Positions 1-64,000 of a stretch of DNA of 64,000 nucleotides are shown one piece after another; the stretch's first letter is position 1; the number at the start of each line of letters is the position of its first letter. The notes beneath the pieces are model-generated. The model saw only the letters and a list, made by a program, of their open reading frames with translations. It had not been told where the DNA came from and did not search any database. This DNA is from Cyanophora paradoxa CCMP329. Taxonomy: Eukaryota > Plantae > Glaucophyta. Both the position numbers and the translations under genes were made by a program. The DNA is taken from the NCBI GenBank assembly GCA_004431415.1, contig QPMI01000591.1:1-64000 (forward strand), read 5' to 3'.

Positions 1-1766
1 CATCACATCGGAGAAGTAGCCAAACCACAGTTCGGTCGGCGTGCCGGAGGGTCTCTCGAATTTGAACTGCACGCACGTCGTACGAGTTAATCCTGATTCC
101 TTTCTGTAAAAATCCATGTTATAGCTGCCGCACCTCCGCGAACGAAACGATGATGTCTGCAACCCCATCGTTGCTGTAGTTGTCGAACAGCACACCAAGC
201 GTATCAACCTTCGCGTTCACTCCGAAACGAGCTGACACCTTAAATCCAAGCTTATCCATGCACACGTATCCGTCCTCTTCCTCCTTGATAACGCAATGAA
301 CATTGTCTGCTATAAAGATAAGGCGCAATATGACGACTATGGAATCTTATCCATTTCTTCAGATTACATTTGACGCACATTCGCTGAACCTGTTTGAGTC
401 GCACTGTTTGTTGACATTCATGTAGTCCACTGCGGCGGCCTTGAAATCGGACACGATGTCGTAACGCATCATGACGAATGACGTGCGATCCATGTTCATA
501 ATTTTATGGGGAAGCCCGCTGAGACGTGAGTCCTAGCGCACGGGAATTGGTCACGGCGTGCGTATATGGTATCGAACAAACAATAAAATCAAGAGTGACC
601 GACCTCCTCATGCACTGATTCGAATATGATTAGACCTGCATTACCAGAGTTGATCTGGATCTCCTTGGCCAGATTGCGGTCTCGCGTCAATGGCCAAGCC
701 ATCTTTTCAGTCGCAGTCCCCTTCACCAGATGCCGAGCATTTTTGGAGGCTTGCATTATCAGGTACTGTTTCATGTGATCTTTGTCAGTATCCTGATATA
801 TCCCGTTAGAGTAACACGTAAAGTGCAACTCACCATTTCGTCCGTGTTGCAGCTCATGTTCAGTTGTTCGGTTATTTTGTTCACTTGATCGATGAGAGTA
901 TCTCCCTTCGAATTTTTTACCATGGCTCCGGTGAATATACGGAGCGGCACTTTGTCCCCAAGCTGCCTTGCGTAAGCTCCGACGGCAAAGTCCCTGCCCC
1001 GTTCGGCTTAACGTCATTGCGCACCTCATCTTCCAGTGTAGCACGGATGGTATCGCCTCCAGTCTTTCCAGTGATGGTGTGCATGTTCGCGATCCGCACG
1101 ACGCCATTAAAGTCTCTCCCCTCCTTCATTTCCGTGAACGTGCGCCCCACATTCACGATCATCTTCTTGACGGGCCTGCAAGATATCAGATTTTCCGACG
1201 ATTATCACGGATGGGGCCTAATGAGGGGTGGACCACGTACGACAGCATCACATTTTCCTTAGGCGCGCCATTTGCCGTGAGAGCTCCGGACCTACGCGGC
1301 GTCGGAATTCAGCGTAACATTTTTTAAACAATGTTTGCGCAATCTTGGACTGCGTACACTTTGTCAACGTCAGCAGTGTACAAGCCGCCATTCGAAGTGC
1401 GTGACGGCCCCGCCTCCGGAGCAGCAGCTGCGGCTGCTCCTTCCGATGGAGCGCCAGCGTTCATCCTGTTTATGCATTGACCGTCAGCTAAATTCCGGAT
1501 CATGTCGCCTCGGCGAGCGATTAAATGCAGACGCACCCCGTCAGCGCAACCTGCGCCGTGCCGCCCACCGGCTTGCTGGGCACCGGCGGTGACTCCGACT
1601 CGAGCTCGGGGTCGATGTCAGGGAGTTGTGACTTGCCGGCTGACTCGCCGATCTCAGGCTTCGACGGTGACGCGCCTACGGCAGACTTCTTCTTCTCGAG
1701 CACGCTGTCCGTCTTCTCCGCTGCAGCTGAGGCGGCAGCAGCAGCAGCCTTCGGAAGGCGAGCCAT
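1..1766 (-). CDS. Multi-exon protein with disordered N-terminus and probable tandem OB-fold (RPA-like ssDNA-binding) domains; runs off the left edge
   Basis: Spliced translation MARLPKAAAA...RTFTEMKEGRDFNGVVRIANMHTITGKTGGDTIRATLEDE|LGDKVPLRIF... and HCVIKEEEDGYVCMDKLGFKVSARF...ADIIVSFAE|FKFERPSGTPTELWFGYFSDVM. The L-x-D-x2-G-x2-hydrophobic strand pattern occurs twice. Fold assignment is inference. Confidence 0.45.
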
Positions 1767-1927
1767 TGCACGTCGACAGAAGCTCGAATGACGGGACGAC
1801 GAAAATTTCAAATTCAGAACTAACTCTACTTTCCCGATCGTTCACCAACACTCTCAGTTCACGTACGCCCCCCTCCAAAAAAATTAAAGTCTCCCCGAAC
1901 GGGCTCGAAGTGCTCAGCTTCCAGCAG

Positions 1928-4292
1928 ATGGGAAAGAGGCGACGACGTGTTGCGCATAGTTCCCACCTGAATGTAAATGTCGTGCGTACGCGTGCCGCTA
2001 TAGCTTGTGATCACATGCCCTGTCATAATCTGTTCATGGGAGATGGCAACCGCAGGTCAACATCTTATGTCTGCCGGACGAGTTACTCGCCAAGATAATT
2101 GCGCTTGCAAGCCAGCTCGTGGTCGGGACGGTGTTGCCCGGCGGCTGTTGCTCGTACGCCGAATCACTTTTATCTATGCCGGAGCATCCGTTGGAATCAA
2201 AGCGCATCGACCGCGTTGACATGCACGTGCTCGTCCCGCTCGGGCAAGTTTGTCGTCGGTTCAGAACCCTACTGCGGGCGCCGCGGCATTCTTCAGTCTG
2301 CAGACCGTGGAAAGCCGCCTCGGAAAGGCGGAACATCGTCTGGATGACTCGCCAATGCGTGCATTCGCGCGGCAGCGGCGGTGCCGGGAATTGAGGATGT
2401 CCACATGGAAATCTTACTGCTAGTGCGTCCCTGCGAGGTCGAGCATCCCATGAATCCAACACGCCGTTGCATCGCAGGACCGTCCTCCCAGATTCCAGCG
2501 GCCATACCCGCGGCCCACAGAAGTCGTCCTTGATAATCCAGTCCAAACTTGCGTTTTGACTCCGTTCGTCCGCTTCTCTCCGACTTCTCTGCGCGCCATC
2601 CGACTTGCCTTGGATGGGATGAATGGCTTTACCTACGTCTTCAAGCCGGAGAACGTCGCGTGCCTCAGCGATCCATCGTTCGTCAACCTCACCTGTCTCG
2701 ATCTAGATGCGCGCTACGGTTTGGAGCGCGATCAGATATCGCTAAGCCAGCCTGCGTTCGAATACCTGGCAACCAAGGGCCCTGCTCTCACAGAGTTACG
2801 GCGAGCATCCTGTCGGAGCCATCCTCTAGCGGCGGCCTGCTCCAATCGTCGTATTCAATGCATTTGACCTCCTGGCGAAAGGGCCCTTGAAGTACCTCCA
2901 TAAGCTGCATCTTCAATTCATATTCGGAAACTTGTATCCGGAGACAACGTACTTTGCCCCTGACGCCCTCCGCCCTCTCGTCAGCCTTCCCCTAAAATGT
3001 AAGTTCCTCCCCACTTCCCCCTTCGACCCCGTCCCCCCCTCCCTCCGCTTGCGTGCACAACACAGCCTGCCACCACTCCATTGCCTAGTATTTCTACGCG
3101 CCCCCGCACCCATCATCACCATTTTAATGTTCGCACCCGCACGATGCCGCAGCACTCTCCCTTGTGTTTTCTATCGGAGCGGACCCAGATGATGAAGACA
3201 ACGGTGAAGAGGAGGTCACGCTTCTCCAGGTCTCCCTCGAGCCGCTCGTACAGTTACTGACCCTCGAGCACCTCGCTTTGCGAACTCGCAACATCGCCGA
3301 CTTTGCCCCACTAGGCCGAATTACTGCCCTCAAGTGTGCGCATGTCCGGGTGCTCTCTCCAGCTCGCTTGCTACCCCTGCTGACAGCGCCTTCGCGCACT
3401 CAGCGCTGCAGCTCGGCGTTGCCGGTTCCAATGAGGTCGATAGCATACAAAGAGCCCTCAACGTCATCCCCGCGCTCACACAGCTCCAATCGCTTGTACT
3501 CGATGAGGTGGATGAGGACACTTTGCCATGGCCACTTGTCCCCCTGGCGCCCCGCCTCCACGCTCTCGACTTCGGTCAGCGTGGAGATGAGAACCAAGGT
3601 GGCGCCATGGAGAGCGTGATCGAGCGCTGCACAGAATTGCGAGTGAGTCCGCGCCACAACCCCTGCATTCAATCCATTCCAATCCCCGCTCCCCGCTCCC
3701 CGCTCGTTTGCAGTACTTGGAGATTGCGGTCAGCATTTGCTCCCAGATCAAACCCAGTGCCTGGAACGCCCTGAACAAGGTCCACACCCTTCATCTGCAC
3801 GGCTGGGATGGAGGCGCGGGATTTGGTTTGGAAACGCCCCCTTCGTCGTGGACGCAATTATGAAGGTGTAGCAGCCAGTGCCTTGTTTCTAAACCTTTAG
3901 CTTCCGACCCCGCCTCTCTGCTGACTCGCCCGCAGCTCATTGCGCAGTACATGACCAGTCTGCGCGAGCTTCACTTGGTCGAAATGAAGCTACCGGTACC
4001 TCTGGAGCCCGACGTCCTTGCTTCCTTCCGCTCTCGCCTTTGCCGCCTCCGGGCCGCATTGCGTGTGCGAGCCGCCGACGATGACCTCTCCAATGATCAG
4101 GCATGCAAGTTGCGGCAGGTGCACCCCGCACCCTCCAGTGCTATAGGGAAGCCTTCGCCCGTGACTCGGTCTGTGAGCATAGGATTTAGAGACCGCTCTC
4201 GGCGGCCTCAAGATCGCCGACCCGGACCTCCGATTCGGAACATTTGCACCGGCTACGCGTCGTCACTGAAGCCGTTGCCCCTCGCCCTATAG
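1928..4292 (+). CDS. F-box/LRR-like protein (multi-exon, ends approximate)
   Basis: F-box-like LLSMPEHPLE...VPLGQVCRRFRTLL. LxxLxL repeats NLTCLDLD, LEHLALRT, LQSLVLDE, LHALDFG, LRELHLVE. Confidence 0.55.
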
Positions 4293-4430
4293 CTATGCAT
4301 CTGCCCTCCAACGTCCTCTCACCTATGAACACCGCCCTCTGGACCCGTGCCGCTCCCCCCTATGTAGCCTGTAATTCTATACTTCATACACTATGATTGA
4401 TATTCGGATACACATCGAGAGTCGGCAGGC

Positions 4431-5224
4431 CTATGCCTGTTCTTGACTCGGAAATAACTGGATTGCCGTCTCAAGATGCTTGATGCTCGATCTTAAAAAA
4501 CTGCATGAACACCATGCGTGCACAGAGCTCTTTCTCATGTCAGAGCAACTATTTCCTGGTCGCTTGGATGCCAATTCATCAATTGCCTCCGTCAAAATTA
4601 CCATTTCGATCGATACCTTCTGCAGCCTCGTCAGGAGGCCGTTCATTCTTATAGAGTCCCCGTCCGAAATAGGAAGAATTGGGAATATCGGGGTCGTCAG
4701 TACTGCAATCAATACGGAAATGCAAGCCATCAATCTGATAGCAATTCATGCGGGCATGAAATTCTCGATTCACTTACTTGAGTCGTCACTGGTGCTGTCG
4801 CTGTCGCTGCCTTGCACCTCGCCATCCGCCATCTTACATGCCTTGCCTGCAATTTACAACGCCGCAACAATAGCAGCCGGTCAGTCGTTTTCAGATGCAG
4901 AGGTTTTACACAACGCCAGATCTGCACCCTCCGCACTCTGCCAGATTTCCGCCCAGTGGCACGACGGGCAATCGCTATCATCATCTCTCCGGTCTCCCTG
5001 CGCAGCCCGATGCGCGCATGGGCGTACTCGTTGGGCGATCTCTTCAATCCCGCCAGCAAATGCACACGCACCTCTGGTTCTGGCCGCTTGTCCGTTTGCG
5101 TATCATCAGCCGCTTCTTGAACTGCCTTACGTGCGCTTGTTGCTGACTCTGCCGACGTGTGTGTTCCTATGGGGGTCGAAGCCGTCTCTTCCTCGTTCGC
5201 TCTCGGCACTTCTCCGCTCTGCAT
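4431..5224 (-). CDS. Hypothetical multi-exon protein (acidic, one CxxC)
   Basis: ATG at 5224. GT-AG introns join MQSGEVPRANEEE...PEPE|GDRRDDDSDCPSCHWAEIWQ...; no recognisable family. Confidence 0.3.
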
Positions 5225-5308
5225 AACGCGCCGCTATTGTTTGGCCTCAGTGATCTCTCCTAGTGCTTGTACAACGGTCACTTTTACTCTTCGGGCCTGT
5301 ACCCTCGT

Positions 5309-7269
5309 ATGAGGGCGTCCGCGTCACAGCCCAAAATACCCAAAACCATTCCGTCGTCTCTTCCTTCCCAGTATCCTTCCCGACGCGAGCATCTGCCCCT
5401 GTGCTATCGCTCCGTCAGCGACACTTCCGAGAATAGCTGTCAGCAGTCTCTCTCCGTATATCCTGTTCCTCGGCGGCCATGTACGACTTGTACGATATCA
5501 CAGGCGCGATCAATCATCCTCGGCGAAAGCTAGCATCATATCTCGCGGCGCGCTTTAATCTGAGTGCCTTGTACAAGCCCACCACCACCGATCTATGTAT
5601 CGCGCCCACCGAGGTTCGCACACACGCATGTTCTATACTTTGCTTGCGCATCCGGTAAACACATGGTACTATAGCTAATGTCATGCGTGCTCCTACTCCC
5701 AGTTTTTACAGAGCGGTGATATGCTCGGAAGGGCCATTGACGATGGCTGCCGGGATCATGGGATCATTGGACCAGGTTTGCCTGTGATGGACGGCTTTTA
5801 TGCACACCCTGCGGCTTTCGGGAGCGTCTCCGCGACCACGCCTTAATTTCGTACCTTCCTTCTGACATACCAAGCTGCGTGTTCATATCAGGTCCGTCCT
5901 TCGCTCATCGTTCCATGCCTACGTATACATACATACGCATCCTCTCTACACGCACAGGTGGCCTCCCCTTCAAAGCCATCACGTGCCCGCCGATAGCCTA
6001 CCGAATGGCACTGTACGCATGCATGCGCGAAAACGTGAGCGCGAACCGTTCGTCCTGATAGTAGCCTGCAGGAACGATATCGACATCTACGTAAAAGCCT
6101 CGACCGTTGCAGAATTCACTCGCGTTGTCACCGCCTTCTACCAAGCTGCAGCCCGCGCCTCCGCAGAACGAGTCGCGCCTTACCTACCAAAGAATAAAAA
6201 CCGTGGATGTCTTCTGTGCACCTTTTGCCTACGGCGTCCAGATCATGGCCCCAGGGGTCCTACCTCTGCAGGTGCCTGTTACATGCAGAATATTCTGAAC
6301 GGTCTCATTTTGATTTTCAAATCTTGTTGCTCAGATCAGTGTCATGGGTTCGAATACTATTGAGCGTATAGTATCATCGTACGACCTCGCTGCATGTGCA
6401 ATCTACGTGCCAGGAGACGACCTTAGCCACCCGGTCGCAACGTTTGCAGCGTGTATGACCCTCATCACGCACACAATTCCCATCAACGTGGATTACCTGG
6501 GCCTCCTGCACCCATTCTACTACGTTGAAAATGGTCACGTATTAACCACGCATCATCCGTATTACTCCGTGCCCCGGATTTTGAAATACGTGCAAGACAC
6601 GGGAGCTGGAGTACGTACTCTCTCGCATACAATAAATACTACTGCTGGCCTCCGCGATCGCGTTCTTGCGTCATCGCTTTCAGGCATCGAAGACGTTAAC
6701 CCGCGATCAAGATCCGAACTCGAGTGCATAATGCCTCCTGCCTCCGCAGCTGGCGTCCTGCAACTACTTTGATGACACTCAAATGTTGTGCGCAGGAATC
6801 TGAGGGCGCGTCACCTGGATTGGATTGGTTGCGAAGGGGACACCGGTCTGCTTCCCTCAGGAGTGCACCCCGTGCGTTTCTATTTTATACGATCATCGCG
6901 GCTGGTGTCGAGTTCACCCGAAAAAGTTAATACTGTGTTTGCGGCCAGTTCATGAAGAAATTTGCGAACGTGCATGTGTACGCTGCTGGCGGTTACACAT
7001 GCGGCAGAGTTTACGCCTGGTACGAGAGGCTCCGACGTGACCTCATCAAGTTCTTCGCTAGGCGGCAGCTCACACACAACGGTCTGCCGCTTCTCACACA
7101 AGAGATTTACGATGCCTTCAACGCTGCATTCGACGCCTCGGTGGCAGCAAGGGAATCGGACCCCAACAGAGTACGTCGCTACGTACACTATTCCTGCCGA
7201 ACTCCTGCGACCCCCTGCTACTACAGTTCTTTCACTCCCCCCCAACCCCCAAGTAACTACAGCATGTGA
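5309..7269 (+). CDS. Pol-beta-superfamily nucleotidyltransferase-like protein (multi-exon, start uncertain)
   Basis: Spliced motifs CVFISG|GLPFKAITCPPIAYRMAL|NDIDIYVK (hGG...DhDh), then AYGVQIMAPGVLPLQ|ISVMGSNTIERIVSSYDLAACAIY and PRILKY. One junction near 6120-6170 needs an intron or frameshift. Confidence 0.6.
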
Positions 7270-7697
7270 TCTCTAAACCCTCCTTGCGGTGGTGATCGGA
7301 CCCATATTCTTCATGTGCGCATCTTCACGGGTGCGGCCGCGGTGTGGTAAGCTCTGCATTCGACGCCTCTGTTGCAGCAAGGGGATCGGACCCCGGCAGA
7401 GTTCTCTTCCGGCGGCTTAAGCTTACTATACTGTAGTCCAGGCCTAGTCAGCTAGCATAGTACGAAACATGTACATGTGAGGAGGGATCGAGGTAGTATG
7501 AGTGGATGATATTGGAATAGAAGTCAAGTGAAGCAAGCTGAGGGTAGCAAGTGCCAATGTGCGCATTCAATAAATACAGACAAAACTAAGTAGTAGAGCG
7601 CAGAATAGAAGGTGTCAGAGATAGGAAACAGTAATCGATACGAAACTGTGAACTGACTGCCATAACACGTATATGTAGTACGGCGCGCGTCCTTGCC

Positions 7698-8369
7698 CTA
7701 ATTCTGACCGACATCGTCGTACATTCCGTGGTACATATCATCATGCAGCGGCCATCCATCTGGATCCACATCAGGTCGATTTACGACGTGCTTGACGACC
7801 GTTCCATTCCACTTCATGTAGATTTCGGCCCACCGGCGATCGGGGTCCCAACTGCCAGCACAATCGAAGGCCTTTATCATCAAGTCGTACTCTGAGGTGA
7901 AGATGGGTTAATAGTTGATCATCATCCAAGATTACATGCTTACAGGTACCTCCATTACAGTCCGTAAGCTGAACGGACGCAATCACATCGTACGCAGAAG
8001 TATACTCGTTGTTACTCACGCGCAGAGCTGCAGGCCCAGGTGGTACTGCTACGATGGCGCCTGTGCAGGGATTCTTGATTATAAAAACGTCGGGGTCATG
8101 TGGCTCATGGCCTCCAGTACGGTGATGGAACCGCGGCCGCTGACTCTCACTGATTCAGAAATGTCGCGGTAAGAAGCTAAATCGAGATTCGGTCTCGCGT
8201 AAGAAGCAGCTAGCACTATATCGGATGTGGGCGACGTATCTGCGATGGCGCAAATCGCAGCATGCACTCGCATCAGCAGCGAACGGAGCAAGCACACGGA
8301 GAACATACCTCTCGATCGCTTCTTGGAACCGGAATCGAGTATGGGACGCGAAGTATTCGTCAACGACAT
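7698..8369 (-). CDS. Hypothetical multi-exon protein
   Basis: Exons DPDVFIIKNPCTGAIVAVPPGPAALRVSNNEY... and YDLMIKAFDCAGSWDPDRRWAEIYMKWNG...DVGQN*. 5' exon linkage is uncertain. Confidence 0.35.
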
Positions 8370-8797
8370 GCCTAGGCGTCTCTGCAAGAGTCAAGTCCGG
8401 CAATTAGGGGTACAGCATGCATTCCCGGCGCCGTGAACGACACCCCGTGCGCTACACGCGCAGGTCGTCGCATCGTTCATAGCGCGCTCATTAGCCAGCG
8501 CAATCTCCAGCTAGGCCAACCCACCGCTAAGCGCGAAGCAACGCGTACCGTGCACGGCGCGCTCCTTCGCCAACGCCAGCGCCAGCAAGGCGAACACAAG
8601 CGCTGCAACCGCTGCTCGGCGTACATTCGAAGCGCGCTCATTCGCAGGGCGGCTGATACCCCGGCTCGAAGTAAGCATGCTCATGCCCGATCCTCGACTG
8701 CCGTCTAAATAAAGACGACTTTTAACTTATATATTTCAACAGGTTCCGATTACTTGATCATGGCGAAAACAAAGCGTGCCATGGGATCTCACCTGGG

Positions 8798-9559
8798 ATG
8801 TTCAGAGGAACGATGCAGAGGATCGAGCAGCCACATGACTATAGAGGACCGATCCGTGACTATAGTCACTTCTCCGACGTCACTACTCTTCTGAGAAACA
8901 CACCGCCTGTTGATCGCATCATAATCGTTGAAGATGGAACGGTTCTGCAACGATTTCTGCAGATCGAGCCTATCCACATCTTCAGGCCATGGCAAGCCGG
9001 ACGTGAATTTGGTATTTCCCTTACGTAAATTTTCAACCTCTACTTCTTCACGTCTCACCACCAGACGCCTGCCAGCTATCGCTCGGGCACTCGATACGAA
9101 ATTCCGCCTGCATCTGTCCTGTCCCTACACATCAGAACGTATCAGAGTGCCAGTTCAATCCGTGTACTGCGTTCACCCGCACGTACGTGGTCGCATTCCC
9201 ATCATAAATTCCACATTATTCTTATCCCGACGCAGTGTTTCGATTTCAACGAGCACTTGATATTCTCCCTTCATAATGAAGATTGGTCAGCTATTCGTCC
9301 TGCACTCATGATCACGATCACAATGAATTCCTTTCCATAGGGAATGCCCATTCCAATTCTGCCAAAGACAAGCAGGTCTCCACGATCTCATCATTGACGA
9401 GTTCTTCAAGTCCATCCTTGATGGGGTCTGTGCCCGATTTACCTTTACATCTCGTAATTATTGACACCCTCATTCCAGACAACGCCTGCAGATCTCGCTG
9501 TCGAAATAGACAACACAGGAAGATGGCAGCCATGCCCTTCCGACAATATACCCGACTAG
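8798..9559 (+). CDS. Small stand-alone SP-RING (MIZ zinc finger, Siz/PIAS-type SUMO E3 ligase domain) protein
   Basis: Four short GT-AG introns (first 9025-9064) give LHLSCPYTSERIRVPVQSVYCVHPH|CFDFNEHLIFSLHNEDW|ECPFQFCQRQAGLHDLIIDEFFKSILDG|TTPADLAVEIDNTGRWQP. This matches the SP-RING pattern CP...RI..P....C.H..CFD...W.CP..C...L.ID.FF..IL plus the downstream VEI...G.W motif. Confidence 0.85.
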
Positions 9560-9662
9560 ATTAGAATCTCCAAGCAGGGCTCGGCCCCGCCCCACCCATC
9601 AGTGCATCACCCCGCCCGCCCTTCTCTGCCACATCCAGCCCCGCCCCGCCTTGCCCGCACCT

Positions 9663-9818
9663 CATTAAGATGCTTCAACCGAGCGCCCGTCATCAGTTAC
9701 ATATGGTGCCTAGGTGCAGCCCGGATAGCTATGAACGATCGAGCGGATAGAATACGTGGGACTGCTAGTGCACTTCATCGCCATGTGTCAATTCACATTC
9801 TGTAATCAGCAAGCTCAC
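9663..9818. repeat. Copy 1 of a diverged ~155-bp non-coding repeat
   Basis: Shares blocks ACATATGGTGCCTAGGTGCA, ATGAACGATCGAGCGG, TGCACTTCAT and CCATGTGTCAATTCACATTC with 16452-16611. Confidence 0.85.
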
Positions 9819-10028
9819 ACCGCTGCACCCCGGCGTCCGCCCCGGCCCTGCCGCAAAGGCTCCGCGCGTCGGGTCGCCTGTACGCGGCCGTAGCTCTTGT
9901 CTTCTGAGATGCCTGCTTGAGTACTGCAAATCATCAGTATTCGTCCCTCCCTCGGGCCCCTTTCAGTGTGCCGCTAGAGTCCTGAAGTACATCATGATTG
10001 CATTACAATGCGTTCTGGTGTACGCCCC

Positions 10029-11609
10029 CTATTTGGAGTCGGACGGCGCGTCGGATGAATGTAGCTGAAGTCGGAGGCAGCTGCAAACCAGGTCTTGTAC
10101 ATATGAAATGCGCGCTCGACTGCAGTCGATGTGCTGTCCCCATAAGGTGGGTATAACCCTGGTGCACGACCGTCATGTAACGCATGCCATCATGTAAGTG
10201 CTCACGCACTTAATTTCGTCGTCATGTTTCATCTCTAGTTTTTCCGGAGTATCCCCTTTCAGAAGCGGCCTCCCTTGGTACTCGAATTCAACTGCGTCAT
10301 ACCCTGCGAATACGTGCCTGTGGGGCATAATAACTTTATCCGTGAAGCGCCGCATCGTCTCTGAAAGGTGTTCGTAGGTCCTTGCGGAAACGACACACTG
10401 CGAACCAGCGTGTTACTGGTTCGCCTTCGTGCGCAGTTTATCGTTCATCGAATCGTCACCTTGTGCACATCACATGTGTCATGTAAAGTTCTATCATGCG
10501 TCGCCATCACAGTCATTTGCAGACACACCCTGCGGTACGGGCACGATCGTGAGCTTGCATCTCTTCATTCCCCCGAGCATCAACTCAACCTTCGTCTCGG
10601 TGGCAACCAGTACATTCCGGTCGATCGGTTCACCTTTCGTCCCTGCGATTCACACACAAACATCGGTACCGCCATTGTTTGATCGCAGATCTAAAATATT
10701 TCTGCGTGGTGTTCCACCATCTGCATGGTACGCTCTCCCTCGCTGCCCGTCATCCATACCTCCATAGCAGTCTCCTCGTCCACTCTGCTCAAGTGGAGAT
10801 AATCAGACCCGCGAATTTCTGATGTCCTTTCATTCAACGTACGCCTCAAACTCCTCCTCCCTGTGAATTGTTCCGTGAATCCATGAGTTCCCATCCTATA
10901 TGCATATGTACCACGCGCACCGCTTCAGCTTCTCCCCTTTGCCATCCATAACGTAGGTTATGAAGTCGCCGTCCTCTATCCCTACGGACTCGGGACAGTC
11001 GACAGGCCGTACTTGCAATTGTTTCCCTCCAACCACGAAAGCGCCTTTGGATAGGTTGAAGGTCTGGCAGAAATACTTGAAGTTGTCGTGAAAACATGAC
11101 GTTGGTCTAAACTGCACCCGAAGCTGCGCACGCTGCGACTTAATTACACATCATGCCTTGACACACGTCACTCGCGGCAACCTTCTGTCCAGAATGAGGT
11201 GCATGTATATGCACACGTATACTGGGACGTCGACGTCTTCATCGCGTCGGTCTCAGATCATGCCTCGGTTGACATGAACGACCACAGCACGTACTCATCG
11301 ATGTCTGCTTGCGGATGACGCTTATAATACCCATAAGGACGCGGAAACTCCGTTAATGTGCCGACGTCCCTGCGCCCTGCACGCTCCTCTCCGATTGTTA
11401 TCTCGTAGTTGACGTCCGGATCCGAATAGCGGGTGTCCTGCACAGGTACCATCGCACTCGAAGAGTACGACAATGGCTCATGTCCCACCTCTTCAAGCCG
11501 CGGGCCTGCGTATTCAATCAGGCGACGCTTTAGGGGCACTGTGCGGGCACGCGTTTCTCATCCGCCTACGTTTGGAAAGCAACCCTGTCTGTGCTGCTGC
11601 GTCCCCCAT
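10029..11609 (-). CDS. Tandem SUMO-like-domain protein (Rad60/Esc2/NIP45-like architecture), no C-terminal di-glycine
   Basis: SLD1: SIRVHIHAPHSGQK|LRVQFRPTSCFHDNFKYFCQTFNLSKGAFVVGGKQLQVRPVDCPESVGIEDGDFITYV. SLD2: VCLQMTVMA...K|CVVSARTYEHLSETMRRFTDKV...VEFEYQGRPLLKGDTPEKLEMKHDDEIK|VIPTLWG. Both fit the SUMO pattern F.FDG..L....TP..L.MEDGD.I. First exon is tentative. Confidence 0.75.
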
Positions 11610-11739
11610 CGCTTGTCGAAACGCCAATTGCACCCTGGCTGCCGTCAACGTGTCCGTGTCGGCTACTGTAAGCTCGCGTGCAGTAACGCAGGTTCGAACG
11701 CTTGTAGCACGTACCCCTAATTCGATCGGCAGTTACCTA

Positions 11740-12351
11740 ATGTCGAAACGCCAGAAGTCTGAGCCGACGGCGTCGATTAGCAACTCTGCTGAAAGCCCTT
11801 CTACCGCGACAGCAGCCGACCTGCTCCCCGTCGGGCAACCAGGGGTCAGCCACCACCGACGCAGGAAACAGCCGTGTAAAAAGAGCAGTCCAGTCCCGCC
11901 GACGGACTGGTTCAATGCGCATAATCGACGGTATAACTTTGAGCGTGAGTTACCACAGCTGTCTCCCGGCGAAATCCATCCGTCGAAGCGCACAGCCGTA
12001 GCTAAAAAAGCAGCGGCCAAAGCCCACTTTCAGCAAGCCTTAGCTGCTACGTCACCGCAGGCCGTTTTGCTTGCCGCTATTGCCTGTGCGGAGGCTCTTT
12101 GCGGAGAGCGCCTTGTCTGGTGCTGCGCCAACCAGCAAATGTCTAGCATGTGCGGTCAGTCATGCCCGGTGAAACTCAAGCTGGAGCAGGCGTGGACCTG
12201 GGTGAAAAATCTTCAAACCCGTGTGTACGAATTGGAGGATCTCGTGCGCTCTCACGGACCTCACGAGGGTTATGTATCGAAAGGCAATCGGGCCATCGAT
12301 AAACTCGAGCGGATCCAGGAAATTCTGGAGGCCTCATCTGACGATGAATGA
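11740..12351 (+). CDS. Orphan protein, paralog A (DWF.AH.RR.NFERELP motif, Cys cluster, C-terminal coiled coil)
   Basis: Open frame MSKRQK...SSDDE*, clearly homologous to 15756-16270. Confidence 0.7.
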   Translation: MSKRQKSEPTASISNSAESPSTATAADLLPVGQPGVSHHRRRKQPCKKSSPVPPTDWFNAHNRRYNFERELPQLSPGEIHPSKRTAVAKKAAAKAHFQQALAATSPQAVLLAAIACAEALCGERLVWCCANQQMSSMCGQSCPVKLKLEQAWTWVKNLQTRVYELEDLVRSHGPHEGYVSKGNRAIDKLERIQEILEASSDDE

Positions 12352-12597
12352 TCTCTCTATTTAATACACTAGTTGCCCACTGTCACTCGTGTCGAGCACA
12401 GTCGGTTGTCGAGTGATCATGATGACGATTTCGTACAAAAAGGCGCAATTGCTCTCAAACATTCGTCTCATGCACTCAGCGAGCTCGCCGTTGTGTACTT
12501 GAGAACACAATACAGGCATAACACCATCGAATTTGCGGGTTACATGCACTCCGGTGCGCCAGAGATACTGGTATAACCGTACGGCTCTTCTCTCTTT

Positions 12598-13105
12598 CTA
12601 GGTGCGCTCGCCGCGAATGCGACGGGCGAGCTGCATGTCCTTCGGCATGATTGTGACCCTGAGCACCATGCACCGATCAGAAATTAAGCACACATCCCTT
12701 CAGGCAACGCACCGCTTGGCGTGGATGGCGCAGAGGTTCGCATCCTGAAAAACGCCGACAAGATAAGCCTCGCTGGCCTCTTGCAGCGCGAGGACGCTCG
12801 ACGATTGGAAACGTTTATCCGTTGCGCCTAGATCGTGTGCGACCTCGAACACGAGCCGCTGGAACGGAAGCTTGCGAAGCAGGAGCTCCGTCGTCTTCTG
12901 GTATCTGCGAATCTCCCGCAGCGCGACAGTACCTGCTCTCCTCGTTCAGCCTCCCTAACTGCTTACCATAATTGGCATCCGCACCTGGACGATAGCGGTA
13001 AGGTCTCTTTCCCGGCGACTCGGTCTTCGTGTGCTTCTTGGCCTTGGGCGGGGCGGCCGGAGCGGCCTTGGCGGATTTCCGCGGCTTCTTCTTCACACGC
13101 GGCAT
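12598..13105 (-). CDS. Divergent histone H3 variant, 133 aa, 3 exons
   Basis: Exons 13105-12985, 12932-12713 and 12658-12598 with GT-AG introns of 52 and 54 bp. Translation: [133 protein letters not shown]. Confidence 0.95.
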
Positions 13106-13779
13106 GTCTGCCGGTGTACGCTGGATCGTGCCCTACTTTCGAAAGGGCAACTGTATTTATCCTAGCAACGGCACGAATTAGACCAACGGGGTACGCATCA
13201 TCGAGCGACTTTTCAAACCCCCATTTCGTTGCTCGCAATGTCAGGCGCGCATGCTGCTCGCAGCACCACCGTACCACGGTGAGGGGCACGAGATCGAAAT
13301 GTCATGATACCAAGCTAGTGCTGGAGCCAGCCAGTGTGAGCTATAACTTCAATGCCATGGAACATAAATCTCAAGCGTCAACCATCCACGTAAATTGCCC
13401 TCGATTACACTAGAAAAAATGCAATCCCAATGTATCTATACTACCGGTGACATCCCAAGAAAACAGAACTACAGTACTGCAAATTGTTAGTAAGGGCCGG
13501 TGTGAGTTCGAATACTCATGAACATCAAAAGCTCTAGATCTAGAGCAGTACCGCCACCATTTCCGCGGTCTCACAGTCGGCAATGGCATCGACGAGCACT
13601 GCCGAATTCCGAACATCATATAGAGACTTCGACACGCACCTATATGCATGCGTACAAAATATACGAGATACCTTTCAGGGATCGACTCAGTTGAAGGATG
13701 CCAGGCTTGTTAACAATGATTTCGCGGGCCTGCGTGGAAGACGAGATGCCTTGTCATGAGGCCGTTCTTACGGGCGCGT

Positions 13780-15340
13780 TTATGATGAAAAAGCACTAAC
13801 GATGGTGCTCGTAGAATTGAGGAGCTCCAGGATGCTGACTGAATCGGCCTGGGACGATGCGCAGCGTACGAGCAGGAAGTCGATCGTGTCCCGGCACACT
13901 GCATGTGCAGATAAGAGTGACGTAATTGTACTGGTCTGCCGGCCGCATGGACCGACAACTGACGCACTCCGGAGATCACCGATTCTCAGGTGAGAAGTGT
14001 CCTTCTGCAGAGGCATCGGTATGGCAATCGCAAGTGATCACATAATTATAACCACTCATGTGTCTAGTAAAGAGCGGCAGAGAGGGCCGGAAACTAAGAA
14101 TGCTCACCTCACTGGAAGTCTTGCCCGTCTTCGTACTCGCTGGCGTTCACATCAGACGGCACGACGAAATAAAAGAGGCGGGCAGGGATAACATACCCAT
14201 CGGAGGAATGTAGGGGGACGGCCGATCGCGATGCTTTGCAACCGGAGTTGACGATATGTTCCGACCGGGGTTGACGATGGGGTTGACGTAGTAACTGAAA
14301 TGGTGCAAGGCTGCAATATCCAGGGGATGATTGACTGATTGTTGCGTCTCCCCTCCTTGTCCTACGAGTTTCCGCAGAGCGTCCACTTCCCATGTAACGA
14401 TGAAGGCGCCGCCATCAAGCTTGGCGAGTTTGCTGGAAATCCTCCGCATCCAATCCAGCTCCCGCTCCACGCTTGATCTCGCGTCTCTGATTGCCGCGCA
14501 CACAGCATGTGTGATGGCCGACGCGTATTCTGCGGACCCTCCGTCCCCTTGCTGTGGGCAGTGCACGTGTCAGCCACATACGGGGGCCGAGACGCTGCGT
14601 AAAATATTAATGCCAGTGTCCTAACCGTAGGAGTTGGCGACGGCGAGAGCATCATCCTGCGAAGCCCAAGCACCGCTCGGTCTGACGAACACAGGTGGTC
14701 TTGCGTGAAGCTCTCGATTCTGCTTTTTATGGCACGGAGCTCATTGGTGAGCTGAGCCTCGATGAAAGCATGCGCAGACGTCCCGCGGTAGAAAATATCA
14801 ATCGCCTCGCTGGCCTCCTTGAGCGCTTCCTTCATCCTTGCTCCCAGCTCTCCACCCTCCGACGTGCAGAAGAGCACATGCCCCTGTGCCCCACTCGTCA
14901 TCAACGTTATCTCTTCCGAAATCCTATATATCATAACCTACATACCACAAAGCCGCTTTCGATTGCGCGGATAGGACTCGTTGCGTTCTGCTGGCCCTCC
15001 TCCCCGCACACAGGGCAGATGCCTCGGGCAAGCTCCGATATGATCATCTTGTCGGTCGGCTTCATCGATGCACAGGCCGTTGGTACGCTGCGGAACGCAT
15101 CCAGGGGTCGCCCGGCCGGTGCGATAACCGTGCCCGAGCCCCTGTGCATGCTGCCGCCGGCGGCAGCGCTTTCCCCTCCCATGGTCCCGCCTGGACGACC
15201 GGCCGGCGTTGCGCATGTCGCTGTTGCTCCTGCGGCCGCCGCCCGTTCGACGTTGCTGCTGTCCGCACTGCCACGGCCAGACAAGGCCGGTTTCCCCTGC
15301 TTCTTATGCTTCCCTTGCGGCGTTCTTGTCTCCTCCACAT
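13780..15340 (-). CDS. Hypothetical multi-exon protein (CPVC motif, helical core)
   Basis: Consecutive minus-strand ORFs 14931-15338, 14362-14934, 14147-14566 and 13780-14016, separated by intron-like gaps, with protein-like composition. No family recognised. Confidence 0.5.
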
Positions 15341-15755
15341 TTCAACCGGTTGCTGGTGTTCGACGACACTGCATCCCTACGTTTCCGAAACCCGGCTGAG
15401 TTGCACTGCGGCAACCTGGCAACGTACGCAGCGATCCTCCGAGCAGCACGCACCTCGTCAGCTGCGAGTTGACACGCTTGAACCTCGTTCCGTTTCTCCT
15501 CATTCCAGTGCGCAAGCTCGATTGCCTGCCTCTGCGCGTAGAGGACGCCCAGTAAGAACGATTTCGGGCAGCGCGTGCTTGACTGCTAGAGTGCGACTCA
15601 CCCGCCGCAGAACCTGGTAATCGTCTTCGTTCGACATCTGAGTTGTGCCCTGTAAACGGAGCCGTCTAGCCTTCCGTGTTTTTGCCTTAGGACGCCGTGC
15701 GCTCCGGGTACCCTGAAAATCAGGACCCACGTTATAAACTCCGGATTCGACAGCA

Positions 15756-16270
15756 ATGGCAAAACGTGCCAAGACCGGGCCATCGTTCGAAGCCTCCGGT
15801 AGCTCGGCACATCCGCTAGCGCCCCATCGGCAATCAACCGCAACCGCCGCGGACACCATGAGCACAAGACGCCCACTGTCGTTCAGCCAAACTTAGACGA
15901 CTGGTACGACGCTCATTCGAGACGCTTTAATTTCGAGCGCGAGCTGCCAGCGCTGGCTCCTGGCCAGGTGGACCCTTCAACCCGCCCCGTCGAAGCGAGG
16001 AAGGCTGCTGCTTCCGCACTTTTCCAGCAAGCTCTAGTTGAGGAGTCGCCTGCCGCTGCCCTCCGCTTAGCAATCGCCGGATCTGAAGCTCTCGCCGGGG
16101 ATCGACTTGTTTGGTGCAACGCCATCCCGCGCACAGCTGCCGCACCATGCGGCCCGTCGTGCCCTGTGAGGACCAAGCTGAACGAGGCATACGGATGGGT
16201 GGCGGAGCACCAATCTCGCGTCGTAGAATTGGAGGACGCCCTCCGGAGCCACCTCCGGCAGTCGCAATAA
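15756..16270 (+). CDS. Orphan protein, paralog B; frame break near 15800 (indel, intron or pseudogene)
   Basis: MAKRAK... start. Downstream frame DDWYDAHSRRFNFERELPALAPGQVDPS...GDRLVWCNAIPRTAAAPCGPSCPVRTKLNEAYGWV...ELEDALRSH aligns with paralog A. Confidence 0.65.
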
Positions 16271-16451
16271 CCATATAATTACATATATATCAAAGGCCGA
16301 CCTTGCCTTTGGCACACCCAATCAGATGCAGAAAATTGCAACTTTCGATTTACCTGCTCTTCCCAGCCTACCTGTACTTTCATATTGCTTTATATCCTTA
16401 ACTGTACCGTTTCATTGTCCAGTATTACTCCGGCAAGCTCAATTAAGTGTG

Positions 16452-16611
16452 CATTAAATAACTTCAACCGTTCCCAGCCTCTGTTACATATACATATGGT
16501 GCCTAGGTGCAATCCGGCGAGCCATGAACGATCGAGCGGCTCGGCTACATGGGAAGGCTTATGCACTTCATTTCCATGTGTCAATTCACATTCCGCAATC
16601 ACCAGGCTCAC
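16452..16611. repeat. Copy 2 of the diverged ~155-bp non-coding repeat
   Basis: Same conserved blocks and same orientation as 9663-9818. Confidence 0.85.
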
Positions 16612-16640
16612 TTAAATTCCGCGAGTACTACCGTTCGTCT

Positions 16641-19600
16641 TCAAACGTCGCGGCAGGCATAGTGGCGCTTGATTTCTGCCACGGTATTTGCATCCTGGCA
16701 TCTGCCGATAATGAGCCCATCAGTACATGTCATATATAGGGATACGGAGTTGGAAGGGGGGGGGGGGAGGGGGGGGTACGGGAAGGGCCCACGTCTGTTT
16801 TGCCTTGTCCACGAGTAGCGCCACCTGCACAGAAACAATCCCGATACTTATTACCGTCTTTCTGCAGGTTGCTGGCGGATGAACGCACATGTTTGTCAAA
16901 TGAGAAGAGGACCGCCTCGAGTCCGTAACTGAGACCCGCGTCGCTGGCGCCGTCGAGGCGCATCCCCTCCTTTTTCTCAAACTCCACCAGCCGGCCTCGC
17001 AGCTCCTTCGCCGAGTGCATCAGCAGAGCTCGACCTGTGAAGGACAACAGTTGCAGGCACTTCAACCTGCGAAGTTAAAATGTTAATATTAGATGTATTC
17101 AGGATTGTCTAAAATATCTAATGGACAACGTACTCTGCCGAATCCCCTTCAAGTGAGAAGGTTCCTTTCATCCACCTGCTGACTTCTGCGCGTGTCCACC
17201 CCAACACCAGGGCAGGATCCGGTGCCGGTACAGCCGGTTGGGCCGCATCTCCCCTCCAGGAGGCGCATTGGAACCCTCGGAATGCGTGCTGGCACCTGCA
17301 TGTACACAGTCCATGTCGGCGTACGCAAAGAATGAGCAGATTCGATCATCGCTTACCCTCCTGCATATGCTCGACGTCCCCTGCTCGTGAACGCTTCAAC
17401 GTATACAATACGCTCGAAGAGTACAATTCTTCACCGACCTGCTGCAGCCGTCTTTGATTTCTTCCGAGTACGCGGAGGTGAGGCACTGTCCTCTTCTGCT
17501 TCAGATGCCTCCGTCTCCTTCTCGGTCCCTTCTGCATCTTCCTCTGAGACAGATTATCGTAAGAACCCTTATCACAACCCACGACTCCTTTACTTTGTCT
17601 CGCCGCTTTACCTTTTCTGATGTGGTTCTTCACATGATGATCAAATGCTTTCTGCCTCACAAACGTGTGCCGACAGCGCGAACATCGAAGGCTCCGTTCC
17701 TCAACCTTCCCGGACTCCACGATTGCATCCTCTACGTTGGGTGCGTCAGCGTGTCAATGCGTGCACCTCGTCTTTTATTGCATCATTCGTTTCGGCTGTG
17801 TTGTTCGCACCTGGCAGGCCGTCGCAACACGTAACATGCTTCCCTGCTGCTACGTAGATCTTGAAACAATCGGGACACTTGTACTTTCTCCCCGCCGGCG
17901 GATGGCTTGATTCTGTACGCAGGTCAGAGGGGCGGTAAGAGTAGGGGTTCAGGGCTGCCGGCGGAGGGCGCTGGCGAGCCGCTAGAAGATGCACCCTCGG
18001 GTACACCATCTCCTCCTATCGATTCAGCGCCCTCCGCCTGCTTTTCCGAGGGAGAGGCGATGCTCTTATCTGCGTCCGCCACGTCAAACTGTGCCTCGTG
18101 ATCGATCTCGACTAAGGCTTCGGGCCGGCCGACGACGTACCCGTTGAATACTTGGAAGCGGATCCCCTCGCCCCGCCCCTTGACTCGCCGTCCCCCTGCT
18201 CTGGATCCTTGCCTGCAGGCAGGTCGGATCTACCGAGCTCGAGCGGGGGTACGAAGTGGGTAGATCGCACCCTTTGGAGCGGTGACCGCGGATGCACCTC
18301 CCTCCCTAGCAGATGGCCGTCCCGTCAAAGGCTCTCTACCCTTGCCTGCGCCATAATTAATAGACATAAAACTTGTAGCGGTACATGCGCCTATCCGCGG
18401 TGCACCTGTCCGAGTCCCCTGAGGGGAGCTCGATGCCCCCTCCGGTTTCACTTCCGCCGACGGCCGTTGAGAAATATTCGACGGGGATGTGCTGCAGCTG
18501 AGCGGTGCTGCCGGTCTTGGGCCGCTCGCACTTTTCTTGCTCGCCGACGATGCTGAACTTTTCGATGCCTCTGACGACATGCCTGCGACCATGACCTCCT
18601 TGATAAGCATGATCCTTGCACCGGCGCCGGCAAAAGCATATATCAGGTATATCATATGTGCACCACTTCGGGCCGCCAGGGTAGCGATAGGGCTGGATGC
18701 CCGCTCTGCCTTCACGAAAATCTTAGGCGGGGTTGACCTGTCCGCAGCTGCTGACCCCGTGCCGCTCCCAATTCTCGCGCTTGGCTGATGTGCTGCCTTC
18801 GGCGGTCCTCCTGTTCGTCCACAGTCAGCGTCGGCGCTCTAAGAACATGCGCAAGATCGCACCACCCCTGGCTTCCCGCACGCCCTGTGCTTGGTTGGGC
18901 TTCAGGTCCCCAGACGCCCTCTTAACACCGACTGATTCCCCTGCCGCCCGTTTCGGGCCGCCTGCCGAACCCAAGAGTTAGACTTGGACGCTCCACTTTA
19001 TCAAACCGCAGTCACCTGTGTCGTCCCCTTCCATCCCCGCATCCAAATGAGCGTCGGTGGAGATCGATCCGCTAGGTAAGATGCCCGTCGATGTCGTAGT
19101 TCCTGCCGCAGTGTCTGCCGTCTCGCGCGCAGCAGCAGCGATCGATTCATCATCGTACGTACGCTGCGGCAACTTTCCGCCTTCCGTTCGCGCTCCGACG
19201 TACGCGCGCCTGTTATCCACGAGGTCCGACGCTGCTTCGTTCTCTGCTAGTTAATATGGATTCATCGATTCCGTCGCCTACCTTAACCTTCCTACCTTCG
19301 TCTGTTCCGCCCGTCGACGTCGGCTCCGCGGACGGCGACGTCGGCTCCTCGCGCGGCGTGATCTCAGTCTTCACTGGCGCTTGCGGAATGAAGACCAACT
19401 CGTCGATGTCTACCACTGAGAATGCGGTCGTACGAGGGCGCCCTGTATATGCGGTGCGCGCTCGGCGCCGTTGCCCGGGACCGCACCCTCATCATCAGCA
19501 GTTGCCGCGCTTCGCCTTTCCTCATCGCGCGCTTCACGTCGACGAGCTCCTGCTTCGGCTGGCCATGGTTAGTCCGAAATCATCGCTCCCATCGTCAGCG

Positions 19601-19768
19601 TTCTCACCATCATCGACGCCCGGCGTGTCCATGCTGTTCACTGGTTCTTGCGCAACGTCCTGCGCAACTTCTAGATCTGCTCGTCACATGTCAGCCTCGG
19701 AACGCCGACGGGCGTCTGCGCCAACACCACCACACACCCGGGAGGACCGTGCCTGAAGCGCTATCCAT
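16641..19768 (-). CDS. Long multi-exon low-complexity protein with zinc fingers (ends approximate)
   Basis: YKCPDCFKIYVAAGKHVTCC (about 17825-17885) and C2H2 LRCSRCRHTFVRQKAFDHHVKNH (about 17620-17690). Ser/Ala/Pro-rich upstream exons with GT-AG boundaries. Confidence 0.55.
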
Positions 19769-20357
19769 GCCACGTTCTTCCGCTCGACAGGCTCCCGCTT
19801 CCCCTGCCCGCGTGATGAAGACTCAGCCGCGCTCCCCGCTTCTGACCGGTCCTGTTATACACGTACCCCTCAGGGTACGAACGACCGTGCCCGACGGTCG
19901 ATCGTGTACATAAGCCCTACCCCTCACGAAGCCATTTATCCTATACCTCTCATTATCGAAGTGTCGTATCCACGGGTAACCTTCCGCTTTACCCATCCAT
20001 CCCTAGTCCCGACCATATATGCCTTCATATTGTCTCAAGTCGATTTACATCTAGTGTTACCCGGGCCCGTTAACCAAACTATATATTAATGGTAATGCAG
20101 ATCGTGCCGGGTAGCTATAGCCAATAGGTCTAATTACTATTACCCATTTCCCAGGACCTGATTCAGACCCGAGGCTGCACTGCCACGGGGCAGGACTGTT
20201 TTACAGGCACTGGGGAAGCGGCCCCAATTGCAAGTTGGCTGAGAACTTGGCTCGATGAGCCTCGATCCCAACGTTAACGTTCAATCATTTGAGTGGTTAA
20301 ACGTTTTTGAACCGACGGCCGCGGCCGCCGCCGGCCCGCGCGCCGGCGGGTCGCCGG

Positions 20358-21035
20358 TAGGGGTGCGGCTTGCCGGCCAAAAAGTCGGCTTAAGCCAAGC
20401 CAAGCCCCGGGCCCTCGCGGTCAAGCCAAGCCAAGCCGGCCGGCCGGCCGGCCCAAGGGCTTGGCCTCCCGAGCGGGTCAAGCCCTTGGCCGGGCTTACG
20501 GGCCAGTTACGGCAAGCCTAAGGGGGGGTACCGTTCCGAAGGCCCTTGCACCGCAGCCCAATGCTTATATTTGGCTTCGAATTCACGAAGAAACGCATGT
20601 ACATATACTCTTATATAATAGCAATCGCCAACGCGCGCGTGTGGCACGCAGGCGCCAGCCGCACCGTGGCACTAGTACTAGTACTGGGGCTGGCCATGGC
20701 CGGTGCGCGGGGCGGGCCGGGGGGGAACGTGCATGCGCACGTGTGCACACGCGCGCAGGCTGCCGGCGCCGTTGAATTCGAAATTAAAAATTGAATAAGA
20801 TTCATATGTTAGTTAACGTTGCCGTCGCATGCTTATATCTTAAGCTTATAATCAGCTCCGATTCGAATGCGCTGCAGGCGCCCAGCTGCGTCCGGCACCC
20901 CCCTCCGACGCCTCCCCCCCCCTCGCCGTTCAGGGCTTGAGCCGGCTTGAGCCGGCCAAAAGCCAGGCAAGGGCTTGACCTCCCAGCCCGGCTCAAGGGC
21001 TTGGCTCAAGGGCTTGCCTGCAAGCCGCAGGCCTA
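20358..21035. mobile_element. hAT-type MITE
   Basis: TIRs TAGGGGTGCGGCTTGC / GCAAGCCGCAGGCCTA (14/16), perfect 8-bp TSD GTCGCCGG on both sides, subterminal CAAGCC/GGCTTG repeats. Confidence 0.9.
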
Positions 21036-21100
21036 GTCGCCGGCGACTCGCCGCCGGCCGCCGGCCCGGCCGGCCCCGGCCGCCCGGCGCGTACCGGGGG

Positions 21101-21652
21101 TAGGGTTGCCGCAGTGCCGCGCTTGAGTTCAAGTGCACTTGCCGTTGAACTCAAGCGTTCAACTTGAGTTCAGATTTTAGTTCAAGCCGCCCGCTTGAAC
21201 TCAAGCTTGAACGGGGACACCCCGGGTTCGAATCCCCGTGGCAGAACCACCAATTCCAGGGCAAAATCCCCTCAAAACGATGTCAGATGTGCGTAAAAGA
21301 TACTGTCATCGGCTATAAAGCTTCTCTGCATTCAAAAAGACTGTCAAACTTGCCGTTTCGAGCTCGAGGCTGGGCCTCCCTCAGGAAGCCTTACGTTATA
21401 CCCCCCTAGGCCTCGGGATGTCGACTGCACTTTACTGACTGAAAATCGTATGTCTAGCGATGGAAATCGGTAAGAAATGCACTCTGTCACATCTGTGACG
21501 CGTTTGAGATCGAATTGCCAAGTTGGTGTCTGTTTCCTCATCTTTAGGGGGCGCTCTCGTGGACTTGAACTCAAGCGCTTGAACGCTTGAGTTCAAGCGC
21601 CGTTCAAGTTCAAGCCGGGGTGGCTTGAACTCAAGCTTGAACGGCAACCCTA
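21101..21652. mobile_element. hAT-type MITE
   Basis: Perfect 11-bp TIR TAGGGTTGCCG / CGGCAACCCTA and subterminal TTGAACTCAAG/CTTGAGTTCAA repeats at both ends. TSD not preserved. Confidence 0.8.
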
Positions 21653-21707
21653 CCGGCGCCGGCCCGGCGGGCAGCCGCCGCCGGGAGGCGCCGGCCCGCC
21701 GCGGGCC

Positions 21708-22096
21708 TAGGGCACTGGCCATGGCCGGCGGGTCTAGAAGCTTGCACCGGGGCTGGCCCAAAATTCCGAAAGCTTGCACCGGGGCTGGCCCTAGCGGCTT
21801 GGCGGCTCCAAAATTTCGGCTGGCTTGCCAGCGGCTTGCCAGTTACTATGGTACCGGTGGCCAGCACGGCTTGGTCTGGCTTGGTGCAGCTCGCGCTAAC
21901 TTCACCTATGCTTCGTTCGCCGGCTCGATTGCGAGCCCCGGGCTTGCTGACTTGGCTGACAAGCCGGGGAAAACCGGTACCGGCAAAACCCCTGGGCTGG
22001 CAAGCCGGGGTTTCGGCTGCCTAGCCCAGCCTGGCAGGCGCCCCCCGCCCAAATTGGCCGGCTAGCTAGCCGGCTTGGCCGCCGGCCAGTGCCCTA
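21708..22096. mobile_element. hAT-type MITE
   Basis: 13-bp TIR TAGGGCACTGGCC / GGCCAGTGCCCTA, GGCTTG/CAAGCC subterminal motifs, and flanks CGCGGGCC / CGCGGCGG as a degraded TSD. Confidence 0.8.
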
Positions 22097-22417
22097 CGCG
22101 GCGGGCCGGCCGCCGGCGCCGGCCCGCCGCCGCGCCCGGCGGCCGGCGCCGGCGCCCGAATATATATATTTAATCCCGGGTCCGGATCCATGACGTCAAG
22201 GTCCCCCACTGGGCCACCTTCTGGGCCGCGGCCCGCGGCCCGCGGGCCGCGGCCCGCGGGGGGCCGGGGGGCCGGGGGCTACTGGATTTATCTACAGCCT
22301 ACAGGCCAAAGCTATATAGCCTATAACCTATAGCCAAGTAGGCTACTGGTATATCATCAGCCTATCATAGAATATGATCCTATACTGCAGACTGCAGTAC
22401 AAGTGCGATACTAGTGC

Positions 22418-23254
22418 GACTTATTTTCGACAAAACCCGAAAATCGTGACGAAAATATGGTTCGGCAGCATCATATTTTTGTCAGCTCCAGGACTTCGCC
22501 ATAGACGGATCAGCCGTTAGTACCCCTCTCCATACACAATTTCCGTTCAAGAGTATCAAATATTCGTCACAGTGCAGGTCTGACGAATATAGACGAAATA
22601 AAGACGTCGAAGATTCCTACCGTGGTACGTTTACAGTAGTAGTATCCGAAGTATCCTGAGTAAAAACAAATCTTGTTGGTTTTTGGATGGCATGGGAACT
22701 TGTTTTTGCAGCGGCCCGGCTTTGGGGCCGCCCCCCCGCTAAGCGTTGTTTTTGCAAGCTTCGAATTCGGCGTTCGATCTGTTCCCTCGCGAACCGTTTA
22801 TAATTAACCGCCGCGCGCTGAATTCGAAACCGCGCGCGGCTTTCCGAAGTTCTTCGAATTCCGCGCGCGGCTTTCGATTCGAATTTCAAAGTTTCAAACT
22901 TTTTTGAAAGCATTTTTTCCGGCACATATATACGTACCGCGGTACATCATAGTATGATCATACTACTAGTACCATGCATGATGCATCATGCATCTTGCAA
23001 TTGCTATAGCTACCTAATATTAAATACACTTACGTTGGAATCTTCGACGGCGTATTTATTGTTTTCGTCTACTGTAAACGTAAAAGTTTTCGTCGAGACT
23101 TTATTTTCACAAAACCCGAAAATCGTGACGAAAATATGGTTCGACAGCATCATATTTTCGTCAGCCCCAGGACTCCGCCATGGACGGATCAGCCGTTAGT
23201 ACCCCACGCCATACAAAATTTCAGTTCAAGAGTATCAAATATTCGTCAAAGTGC
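22418..23254. repeat. Two diverged direct copies (~160 bp; 22418-22576 and 23097-23254) of a MITE-like repeat
   Basis: Shared AAAACCCGAAAATCGTGACGAAAATATGGTTCG...GTTCAAGAGTATCAAATATTCGTCA. GTCGAAGATTCC after copy 1 and GGAATCTTCGAC before copy 2 look like the two TIRs. Confidence 0.8.
22620..22942. mobile_element. Probable Tc1/mariner-type MITE (TA target)
   Basis: Ends CCGTGGTACGTTTA / TATACGTACCGCGG (12/14 inverted match), flanked by TA on both sides. Confidence 0.55.
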
Positions 23255-24754
23255 CTGCGCAGTTCAACATACACGGCAATTTATAATTAAGCCGGGGCCG
23301 GCCGCGACTCGGCGCGCGAGGGGGGCGCCGCGTCCTACTATAGCTAGTATATATATAGCTACTGCATGTGACTCCTAGTCTGTCCTAGAGAACCATGACA
23401 GTACCCGGTACGAAGTTACTACGAACTGTCACAAAATGACTCACATTAATTGTGAGCGCTGCAATGGCCATTATGGCCCTGCATGATGACTCATTGATGA
23501 GGCTGCGGATCCATGATTCATGCAGAATCATGCTTCATCGATCCATGATTCATGCTTCATCCTAAGGACCGCATATATGCGCGCAAGGCTGTCAATGGTA
23601 TACAGCTGGATCTTATTAGTACCAAAGTTTTGAAAACCTGAACCGCGCTAGGGGGTACGTATACGTAGCTCTGTCGCGTCGTCCCGCCCGCACTGCGTAT
23701 GCGCCTGCTCGCCTCAGGGGCGCCTTGAAAAAGAAGCGAAGGCGGGCGCATGCGCACCAGCAGACCCCCTCGCGCGCGCCGCGCCCACCCCCTAGGGCCC
23801 CTACTAAAGCTCCGGATCCCTACTAAAGCGCTCCGCGCGGGCAAGTCTTAAATATTTTCAGGCTACTAAACCGGCCAAAATCATGATTACTAAGTATTTT
23901 GGGGTCTTAAATATTACCCGAATTACAGGCTAATTTACAGCAGTCGATCCCGGATCCCCGGAGTCGGAGGGAGTCCCGGACATCTGCCGCGCGGCCAGAT
24001 GATGGCCCGGATCCGGAGTCCCGGATCCCGGAGTCCGCAGCGGCCCCGGGTATATATATATATATCGTACAACGTACCGTAGTACCGTAGTACCGTTGAA
24101 CCGCGGCGCGCCGCGCGGGCGCCGGGCCGCCGGGCCGCCGGGCCCGCGCGCGGCCGCCGGCCCGCCGCCGGCTGGCCCGGCGCCTCGCGGCGCGGCCGGC
24201 CCGGCCCGGCGGCCGGCGGCGGGCCGGGCCGCCGGGCCGCCGGGCCGGCGCCGGCTGGCCGCACTGCATCACAGTCTGCATGCGCATGCATATGCTGCGG
24301 CAGCGCTAGCGCTACCCGGTAGGCTCCGGTAGCACTAGTACACTGTAGCCTAGTAGTAGTACTAACTTAGTAAGTATAGCGCTAGCGCGCGACTCGGCGA
24401 GCATATGCATATCGCGATTCGCGAATCGCGAATCGCGATCGATATCGATCATCGGATATCGGATCATCGGATCATCGCCGACTCGGCGGAGTCGGCGCGG
24501 CGAGTCTAGTCGGCGCGGCGCGGCGCGGCGCCGGCGCCGGCGGGATTTCCGCGGCCGTACTACGTCGCGGGCCCGCGGCGCGATTGCCGCGCGGCGCGAA
24601 GCGTGAGAAGCACTGAGGAGTCAGTGAGGACCCAGTGAGGAGCAGTGAGGACTCGCACGACGTTGACAGCAGCACTGCCGCAGAGCGCGCAGCGAACGCT
24701 CAAGGCTTGTAAGTTGTAACGGCAGCTCCCGAGTCGCAGCTGATTCGCCGAGTG

Positions 24755-25871
24755 ATGGACCAGAGGCCGCATCGCACGATGCGCTCGTCGTCCCTCACCG
24801 CACTTCAAGGACCTTCATCCGCGAACGTCGCGCTCAGCATACAGCTGCAGGCGCCACTCAACCACGTCCCCGCCAGCGGCCTCGGTGCGCGACGCGCCAC
24901 GCGTACGCGTACGAAATCACGACATCGACATCGCGGCCGCGGCCCAGTCCAGATCTGACCGGAAGCCTGCAGCTGACATCTCGCTCGCAGGCTTCATGTA
25001 CGCGCCGGCCCAGCCGGCTCCGAGCTCGAGCCCGTACGCGGAGCCGAAGAGCCCTCCCGGGCATGCGCTCGCCGCCGCTCGCATGCATATGAGGCGCGTC
25101 TCCGCCGAGTCTTCGGCCTCGTCGATGCGGTCCGCGAGCCCTGATCCCGGCGCCGGCCCCTGGTCCCGCTCCGGTTCCCTGGATGTCTCCGGCTTCCCAG
25201 CCCGCCCGCACTCTTTCTCCACCGCCCCCGAGGCGCATCTGCAGCAGCAGTGCCCGCCGGGGCCGCACGGCGCCGGCCCGCACCCCGCGAACTGGCCGGC
25301 GCCCAGCGCCAACTGGCCCAACGTCTGGTCCGAGGCGCAGTACGGGGGTCTGCAGCTCGGCGGCATGCCGCAGCCGCCTCCGGGGCGCGCCGACTCGCCG
25401 GCGCCCTCCGCCATGAGCGCCGCCTCGGAGCGCACGGCCGCGACGGTCCCAGCGGTGCCGGTGCCCTTCATCCGCATGCCGCCCCCGGGGCCCCGGCCCC
25501 GCAGCAACTCGACCCCCTTCGCCCTATCCCCCCTCTGGACGACGAGCCCCGATGCCTACTGCTACAAAGCCCGACAGGGTGCGCCGGCCGCCCCGCCCCC
25601 CGCGGCTCCCCGCCGAGCCGGCCGGCCGGGCGAACGCTCTCCTGCAGATGCGATCACAAGGCGCCTGGACTCGCTGGAGCAGTCGGGCGTGCGCCGCCGC
25701 TCCATCACGTCTCTGGGGCCGCACGCCTCCAGCCCGCTCTGCGTGAGCCCTGTTCCGGGGGCGCGCGTCGGCGTCGGCGCCGGCGCCGGCGCGCCGGTCC
25801 TCACGATCGACGACCCAATGATGGACGACGACCAGCCGGCCCCCTCGCCCAGATCTAGAGACGCCAAGTGA
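24755..25871 (+). CDS. Hypothetical Pro/Ser/Ala-rich disordered protein (multi-exon)
   Basis: ATG at 24755, high GC3 codon pattern, GT-AG introns, stop at 25871 followed by lower-GC 3' sequence. Confidence 0.55.
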
Positions 25872-26482
25872 CGGTCCCGCGGCCGCCTTGCACCCTGTAC
25901 TTGTACCCCTTTCTTTCTCATAGAATAGCAGCCAGCGCAGCCGCAGCCACAGTGCGTTTCTAGTTCTAGCAGCACCCGTTTCAATTAGTCTTTGCGTTAT
26001 TTGTGTGCAGATCTATCATTTGAGCCCCTTAAGCGTAGAGGAGCCTAAAGTGAGGTCGTCGCGCCCGTCAGATCCTTGTTTTCATTGGACGCGAGCGTTT
26101 CATAGTACGCAACAGCATTGAGTATTGGAGAGAGCGGCCCGACGCCGCGGCCCGCGGCCCGCCTCGTGCTAGTCATCTTGTCAATGTGTCCCATAGTACT
26201 TGGAGCATGCGATGTGTATATATTATCCGTATTTATACCTCTTCAGGGCTTCGCGTCTCTACTCGACCTCGAGCTCGGCAGAGACCCGCTCTGCGTTTCC
26301 TGTGTGCACGTTTTTCATCGTATCTACTGGATTTGCGAATTCTCATTATTATTCCGCGCGCGTTTATTGTGCTTTCTGATTGTAGACTCGAATTCTGAGG
26401 CGAGTACATTGCATGAAATTGCTCTGCGGGTTCGGGTTTTGCTGTGCTGATTAAAAGGGCACTGGTGGGGACTCGGGAGGCC

Positions 26483-28298
26483 TCAAACGCGGGCGGCCGC
26501 GGCGCTCGGAAGCGCCGGGGCCGGGGCCGGGGGGCGGGGCTCGGCCTCGGCGCGGCTAAGGAGCTCGGCGACCGTCCGCTCGAAGAGGCTGCCGCCGCCG
26601 TCCCGCCGCAGCGACCCCGGATTCAGGCCCGCCAGGTGCGCCTTCCCCGTGACCTGGCAGCCCGCGATCGGGCGCGGGGGGGGGGGGGGGGGGGGGGGGA
26701 GGGGGAAGGGGGGTACGTGGCTCCAGAGGTGGAGGGCGTAGCGGGGCCCCTCCGGGCCGTCCTCGGGCAGGGCCGGGGCCGCCGGGTCAAAGATCTATTC
26801 CGCGATCAATTCAACGGCGGTGCGGGGGTACGGAATGCGAAGGTGCCGGCCTGCGAGGCGCGGCTCCAGTCGGGGGCGAAGAAGGCCCGGGGGGGTAGCA
26901 CGTTGACGAGCCCCGGCCGCGAGTCCGCGATGCGCCGCGGGAGGCGGATCGACGATTCGTCCCACAGGCTGCCGCGTTCTCGTTGTGGGGTACGCGGGCG
27001 CGGGAGCGGGACGGGATGGGGGTACGGCGCACTCGTCGTTGAAGTCCTTGTACCCGGCCAGCCACTCGGAGAGGAAGGGGGCGCCCGGCGCGGCCAGGAT
27101 CACCTGCCCGGGGTACATGCGGGGAGCCCGGCCGGCGGGTGGCGGGGGCGGGGTACCGCGTTACAGAGGCCGCCGTCCTCCTGCCGGGCGGTAACGGTCG
27201 GCAGGGGGTTACGTTATTGGGGAGGCGAGGCGGGCCTGGAGCCCCATTGTGACGGGGGCGGGGCCCTTGAGCAGCGGGTCGAAGGACCGGAGGGGTAGCA
27301 CGTCGGTGTCGAGGTAGATCCCGCCTGCCCGTACACGTACCCCCGTCATGCTCCGGACATGGGTACGCCAAACCGCGCGGCTCGAGCTCGCCCCGAGCGC
27401 GGAGGATCTCGATTCGAAGGATATCGGCCTTGTGCGCCAGCTCCCGGACCTGCGCAGGGCTCGAATCCCGCGGAGGCCGGTTTCCAAAACGGCAAATCAG
27501 ATAGCGGACCGGGTGGCCAAAGATCGAGTCGGCGGTGCGGGCGGGCACCACGGTCACCTGAGACGGGCGCACTAAAAGGGCGGCGGACGAGGGCGAGGCG
27601 GGGGCCGGCGGGGCCCACCAGGGGGCGGACGGAGGACCACCAGGGGCCGAGCGGCTCGGGGCTCGAGACGGAGGACGAGAGGTGGAAGCCTGAGGGGCGT
27701 CGTGCGCGCCGCGTACGCGTCAGTCGGCCAGCCAGGCCGGCGCCGCGACGCCCAGCTAGGGCCCGGCGGCCGTGCGCGGAGTCCGGGCGCGCAGATGCAA
27801 TCCGGCTTGATGTGGACGCGCGAAGCCAACACGCTGAGGAACGCAGAGAAACCTGTGCGGCCAGCACGCTGAGGAAAGCGGAGGAAAGAGGAAAGGAAGC
27901 CAGCACGCCAAACGACGATGTGGGGCCCTGGAACCTGCACGCCACGAGAGTCGGCTCGCAACGCGACGACGGCAAGAGAAATCCGAGAGAAGGTATTTGC
28001 ACCAGATGTAGTGAACGAGCTTCGGATACGGGGGCGTGCTCTCGTTGCTCGCGGCGCCCTGCGCATGCGCCTCGGGCTCGTCCGCTTTGGGGGGGCGGCA
28101 GCGCGCTTCGCAGAAGCCGGAGGTGGCCTCTGGGCGCGCTTTGGAAGCGCTCGATTCCAGCAATGGCGGATCGCTGGAGCCAAGCAAAACCGCGGCCCGC
28201 TGGACGTACGCAGGCCCGACGATAAGCGCAAGCGCAAGAAGAAGGAAGACGAGTACGACTGCTGGGCGACGCGCCGCCTCCTTCAGCGTCGGCCGCAT
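26483..28298 (-). CDS. Glycosyltransferase family 32 (DXD sugar-binding, alpha-1,4-glycosyltransferase-like), type II membrane protein
   Basis: N-terminal anchor AVVLVFLLLALALIVG, then YPKLVHYIW, AHKADILRIEIL, GGIYLDTDVLPLRSFDPL and VILAAPGAPFLSEWLAGYKDFND. Confidence 0.9.
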
Positions 28299-28722
28299 CG
28301 GGAGAGCGGCGCGAAGAATTCGATCTTGGCCCTGGGGTACAGTCAATTTGTGGTGCCGCCAGGGTTGAAGGCCCGCTTCACCAATACCAGCCTTCCAAGG
28401 TCGGCAGCCCAGTGCCTGTGGCGATCTTGCAATTGCAGCTGGCCGCCAGCATGCGCCTGGCGACGCCCCCTCCGGCTCGCTTCTCGACCTCGAATCTTCA
28501 CAACAGGTTCGCGGTACACTTAGTGGCACTTAGCCGGCTCCCGCCAGCTCCGAGGCTCCGATCAAGCGCGCGCCTTTCAAACCACCTAGGGACGTTCTGC
28601 GGCCCACGGGTCCACGGCCGTGCTCCGAGTAGGAACGCTTAGCTGCGAGCCCTTGCATAGCTAAGCCTGGCTGCACGCGCGCCGCCTGCGTTCAAGGGCT
28701 GGGTAACGCCGAGCCGGTTCCG

Positions 28723-30325
28723 ATGTACGCGAGCCCTTGCCTGCCCCGTGGAGACAGCGTGCTCTTGTGGGTGACGTAGAAGCAGGCGGAAGGGCGCCCG
28801 GGCCAAGGGGCTTGCGCCTCGGCGGGTGCTGAGGGGGCGCTTGCGTGCGCAGGGACCCCTCGCAGAACCGGGCCCCGCCGAAGGTGCGTATGCGGCGGCG
28901 CGGCCGGCCTCCGCTCGCCGCTCTCGCGCGCGCGCCGGCGCTGACGGCGCCGCCCGCCCGCGGGGCAGCCGCCGGGGCGCCGGACGAGGAGGCGGCGCTT
29001 CGTGCGCTGAAGGCGGAGATCGGGGAGCTTGAGGGGCGCCTGCTGGCGCGGGAGGAGGCCGAGGAGGGGCCGGCGCCCGGCCCCGTCGAGCTGCTCGCCC
29101 GCCCCGCCCCCTGGCGCCCGCCCCGCGCCCCCGGCAGCGCCCCGCCCGTCAACCCCGCCGCTCCCCGGACGGTCCGCCCGCCCGCCCCGCCCCGCCCCGC
29201 CCGCGCCGCCTGCAGCCCCGCCCGACGCGGAGAGGGCATGATCAGACCCGGACGGGACGCCGCTGCGGGCGTCGCGGGTGGGCCTCGGGAGCGCGCCGAG
29301 CGCGGCGGGGGCCGGGGCCGGGGCCGGCGGGCGGCGCGTCTCGTCGGGGGCGGCGGCCCTGGAAGACGTCCTCCACGCCCGCCGCTCCGGCCTCCTGTGC
29401 GCCCAGCCCAGCCCCTCCCGCCCGCGCGGCCGTTTCCCTTAGCCGAGGCCCCTCGCAGGTTCCTTGAGGGGCGGACGGGCTCGCCGCTCTCCGGGCGGGA
29501 CGCCCCCGAGACCCCGCCCGGGCGCCCCGCCACGGCCGCCGCCGCGGCGCCCGGCCCGGCGCCCCTGCCACCCTCGCCGGCCGCCCTCGGCTCCTCGGCC
29601 TCCAGTCCCGCCATCCCCGCCTCGTACACCTTCGGGCGGAGCCTCGCGCTCGACGACTTCAGCCGGGTACGGCATTCCGCCCTCTTCTTCTTCTTCTTCG
29701 CCGGCCCGCCCCCGCGTGACGCGCACCTATCCTCTCGCAGACGCGCGCGGAGCTGCGGAAGGCCCAGAAGCGGTGCGGGGGTACAGGGATGTGGGCCCGG
29801 GGGTACAGGGAGCCGGCGTCGAGGCGGGGGGTACGGGGCGGCAGGATTCGGGCGCTGGAAGCGGAGGCTGAGGACGCGAGGGCGGCCTCCGCGGCGCTCC
29901 GAAAGGAGAACGAAGAACTCAGGGGGCGGCTCGCGGTGCGGCGTACCCCCCTGGGGAACCCGCGCCCCCGCCTCACGCCGGGGGGGGGGGTACAGGGCGC
30001 GGACGAGGACGGGTCGGAGGGCTCCGCGGCCCACGAGGAGGATAAGTCTATTCTCTCGAGGTCGCGCAGCTCGCCGGGGCTTGGCCTCACCCTGGTGCGT
30101 CCGGGCGCCAACCGCCCGGGGTACGGCTTTCGTTTCCCGACCCCCGCCGCAGCAGCTGGGGCGGACCCCGTCCGCTGCCGGCGGACCCCCGCCGCTCACA
30201 ACGGTGGGCCCGGGGCCGCCCCGCTCGAACTGTACCCCCCGGAGATTCGAGCCGCCGCGCGCAGAGGAGGAGGGGGTCGAACACGACGGGGCACGCCGCC
30301 GCCCTCGTGCGTACCCCTCGACGCC

Positions 30326-30360
<35 letters not shown>

Positions 30361-33300
30361 ACTCAAGCCCGCGCAGGTGCGGTCGCAGAGCTTTGCGGCG
30401 GTGCGGCCGGCGGCGCAGGGCGACTCGGCCACCGCGGATCAAATGTGCGCGAGGCCCAAACCCCCTTCGGAATTCATAGGAATCAGTTGTAGCACCGAGT
30501 GCCCGGGTGAAGTCGTGCAAGCAAGAGAAGTCTAGCGAATCGAAGAGCAAGTTAGAAGACGTCTCCCTCGCTAGCCGCAAAGCAGCATTTTGCAGAAATA
30601 TTCGATCGTACAGATATACTACCATATATTCATTGTCAATGTTATGAAAACTTTGCAAGATTTAGAAAATACTGACCACTGGTATCCCGGCAGGCTGCAG
30701 CTGGCCCGGCGCGGGGACGTCGAGAAGCTCGAGGCGCTGCTGCGGCGGGGCGCCCCCGTCGACATCGGCGACCGCAACCTCCAGACCCGTGCTCGCGCCC
30801 CTCCCCTCTTCTTCGCCCCCGCCGCCCCCTCCTCCTCATTACTCCCGCCCTCCCCCTTTCCTCGAACGCGTCCTCCTCCTCCGCCCCCTGTCTGAGCGGG
30901 CGGCGCGGGGCGGCAGCGCTGCACGCGGCGGCGGCGGAGGGGCAGCTCGCCGCCGCCATCGCCCTCCTCGACGCCGGCGCCTCAGTCAACGTCCTCGACC
31001 GGTACCCCCCCGCGCTCCCGCCCCCCCCCCCCCCCCCCCCCTCCCCGCCCTCCCAAAGAGCGAACGAAGTAAAGCTGAAGCTGAGGAAATGGCGGAACAG
31101 GTGGAAGGGGACGGCGCTGGGGGAGGCGCTGCGGGGCCGCCACACGGAGGTCGCCCGCCTCCTCAAGAGCCGCGGCGCCCTCACCTACGCCGAGCTCAAG
31201 CGCCGCGTGCGCTCCCCTTCTCTTCTTTGTTTCTTTACTCTCTTCTTTATGTGTTTCTCGCGCAGGCGGCGGCGGGAGACGGGGCGCTGGCGACGGCTGG
31301 CTCCCGCGGGAAACACGTGCACGGGCCCCTCGCGCTGGCGGTGCGGCGGGCCCAGCGCCGGCTCCGGTTCCGGCTCCGGCCGCGCCGGCCGTTCTGAGCG
31401 CGTTCGCGCCTCGTGCGGGGGCGCAGGTGCCGGGCGGGGCGCCGGGGGGCGGCGGCAGCCTGAAGGTCCCCGGGGCGCCCCGCGGGCGGCCCAGGCGCAC
31501 GGGAAGCGCCCCTCGGCGTCCGCGGCGGCCGACGCGGAGAACTCGGTGGGGGACCTGAGGCGCGCCCCCCCGCCCTAAACGTACTTTGAACTTCGAACTT
31601 TAACCTTGTACCCCCTCGCAGCCGGGTAGAGGAGATCGCGGCGGCCGAGGACCTGTGCGCCGCGGCCGCCGCCGGGGACGTCCTCAGGATCCAGGCCCGC
31701 CCCCGCCCCCGCCATCGCCACCGCTCCCGCCCCCGCGCCCCGCCCCGCCCCGGCTCCCCTCTGCTCTGAAAGCGGCCCGCAGGAGTACGTCACTTCGCTG
31801 GGATACAGCACCGATGCGGGGGACTACGACAAGGCGCGCGCGCGCCTGCCCCCGCTTGCTTTCACGAGAACTCCCGCCTGACTCCGCCCCCGCAGAGGAC
31901 GCGTGCGCTCGGACCCGGCGCCGGCTCGGGGCCGCCCACGCGGCGCCGCGGCGCTAACGGGGCGGCGGCAGCGCTGCACGCGGCGGCGGCGGCGGGGCGC
32001 GTCGAGGCGGTCGTAGCCCTCCTCGAGCTGGGGGGTACGCCGTTCTTCTTATCCTCCTCTTCATTCGGTATCTTGCCTGAGAGAGAGGGCGCCGCGCAGC
32101 GTACCCCAACCTGCGGGATCGCTGGGGCAGTACCCCCCTCGAGGTGCGCGCCGCGCCGCAATGCGTACCCCGGGACCTCTCGGACCTCTCACGCCCCCTG
32201 AACCCCGTACCCCCGCGCAGGACGCAACGCGGGGCAAGCACGAGGCCGCCGCCTCCATACTACGGCAGCAGTGCGCCGCGGCCGCCCCGCCCCGCCCGCC
32301 CCGTCCATCTTCGCCCGCCCGTCCGACGCGCCCCACAGCGGTGCCAAGGCTGGCCTGGAGGCGGCGCGCGACGAGCGGGCGCGGGCGGCCCGCGGGCGGC
32401 GCACCTCCCTCTCCCAATGTGCGTCCGGACGCTCCGCCACCCGCCCGCCCGCCCGCGTTGACGCCGACGGCGCGTGCGCCCCGCAGCCGTGCACACGGGG
32501 TCGAAGGGATCGTTCCGTGCCGGGGCGGTGGGCACCAGGGCGCAGGCACGCCCGCTCCTCCTCCCGCCCCAACCCGCCCCCTCCTTACGACAGCGCCAGC
32601 CGCTGGAGCGGGCGCGCTCGAACGCGACGACGCCGGGCGGCGGCCGCCGCGGCTCCATCGCCTCCGCCTCCACCGGCGCGCCCGCCCGCCCGCCCGCTCC
32701 GCCTTCGCTTGGCCTGGAGGAACGGTCGCCTGGCTCACTCGCTCGCTCGCTCGCCGCAGACTCGTTCGCTGTGGGCTCGGCCCGGGGAGGGGGAGGCGGC
32801 GACGAGGGGTACGCCGACGAGTCCGGCCTGGCGGAGGCCTTCTTCGAGGGTGCGGGGGGTACCCGCCTCTTTCGGCGCAGCGGTGGTACCCACGCGCGCC
32901 TCCCGGCGCGCAGCGGTGAGCTCGTCGGACCTGTCGAGGCTCGAGGCGGCCCTCCAGGTACCCGTACCCCCCTTTCACCTACCCACCCGACTCTGATTCC
33001 GGCCCCGATTAGGGCGGCGGGGCGACCTCCGAGGAGCTGGCGACGCTCGTCGAGAGGCTCCAGCGGCTCCTCGCGGTGCGCCAGAGAAGAAGAAAAGAGG
33101 CCGAAAGCTCACCTGACCTGAGCTGAGCTGACTGAGCTACCTACGGCCGGGCGCAGGGGGCGGACGCGCTGGCCGCGGAGCAGGAGGCGGAGGCTCTCAC
33201 CCACGAGCTCCAGCGCTGCGCCTGGCGCGCCCCGCCGCCCCGCTCTCTTAAGAAACCAAAGGAATCACTAGAGCCTTTCCTTTGCCGTCCCTGCCAAGCC

Positions 33301-34442
33301 CAAGGCCTTCTTCCACCACCCGCCCTTCCGCCCCCCCGCCGCTCCCTTTCCGGCCCTCCTCCCCTCCCCCGCCCCTTCTCAACCCCGCCCCCGCCCCGCC
33401 CCGCCTCGCCCCCGCAGCGACCTGGCGCACGGGGAGCGGGCGCTGCTCTACTTCGTCGTGCCCTCCGCCGGCAACGCCCTCTGCGCCAAGCACGCCGGTG
33501 CGTCCTCGCCTCGCTCGCGATCTCTTCCTTCGCTTAGACTTGGACCTTAGACCTTCGACCTTACATAATTATAACTTCACTTAGACCTTAGACCTTATAT
33601 GACTTCACTTAGACCTTAGACCTTAGACCTTAGACCTTAGACCTTCGCTTAGACCTTGCCGGCGCGTGCTCGGCTTGCGATCTCCTCCTTCTTCCTTGAC
33701 CCTCCCTCGCTTAGACCTGGCGGAGTCGACGCTCTTCGTGCCGATGGGGCGCGGCTTCGTGGGGACCTGCGCCCTCGCCGGCGCCCCCTTCCGCACCTCC
33801 GCGTACCCCCCGCCCCGCCCCTTCGTACTTCCTCCCCGCCTCTTATCTCTCCGCAGGCCGGAGGAGGAGCCGACGTACGTTCGGGACCTCGACGACCGCG
33901 CGGGGTGCGCACGCGCGCCGTTCGCCGGCCCCGCCCCGCCGGCGTGAAGCTGACCGGCCGGCCGGCCGGGGCCCCGATCGAGAAGGACGCGGCCCCGCGC
34001 CGTGATGTGCGTCCCGCTCCTCGGTGCCGCCCCGCCCCGCCCCGCCCTTCTCCGGCCCCCGCGCCGGGCTCCGCTGATCGCCGCGGGCCCCGCAGACGCG
34101 GAGACGATGCGGCCGGTGGCCGTCATGAAGATCACCTCCTCCCGCCTCGCCCCCCAGGCCCGCCCTGCCATGTCCTGTCCCCTCCTCCGCCCCGCCTCCT
34201 CTTACATCGTTCGCCTCTGCCTGCTTTGCAGCCGGTGCCGGTGCCGGCGCCGGGCACCAACCCCGAGGACGCCGTCCTTCCCCCCCGCCAGGCAAGCAAG
34301 CGAGCGGGCAGCGGGCGCCTCCGCCTCCGCCTCCGCCTCCGCCGGCTTTTCTTTGTTCACCTTCTTTGCTTCTTCGCGCGCAGCCGGTGGGCTTCAGCCG
34401 CCTCGACGAGCTGCTCGTCGCCCTCCTCCTCCGCCGCGTCCG

Positions 34443-34473
<31 letters not shown>

Positions 34474-36571
34474 CTTCCCTTTGATTTGATTCGATCGGCG
34501 GGCGCAGGCGGCGCCGCTGTTCGCGGCGGCGCAGCGCGCGCGGCAGACGCGCGTCCTCCTCGAGGGCATGCAGGTCCGCCCCCGGCCCCGGCCCCGCCCA
34601 GCCCGAGCCCGAGCCCGAGAGCCGAGACCGGGCCCGGGCCCGAGCGCCGGCCGCGCTCCCTGGGGGGCGGTTGGGCCGGATATCGTTTAATTTATGACCG
34701 CCCCTATGTCCATCGGTACTAGCAACGTCGCTGAGAGTGATGTACGCCTTCTGAGGGCTTGGCTTGGGACAGGGGATCGCGCACGCGGCGGGGCTGGCGC
34801 TGCTGCAGGTCAAGACGCAGCGGAGCCCCGTCGCCACCCTCCGTCCGCCCCGGCCCCCGCCCCGCCTCGCCCTCCGCCCCGCCGCCCGCCCCCCCTAACT
34901 AAATACCCTAGCCCCCTAGTCTTTAATTCAACTAAGAGAATCCCGCCCCGTCGCCACCCTCCGTCCGCCCCGCCCGCGCCCCCTAACTAAGGACCCCCAT
35001 CAACGTTATAGTCTTCAACTTGACTAAGAGAATCCCGCCCCGTCGCCACCCTCCGTCCGCCCCGCCCGCGCCCCCGCCCCGCCCTCCGCCCCCTTACTAA
35101 GGACCCCCGCCTCCTAGTCTTCAATTTTACTAAGAGAAACCAAGAGAATCCCGCCCCGCCCCCGCCCCCCGCCCACTCGGCGCCGCAGAGCAGCTGCTGG
35201 CGGGGGTGGCGGAGGGGCTCCTCAAGTGCGAGGCCATCTACCTCTTCCTCGCCGACAAGGCCCGCCCCGCCCCGCCCCGCCTTTTCTATGCCCGCTCTGT
35301 TATGCTAGAGAGTCTTCGATTGGACGGCGTTAGACGGCGTCCAGTGGACCTCCTCCTCGTCGCCCCGCCCCGCCCCGCCCCGCCCCGCTCCCCCGCGCTT
35401 CTCTCTCGCTGAATGGCGCCCGGGCGTGCGTGCCTGCGCAGCCGGGGCGGGCGTGCGAGGAGATCCTGGACACCGTGAACCGCAACGCGGCTGGCAACCC
35501 CCGCCAGTACGACGCTTCGGCTCCTCCCCTTCTTTCCCTCCCTTCGGCCCCCTCCGACGGGCGCGGGCGGGCGGGCGGGGGTACAGGATCTCGGCGCGGG
35601 AGGGGATCGTGGCGCGGGTGCTCCTCACGAACCAGGCGAGCGAGCGCGCGCGCCGCCGCGGATCCGGCTCGGACTCCGCTCCTCCTCCGGCCCCTCGCCT
35701 GATCCCCTTCTTCTTCGCGCAGGGGACGCACATCCGGGACGCGGCGTCCGACCGGCGCGCTGATCTGAGCCGAGCCGATCTGATCTGAGCCCATCTGATC
35801 TGACCGCGGGGGGCGCAGGCGCGTGGCGAACACGGCGAAGCGGGCAGCGACGCCGAAGGCCTCGAGCCCGGGCGGCGGCGGCGGAGCCGGCGGCCCCGGC
35901 GGCTCCGGTGCGCATGCTGCGGCCGCCCCGCCCGTCCCTCCTCCCTCCAGGTCCGAGCCTGGCGTCGGGCAGGGCCTGCGGCGGACGAGGGCCCGACGGA
36001 GGACCCGACGGGGGGCGACTTCGCCATGCGCAACGCCATCTTCGCCCCCGTCACCATCAGGGCCCGCCCGCCCCGCCAGCGCCCCCCACCCCCACCCCCT
36101 CCCCCCCCCCTTCCGGCTCACCTGAGCCGACTGCGCGCAGCACGCGGCGGTGGGGGTTGTCGGCGCCGTGAACCGCCTCCCCGAGGGCCAGGACTTCGGG
36201 TACCCCCCTCCGTCTCCACCCCTCACCCCTACCCACTTCGTTCGCTCGCAGGGACGAGGACGCGGAGCTGCTGGGGCCCCTCGGCACGTTCGCCGTCGCC
36301 TACCTCGTGCGTACCCCCCGCCTTCTTCCCCCCCCCATCTTCTCAGCGTACCCCGCAGCTGAACCGGGCGGTGACGCTCTCGGACGGGACGATCAACGCG
36401 CTCGGCATCCACTCGACCCTCGCCCGGGCCCGCCCCGCCCCGCCCCGCCCCGCCCCGCCCCGCCCCATCTAAGCTCAGTTTATGTTAGCTTCGCCCCGCC
36501 CGCCCGCGGCTTCTGACGTCTCTCCCGCACAGGTGCTGGTGAACCTGGCGAGGGTCCTCCGGGGCGAGTAG
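28723..36571 (+). CDS. Coiled-coil + ankyrin-repeat + GAF-domain protein (many exons, start uncertain)
   Basis: Ankyrin: ARRGDVEKLEALLRRGAPVDIGDRNLQT|ALHAAAAEGQLAAAIALLDAGASVNVLDR and DYDK...ALHAAAAAGRVEAVVALLELG|AYPNLRDRWGSTPLE|DATRGKH. GAF: LLKCEAIYLFLADK, YRISAREGIVARVLLTNQ, MRNAIFAPV, GVVGAVNR...F.DEDAELL. An earlier GAF-like segment LAHGERALLYFV. Confidence 0.75.
33533..33657. repeat. Intronic (TTAGACC)n heptamer repeat
   Basis: Direct reading; imperfect tandem copies. Confidence 0.85.
34826..35160. repeat. Intronic imperfect tandem repeat, about 3 copies
   Basis: CCCCGTCGCCACCCTCCGTCCGCCC...CTAAGAGAA unit repeated three times. Confidence 0.8.
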
Positions 36572-37047
36572 GCCTAGGCCTAGGGCCCCAGCGCTCGGCA
36601 GACCTTCCCATAGTGAAGGCCTAGGAGTGCACGCATGTGTGCCTGTATTCTAGAACTAGTGCTAGTGGTTCGAATCCGATTTTTGCACTGCGGTAGTCGA
36701 TCGAGATCGCAGAGACCCGCGGGTGCGGAGCTACTTCATTGCTAGTGCGGGCCTAGGAAGCGCGATCACTGAGTCATGGGCGAGTTGCATATATATACGT
36801 GAACTGTAGCACGTAAGGGCCCGGCGCCGGCCGGGGGAGCGTCGACGTGCTGGCTGTAGTAAGAGCGGCGCGTGATCATGAGCAAGGACGTCCCGGGTCC
36901 GCGCCGCGGCGCGGGCACGATACGATAACCGTTGAACGAACTGCAGCTGGCTCTTAGAAAGTTCATAGCGTCCAGTACCAGTATGGATCTGGACGTACTG
37001 GCAGCCGAGGCTGGCAATAATACAATAAGTTCATTACTAGTTGAACT

Positions 37048-38011
37048 CGCCATACATGTCCAACCGAAATTCTAGCGGAGCACAGCAAACGATTGGCGCG
37101 AAACTGAGCACGTCTGAAGTGCAGTTTAGAGCAATCTAGAGCAGGGAGATTTTGGGTTTCGCGCCAATGTCTCGCCGTGCAGAAGTTGGCCTCGGGGGTC
37201 GCTGCGCCCCGGCCCCCTCTTCAGCCCTCGACAGCGCAAGGCAGCTCAAGGCCCGCCCAGGCCCCCCCGCTCTCCCCAACTGCCCTTCCCGGGACTCGAA
37301 CGCTGGGGCAATAAGACGCCGGCCGGGCGCGCTGCTAGCTCGGCTAGCTCGCCGCGAAACTGGCCTTTTCCTCGTCGCTTTTGTATGGCCATACATCTAG
37401 GAAAATTTCGTACCGCATCCGCACGAAACTGAGCCTTATTCTAGCATCAAGATGCATACTAGCTAGTATTAAACGCTTCAGTTTCTCGCCAATCGCTTTC
37501 CATTATTTTATCCAGCCAAATCGACCAGACGCCATACATGTCCAACCGAAATTCTAGCGGAGCACAGCAAACGATTGGCGCGAAACTGAGCACGTCTGAA
37601 GTGCAGTTTAGAGCAATCTAGAGCAGGGAGATTTTGGGTTTCGCGCCAATGTCTCGCCGTGCAGAAGTTGGCCTCGGGGGTCGCTGCGCCCCGGCCCCCT
37701 CTTCAGCCCTCGACAGCGCAAGGCAGCTCAAGGCCCGCCCAGGCCCCCCCGCTCTCCCCAACTGCCCTTCCCGGGACTCGAACGCTGGGGCAATAAGACG
37801 CCGGCCGGGCGCGCTGCTAGCTCGGCTAGCTCGCCGCGAAACTGGCCTTTTCCTCGTCGCTTTTGTATGGCCATACATCTAGGAAAATTTCGTACCGCAT
37901 CCGCACGAAACTGAGCCTTATTCTAGCATCAAGATGCATACTAGCTAGTATTAAACGCTTCAGTTTCTCGCCAATCGCTTTCCATTATTTTATCCAGCCA
38001 AATCGACCAGA
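37048..38011. repeat. Apparently perfect 482-bp tandem duplication (2 copies) with internal inverted repeats
   Basis: 37048-37529 equals 37530-38011, with identical ORFs at an offset of 482. Each unit has CGATTGGCGCGAAACTGA and inverted TCAGTTTCTCGCCAATCG. Confidence 0.95.
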
Positions 38012-38364
38012 GCGTGTACCAAAGTGAAATAGCAGATGATCATGAATTCGAGCGAATGATCATGGGCGCGAATCGAAATAGGAAAGCCTTGCAATTGAGA
38101 AACTAAATTTCAATACAACTAAGCTTGCAGCGCACTGCAGCAGCTACGGCAAGTTCTGCATAAAGAAAACTAGTTGTTCATATCTTAAGATAAAGATCGA
38201 AAACCAAAGCTGTTCGCTGGTTTGCTGAGAGAGTCCTAGATGTTCATGTCTTAAGATGAAGCTTAAGATTGAAAACCTGAGCTGTTCGCATGTACATGTT
38301 TGGCGAGAGAGTCCTACGTATTCACACTGCATAAACCAACGAGATACAGAGAATATAGAACTAG

Positions 38365-41300
38365 CTATAAGTGTGTAGGCGTTATCTTGCTGCCATTTAC
38401 AAAGATCTAACTTGAGTAATAAAATCGAAATTAGAGCGATAGGAACTCCCTGCAGAGGACCTCCGAGTAGGGCACGCGGCAGATGGGGCAGGACGCCGCG
38501 AGCGCCTCGCCCTGCGCACAGCGATTGTGATCGTGATATCAGGGCGAAGATAGCTGAAATAGCGGCAGAGGCTGCGGGCGGATCGATCGCACGTGGGAGC
38601 CCCTCCTGACGCTCTTGTCCTTCATGATGCAGTCGCAGCAGTACTCGCTGCGTCGAATTCGAAGGAATTAGATATCGATCCAGATATCGACTCTTCATTG
38701 ATCTGGGCCCCGGAGGGTGGGGGGGGAAGAGGGGGGGGAGGGCGGAGGGGAGGGGGGAGGGGGGGGAGGGGAGGGCGGGGGGAGGGGGGGGGAGGGCGGG
38801 GGGGGGGGGGGGGGGGCGGGGGCGGAGAAGCGCGCACTGGCGGCAGGGGAGAAGGACGACGTTCTTGAGGTTCTGGAAGCCGATCCGGAGGGGGTAGTCA
38901 GCGACCCGAGCGAGAAAATCAGAGGCACGGCGCGCCCGAGCTCGGCAGGGGCGCTAAAAAAAATAAAGAATAAAGAAGCGTATTCGCTCAGTGAACCGAA
39001 AAGGAAATCCGAATAGGGGGCGATCCGATGTGGGCGAGAAAATCAGAGGCACGGCGCGCCCGAGCTCGGCAGGGGCGCTAAAAAAAATAAAGAATAAAGA
39101 AGCGTATTCGCTCAGTGAACCGAAAAGGAAATCCGAATAGGGGGCGATCCGATGTGGGCGAGAAAATCAGAGGCACGGCGCGCCCGAGCTCGGCAGGGGC
39201 GCTAAAAAAAATAAAGAATAAAGAAGCGTATTCGCTCAGTGAACCGAAAAGGAAATCCGAATAGGGGGCGATCCGATGTGGGCGAGCAACACATGTACAA
39301 CTCGGCAAGGCAGGGCAGGGCGCGCTCAAGCTAAAGCCCGGACCCAAGCTCGAGCTGCTCGGGCTCGGACGGACCTGGAAGCAGAGGGGGCACTCGAGCT
39401 TGCCGCGGAGGTCCGCCGCCTGCTTCAGCAGCGTCTCCTTCTCCCCCAGCAGCTTCATGTCTGAAACAAAGAGTCCGAGAATCCAAAGCGTAAGCCGGGA
39501 AGAAATGTTCTAAGTAATGGGCAAGAGCGCACATGCGATTTCCAGCTCCGCGAGACGCTTCTGCTCCCTGCATAACGCACGCATGCGCTGGTAAGATATC
39601 GAGGGATCGGGCTGGGAGATCTAGATGCGGCGCGGGCGGGCGTGCGGTGGAGGGCGGAGCTGAGGGGCGGGGGGGCGAAAGGGGGGGGGGGGAAAGGGGG
39701 GGGGGGGGGGGCATCGAGGGAGGCACCTGCTCAGCAGCGCCCTCAGCTGGCCCTCCGTCCTTTTGTCCTGCATTTCAGAGCAGATCATGATCAGAGCATA
39801 CCTAGAGTTAAGAAGCGGCCCGAAGGTTAAGAAGCAAACCTCTTGCCCGCCGGAGCTGGAGGGCTCGGGGGAGGCGGCCGGCAGGCCCACCGGGGGCAGC
39901 GCCGTCGAGTAGTCGATCGACGTCGACGCCTGCGGCTCGTGCCGGACGGGCTGGCACTCGAGAACTGCAGGACAGGGGCGATCCAAGATCAATTTAAAGA
40001 GCGGAAGGATTGACGCTTAATCTTGAGGTGCGGGGCGGACTGGAGGACATGAGGAAGGGCTTGAGGCGGATGGGGAAGATGTCGGCCACCACCTGCTTCC
40101 CCTCCTCGTCCGCGATCACCAGCTGCGCATGCGTGCGGGGTCGAGGATGCGTTAGAGCTCGAGAAAGAAACGAAGTGGGCAACCCAGGCTTCGGGCCGCT
40201 TGATTGATTAGAGTCAGGTACAGATCTAGAAAGTAGACAGGATCCAAATGGAAGTCCTTAAGCTTTATATAATTAGGCCGCTTCAGCTTCACGTTTCGCA
40301 GGGCAGGGCGGCGAGGATCGGACCTTGTACTTCCGCGCCGCTATGTCCTCGCTGCGCGATCGGGGAAGCGAGTTCGACGTTGCTGGAGGCTAGGCACGGG
40401 GCGGCGGCGGCGGCGGGGGGGCGGACTGGCGGTCGACGAGGAAGACGGCCTCGGCGGCGCTGTTGATCCGCGTCTCGCACTGCTTCACGAAGCGACCCTG
40501 GAGGAAGGCGGGTCAGCCTGGCAGGTCAAGGCGGGGGCCATGTGCATGACCCGGGCAAGGCCGGGCGGGCCAAGGTCTAGGCTTAGGTCCAGGCGGGGGC
40601 CTAGGCGCACGGCAGCCTCGCCGAGGACTTATTTTTCTTTTTTCTTATAGCCGAAAAAAAGCCGAGGACTTATTTATATATATAGTACGTATACTAGTTA
40701 ATAATGAAGGTCGAGGCTTATACACGGCCGGGGCCGGGGCGAAGCTTGTGTAATAATAATCGAGGGCGGCGGCCGAGCTCGAGGCGGGTCGACTTCGACT
40801 TCTTTGATAAACTGATTTAAATTCACGCACAAGGCGGAGGCGGGGGCGAGGGGCGGGGGCGCACGGTGGCCTCGTCGAGGAGGGAGAGGGCGGCGGTGCA
40901 GCCCTCCAGGTAGATGTCCGACGACGAGAGGCACACCTGGCTCATGGCTCAGTTGAACTCAAACGTAAGCGAGGGCGAGGGCGAGGGCGAGGGGCGAGCG
41001 AAGCTGGGAGGGATCGGGAGGAGTCTTAGGCGTGGGCGGGGCGGCTCGCTCGCCTTCGCGCCGCAGGGTATCTTGCGGAGGGAGACCTTGACGGCCGTGC
41101 AGCACTCGCCGAGCACCTTCGTGGGCACCGCTGGCGTCGACATCGGCCGTGAGCCGACTTCAAGAGAAGAGGAGAGAACAAGAGGAAGTAATAAAGCGGC
41201 AGACCTGAAATGAGGGTCTCCCTGGCCGTGCACGAACCCACGACGGAACCCGAATGGAAAGTCAGTACGACCCCAGGACCGGGATTCGAACTCTAGATCT

Positions 41301-41963
41301 GGAATCACGAAAGCTGAAGCTTGAAGCTTAAGCTCGAGGCGGGCGGGCGGACCGGGTGCGAAGGAGGACGGTCTTGGGGCCCTCCGAGAGGCCCGCGAAC
41401 GTGTGGCTGTCCACGTCCTCCACCTCTGCCCCCGGCGCCCCCGGCCGCGCAGTCAGTTTGGCTCATATCAAGCTCATATCAAGCCTTAGCTCGAGATTAG
41501 ACTTATGTGAAGCTTCAGCTTATTTAATCTAATCGAAGCTCGAGCGGCGCGGGCGGGCGGGCGGGCGGGCGCACCGCCCTCGACCTGGTTGTTGTCGGGG
41601 CGGATGACGGATATGGACATGCGGAGGCGCGTCTCCCCCGCGCGCACGGAGCCCTCCGGGAAGCCCGAGTACTCCACGTCGATCTGGCGCGGGCGGGGCG
41701 GGGCCGGGATCGATCGGGCTTCTAGGGAGGGGGGGAGAGAGGCTGGGGAGCGCGCGGCCCGCGCGCGGCCGTACCTGGACTGCGAAAATCGAGCGAAAGT
41801 TAGGGCGGCGCGCGGCGAGTCGGGGACGCGGCTGGACCGGCGGCAGAGCGCGCACGATTCCCCGTCTTGGGTGCGGCCGGGGCCGCCGCCTTGAGGGCCG
41901 TCCGAAGCACGACCCCCTGCCGAGTTCGATCAGTCGAGTGCTCAGCCTCATGATCATGGTCAC
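38365..41963 (-). CDS. C-terminal C3HC4 RING-finger protein, probable E3 ubiquitin ligase (start uncertain)
   Basis: Spliced KLLGEKETLLKQAADLRGKLECPLCFQ|NLKNVVLLPCRH|EYCCDCIMK...SCPICRVPY. Upstream minus-strand exons extend to about 41960. Confidence 0.8.
38910..39286. repeat. Three identical 124-bp tandem copies inside the intron splitting the RING domain
   Basis: CGAGAAAATCAGAGGCACGG starts at 38911, 39035 and 39159. Confidence 0.95.
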
Positions 41964-42910
41964 AGAAAGATCGTGGCGCGCAAGGCGGGCCGGCGACCGC
42001 GGTCAGCTGTAGGCCTAGAGAGAGAGCTAGAGTCTCAGGGGCTGCCGCTGGGGTCGGGTGTACGCGACTGCAGCTGCTGCAGGACTAGTTTGGCCGCGGG
42101 ACGCCGGCCGCGGAATTCCAAGGCGCGCGCCGCGCTCGAGCCCTCAAGCTTAAGCGCCAGATCCAGATCCAGCAAGGTATCCGGGCGATCGACGAGCGCT
42201 TACCTCGTGGATCGAGTTGTCCCCTTCTCCCCGAGGCCTGTGCTTCCTGAACCTGGTTCAGGGACGTCGACAGCGGTCAGATCGAATCTCGAGCTCCAGC
42301 GCTAGCGCTAGCGCTTGGAAGCGATCAGCGGAGTCCCGGCGCGCACCAGTTCAGCGGATTCCCCATCGACATCGAGCTGGACGTCCGGGCGACTTCGGAC
42401 GGGGACACGGGGCCCGCTCCAGCGGCCCTGCTGGCGCTGCCGCTCCGTTCTCTCGACCGAGCCATCGCTGGACCCCGCGGCTCGCTAGCGCCTCAGCACG
42501 GCGACCGACTTGTCGCCGAGCAGCTCCGGAATCCTGTCACACGCGCTGGTAGCTCCCGAAAAGGCGAAGAGGCGCCCCGCCGGAGATCCGCGTGCTCCCC
42601 TCCGAGTACGTCGCGTTGAGCTCCCCGGGCTTGCAGGCGCACGCCGAGCGTAAGCTGATGCTCCGGAGGCGCCTCCGGCTGCCGCTCGTGCGCCTTCGGC
42701 TTCAGCGTCGCGTACCCCTCCCGTTGCACCACATTGCGACTTCCGCGGCCGACGCACGTACGTTCGCACGTACGGGTTCCTCTGCCGCGGTGCAGCTCGC
42801 TCCCGCGTGCTGACGGCCGTGCAGCGCCGGCTCGCTCGGCACTCGCTCGTCCTGTCTTCCGGCGGCGCTGAGCGGTCAAGCCGCGTGCAAGCCGTCTGCG
42901 GCCATCCAGA

Positions 42911-45900
42911 ATGACCCAAGACGCCCATCACCCGCCGCACGGCGCCGGTGGCCATTCTTCGTTCGGCGCGGGCGGTCATGGCGCCGCCGGCTCGCCGCCT
43001 CCGCCGCCGCCGAGGGAGAATCCGTTCGTCAAGGCTTTCCAGCGCGCCCGGCGATTCGCTGTGGGCGGTCTGGCGGTCGTCGGAGGGATTGTCGTGCTCG
43101 GCGCCGCGGTCGCCGCGTCCGCGAAGGAGGAGCAGCGCAAGCGCATCGTGAACGGCACCGTCCTCACCCTCGGTGAGCGCCTGCCGCCCTCCGCGCGAGC
43201 CGCGGCACCGCGGCCCGTCCCGGGCTCCCGAACCCGAACCGTCCCCCAGACATGGAGCGCGGGCTCGTGGAGACGCAGCCGCGGAGCCCGCTGCAGGCGA
43301 TCGTGCCGCCGAGCAAGCGGCCGCTGATCCTGCGCGAGGTCCTGGACGCGCTGGAGCACGCCGAGCGCGACCCGCGCGTCCGGGGCCTCGTGCTCCGCGT
43401 CGGCGGCCCGAGCGTCGGCTTCGCGGTCGCGCAGGAGCTCTGCGACGCCGTCCGCTCCTTCTCGCGCGCCCCGTCCAACAAGTTCTCGATCGCCTTCGCC
43501 GAGACCTTCGGCGAGCTCCAGAACGGGAACGAGGTGCGCCCGCCGCGCCGCTCTCCCGCCGAGCGCCGAGGCGTCTTCGCAGGCGTACGTGCTGGCGTCC
43601 TCGTGCAGCGAGGTGCACGTGCAGCCGTCCGGCGACGTCACGCTCGGCGGCCTCGCCACGTGCGCCCCGCCCCGCCCCGCCCCGCCCCGCCCCGAGCCCG
43701 AGCGCCACTGTTTAGAGTGCCTGGGATCCTTAAGGGCCCTCCGCCCCGCTCCGCCTCCCTTCCCCTGTCCCCTGTCCCCTGTCCCCTGTTGAGGATCCTC
43801 CGTCCTACCCTCCCCCCCGCCCCCTGTCCTACCTCACGCCCCTATCCCTCCCTGCCTTCCGCCGGCAGGGACGCGCCGTTCGTGAAGGGTCTGCTGGACC
43901 GCCTCGGCGTCGCCGCCCGCATCGAGGCCCGCGAGGAGTACAAGGCACGCGCTTCCCCCTCCCCCCGGGCCCGGGCCAGCCCCAGGGACCGGACCCGGGC
44001 CCCCATGCCCCTAGGCCCCTAGGCGCCCCCGGGCCCCTAGGCCCCCGCGAGGAGTACAAGGCACGCGCTTTCCCCCTCCCCCCGGGCCCGGGCCAGGCCC
44101 CAGGGACCGGGCCCCCGGGCCCCTCGAAGCCGATCCTCGAAGCCGGCGGTCCCTCGCCTGCTCGCTAGAGCCTGCTTGCTAGAGCCCCGGCCCCGGCCCC
44201 GGCCCCGGCCCGGGGGCGCCCGCCAGCCCCAAACCGTCTAGCCGTCTGAGCTTCGTTCGCAGAACGCGCCGAACGTGTACACGGAGACGGCGTTCACGGC
44301 GCACCACCGCGAGGCCACCGAGCACCTCCTCGGCCGCCTCCACGCCCAGGCACGCCGCCCCGGGCCCCAGGATTCCTAGCCTCCCCGGCCCCAGCGCCCT
44401 CCTCTCTAGGACTAGGGCTAGGATCCTAGCCGCCCCGGCCCCGCCCTTTCGGGAAGCCCGGCCCCTCCTTCTCTTCCGCTCCCCTCCTCACGCCCCGCGC
44501 CCGCGCAGATGGTGTCGATGGTGGCGGAGGGCCGGCGCCTCACCGCCGAGGCCGCCGCCGCCGCCTTCCGCGAGGCCCGCCCCCGCCCCTGAAGACCTTA
44601 AGGGCTTAACTCTAAGCGAGGCTCGCGCCTAGAGCGTCAGGCCTAAGGGCCTAAGGACCGCTCCGCCCCCGCCCAGCCCCCGCCCCTTGAGACCTGAAGA
44701 GCCTGCACCTAAGCGAGGCTCGGGCCTAGGGCCCAAGAGCTGAGAGCTCAGAGCTCAGAGCCTAACCTTAGAGCGAGGCTCGCGCCCAAAAAGCGCTAGG
44801 TCTAAGGATCTTGGATGGGCTCGCACCCGCCCCCCCCTCCCCCCCCCCCCCCCCCCCCGCCCCGCCCCGCCCCGCCCCGCCCCCCCGCCGCTCGCCGCTG
44901 ACGCGCTCGCTGGCGCGCAGGGCCCGTTCAGCGCGGCGGAGGCGCTGCGGCGCTCCCTCGTCGACTCCGCCAGCTACCGCGACCAGGCCCGCCCGCCCCT
45001 TCCCCTAGGACCAGGCGCCCCTCCAGTCCTTAAGGGCCCCCGGGGATCCTGCGACCCTCGGGCTCCCCTGCTGAGGGATCTTAGGACGGGGCGCCCGCCT
45101 CGGGGGCCCGCCCCTTCCCCTAGGACCAGGCGCCCCTCCAGTCCTTCTCTGCTTAGGGCCCCCGGGACAGGTGCGGGAGCGGGCGCACGCCCTCGCGGCC
45201 GTCGGGGGCCTCCTCCCCAAGGTCCGCTCCGCCCCGCCCCGCCCCCCCACATCCTCCGCCTCCTTCACCGCCTTCGCCGCAGGACGTGAAGCTGGTGCCC
45301 GTGGACCGCTACTACAAGGCCGCCGTCGGGCCGGCCGAGGAGGCCGTCAAGAAGGTCCGTATAAGACGCGTGGGAACCCCCAGGAACCGCACAAGACGTG
45401 CCTGCGCTGCGGTTAGATAAGAATCATATAAGCCTATAAGCATATAAAGCATATAAGAAGCCTCGCCGTCGGGCCGGCCGAGGAGGCCGTCAAGAAGGTC
45501 CGCAAAGCGGGGAACAGCGTGAGACGCGGCTGCGCTGCGGTCACATAAGAGCATATAAAGCGCATATAAGGAGGGTTCTACCCCTTAGAAGCAGATGACG
45601 CGGCCCGCCTCGCCTCTCCGCCCGCCTCGCCTCTTCGGAGCATATCTAAGGAGGCATAAGTATTAAAACGCTTGCTGCCTCGCCCCGCCCCGCCCCGCCT
45701 CGCCGCCCCGCCCGCCCGCCCTACCCCCGGACTTGACTCGCGCGCAGGCGGCGCAGGCGGCGACTGGGAAGACCCGCGCCGACGGCCTGGTCCGCTCACA
45801 TCTGATCTGATCTGATCTGATCAGATCAGATCTAATCTGATCCGGCGGACCCGCAGCCGAGCGCGCCGACCATCGCCCTCGTCTATGCGGTGCGCCCCTC

Positions 45901-47639
45901 CGCCCCCCTCCCTCTTCCCCGCGTCCCTCGACACCATCCCCCGGCAGGTGGGGAACATCATGCGGGGCCGCAACCGCGAGCGCGGCCTCGGGCCCGACGA
46001 AAACTGCTGGTCCGACGTGCGCCGCCCCGCGCCCCGCCCCGCGCCCGCCCCACCCAGACGCGCTAAACCGCCACCCACCCAACCCCTCCCACCCGCCCCT
46101 CAGGTTGTGGTGTCGGCGCTGCGGGACGCCGGGGAGGACGAGGACGTGAAGGCTGTCGTCATGCGCGTCGACAGGCGCGCGGCTCGGCTCAGCTCAGCTA
46201 AGGCAGCTCGCCCGCCCGCTCAGCTGAGCGCGGGGGCGGCAGCCGCGGGGGCAGCGCGGTGGCGAGCGACACGATCGGGCGGGAGGCGACGCGCGTGCGC
46301 GACGCCGGCAAGCCCCTCGTCGTCTCCATGGGTGCCGCCCCCACCCCGCCCCGCCCCGCCCCGCCCCGCCACTAGGCGATAGAGGGCTAGGCGCTCCCGC
46401 ACCCGAATCCCTCCCCCGTCTGGCCCCGCCGCTGGAGGCCCTGCCCCTCGCCGCCGCTGCGCCTTCCTCTCACGGGGCGGGGCTCCAGGCAACTACGCCG
46501 CGTCGGGGGGCTACTGGATCTCCATGAACGCCACCCGGTGCGCTTTGATCCCCCCCACCGCCTCCCGTACCCCGGAATCGACCTGTTCCCCCCGCAGCAT
46601 CCTCGCGTGGCCCGGGACCATCACGGGTACGCGAGCGAGCGAGCGAGCGAACTCGACTTTGCTCCGCTCCGCCCGCCCCCCGCGGCCGACCCCCTCGGCC
46701 TTCGATCGCCCGCAGGCAGCATCGGCGTCTTCGGCGGGAAGGCCCTCGTGCGCTGGCTGCGCCCCGGGCCGTGCCCCTCTGCTTCGGCAATGACGGGCCC
46801 CGCCGCAGGTTCGGGGCGCGGCGGAGAAGCTCGGCGTGACGTTCGACTGGGCGGGCGCCGGCGGCGAGAGCAGCGCAAGGTTCTCCCCCCTCCTCCTTCC
46901 AGCCTTGCCAGCTCCCCGTCTAGAGCAGGAGCACGTCTAGCTGGTCCCGCTGGCTCCCTTCCTCCTTCTACCCCCCCTCTACCTGGAGCTTGTTGACCCC
47001 CCTCTCCCCCCCAGGTTCTCGAGTCCCTTCTGGGACTACGACGCCCACGGCCGCGAGCGCCTCGCCGCCTTCCTCGACCGGTCCGCGTACCCCCCCCCCC
47101 GGACCCGATCCGAGGCCGGGGAGAGAGAGAGAGAGCCGGGGCGACGCGTACCCCCCCTTGCCCCGTGCAGGATCTACGGCGACTTCGTTCGCGGCGTGGC
47201 GGCCGGGCGCAAGCTGCCCTTCGAGCGGCGCGTACCCCCCCCTCAGATCTGAGTTTCAGGCCGATCTGACTTTCGAGCTTTTCCCCCCCGCAGGGCCCTC
47301 GAGGTCGCCAAGGGGCGCGTCTGGACCGGCGACGACGCCCTCCAGGTGCCGTACCCCCCTTGCCCTTCTTCCACCCCCCCCCCCGCCGGCCCGGCCGTTG
47401 ACGAGGGGTACGGGGCCGCAGCTGGGGCTCGTGGACGAGATGGGCGGCCTCCGCGCAGCCATCCGCGCCGCCAAGGTGGCCGCCGGTATCCCCGCCGACG
47501 CCCCGGTACCCCCTCCCGGCCTCCCCTTGTACCCCTCCTCCCGCTTGTGCCCCCTGCAACTCCTCCCCTAGGTTGTCGTGCGCGAGTTCGGCCCCGGCGC
47601 CCGCCGGACCCTCACCGAGTCCCTCGCCGTGCGTACCCC

Positions 47640-47680
<41 letters not shown>

Positions 47681-48091
47681 AGCGCGTTTTCGGCGCAGCG
47701 GTTCTTCAAGGAGGAGGACGACGACGTGGTGTCCCCCGCGGCGGAGGCGGGCGCCCTCTCCGCCGCCGCCGAGGCCGCCGCCGAGGTCCTTCCCTTTCCT
47801 TTCCTTTCCTTTCCTTTCTTTCCTTTCCTTTTCTCTTCCATTCTCAGTTTCTATCCCAGATCCTGGAGGTGGCCGGCCTCGCGCGGGCCGCCCTGGACGT
47901 CACGGGCCTCCGCCCCGTCCTCGGCCAGGCACGCGTACCCCCCGAAGCTCGAGCCTCTAGATCTAGCTCGCCCGGCCCTCCCCGCCTGAGCTGTTTGGGC
48001 GCAGCTGGCGGAGCTGCGGTCCCTCGAGGGCGGGGCCGCCGCGCACGCCGGGCCCGCCCCCGTCCCCCTCAACCCCCGCGACGGGCGCTGA
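42911..48091 (+). CDS. sppA: Signal peptide peptidase SppA / protease IV, 67K tandem-S49 type, about 26 exons
   Basis: LREVLDALEHAERDPRVRGLVL, AYVLASSCSEVHVQPSG, LLDRLGV...EEYK|NA (catalytic Lys), VKAVVMRVDSRGGSAVASD, KPLVVSMG|NYAASGGYWI (catalytic Ser), TITG|SIGV, AKGRVWTG..A..LGLVDEMGGL. N-terminal transmembrane segment present. Confidence 0.95.
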
Positions 48092-48707
48092 GGCCGCTCA
48101 ACATCGTCTGAATTATATTCCGATTTTTTGCGTAGCTAGCGTTTGCTCTCGAGTGTCTAATTTATATGTGCACCAGCGCTAGTGCTAGCGCTAGCGTTGC
48201 AGCATCTGGCAGGGCCTCATTGGCCTACAGCTATATAGCGGCAGAGCAGCGGCACAGTGACTCGTAAGCGCTGGCGCGGCGCCGGCGCCGACGCCGGCGG
48301 CCGCACGATTTTGATCCGCCAAGCCGTCACGAGCCGTCAAGCCGCTCGTGGTCGGGTACAGCGTCTTCGCGCCGCTTGTAACGTTACAGCGATACAGCGA
48401 CGCCCTTGTGCTGCAACGTTAACAATAGGCCGTGGCCTGCAGGCTAGGAAACGCTGTCGTGAACAAATAGCTAGCGGCAGATCTAGTGTTTTGCAAGCGA
48501 TGCCGTAGCTATATAGCGCGCGCGCGCGACGAAATTTGATCCGCCAAGCGCTAGCCGTGAAGCCGGTTTGGTCGGGTACAGCGTCTCCGCAGCCGCGCCG
48601 CTTGGTTTTCCTGCCGTCACCCCTGCGACGATCCGAGTGAAAGCGCAGCATGGCACTCGCACTCCAGCTTCAGTCGCGCTCGCAGCAGCGCCCCAGAAGA
48701 TCTAGAG

Positions 48708-51700
48708 ATGGGCAGCGCGTGCTGCAAACGCGCGGCGGAGGACGTACAGCAGCATGCGCAGACACCCAAGTCCCCTGCGAAGGGTGCGATGCGCGGGCGC
48801 TCGTCGCCGCGCTGCGCTCATTTCGACTCGCAGCGGATCGACCGGAGAGCGGGCGGGACATCGGCCTCCTTCGGGTTGACCGCGGGCAGGATACGACCAC
48901 CACGCCAGCGCGGAAGTCCGCGGGCTCGCCAGAGCGTGTGAAGCCCGCGGCTGTTGCGGAGAAGCAGCGGAACGCCAGCAGCAATGCTGCGCAGCGGGCC
49001 GACCTTTCCGACGTAGCGATCAGCCTCGCGACCGACGAGCAAACCGCATCGGGCAACAAGCCGGAGGCTCCTGTACATGTAGCTGCGAATTCGAACGCAG
49101 CGAACTCGAATCCCGAGGACGCAGCGGCATCCCGCGCCCATGGCCATGCGCCTGCAGCTGCTGCGAATTCTCCAGTTTCAGCTAGCGCTCTAGCTCCAGG
49201 TGCAGCAGCAGCAGCATATTCTTCGCCGGCTATAGCTAGCGCTGCGGCGCCGGCGCCAACTCCGTCGAAGGCGCGTGCGCCGAGCTGCGTGGCGGACCCG
49301 GGAGAACTCCTCTCTCTGCACGCGCTGGAGGGGGCCTCGTCGGTCGGGCAGCTCGCGGGCCTGTGCGGCCTGCTGCGGGAGGCGACGCGTCCGGGCGCTC
49401 AAGCGGAGGCGGCGGAGCGGGCGCGGCGGGTTCCCTTCGTGGCAGAAGTCTTGAACGGTGATTTAGAAGCGGCCCTCGCGGAGGCGAAAGAGGCCTGCTT
49501 CGGCGGTGCGGGGGCGCGGGATCGCGCGCGGATCCGCAATTGCAAGGCTAAGCGCGCCCGCGTGCTCAGCGCTGGATGCGTTTGCGGAGCGCGAGCGACA
49601 CCGCCCCGAGGAGATTGCAGAAGCGTGCACCGTCGTGCGGTCGGGCGACCCCGAGCTCTCTTTCCGCGTGCGTCAACCCCGCTCGGAGAGACATGTACAG
49701 AGGCCGCGCCTGATTGCGGCACGCGCAGCTGCTTGAGGTTCTACTGCGCCTGAAGGACGAGACGGTGCTGGAGAGAATTCCAACGCAGCGCATCGGGGCG
49801 CTGGTCGACGTGCTCGGGCGGCTGCCGCGCGGGACGCTCACCTCCAAGCACCGATCGCGTCTCGTCGCATTCTGCATTCAGCAGGCGAGTTGCATGCATA
49901 TGCGTCGCCGATTCCCTCTGGCGCTGAGCAACATGCGCAGGTAAAAGAATTCGATGCAAAGCTCACGCCGGCGGACGTCGACGCGCTTTCGGCACTGCGG
50001 CTCGTGCCGGCGGTGCTCGCCGCGTTCGACTCGACAAGCAACGGTGTAGATTTCGTCGCTGCCGGTGCGCCGCGCGGTTCTTGTTCGCAGAGGATTGTCT
50101 GATGTGCAGCCGGCGGCAGACGAGGACGACGGGGAGCCTCGTCAAGAGAGGGGCAGGCTGGACTACGAGGGCTCGGTTCAAGAGCTCGACGTGCTGCTCC
50201 AAAAGTTCGAGAAAAGCGGTTGGTGGCGGGTCGAGGCGGCGGCGAGCATCGCGCGGCAGGCGCTGGCGGCCGCGCTCTCGAACTACGACCCCCTACAGGA
50301 CGCACTGAGTCGCGTCAAAGCCGCTGGTGCGCTCTTTGCATGCGCTTCGCGGCCGCGCCACACGATGACGGCAAGCAGGGCGGATCGTGGCGGGGCTGGT
50401 CCGCGTGGGGCAAAAGGTATGGGAGGGCGTCAGTACATTCGGCGTCTCGACGCTTATCGAACTTGCCGTCTTTCTCAAGGTGCACGGGGCTGTAATCATG
50501 TGTCCTCGCGCCTCACTTCTCCTCAGGACGCGCTGGCTGGAGAGGACGTTGGGGCAGAAGCGCGGCAGCTGTGGAGCGACCTCGGCCGCCTCTTCGGCTC
50601 CAATGGGCCGCAGGGCAAGAAGTGCTGGTGCGCAGTGCCAAAATGGTCCCGCCATGTCGTACTGACGCCTTCGCCTCTTATTCTTCTTGCAGGTACCGCC
50701 CGGCGCGGCTGCTGACGGTGCTGGCGGAAGGAGGCCACATGGAGGAGCTGCGGATGGTCCTGAATGCGATGGACGAGACCGGGCAGACGACGCTGTCAGC
50801 CCTTGCCGCTCAGCCGAAGCTGGCGGCTGCTCTCTCCGCTGCCCTCATCTTGGTGCGGACACTTCTGTACTGCTCTAAATCTGCCGCCTGTGCTGATTTG
50901 ACTTCTGTGCAGGCGGTAGAGGCCGCGGGAGGCGATAGTGCGTCTGCGCTGGCGGCGGTCGACATCGCCGCCGCGGTGGCGGGGGCTGCAATCGCTGCGG
51001 CCAACGTGCCGGGGGCGAAAAAGGCGGCGCGGGAGGCGGCGGTCAACTCGGCCACGCCCGCCGCACGAGCACTTGCGAGCATCGCAGCGTCTGAGTGCGG
51101 CGGGGCTGCGGCGGCAGCAGCAGCCGAGCAACTGGGGCGGCTGGCGCGCAGGGAGGACCGCGCGTCCTGCGACGCTGCCGAGGCCGCTGCATCGCTCCTT
51201 GGGGTGTCGCTGGCGGTGCGTCTGCCAGTGTTCCCAGCGCACTTCATGGCTGACGCGCCAGCAGGACCTCGGGGCCGGCGGCTTCAGGCCGAAGCAGACG
51301 CTGCCCCGCTCGCCTTGCGCGAGGCTCGTCGAGCCGACGTCCGCGGGCGCGTCGATGCTGCTTCGAACTGCGCTCAAGCGCCTCGAAGGCGACCCCGATG
51401 AAGCCAAGCTCCGTGCAGACTTGTTCAAAGTGCGCCCCCCAGCGCCCACAAAGCCGCTGTTTCTGTGCTAAGAAGCCTGCAGTACGCGGGGCGGGAGCTG
51501 AACAAGAAGGACCTGCGCGAGGCGGTCGCATTATTCGTGCCGCCGAAGGCCACGACGGACCTCGCGCGCACCAAAATCGTCGACCTCCACACTCACGCGG
51601 CGGCGTTCCTCGCCCGCACCCTGCGGGGCGCCGTGGCGGGCGGCCCGCGAGCGCTTCTCATTGCGGGCGAGCCCGGCTCCAGCAAGTCGACCTTCCTGGC

Positions 51701-54700
51701 GTTCCTCCACCGCCACGCGTGCGAGCAGTGGCGCCGCACGCACGGGCGGCCGCCGCGCGGCGATGCGCGGCTGCCCGTGACGTGCTTGCTGAGGCTCCCG
51801 CGGCTCGGGCGGACCGCGGCGGCCACTGGATTGCGTGCGGCGGCGGCGGAAGCGATGGGGGTCCCTAAGGAGGAGCTTGAGAACATCAAATCGACGTGCG
51901 TGTCATGCATTTCGAATTCGCCGCCTCCTGTCGACCACGTCCGCCTCACTTCTCGCACCAGCCGCGGGCTGGTGCTGCTGCTGGATGCTTACGACGAGCT
52001 CGACTGCCGCGACAGGCCACCGCCGCGCCTGTGGCCGGAAAACGACCTGGACGACTGGGCTTCGGCAGTCGTCGTCACCTGCCGCAGCTCTCTGCTGGCG
52101 GTCCGGGATGACTACAAGGAGCTCTTCGCCCCTTCGCCGGCAGCGCTCGACCAGCTCTGCACGCACCCTTTCGGCGCGCAGCAGGTGCCTCTTCGCCGGC
52201 CTCGAGTCGCGTTTTCTGCACCGCTAACAGCGCGGTCCACTCGACAGGTCGAGGAATACTTCAAGCAGTTCGTGGGCCTGCCAGCGGAGTCCCGAAACTG
52301 CAACTGCGACTGGACGGCGGACGAGTACCTTTCGCACATCAAGCGCGTCCCGGGCACGCTCGCTCTCATCGAGAACCCGTTTACACTAAAGCGCGTCCTT
52401 CGAATCCTTGCGTTTGCGTTTGGATGTCATATGCATCTAACATTTGCGTGGTCCGCAGTATGGTGGCCCGCACGCTGCCGAAAATCGTTTCTGCACGGTC
52501 CGTACGCTCTTCGCAGGCTTGACTGACATCAATATTGATTATGAGCTTGAAGTACTGATGACAAAACTGCCAAGGGCAGCTCTAATCCAGCCGGGTCGCT
52601 TCTCACGACCCGTGAACTCTACAATGCGTTCGTCGAGGTGACTGCGATGTCGTAACACCGACTGCTTGGCTTTGCAGCTTACATAAGAGCTTTCAGCATT
52701 GGTTCGAGCGGGAATGGAATCGCGTGAGGGATAATCCCGGAGGGCACGCGCACGGCGTCATTCGGAGCTGGAGAGGAAAAGATTTCGAAAAGTGCGGCCG
52801 CAAGTTCTGCAAAGATCTCGCGTCCGCCATGTTCGAGGTTAGAACGCGTGGGCGTCGTAAACACACACAATCTGAGCGACTGCAGGCGAACGTGTCTGAG
52901 TTTAGATACTCCTCGCCGGAGCTGGACTTCGCCAACTGGACTCGGCGGGCTCCGGCGGCGGCGGATCAGGAGGCGAGCAGCAACCACAACGCAGACGCGG
53001 CAGCTGCAACTGCCGGCGGCCCTCTCGCAGCGTGCATCGATCTCATGCAAAATCAGGAGAGTGCGAAGCTGGCTCTCATCCGCGAGCACTGTCCACTCTC
53101 CATCTCCAGATCTGGAGCCGCCACGGACTCCCCTGACGGTTCTTCCGAAGTTCACGTCCGCTTCCTTCACAAGGTCCGCACCTTACGGCTGCATGTGGTC
53201 CGTTCGCGATCGCCCACGAAGCCGCTTGCAGACGCTGCTCGAGTACTTCGTCGCCGAAGAGATGTTCGAGCGGGTGCGCTGAATAATGTGCATCCGCGCA
53301 TGCACGACTTTGTCGTGCGTGCACGCATTGCCGGCTTAATTTCGCATTCGCAGGCGATCGCGCGGCAAGAGCTGGAGAAGAGCGGCAATGACGTCCGTCG
53401 ATCGCGAGAGCGCCGCCCCAGCATATGGTCCACTGAAGGCGCAGGCCTGATCCGCAAATTGTGCGTCCGCGATCGAAAAAAAAATGTGCACTAGTCCTCG
53501 AAATCCTCTGACTCGAAAGCTCCGTGCAGCCTCCTTACCAACGAGCCGAAGATCCTCGAGTTTCTTGCCGACTGCTGCTGCAGGGACCATCTGTACTGCG
53601 AAGTGCGCTTGATTTCGAAATCTATATCGTGTTCTGTACTGACCAAGCGCGCGCAGAAGCTGCTAGGACTCATAGAGCGAAGCCGCGAGCCGCACGCCTC
53701 GAAAGGGGACCTCATCGCTTCGGCAAACGCGATGACGATCCTGAATTGCGGTGCGGTGCCTCGAGCTCGCGCCGTGCACTAGTGTCTTTTCGTACATCCT
53801 GACGGGCGTTCCGCGTCCCGCAGCGGGGTTCAGCTTCGCGCGCAGATGCCTGCGGGGCGTGCGGGTGCCCGGGGCGGACCTGCAGCGCCTGGAGGCGGCG
53901 GGGGCGGACCTGCGGGACGCGGACCTCACGGGCTGCGGCCTGCAGGAGGCGAACCTCGCGGGGGCCGACCTGCGCGGCGCGAAGCTTGACGACTGCTCCA
54001 TCGTGGAAAGCCCGGTCCTGAAAGGCTCTTGCAAATTGATCAGATCGATTATTGCGTTCCCGGTGCAATAATTTATCCGCGATACATCGACGGCGCTGAC
54101 AGGAAGCAGGATGGGCGAAGGATTTTTACGGAAAGCGCACGTGCAAGCAGGGGATATCCGTACGAAGTCGGCATCGAGCGTAGCATCTGGGACGTAAGAG
54201 CAAACTCAAGAGTGACACCTCCCGATCTGCGACCCCCGCTGGCGTTCGCTGACTACAAAGGCCTCATTCCGATGGCGGTCTCACAGGTATATTGCGCTTG
54301 TATCAGATCTCATGTCCGTAATCTCACGCTCTTCATAATCAGGCGGGATCTCGCGTGATATGCGCCGACGTCGCGCTGCGGGTATACGATGTCGACAAAG
54401 GCGAGACAGTCGCTGACATCGATTTCAAAGAGGCCCTTGGCTTGACCGAGCGAGACCGCCCGGACCTGTACGGACTCCGATCTCCTTTCACGTTGGATAA
54501 CGTGCAGTTCTGCCAGGTACGAGTCTGAGCCTGCAGCTAACCCCCACGGGACCTGGCACATTATATATTAATTAGATTTCTTGGGAGGGGTGAGGCATCC
54601 GCTCCACGGTTTTCACTGCCCGATGCGGGCCATATGCATCATGCGGCCCCCCCGCCCAACTGGGACGGACAGGGACCTGGTCAGATCTGGGGCCTAGGCG

Positions 54701-57700
54701 CCACTCATTGGGTCACTGCCTCCGCGATGTCGGACTAGTGGGTCACTTATCGCACTTTGTGGGATTTGAACCCAGCCTTCGACCGTGCTCCCTGCGTAAT
54801 AACACGACCGGGATTCGAACATACTAATTAGAATTCGAAGTATAGCAGCTGCTCATACTAACCCACACTAATTAGAAGTATAGCAACTGCTCATGGCACG
54901 GGGCGCAGGACGGTTCCAAGGCACTGACAACATTCGAAGACGTGGTGGCCCTGTGGGATCTTAAGCGCAAAACGCTGCTCCAGAAAACGCACATTCCAAA
55001 TCTAGATCGAGAGATGTTCACCCTTCTCATCTCAAATGTACGCGTCAATGCTACCGTTTTCACTGAATGCTATCGTCTTTACCAGTGGCATCCGCATGCC
55101 ATCCCATGCTAACAGGATTGCCGGCGCATTGTGGCTCTGGGGAAAAAATGCGCACAAATTCGGATTTACGCAGTTTTTATTGAAGAAAAGCTTCATGATC
55201 ATGATCAGCAGCTGCGACTTACCTTGTATGCGGAACACACGATCGAGAAAGAAGATCCAGGAAATATTATCACTCGCATTATATTATTCAAATCTTCGCT
55301 ACGTCTTCCACCTCTCAAACTGAGCAAAGTACGGTATTCTGCCACCTCTCGCACTGGGACGCATCGAATTCCGCTTGCGCAGGATGGTCGTCGAGCCGTG
55401 ACTGTACATGTGCACCGTGACTCCTCGAGGGGCGCCGGCGTGACCTTGTATTTGTTCGACCTCGATCGGTGGATCGTCGTCGGAGGAATCGCTTGCCCAA
55501 GAGGAACGGCGCACATGTACCATGGCTCTGATTTGCAGTTCTTTGACGTATCGGACGTACGCTGCCTGAGCTTTACGCTGAATCTACTGATCTTGCACCT
55601 GTCGCTGACATCGCCCACTTGCTTTCTGCGCAATCGAAGGACTGTTCTCAAGTGGTGACTGCAAACAAAGACCGAACCATCTCCGTTTGGGACTTTGCCT
55701 CTGGAGAGGAGGTGCACCGCCTGACAGGCCACCATGGCGATATTGAAGCGGTCGCTTTCCTCCATGTGCGTGGAGCCTCGCTCTATATATATTCCGCGAG
55801 CTCGCTCTATCAAAATTGAGGATACTGCGTCCAGGGCGCCACCACCGTCGTCTCGGCCGGCAAGGGGGAGCTCCGCGTCTGGCCGCTGAACCGCAAGCAG
55901 CTGCGGCCCCTCAAGCCCGTTTTCAATGGCTATCACGCCTCCGCGCACTCTCTTTATCTATCCCCGGTTTGTTCACTTATCACGCGTTCTCCACGTGCCG
56001 TGTCTGATCGTAGGTGGCCGAGAGCGCAGGATTTGCGGCTGCGGTACGCCACGAAAACGACAGTGGGGCTTCGGGATCTCTCGACTGGTCTCTGCATCAA
56101 TGAAGCCTACTTGCAGTGCCTTCATGTTGTCGATGCCAAAGTGCGTGCACAAATTCTATAACTTCGACAAATGCAAAATCGCATACTTTCGAAGCTAATA
56201 TCGAATTCTGCCCCTAAAATTCCGGACCAAAAGTTAAGTCAAAAGATTGACCTGCGTTAAGCGCAGAGAGTCCTTTCACTGCACGGCAAACCCGAGGGCC
56301 GCAAGCTCGCACTTACGAACCTTGACTCAAACGGCGACGAATGGGACGCATGCCACGCCGCTCGCGATCGTATCACGCAGCTCCTCGCCGTGTCGGCCGT
56401 GCGCCCCTTTGGGCGCCGAGTCCATAAATGCCGTCGCGCGGTCTGATTATGACGGCCCCCCGTCACCCCCAAACAGAACGGCGCGAGAGCCGTGTTTGTA
56501 CAGAACGAAGGGCTTGTATTGTGGGACTTGCGGCTAGGAGAACCCATCGGATATCCTGTCATGTACAAGGGCCTGTGCGACTTCTTGAATGGCTTTAAGC
56601 GAACTGTGCCGTTGATGTTCACCTTTTCGAACGCGACCGCGGTATTCTTGGTGCACATTTCACTCCGATTCAATCATATCCCAGGCGTGCCCATCTTTTC
56701 TGCAGGACGACTTGCGCGTGATCCTCAGCCTACGTTGCGATCCTGCTCATGGCCGACCTTGCGAGGACGGTACCGATTGGGTTCTAGAATCCGTCGTCTG
56801 CAGTTTCGGGGAGACTTTGAATTCGTCGACCGAGCTTGAGCGGCTTGAAGGCATCAAAGTCCTGTCAGTTGTACATGTGCCTAGTCCGGTGCGTTGTCGA
56901 TGCTGCTATATATATAGCTATCGTTTGGAGTAAATACATAGAACTGAAGCGTCCGTGCGGTTCGCCATCAGAACGGCAAGCTGCTGCAGCTGCTCTGTTA
57001 CAGTCGCGGCGGCCCGAACACTCGCGATCGGCCGCCTCAGCTCTGGATCCAGGACGCGGCTTCGAATGAAGTGCTCAAGAGGATAGACTGGAGGATTTCC
57101 TTAGACACCATCTTAAGCTTAGAAAGGTGTCACCGGATAAAAACATCACCACATATTCCAAGTGCCGATCCGGTGGTGGACGAGGTCCGTTCTACATTGA
57201 CCGCACTCTTATAGCCTGAGCCCTAGGCCTGAGCCCTGAGCCCTGGGCCTGCGCAGTTTGGCCAGATCCACCCCCGCTACGTGATGCTGCGCCGCTGCTT
57301 GCGATCGCCGCCTCTTCTCTTTTCCGAACGCGCTAGAAGCCCATCAAGCACGCCGCTCGTCGTGCTGGATCTTGAGAGCGGCTGCGAGGCCGCGTGCCTC
57401 GCCGCGCAGCGCGCGTGCCCACCCGACGCCGCCTGTGCCCGCCTCGCCCCGGGGGTGCGCTGCTTCCACTCCAGCCCGCGGTCGCAGTGCCGTTGACATC
57501 GATCCCATCCCCGGCCGTCAGCAGGGGGGGCGGATGCGCGTCGCCGCTGCGGGGGAGGGATACATCTGGGTGTGGGACGTGGACCTCTCTTTCCTGCGGA
57601 GCAACCCCGCCGGGTCGCTGCCGGTGTGGCCCGCCGCCCCCGCCGCCATCCTACTCTTTGTCGTCTGTGATTGCCTTGGCAGGTGCTGAACCCCTCTCGG

Positions 57701-58063
57701 CGCATCGCGGCGGTGAAGCTCGAGCTCTTCGACGGCTGCCTCGTGCGCCTCCTTCCGATTATATTTCCGAAAATGTCGTTTACCGCGAAAATGGCGAACG
57801 CCCCCCGGCAGATCGACGGGCGGACGAGCTGCTCGCAGGAGCTTCGGACAGTGCTCCTGCAGAAGGGAGCGCGCGAAGTGGAGGGCGGGAAGGGCGGGGC
57901 GGATGCGGAGTGGTCGAAAGAGGCGCCGGGGCCCGTTTTGCCGGCCCTGTGGCCACGTATCGATGGGGCGGAGCGGCGGAGCGGAGAAAGTGTCCCCCCT
58001 CCCTCCTCCCCCCTCCTCCCTCCCCCTCCCCCCTCCCTCCTTCCCGCCCTCTCCCCCTCCTAG
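48708..58063 (+). CDS. STAND/NACHT-like NTPase with helical N-region, pentapeptide repeats and WD40 repeats; N-terminal MGSACCK
   Basis: Walker A LLIAGEPGSSKST, Walker B LVLLLDAYDEL, VVVTCRS, NPFTL, RFLHK|TLLEYFVAE, SANAMTILN, pentapeptides ADLQRLEAAGADLRDADLTGCGLQEANLAGADLRGAKL, WD40 VVTANKDRTISVWDFASGEEVHRLTGHHGDIEAVAF, and terminal LRTVLLQKGA. Confidence 0.88.
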
Positions 58064-58578
58064 TTAGCTAGCAGGACCGAGGGCCTGAGAAGAGAAAAAT
58101 AATTCCTTCCTTTGCTGTGTTTTATATAATTAACTAGCTGGCTAGCATACCTCTAAAGGACATTAAGCAAGCACTAGTGCGGTTGGAGCGACTGCGCTGC
58201 GGCGGGAGGGACTGTCGGACTGCGCACGCATATGAGGGAGACGGTTCAATTGCAACGCCTCGAAAGTAAATCGATATCTCGCCTGCCAGGCTGGCCACTG
58301 GGGCCATATTTTGAAAATCTGAGCCACGCGTACGCCTGATTTTATTCACATTAAGGCCCGAGACTGTTTTGCCATGGCCAATCGAGGTCCCATGCAAGAG
58401 AGACAGATGCGACAGAGGGTTCAGGTGGCGAGGGAACATGGAGAAGAGGAAGAGGACGCAGGCTGGAGGAGAACGAGGAGACAAGAAAAACGGTCGTCGT
58501 CCGGTCCCCCGCCGGTGCCGGGCCCGCCGCGCCCCAAGCAAGCCTATACCCCCAGAAAATGGCGCTAGCGGATATATA

Positions 58579-58825
58579 CCCGTCCTCGGCCAGGCACGCG
58601 TGCCCCCCGAAGCTTAAGCCTCTAGATCTAGCCCCGCCCGGCCCGCCCGGCCTGACCCGTCCGGGCGCAGCTGGCGGAGCTGCGGTCTCTGGAGGGCGGG
58701 GCCGCCGCGCACGCCGGGCCCGCCCCTGCCTCCCTCAGCCCCCGCGACGGGCGCTGACTCAGTGAGGCCGCTCAATATCGTCTGAATTATATTCCGATTT
58801 TCTGCGTAGCGTTTGCTCGAGTGTC
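58579..58825 (+). pseudogene. Diverged duplicate of the sppA last intron, last exon and 3' UTR
   Basis: Colinear with 47914-48157 (CCCGTCCTCGGCCAGGCACGCGT...GCAGCTGGCGGAGCTGCGGTC...GTCTGAATTATATTCCGATTTT...GAGTGTC). Confidence 0.9.
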
Positions 58826-59182
58826 GCGTTCGGGATTGTCTTGCGCGAGCGAGAACCAGAACTGCGAGACCGTGCAAGGAAAGGTCTGCGGTACTCATGA
58901 AAGAGGCTCGCTCCGTCTTTTTTGCGGAGTTGCTGGCGAGGTTGGTCGGTTTCGCAGGTTTTTCGCAAGGCTGCGAAAATTGCAGTTTCGATCGCCAGTA
59001 TATATACGTACCGCCGGGCCGGTCTATGTGCTCGTCAAAAAAAAGCCGTAATGGAGGAGCTATAGCTATAGCTATAGCCGCTGAGCCCGGCCTCGAAGCT
59101 AAAGGAGAAGATCTAGAGGGGTCTGCTCAACAGAGAAGGCCTCCGGTCCGCACAATCGCGACCTGCAGCTCCTGCGCATGCA

Positions 59183-61640
59183 ATGGAGGCGAGCGCCCAC
59201 AGGCGTAAGCTTGAGCTCGACCTGTCTGCCGGTATGTGCGCGCGCGCGCGCGCAACTCCGCGAGAGACTGACTGCGACCCGCGAAATGACGCACAGACGT
59301 GTACGCGCGGCTCGTGAAGTTCGCCGAGAGGAGAGGATGCGCTTCGTTGGAGGCGGCCGCGTCGCTGCTAGCGCTGATCGCGAGCGCCACTCTCGCGCCA
59401 CCGGAGCACGCAGCCGCAGCCGCAGTAGAGGTTTCGCCGTTCGACAGGCTGCCGGATGTTGTTCTCTCGGTCATCTGCGAGCACCTGGGCTTGAAAGCCG
59501 CCGCCGGCGCGCGCGGGGTCTCCCGTCGCTGGCGCGATGCGGCCGGTGCGGTGCTCTGGCGCCGACTGGATCCTGGCATCGAGCTCGGTTCAGAGCGGGC
59601 GGATCTGCTCGCACGGCTGCTCGTCGGGGCAGAATGCATGGAGGGCGATCGTGATCGCAGCGGGCACCGTCGTCAGCGCCCGCCGCGGCGGTGGATCCGC
59701 CTGGCCCCCGGCGCATCGCTGCGCCTGGACTTGGGAGAAAGAGTCGATGTCGGATCCTGGAAATCCGCTGTCGCGCTGGTCTCGGCGTGCGCGGCGGCCA
59801 GCGGCGGCCTCGGCGATCTCGAACTTCTCAAGCGATTCGTTTGCGCGCACGACTCTAGCTCCCCTGCCTGCCTCCGCGACCTGCTTGGCGTGCTCCTGCC
59901 GACCCGGCTGGCGCTTCGCGGCGTCGCTTTGCGAGTAGAGAGCGCGGTCGGCCGCAGCAAGCGCCTCCGAAGTATCGATGTTGAAGAAGCCTTCCGCCCC
60001 TTTCCGAATCTAGAAAGCCTCTGCCTCCCGAGGTGCTGCGTCGTCGACCAGCCCGCCGCCGACGCCCTCTCCCGGTGCCTTCCGAGGCTCAAGCGGGTAC
60101 GCTCCGGCCGCGAGCCCCGGCCCCCTCCTTGAGTGCATATGTACCTGCCCGGTTTTCTTTATATTTTATAAACTAGTTAGTCCAGATATAATCAGTCCGG
60201 ATCCTATTTTTAATCCCGATCATAACCTAAATTTCGACCCCGACTGCAGCTGGAGCTAAGATTGCAGTGCGGCTGGGCTGAAGAGCAGGACTTCGAACAG
60301 ACCACCGATGACAGCTACGAGACCGCCGCCGCCTTGGCTGCCCTCCCCGCCCTCGAGCGTCTCGTGGTCCAGAGGGGCTACGATGAATGCGGGTCCTGGG
60401 ACCTCGCGCCGATGATCGCGGGCCTCGCTTCCGGCCCTGCTGCGCGCTCCGTCGAAGAGTGCGGGCATAATCAAGATGCACAGCTTGACTATTAACCTGC
60501 CACGTGCACGCACAGGCTCCGCTTCGCGCCTCTTAGCGAGCGGATCCCTGGACAGCTCTCCGGCGCCGCCTTGCACGCCCTTCCGCGCCTCATCGCACTC
60601 GAGCGCCTGCGGGGACCCTTCACGGTACCTCTTCCTGATCGTGATCATTTATCTGTTTGAGCCGAGTTCAACCATCCCTAATTTCCTAGCCCTGCAGCTC
60701 GGGCGACTTACGGTTCGCTTTTTAAATCTGGCGATTTCGCGATTTCGCAGTTTTTTTGCAGCTCTATCGATATCGATTTCGCAAGTCAAACAGGACACCG
60801 ATGCAGACGGCTTGCCCGTCGGATATGGAGATCTGGTGGAGCTGGGCTCCTGTCCGGCACTGCAGACCCTGGGACCGCTGCGCCTGTGCCCTCGCGATTC
60901 GTGGCCTCGCGATGGAGATGAGGAGGAGGAGGAGGCGGAGTGCCTCGCAATTGCCGGCTGCCTGAGCGGCCTCGCAGAGGCCCTTGCAAAATCGCATACC
61001 CTTGCAGACCTCGAGCTGACTCTCCGTGCGCCCCACAAATGCACTCTGCCGCGCTCTCCCCGCCCTATCCTTCTCACGGCTAGCTCGGCAGCTGCCGATC
61101 TGCCTGCTGTAGCGCTGACGGCGTTTGCGGCGCTGGTCCGTGAGGCGAAGGGGCGCCTCTTCCTGGAAATTGACATCGATTTGGAGCTGGAAAACCCCGT
61201 CGAGCCGGAGCTCGCCGTAGCGCTGGCCTCCGCCCCGCCCAGCCGCCTCGTCCTGATGGCCGACGTCGACTGGGCGGCCTTGGATGGCGGGAAGCTCGAT
61301 TGCCTGTCCGCCTTCGCCGGCTGCTCGACAGGGGACGTCGAGGTTCGCCCCCGAACCCCTAGGCCCCCGGCCCGCCCCTAATTATAAATCAGGCCCTAGA
61401 TCGAAATGGAAGCAAAGCTGAAGCTAATTATAAGAGACGGCGCCCGCATGTCCAGGTTCGCTTGGACGTGGAGAGAGAGATGCGGGACCGCCTGGAAGCG
61501 CTCGAGGCGGCGCGGGGGGCGGCGACCCGGGCCTTCCCCTCGGCCCGCCTGGTTATCGAATACCGCCGCCGATGCGAGTAGCTCTGGACGTCGAGCCCGG
61601 CCCTGCCAATTGTCGGATGAGAGGATTCCCACCCGATTAG
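59183..61640 (+). CDS. F-box protein with LRR-like repeats (ends approximate)
   Basis: SPFDRLPDVVLSVICEHLGLKAAAGARGVSRRWRDAA, then FPNLESLCLP, LPRLKR, LPALERLVV and CPALQTLGPL. Confidence 0.8.
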
Positions 61641-61712
61641 GCACCCGCGCAGTACTGCGCGGGGCCGGCTCCCTGTGCTGGAGCAGCTGTAGATGCAGGC
61701 TGGTGTATTCAC

Positions 61713-64000
61713 TGTGTACCCGGAAGACTACTGACTCTGTACCCCTAAGACAGGTAGAGGCAGGCCAGCGTAGGCTACCGAGAGGTAAGCCTACAGGAAG
61801 AGAGACTATGCCAGGGCTCTCAGACTACGTCAGGCACCAACTAGCTCTAGTCACTAAGTCACCGCAAGGCCTGGGAATCGAGCCAGGCGACAACTCCTCT
61901 TCCGCTGACGTCGCGTCCGCGCGACGTAGCCAGTCAAACCGTGACTCTCGTCGGCATAACCGCAAGAGGGCGTCCCCAACACCGCCGATGGGTGCGCCGC
62001 TCAAGGGCACCGGCAGGCCCCATGACGAGGAACCTGAGCCACGGCCCGGGGACAGGAATGCATACAGCTGCAGGCCAGGCAGAAGGCCAGGTAGCTGTAG
62101 ATCGATCCCGTCCAGGTCGTATGCAAGGCATGGCAGGTGAGGCAAATGCGTGCATGCGGGAAAGCTCGAAAGGGAAAAGCATAAAAACTCGAAAGGTGTA
62201 AACGCTGGCCCAAACTCACTCCAAACGGCGAGAGCCGAAGGAGAGTGGCACGGATGGGAAGTTTCACCGCCTCGGGAAGAAACCAGCGAGGAGGTATCCG
62301 GGCCACCCATCAGGCCCAACGAAAGGACAGGGCACGTCCCAACGTCCCGTACTCGCAAGCGCCCAGTCCCCCCAAGAGACTCGCAAGCGCCCAGCAGGCC
62401 AACGTTGAGACACTCCCCCCAGAGCGCCGGGCCCATGTCCCAGAAAAGTGAACGAAAGACCCAGATGGCACCCGCGACGGTCCCCCAACCGAATCGCGTT
62501 CCACCTCGCAAGTCAGGGTCGAGGCAAAGCGAGCAAAGAACTCTGCCCCACGGCGCAGCGATCGCAAGTGGCATCGGGGCAAGGTATAGATTGGTTCGGG
62601 TTGTTTGGTTGGGGAAGGGTCTGCTGAAGCTTGTTGCAATTGACCGTCCGGTTCGCACGCCTTAAAGGCGGGGTTTGCGACTGCACATGCAGACTTCCGA
62701 TCCACAGCCAGCTGCAGCGTGCAGCTGCGTCGAGCGGAGTATTTGAATCCAAGCTCAGACGGCGTTGGCGCAGCTGATGTGGATTCATGAAGCGTGCAGT
62801 CGACGTCGATGTGAGCGGCGACCTTGTATGCGCTTGCACGTGCGTCTCGAGCTCGAGCTCGGGACCAGGTGCACGCAATAAAGGTACGAGCCCTTGAGCC
62901 GCACATCATCGAAGAGTAGAAATGCTTCGACGATCCCGTGACTGCTTTGGCGCTCCTGTCGAGGTCGCGCAGCTTGCAGTGCAGGGTCCAATCCGCGCGG
63001 CTCCCGGTTCTGATCGCTGGGGCCACAGGGTGCACAGCTCAGCAGCTGCACCCTCGTGGTTGGATCACGAGGCCGACGTGCGAGTTGCCGAGCTCAACGC
63101 CTCAGCTGATCGCGGGCGAGCAGCCCTTCGCGACTGTCGGTGGGAGCATGCAAGGTTGGAGCTCGTGAAGCATACGCCAGGCCGTCAAGCACGCGCTACG
63201 GCGTGATCATGAGGGCTGCAGTGTACGCGTGTACGTAGAGCCGCGGCGCGGGATTCCCTGGAGGAGGTCCGGGTCCCTTGGCGGACGTACATCAGTGTAC
63301 GCTGGTACTGGCGCTGTGTGTGGCCTGGGGCGAGAGATGGGGCGAGGACCCGAGACCGAGCCCTCGCGTTCGCGACGCGCGTGACATCGCAGCGCTCAGC
63401 TGCTGGCGATGAAGCCAGGTGTCGACGCTCCGGCTAGACGCGGCCGTCAATCGAAGACGCGCGTGCTGGCCGCGAATCCCATCAGTCGTTCCCTCGGCCT
63501 GGTCTTCCTGGGATCCGGCCGCAGCCAGGCTCGTTGGCGAGCTTGGCGGGTCATGATCACGGGAAGGGGTTCTGCAGCGATCCGCGAGACTGCATATTCG
63601 CGGTGCCGAGACCCTCGGATTTGCGACCGATTCGCCAGCCTTCGCCGTGGGCTCGTTTCGATCGCATCCCAATACCAGGCGATCAGGCGAAGCTGACGAA
63701 CGGCGAATCCTTCAGAAATTCAGGTCCCTTGATCGGGGATCCGAATTCGAATTCGTGTTCTGTGCGTAGCCAGACCGCGACACGGCGTGCAGTCGGCTGC
63801 TGAGATCCGATTCCGATCCTTAGGAGGCCGCATCGGTGAGTAGTGCGAGCGAGTGCACTGGCCGTAGCTGGGCTCTCAAGCTCTGTCGAAACAGCACTTG
63901 CCAGTCCGTTCCGGACACGGTCACGGGCTGTGCACGTAACAACAGGGCCTGAGGGCCATCAGCCCCAGTAGCATCGCCACCGATGGGTTTCCGAGGCGGA
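61713..64000 (-). mobile_element. Probable decayed Ty3/Gypsy-like LTR retroelement: candidate 3' LTR 61713-62657 plus degenerate integrase tail
   Basis: TG...CA bounded segment with imperfect inverted ends (TGTGTACCCGGA / TCCGGTTCGCA) and strong strand skew. Adjacent broken frames ELQPCMLPPTVAKGCSPAIS*GVEL, DPTTRVQLL and IVEAFLLFDDVRLKGSYLYCVH loosely resemble a GPY/F module and chromodomain. Confidence 0.4.

Follow-up and report, generated by a model that had tools for sequence, protein, structure and literature searches.

Cargo-bearing giant transposons are known chiefly from fungi, and records of histones on mobile DNA come chiefly from viruses. Starships, found in ascomycete fungi, are defined by a tyrosine-recombinase captain as their first gene. 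Elements of the piggyBac and CACTA types possess terminal inverted repeats with TTAA or a short target-site duplication and encode a DDE transposase, and Helitrons terminate at the 3′ end in a hairpin followed by CTRR and are inserted between A and T. Here we describe a block of genes from the glaucophyte Cyanophora paradoxa CCMP329 that shares traits with several such systems. It occupies the left end of the window, by which we mean the 64,000 nt stretch that was analysed (assembly GCA_004431415.1, contig QPMI01000591.1, positions 1–64,000), and its features are as follows.

Gene A, 1..1766, minus strand: putative tandem OB-fold protein of a Cyanophora-only family; nine exons in the window, ~150 aa missing off the left edge; four introns in RNA-like contigs, homologues on five C. 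paradoxa contigs.
Gene B, 1928..4292, plus strand: F-box (Pfam F-box-like, E 3.9e-5) and probable LRR protein, the LRRs by eye; exon model uncertain.
Gene C, 4431..5224, minus strand: orphan of ~190 aa; gene model, with an RNA-like contig over 4411–4702.
Gene D, 5479..7256, plus strand: Pol-beta-type nucleotidyltransferase-like (GG...DxD by eye), common to sister subfamilies.
Gene E, 7700..8684, minus strand: orphan with hydrophobic N-terminus and no Pfam family; RNA joints 7891–7950 and 8239–8309.
Gene F, 8760..9545, plus strand: small stand-alone SP-RING protein (MIZ/PIAS-type; Pfam zf-MIZ); RNA-like contig 8743–9006.
Gene G, 9697..11609, minus strand: multi-exon, one supported SUMO-like domain (Rad60-SLD, E 7.8e-4), possibly more.
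Gene H, 11740..12351, plus strand: intronless orphan, paralogue of K; RNA-like contig 11749–12095.
Gene I, 12598..13105, minus strand: histone H3 variant of 134 aa (Pfam Histone, E 1.3e-25); spliced in three of four RNA-like runs.
Gene J, 13540..15637, minus strand: multi-exon orphan, common to a sister subfamily; RNA joint 15375–15453 and exon contigs.
Gene K, 15756..16270, plus strand: orphan paralogous to H; its reading frame is broken close to the start, perhaps through an assembly error.
Gene L, 16484..19996, minus strand: long low-complexity protein; Cys/His zinc fingers and SAM-like C-terminal stretch, both by eye.
Candidate right end, 20176..20357, no strand: last multi-copy contig stops at 20,176; GAGTGG followed directly by TTAA at 20,291–20,300.
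hAT-like MITE, 20358..21035, no strand: 8-bp target-site duplication GTCGCCGG; high depth; first of a repeat pile at 20.3–24.5 kb outside the gene block.

The GC content of positions 1–20,305 is 0.549 versus 0.685 at 24.6–53 kb, and GC3 is 0.62 in the block (1,058 codons) versus 0.86 in the host (869 hand-picked codons). These values bear out the lower-GC island described in an earlier note on this DNA, and our 12 tightly packed gene models within the same coordinates agree with its count of at least 12. The genes are mostly intron-rich and of eukaryote type. The CpG observed/expected ratio (1.11 vs 1.08) reveals no CpG depletion and says nothing on methylation, and searches for tRNAs and Rfam families found none.

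The block is open at the left edge of the window, where gene A is cut, and its left end lies outside. On the right, the abrupt end near 20.3 kb proposed earlier stands as an edge defined by composition only, with GC climbing past 20,310, but the best single GC change point falls at ~24.1 kb and read depth brackets the end no more closely than between 20,176 and 23,899, an interval containing a pile of MITE-like repeats. The GAGTGG-TTAA sequence, in a region with four TTAA inside 250 nt, could fit a CC- or CACT-type transposon end (piggyBac/CACTA-type), whose partner is missing from the window. As a Helitron-like 3′ end, the same region offers a 5-bp stem at ~20,212–20,227 and CTGA at 20,239 with G as the next base; the folding z score of this hairpin is −1.7 and 14 of 200 shuffles are as good.

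Evidence of transcription comes from four runs that we treated as RNA-like: none is recorded as RNA and their RNA nature was a guess, but spliced joints are seen in them. Among the 15 joints listed for their contigs, which have 50 more, 14 are clean and correspond to GT-AG introns of 52–89 nt (mean 66, GC 0.50). For genes A, I and J, the spliced transcripts match the window sequence. The seven RNA joints in gene D derive from a copy ~5% diverged, and relative to this expressed copy the window copy has 1-nt indels; the window copy of gene J also carries a 1-nt indel, at 15,311. The distinct intron style claimed for the block holds against core host genes (13–17 CCCCG motifs per kb of intron versus 2.3 in the block) but not against the host genes at 48.6–58 kb, which at 3.9 per kb are also poor in C-rich motifs.

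Protein domains were sought with single exons as Pfam queries, and the curated cut-off was passed by Histone alone. The H3 variant reported earlier is thus confirmed: gene I shares 58 of 72 residues (81%) with H3.2, with a rewritten N-tail that has no match in PDB and one extra residue in loop 1. Centromeric H3 (CenH3) is recognised by a divergent tail, a longer loop 1 and changes at conserved Q, F and T sites. Gene I has the T to A change and the altered tail and loop 1, but it keeps Q and F, and a CenH3 would typically be less similar to canonical H3.2 than the 81% seen here. The SP-RING claim also has profile support: gene F matches zf-MIZ (E 1.2e-4, or 1.7e-5 with the exon alone) and possesses the full Cys/His pattern, spread over three exons. 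The tandem SUMO-like domains of gene G are reduced to one, whose best PDB matches are SUMO2/3; the second has no Pfam or PDB match and 107 of 1,000 shuffles score equally well against the first. Proteins of the Rad60/Esc2/NIP45 group have two SUMO-like domains in tandem; in gene G one is supported and the second is not detected.

Several other assignments survive in part. The F-box of gene B is upheld by Pfam and its LRRs by eye, and a pairwise comparison of the F-box exon with the F-box gene of the host at 59.3 kb reveals no similarity. The nucleotidyltransferase motif of gene D is visible by eye but has no Pfam match, and the zinc-finger motifs, also seen by eye, have weak Pfam matches (E 0.025–0.044); the SAM-like stretch of gene L found no Pfam support with single exons. 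The putative OB-folds of gene A show a strands-helix-strands pattern, but AlphaFold pLDDT is 31 for the whole protein and 36 for the first domain, and that predicted domain has no Foldseek match at E ≤ 0.001, only non-significant OB-fold matches; with VIA-align the best Z is 4.7, chiefly to PX domains. The duplicated orphans are real, H and K being identical at 73 of 137 residues, and the last intron and exon of genes L and G are 83% identical. An H2A-like reading of this common last exon was dropped for want of Pfam support (L exon scanned). A weak search among longer proteins found no homologue of gene J and gene D exons, and four forms of orphan H had no exact match in the collection searched.

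Read depth indicates that the block is repeated. In four DNA runs dated 2012–2024 we compared island contigs carrying 0–2 substitutions with GC-matched flank contigs, and in all four the contigs nearly identical to 9.6–18.7 kb lie at 3.58, 3.99, 3.86 and 3.78 times flank depth. The block thus appears to be present in about four near-identical copies, a figure estimated from contig depth and not a true copy number, and the steadiness of the ratio across runs fits integrated copies. A variant with a 901-bp deletion in gene L (18,730–19,630) has a depth of 112.6 versus 447.6, a ratio of 3.98, or about one copy in four, and the deleted stretch lies at 0.75–0.82 of its neighbour's depth in three of the four runs. 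Depth is uneven along the block, at ~10x over 6.2–8.9 kb (gene D is also ~10x), 6x over 8.9–9.6 kb and 4x beyond.

Sister copies are also evident. Among 1.84 billion representatives searched, relatives of gene A occur in C. paradoxa only. One set, on tig00020516, 20876, 20781 and 20597, is 75% identical to the window copy and 98–100% identical within itself, and a more distant copy (48–56%) lies on tig00020629; dispersal over separate contigs is seen for this sister subfamily and for gene A only. A contig at depth 630 connects the last part of gene D with fragments of gene J (joints 7116>14455>14846>15449), and this points to a sister block with a different gene order. Gene D copies differ at 27 synonymous versus 9 non-synonymous codons (pN/pS ~0.11), which shows that the gene is, by this codon measure, under purifying selection. 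Single-copy genes, which the earlier note had named as evidence against a mobile element, are therefore not what we find, given the ~4x depth and the sister genes A on four contigs.

Lower GC, roughly four copies and the sister copies together suggest a giant jumping element, so far undescribed, of which the block would be one arm. This arm is likely the right one, and the element likely an intron-rich, DNA-transposon-like unit of more than 20 kb that was recently copied and has more divergent sister subfamilies. The copies very probably arose by transposition of some mobile element, and probably of a transposon-type one. The earlier mobile-element claim is sustained in part, by multiple copies and the dispersed sister genes A but not by any mobility or viral hallmark gene in the window. 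Hallmark scans used ORF sets of 56, 25 and 13, plus 10 ORFs against PHROGs; they found no transposase, recombinase, helicase, Rep, polymerase or capsid in the ORFs scanned within the window, with sensitivity limited by short exons. Nor did we see an empty site, a target-site duplication, a terminal repeat or a left end for the block. Neither a RepHel (HUH Rep and Pif1 helicase) in these ORFs, beyond which the element continues leftward, nor a tyrosine-recombinase captain on the right side, in gene L or the ORFs as far as 24 kb, was seen. The mobilising enzyme would be encoded left of the window or act in trans.

One alternative, which we consider improbable, is an intron-rich endogenous DNA virus of mirusvirus, mriyavirus or Nucleocytoviricota type that was integrated several times; the block would be its arm of accessory genes, and its hallmark genes would lie to the left, outside the window. 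A virus would suit the close gene spacing, the lower GC, the numerous orphans, the histone and the nucleotidyltransferase-like gene; giant endogenous viral elements (GEVEs) have been reported from C. paradoxa (PMC12344493), mriyavirus-related regions from a glaucophyte assembly (bioRxiv 2025.04.19.649669), and intron-rich mirusviruses exist (PMC12768974). In the visible 20 kb, however, no capsid, packaging ATPase/terminase or PolB was seen, and PHROGs yielded no credible family among the 10 ORFs compared. The three of eleven non-histone genes that were tested (A, a D exon and a J exon) all lack a relative in 2.9 million viral contigs, gene D has no phage relative, and gene A has none in JGI metagenomes. 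Although H3 is encoded by 24 IMG/VR loci, the best is 79% identical to gene I, none is closer to it than H3.2, and none lies with another island gene. Published GEVEs are moreover described as hypermethylated (PMC12344493), whereas block genes are transcribed.

We assign a similarly small probability to a cluster of rapidly evolving host genes that lacks its own mobility machinery and was multiplied through segmental duplication or by hitch-hiking with the neighbouring MITE pile. The patchy depth also fits piecemeal duplication, the border is a repeat pile, and there are internal duplications (H and K, and the last exon common to G and L); host genes at 48.6–58 kb have similar low-GC short introns, and F-box/LRR genes are expanded in the species (e.g. 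59.1–61.6 kb). Yet about four copies show near-zero divergence across 9 kb, gene A exists in three divergence tiers on five contigs, core genes are conserved but reordered, and GC3 differs as given above, all of which is more readily explained if a self-contained unit was copied repeatedly.

If the block is indeed an arm of a transposon-like element, its cargo may have a role in its persistence: by acting on chromatin, its genes for the H3 variant, SP-RING, SUMO-like, F-box and zinc-finger proteins would allow the element to stay transcribed and copyable. In C. paradoxa, methylation of repeats is reported, as is the silence of most methylated genes (PMC12344493), and a putative anti-silencing cargo fits the transcription of block genes in such a species. 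It is conceivable, at somewhat less than an even chance, that the mini SP-RING and SUMO-like proteins mimic the SUMO-dependent silencing of the host or draw it away, that the F-box protein eliminates one of the host's silencing factors, and that nucleosomes of the element carry the H3 variant as a mark. Bolder, and in our estimate doubtful, is the reading of a new Archaeplastida class of giant transposon, a Starship counterpart that is still multiplying and uses a private chromatin kit to secure permissive chromatin over its own copies in a heavily methylating host. The kit so envisaged would comprise its own H3 variant, a mini SUMO E3, a SUMO mimic, an F-box protein and a SAM/zinc-finger protein.

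If true, a recently copied, transcribed glaucophyte element of more than 20 kb would extend giant transposons to the plant supergroup and offer a culturable system for asking whether selfish DNA can supply histone and SUMO tools to counter silencing by DNA methylation, in a species whose genome, RNA and methylome data are already published. In the literature that we searched, this element is not described; supplements to PMC6704402 and bioRxiv 2025.04.19.649669 may annotate these contigs, and the contig names are absent from one supplement of PMC12344493.

Compared with described systems, the block resembles Starships in its large multi-gene cargo with orphans, its several subfamilies and its composition unlike that of the host, but no captain is seen in the window and the cargo is of chromatin/SUMO type. 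Helitrons are likewise large and move by copy-and-paste; they take up genes, and some encode RPA-type OB-fold ssDNA-binding proteins (as outlined in PMC6431247), whereas no RepHel is seen in the window, the OB-fold of gene A is putative and no convincing hairpin-CTRR end is found. Low-GC, gene-dense inserts are typical of the GEVEs described from this species in PMC12344493, and the piggyBac-virus fusion Teratorn, which according to PMC6431247 can be multi-copy, recalls the TTAA at the candidate end; unlike both, the block has transcribed, intron-rich genes and, among the genes tested, no viral hallmark or viral best match. A functional analogy exists with VANDAL Mutator-like elements, transposons that encode their own anti-silencing factors (VANC; PMC5735166, PMC10398659), although VANDALs carry one or a few such genes, whereas the block holds a histone together with a SUMO-pathway set.

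The leftmost block of the window (1-20,305) is compositionally distinct, transcribed, selectively maintained and present in several copies. Twelve genes (A-L) can be modelled in it, in keeping with the earlier note's reading of at least 12 tightly packed genes, and the low GC described there is evident both overall (0.549 in 1-20,305, 0.587 in the repeat pile at 20.3-24.6 kb and 0.685 in 24.6-53 kb) and at third codon positions (GC3 0.62 over 1,058 island codons versus 0.86 over 869 host codons chosen by hand). All 14 RNA-supported island introns are GT-AG and 52-89 nt long (mean 66); the genome-wide mean given for C. paradoxa is 86 bp (PMC6704402). CCCCG occurs at 2.3/kb in the island versus 13-17/kb in core host introns, where C-rich motifs are typical. 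Since 48.6-58 kb is likewise poor in this motif (3.9/kb), the different intron style proposed earlier holds against the core host genes and is not unique to the island.

Elsewhere in the window, core host genes (28,800-36,570; 43,000-48,100) apparently have, by eye, many non-GT (GC, other) 5' splice sites and C-rich introns. Perfect tandem duplications at 37,048-38,011 (482-nt period) and 38,910-39,289 (124-nt period) may be genuine or may be artefacts of assembly. An SppA-like protease gene (by eye) has its last exon (47,969-48,091) repeated 10.7 kb downstream at 58,635-58,757 with 90% identity; between the two exon copies lies a gene of lower GC, possibly another insertion, that combines NTPase (AAA_16), pentapeptide-repeat and WD40-like parts.

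With single exons as Pfam queries, Histone (E = 1.3e-25) was the sole match above its cut-off; F-box-like (3.9e-5), zf-MIZ (1.7e-5, single exon) and Rad60-SLD (7.8e-4) fell below theirs. Joining three exons of gene F gives a complete SP-RING Cys/His pattern. The Rad60-SLD match favours one of the tandem SUMO-like domains claimed earlier; the second was looked for without confirmation, as were the OB-folds. Gene D has GG and, 16 residues on, DxD, a motif from which we take the product to be a putative Pol-beta-type nucleotidyltransferase; no library searched confirmed this identity. The second exon of the H3 variant (gene I) matches H3.2 at 58 of 72 residues and its loop 1 is longer by one residue; its tail has no PDB match, and it shows only part of the features of CenH3. 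A DNA contig of about two-copy depth aligns over the second H3 intron position (12,643-12,713) with other letters between, and probably stems from H3 genes of the host or from a sister variant. The last intron and last exon of genes G and L (9,698-9,818; 16,491-16,611) are 83% identical, and this exon codes for a short basic peptide at the C-terminus; together with the paralogous orphans H and K, the shared segment points to an old duplication inside the block. Public contigs carry one extra base at frame breaks in the window (RNA-like contigs at 8091, 15311 and 17250; DNA contigs at 8091 and 8770), so some of these breaks are probably assembly errors or copy-specific.

The stretch is present in 20 of the 24 runs listed, all under one organism label. 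RNA evidence comes from four runs guessed to be RNA, from at most three studies, whose contigs cover 29/30, 30/30, 22/30 and 8/30 bins. Fifteen of the 65 splice joints, those listed, fall in genes A, D, E, I and J. Listed RNA pieces of A, I and J differ from the window at 0-1 positions; those of D and E derive from a copy with about 5% divergence. Of 40 differences listed, the 37 that lie in four exon stretches of gene D with a safe reading frame were used: 27 codons changed synonymously and 9 non-synonymously, an approximate pN/pS of 0.11 among the differences listed.

In four DNA runs, contigs matching 9.6-18.7 kb (0-2 substitutions) have depths of 456, 382, 76 and 15.6, and exact-match flank contigs (22.6-23.9 kb, GC 0.43-0.53) have 127, 96, 19.6 and 4.1, an excess in every run (ratios 3.58, 3.99, 3.86 and 3.78). 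GC bias has likely raised the ratios to a GC-rich host contig (5.4-6.9). In run X2 a variant without 18,730-19,630 is at depth 112.6 (447.6/112.6 = 3.98), and this interval falls to 0.75-0.82 of neighbouring depth in three of four runs, with no break in the fourth. We thus arrive at about four copies of 9.6-18.7 kb, only an estimate because the depth of a contig does not count copies directly, though two independent calibrations agree. At 80% identity the depths add up to about ten-fold over genes D-E and six-fold over F, a region in which the majority allele is 2-5% off the window; one contig at depth 630 joins the end of D to pieces of J and another, at 862, holds short pieces of G. At 6,200-9,600 the window copy departs by 2-5% from the DNA-run majority allele, and 9.6-18.7 kb is near-identical from copy to copy; the window copy may be a mosaic, or gene conversion or assembly mixing may account for the pattern.

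Gene A, the putative OB-fold gene, has relatives solely in EukProt entries of C. paradoxa, and none outside that species among 1.84 billion representatives. A sister set on four contigs shares 75% identity with the window exon and 98-100% identity among its own members, and a fifth contig carries a relative at 48-56%. With the window copies, these sequences thus fall into three or more tiers of divergence, and two of the tiers have multiplied recently.

Composition shifts at about 20,310; the last multi-copy contig listed stops at 20,176, and from 23,899 the sequence is covered by a long unique contig. MITE-like repeats are nested between 20,358 and 24,500:

20,358-21,035, hAT-like MITE with 8-bp target-site duplication GTCGCCGG
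21,101-21,652, second MITE-like repeat with ends TAGGGTTGCCG/CGGCAACCCTA
22,421-22,575 and 23,101-23,254, 155-nt repeat pair of very high genomic depth

GAGTGG followed by TTAA at 20,291-20,300 might mark an end like those of piggyBac or CACTA elements, and a weak hairpin-CTGA might mark a Helitron end, each a single end indistinguishable from chance.

The block is real, multi-copy and probably mobile. We hold with good confidence that it is a mobile element of some class, copied as a unit as we infer, and we lean towards the transposon type; a mobility enzyme encoded outside the window would copy it as one unit. An endogenous virus, the other origin the earlier note entertained, is kept as an unlikely reading because GEVEs (PMC12344493) and mriyavirus-like regions (bioRxiv 2025.04.19.649669) are reported in glaucophyte assemblies, the former in C. 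paradoxa. Genes A, D and J have no relative among viral contigs, nor gene A among metagenome contigs, and the 24 viral loci encoding H3 (37-79% identity) contain no other island gene. The window ORFs scanned include neither mobility nor viral hallmark genes, and multiplication by plain duplication we think improbable.

For the preferred mobile element, we tentatively propose that the cargo may counter host silencing. SP-RING E3s and SUMO-like domains take part in silencing that depends on SUMO and in the function of Smc5/6; F-box proteins target proteins for degradation. In C. paradoxa CpG methylation is 32%, repeats are methylated and methylated genes are mostly silent (PMC12344493); the block genes, in contrast, are transcribed. 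Literature searches turned up no account of this element and no transposon described as having such cargo (supplementary data may bear on the point). Plant VANDAL elements are a precedent for anti-silencing carried by a transposon (PMC5735166, PMC10398659). While membership in none of Starship, Helitron or VANDAL can be claimed, by analogy with these the block resembles a giant cargo transposon.
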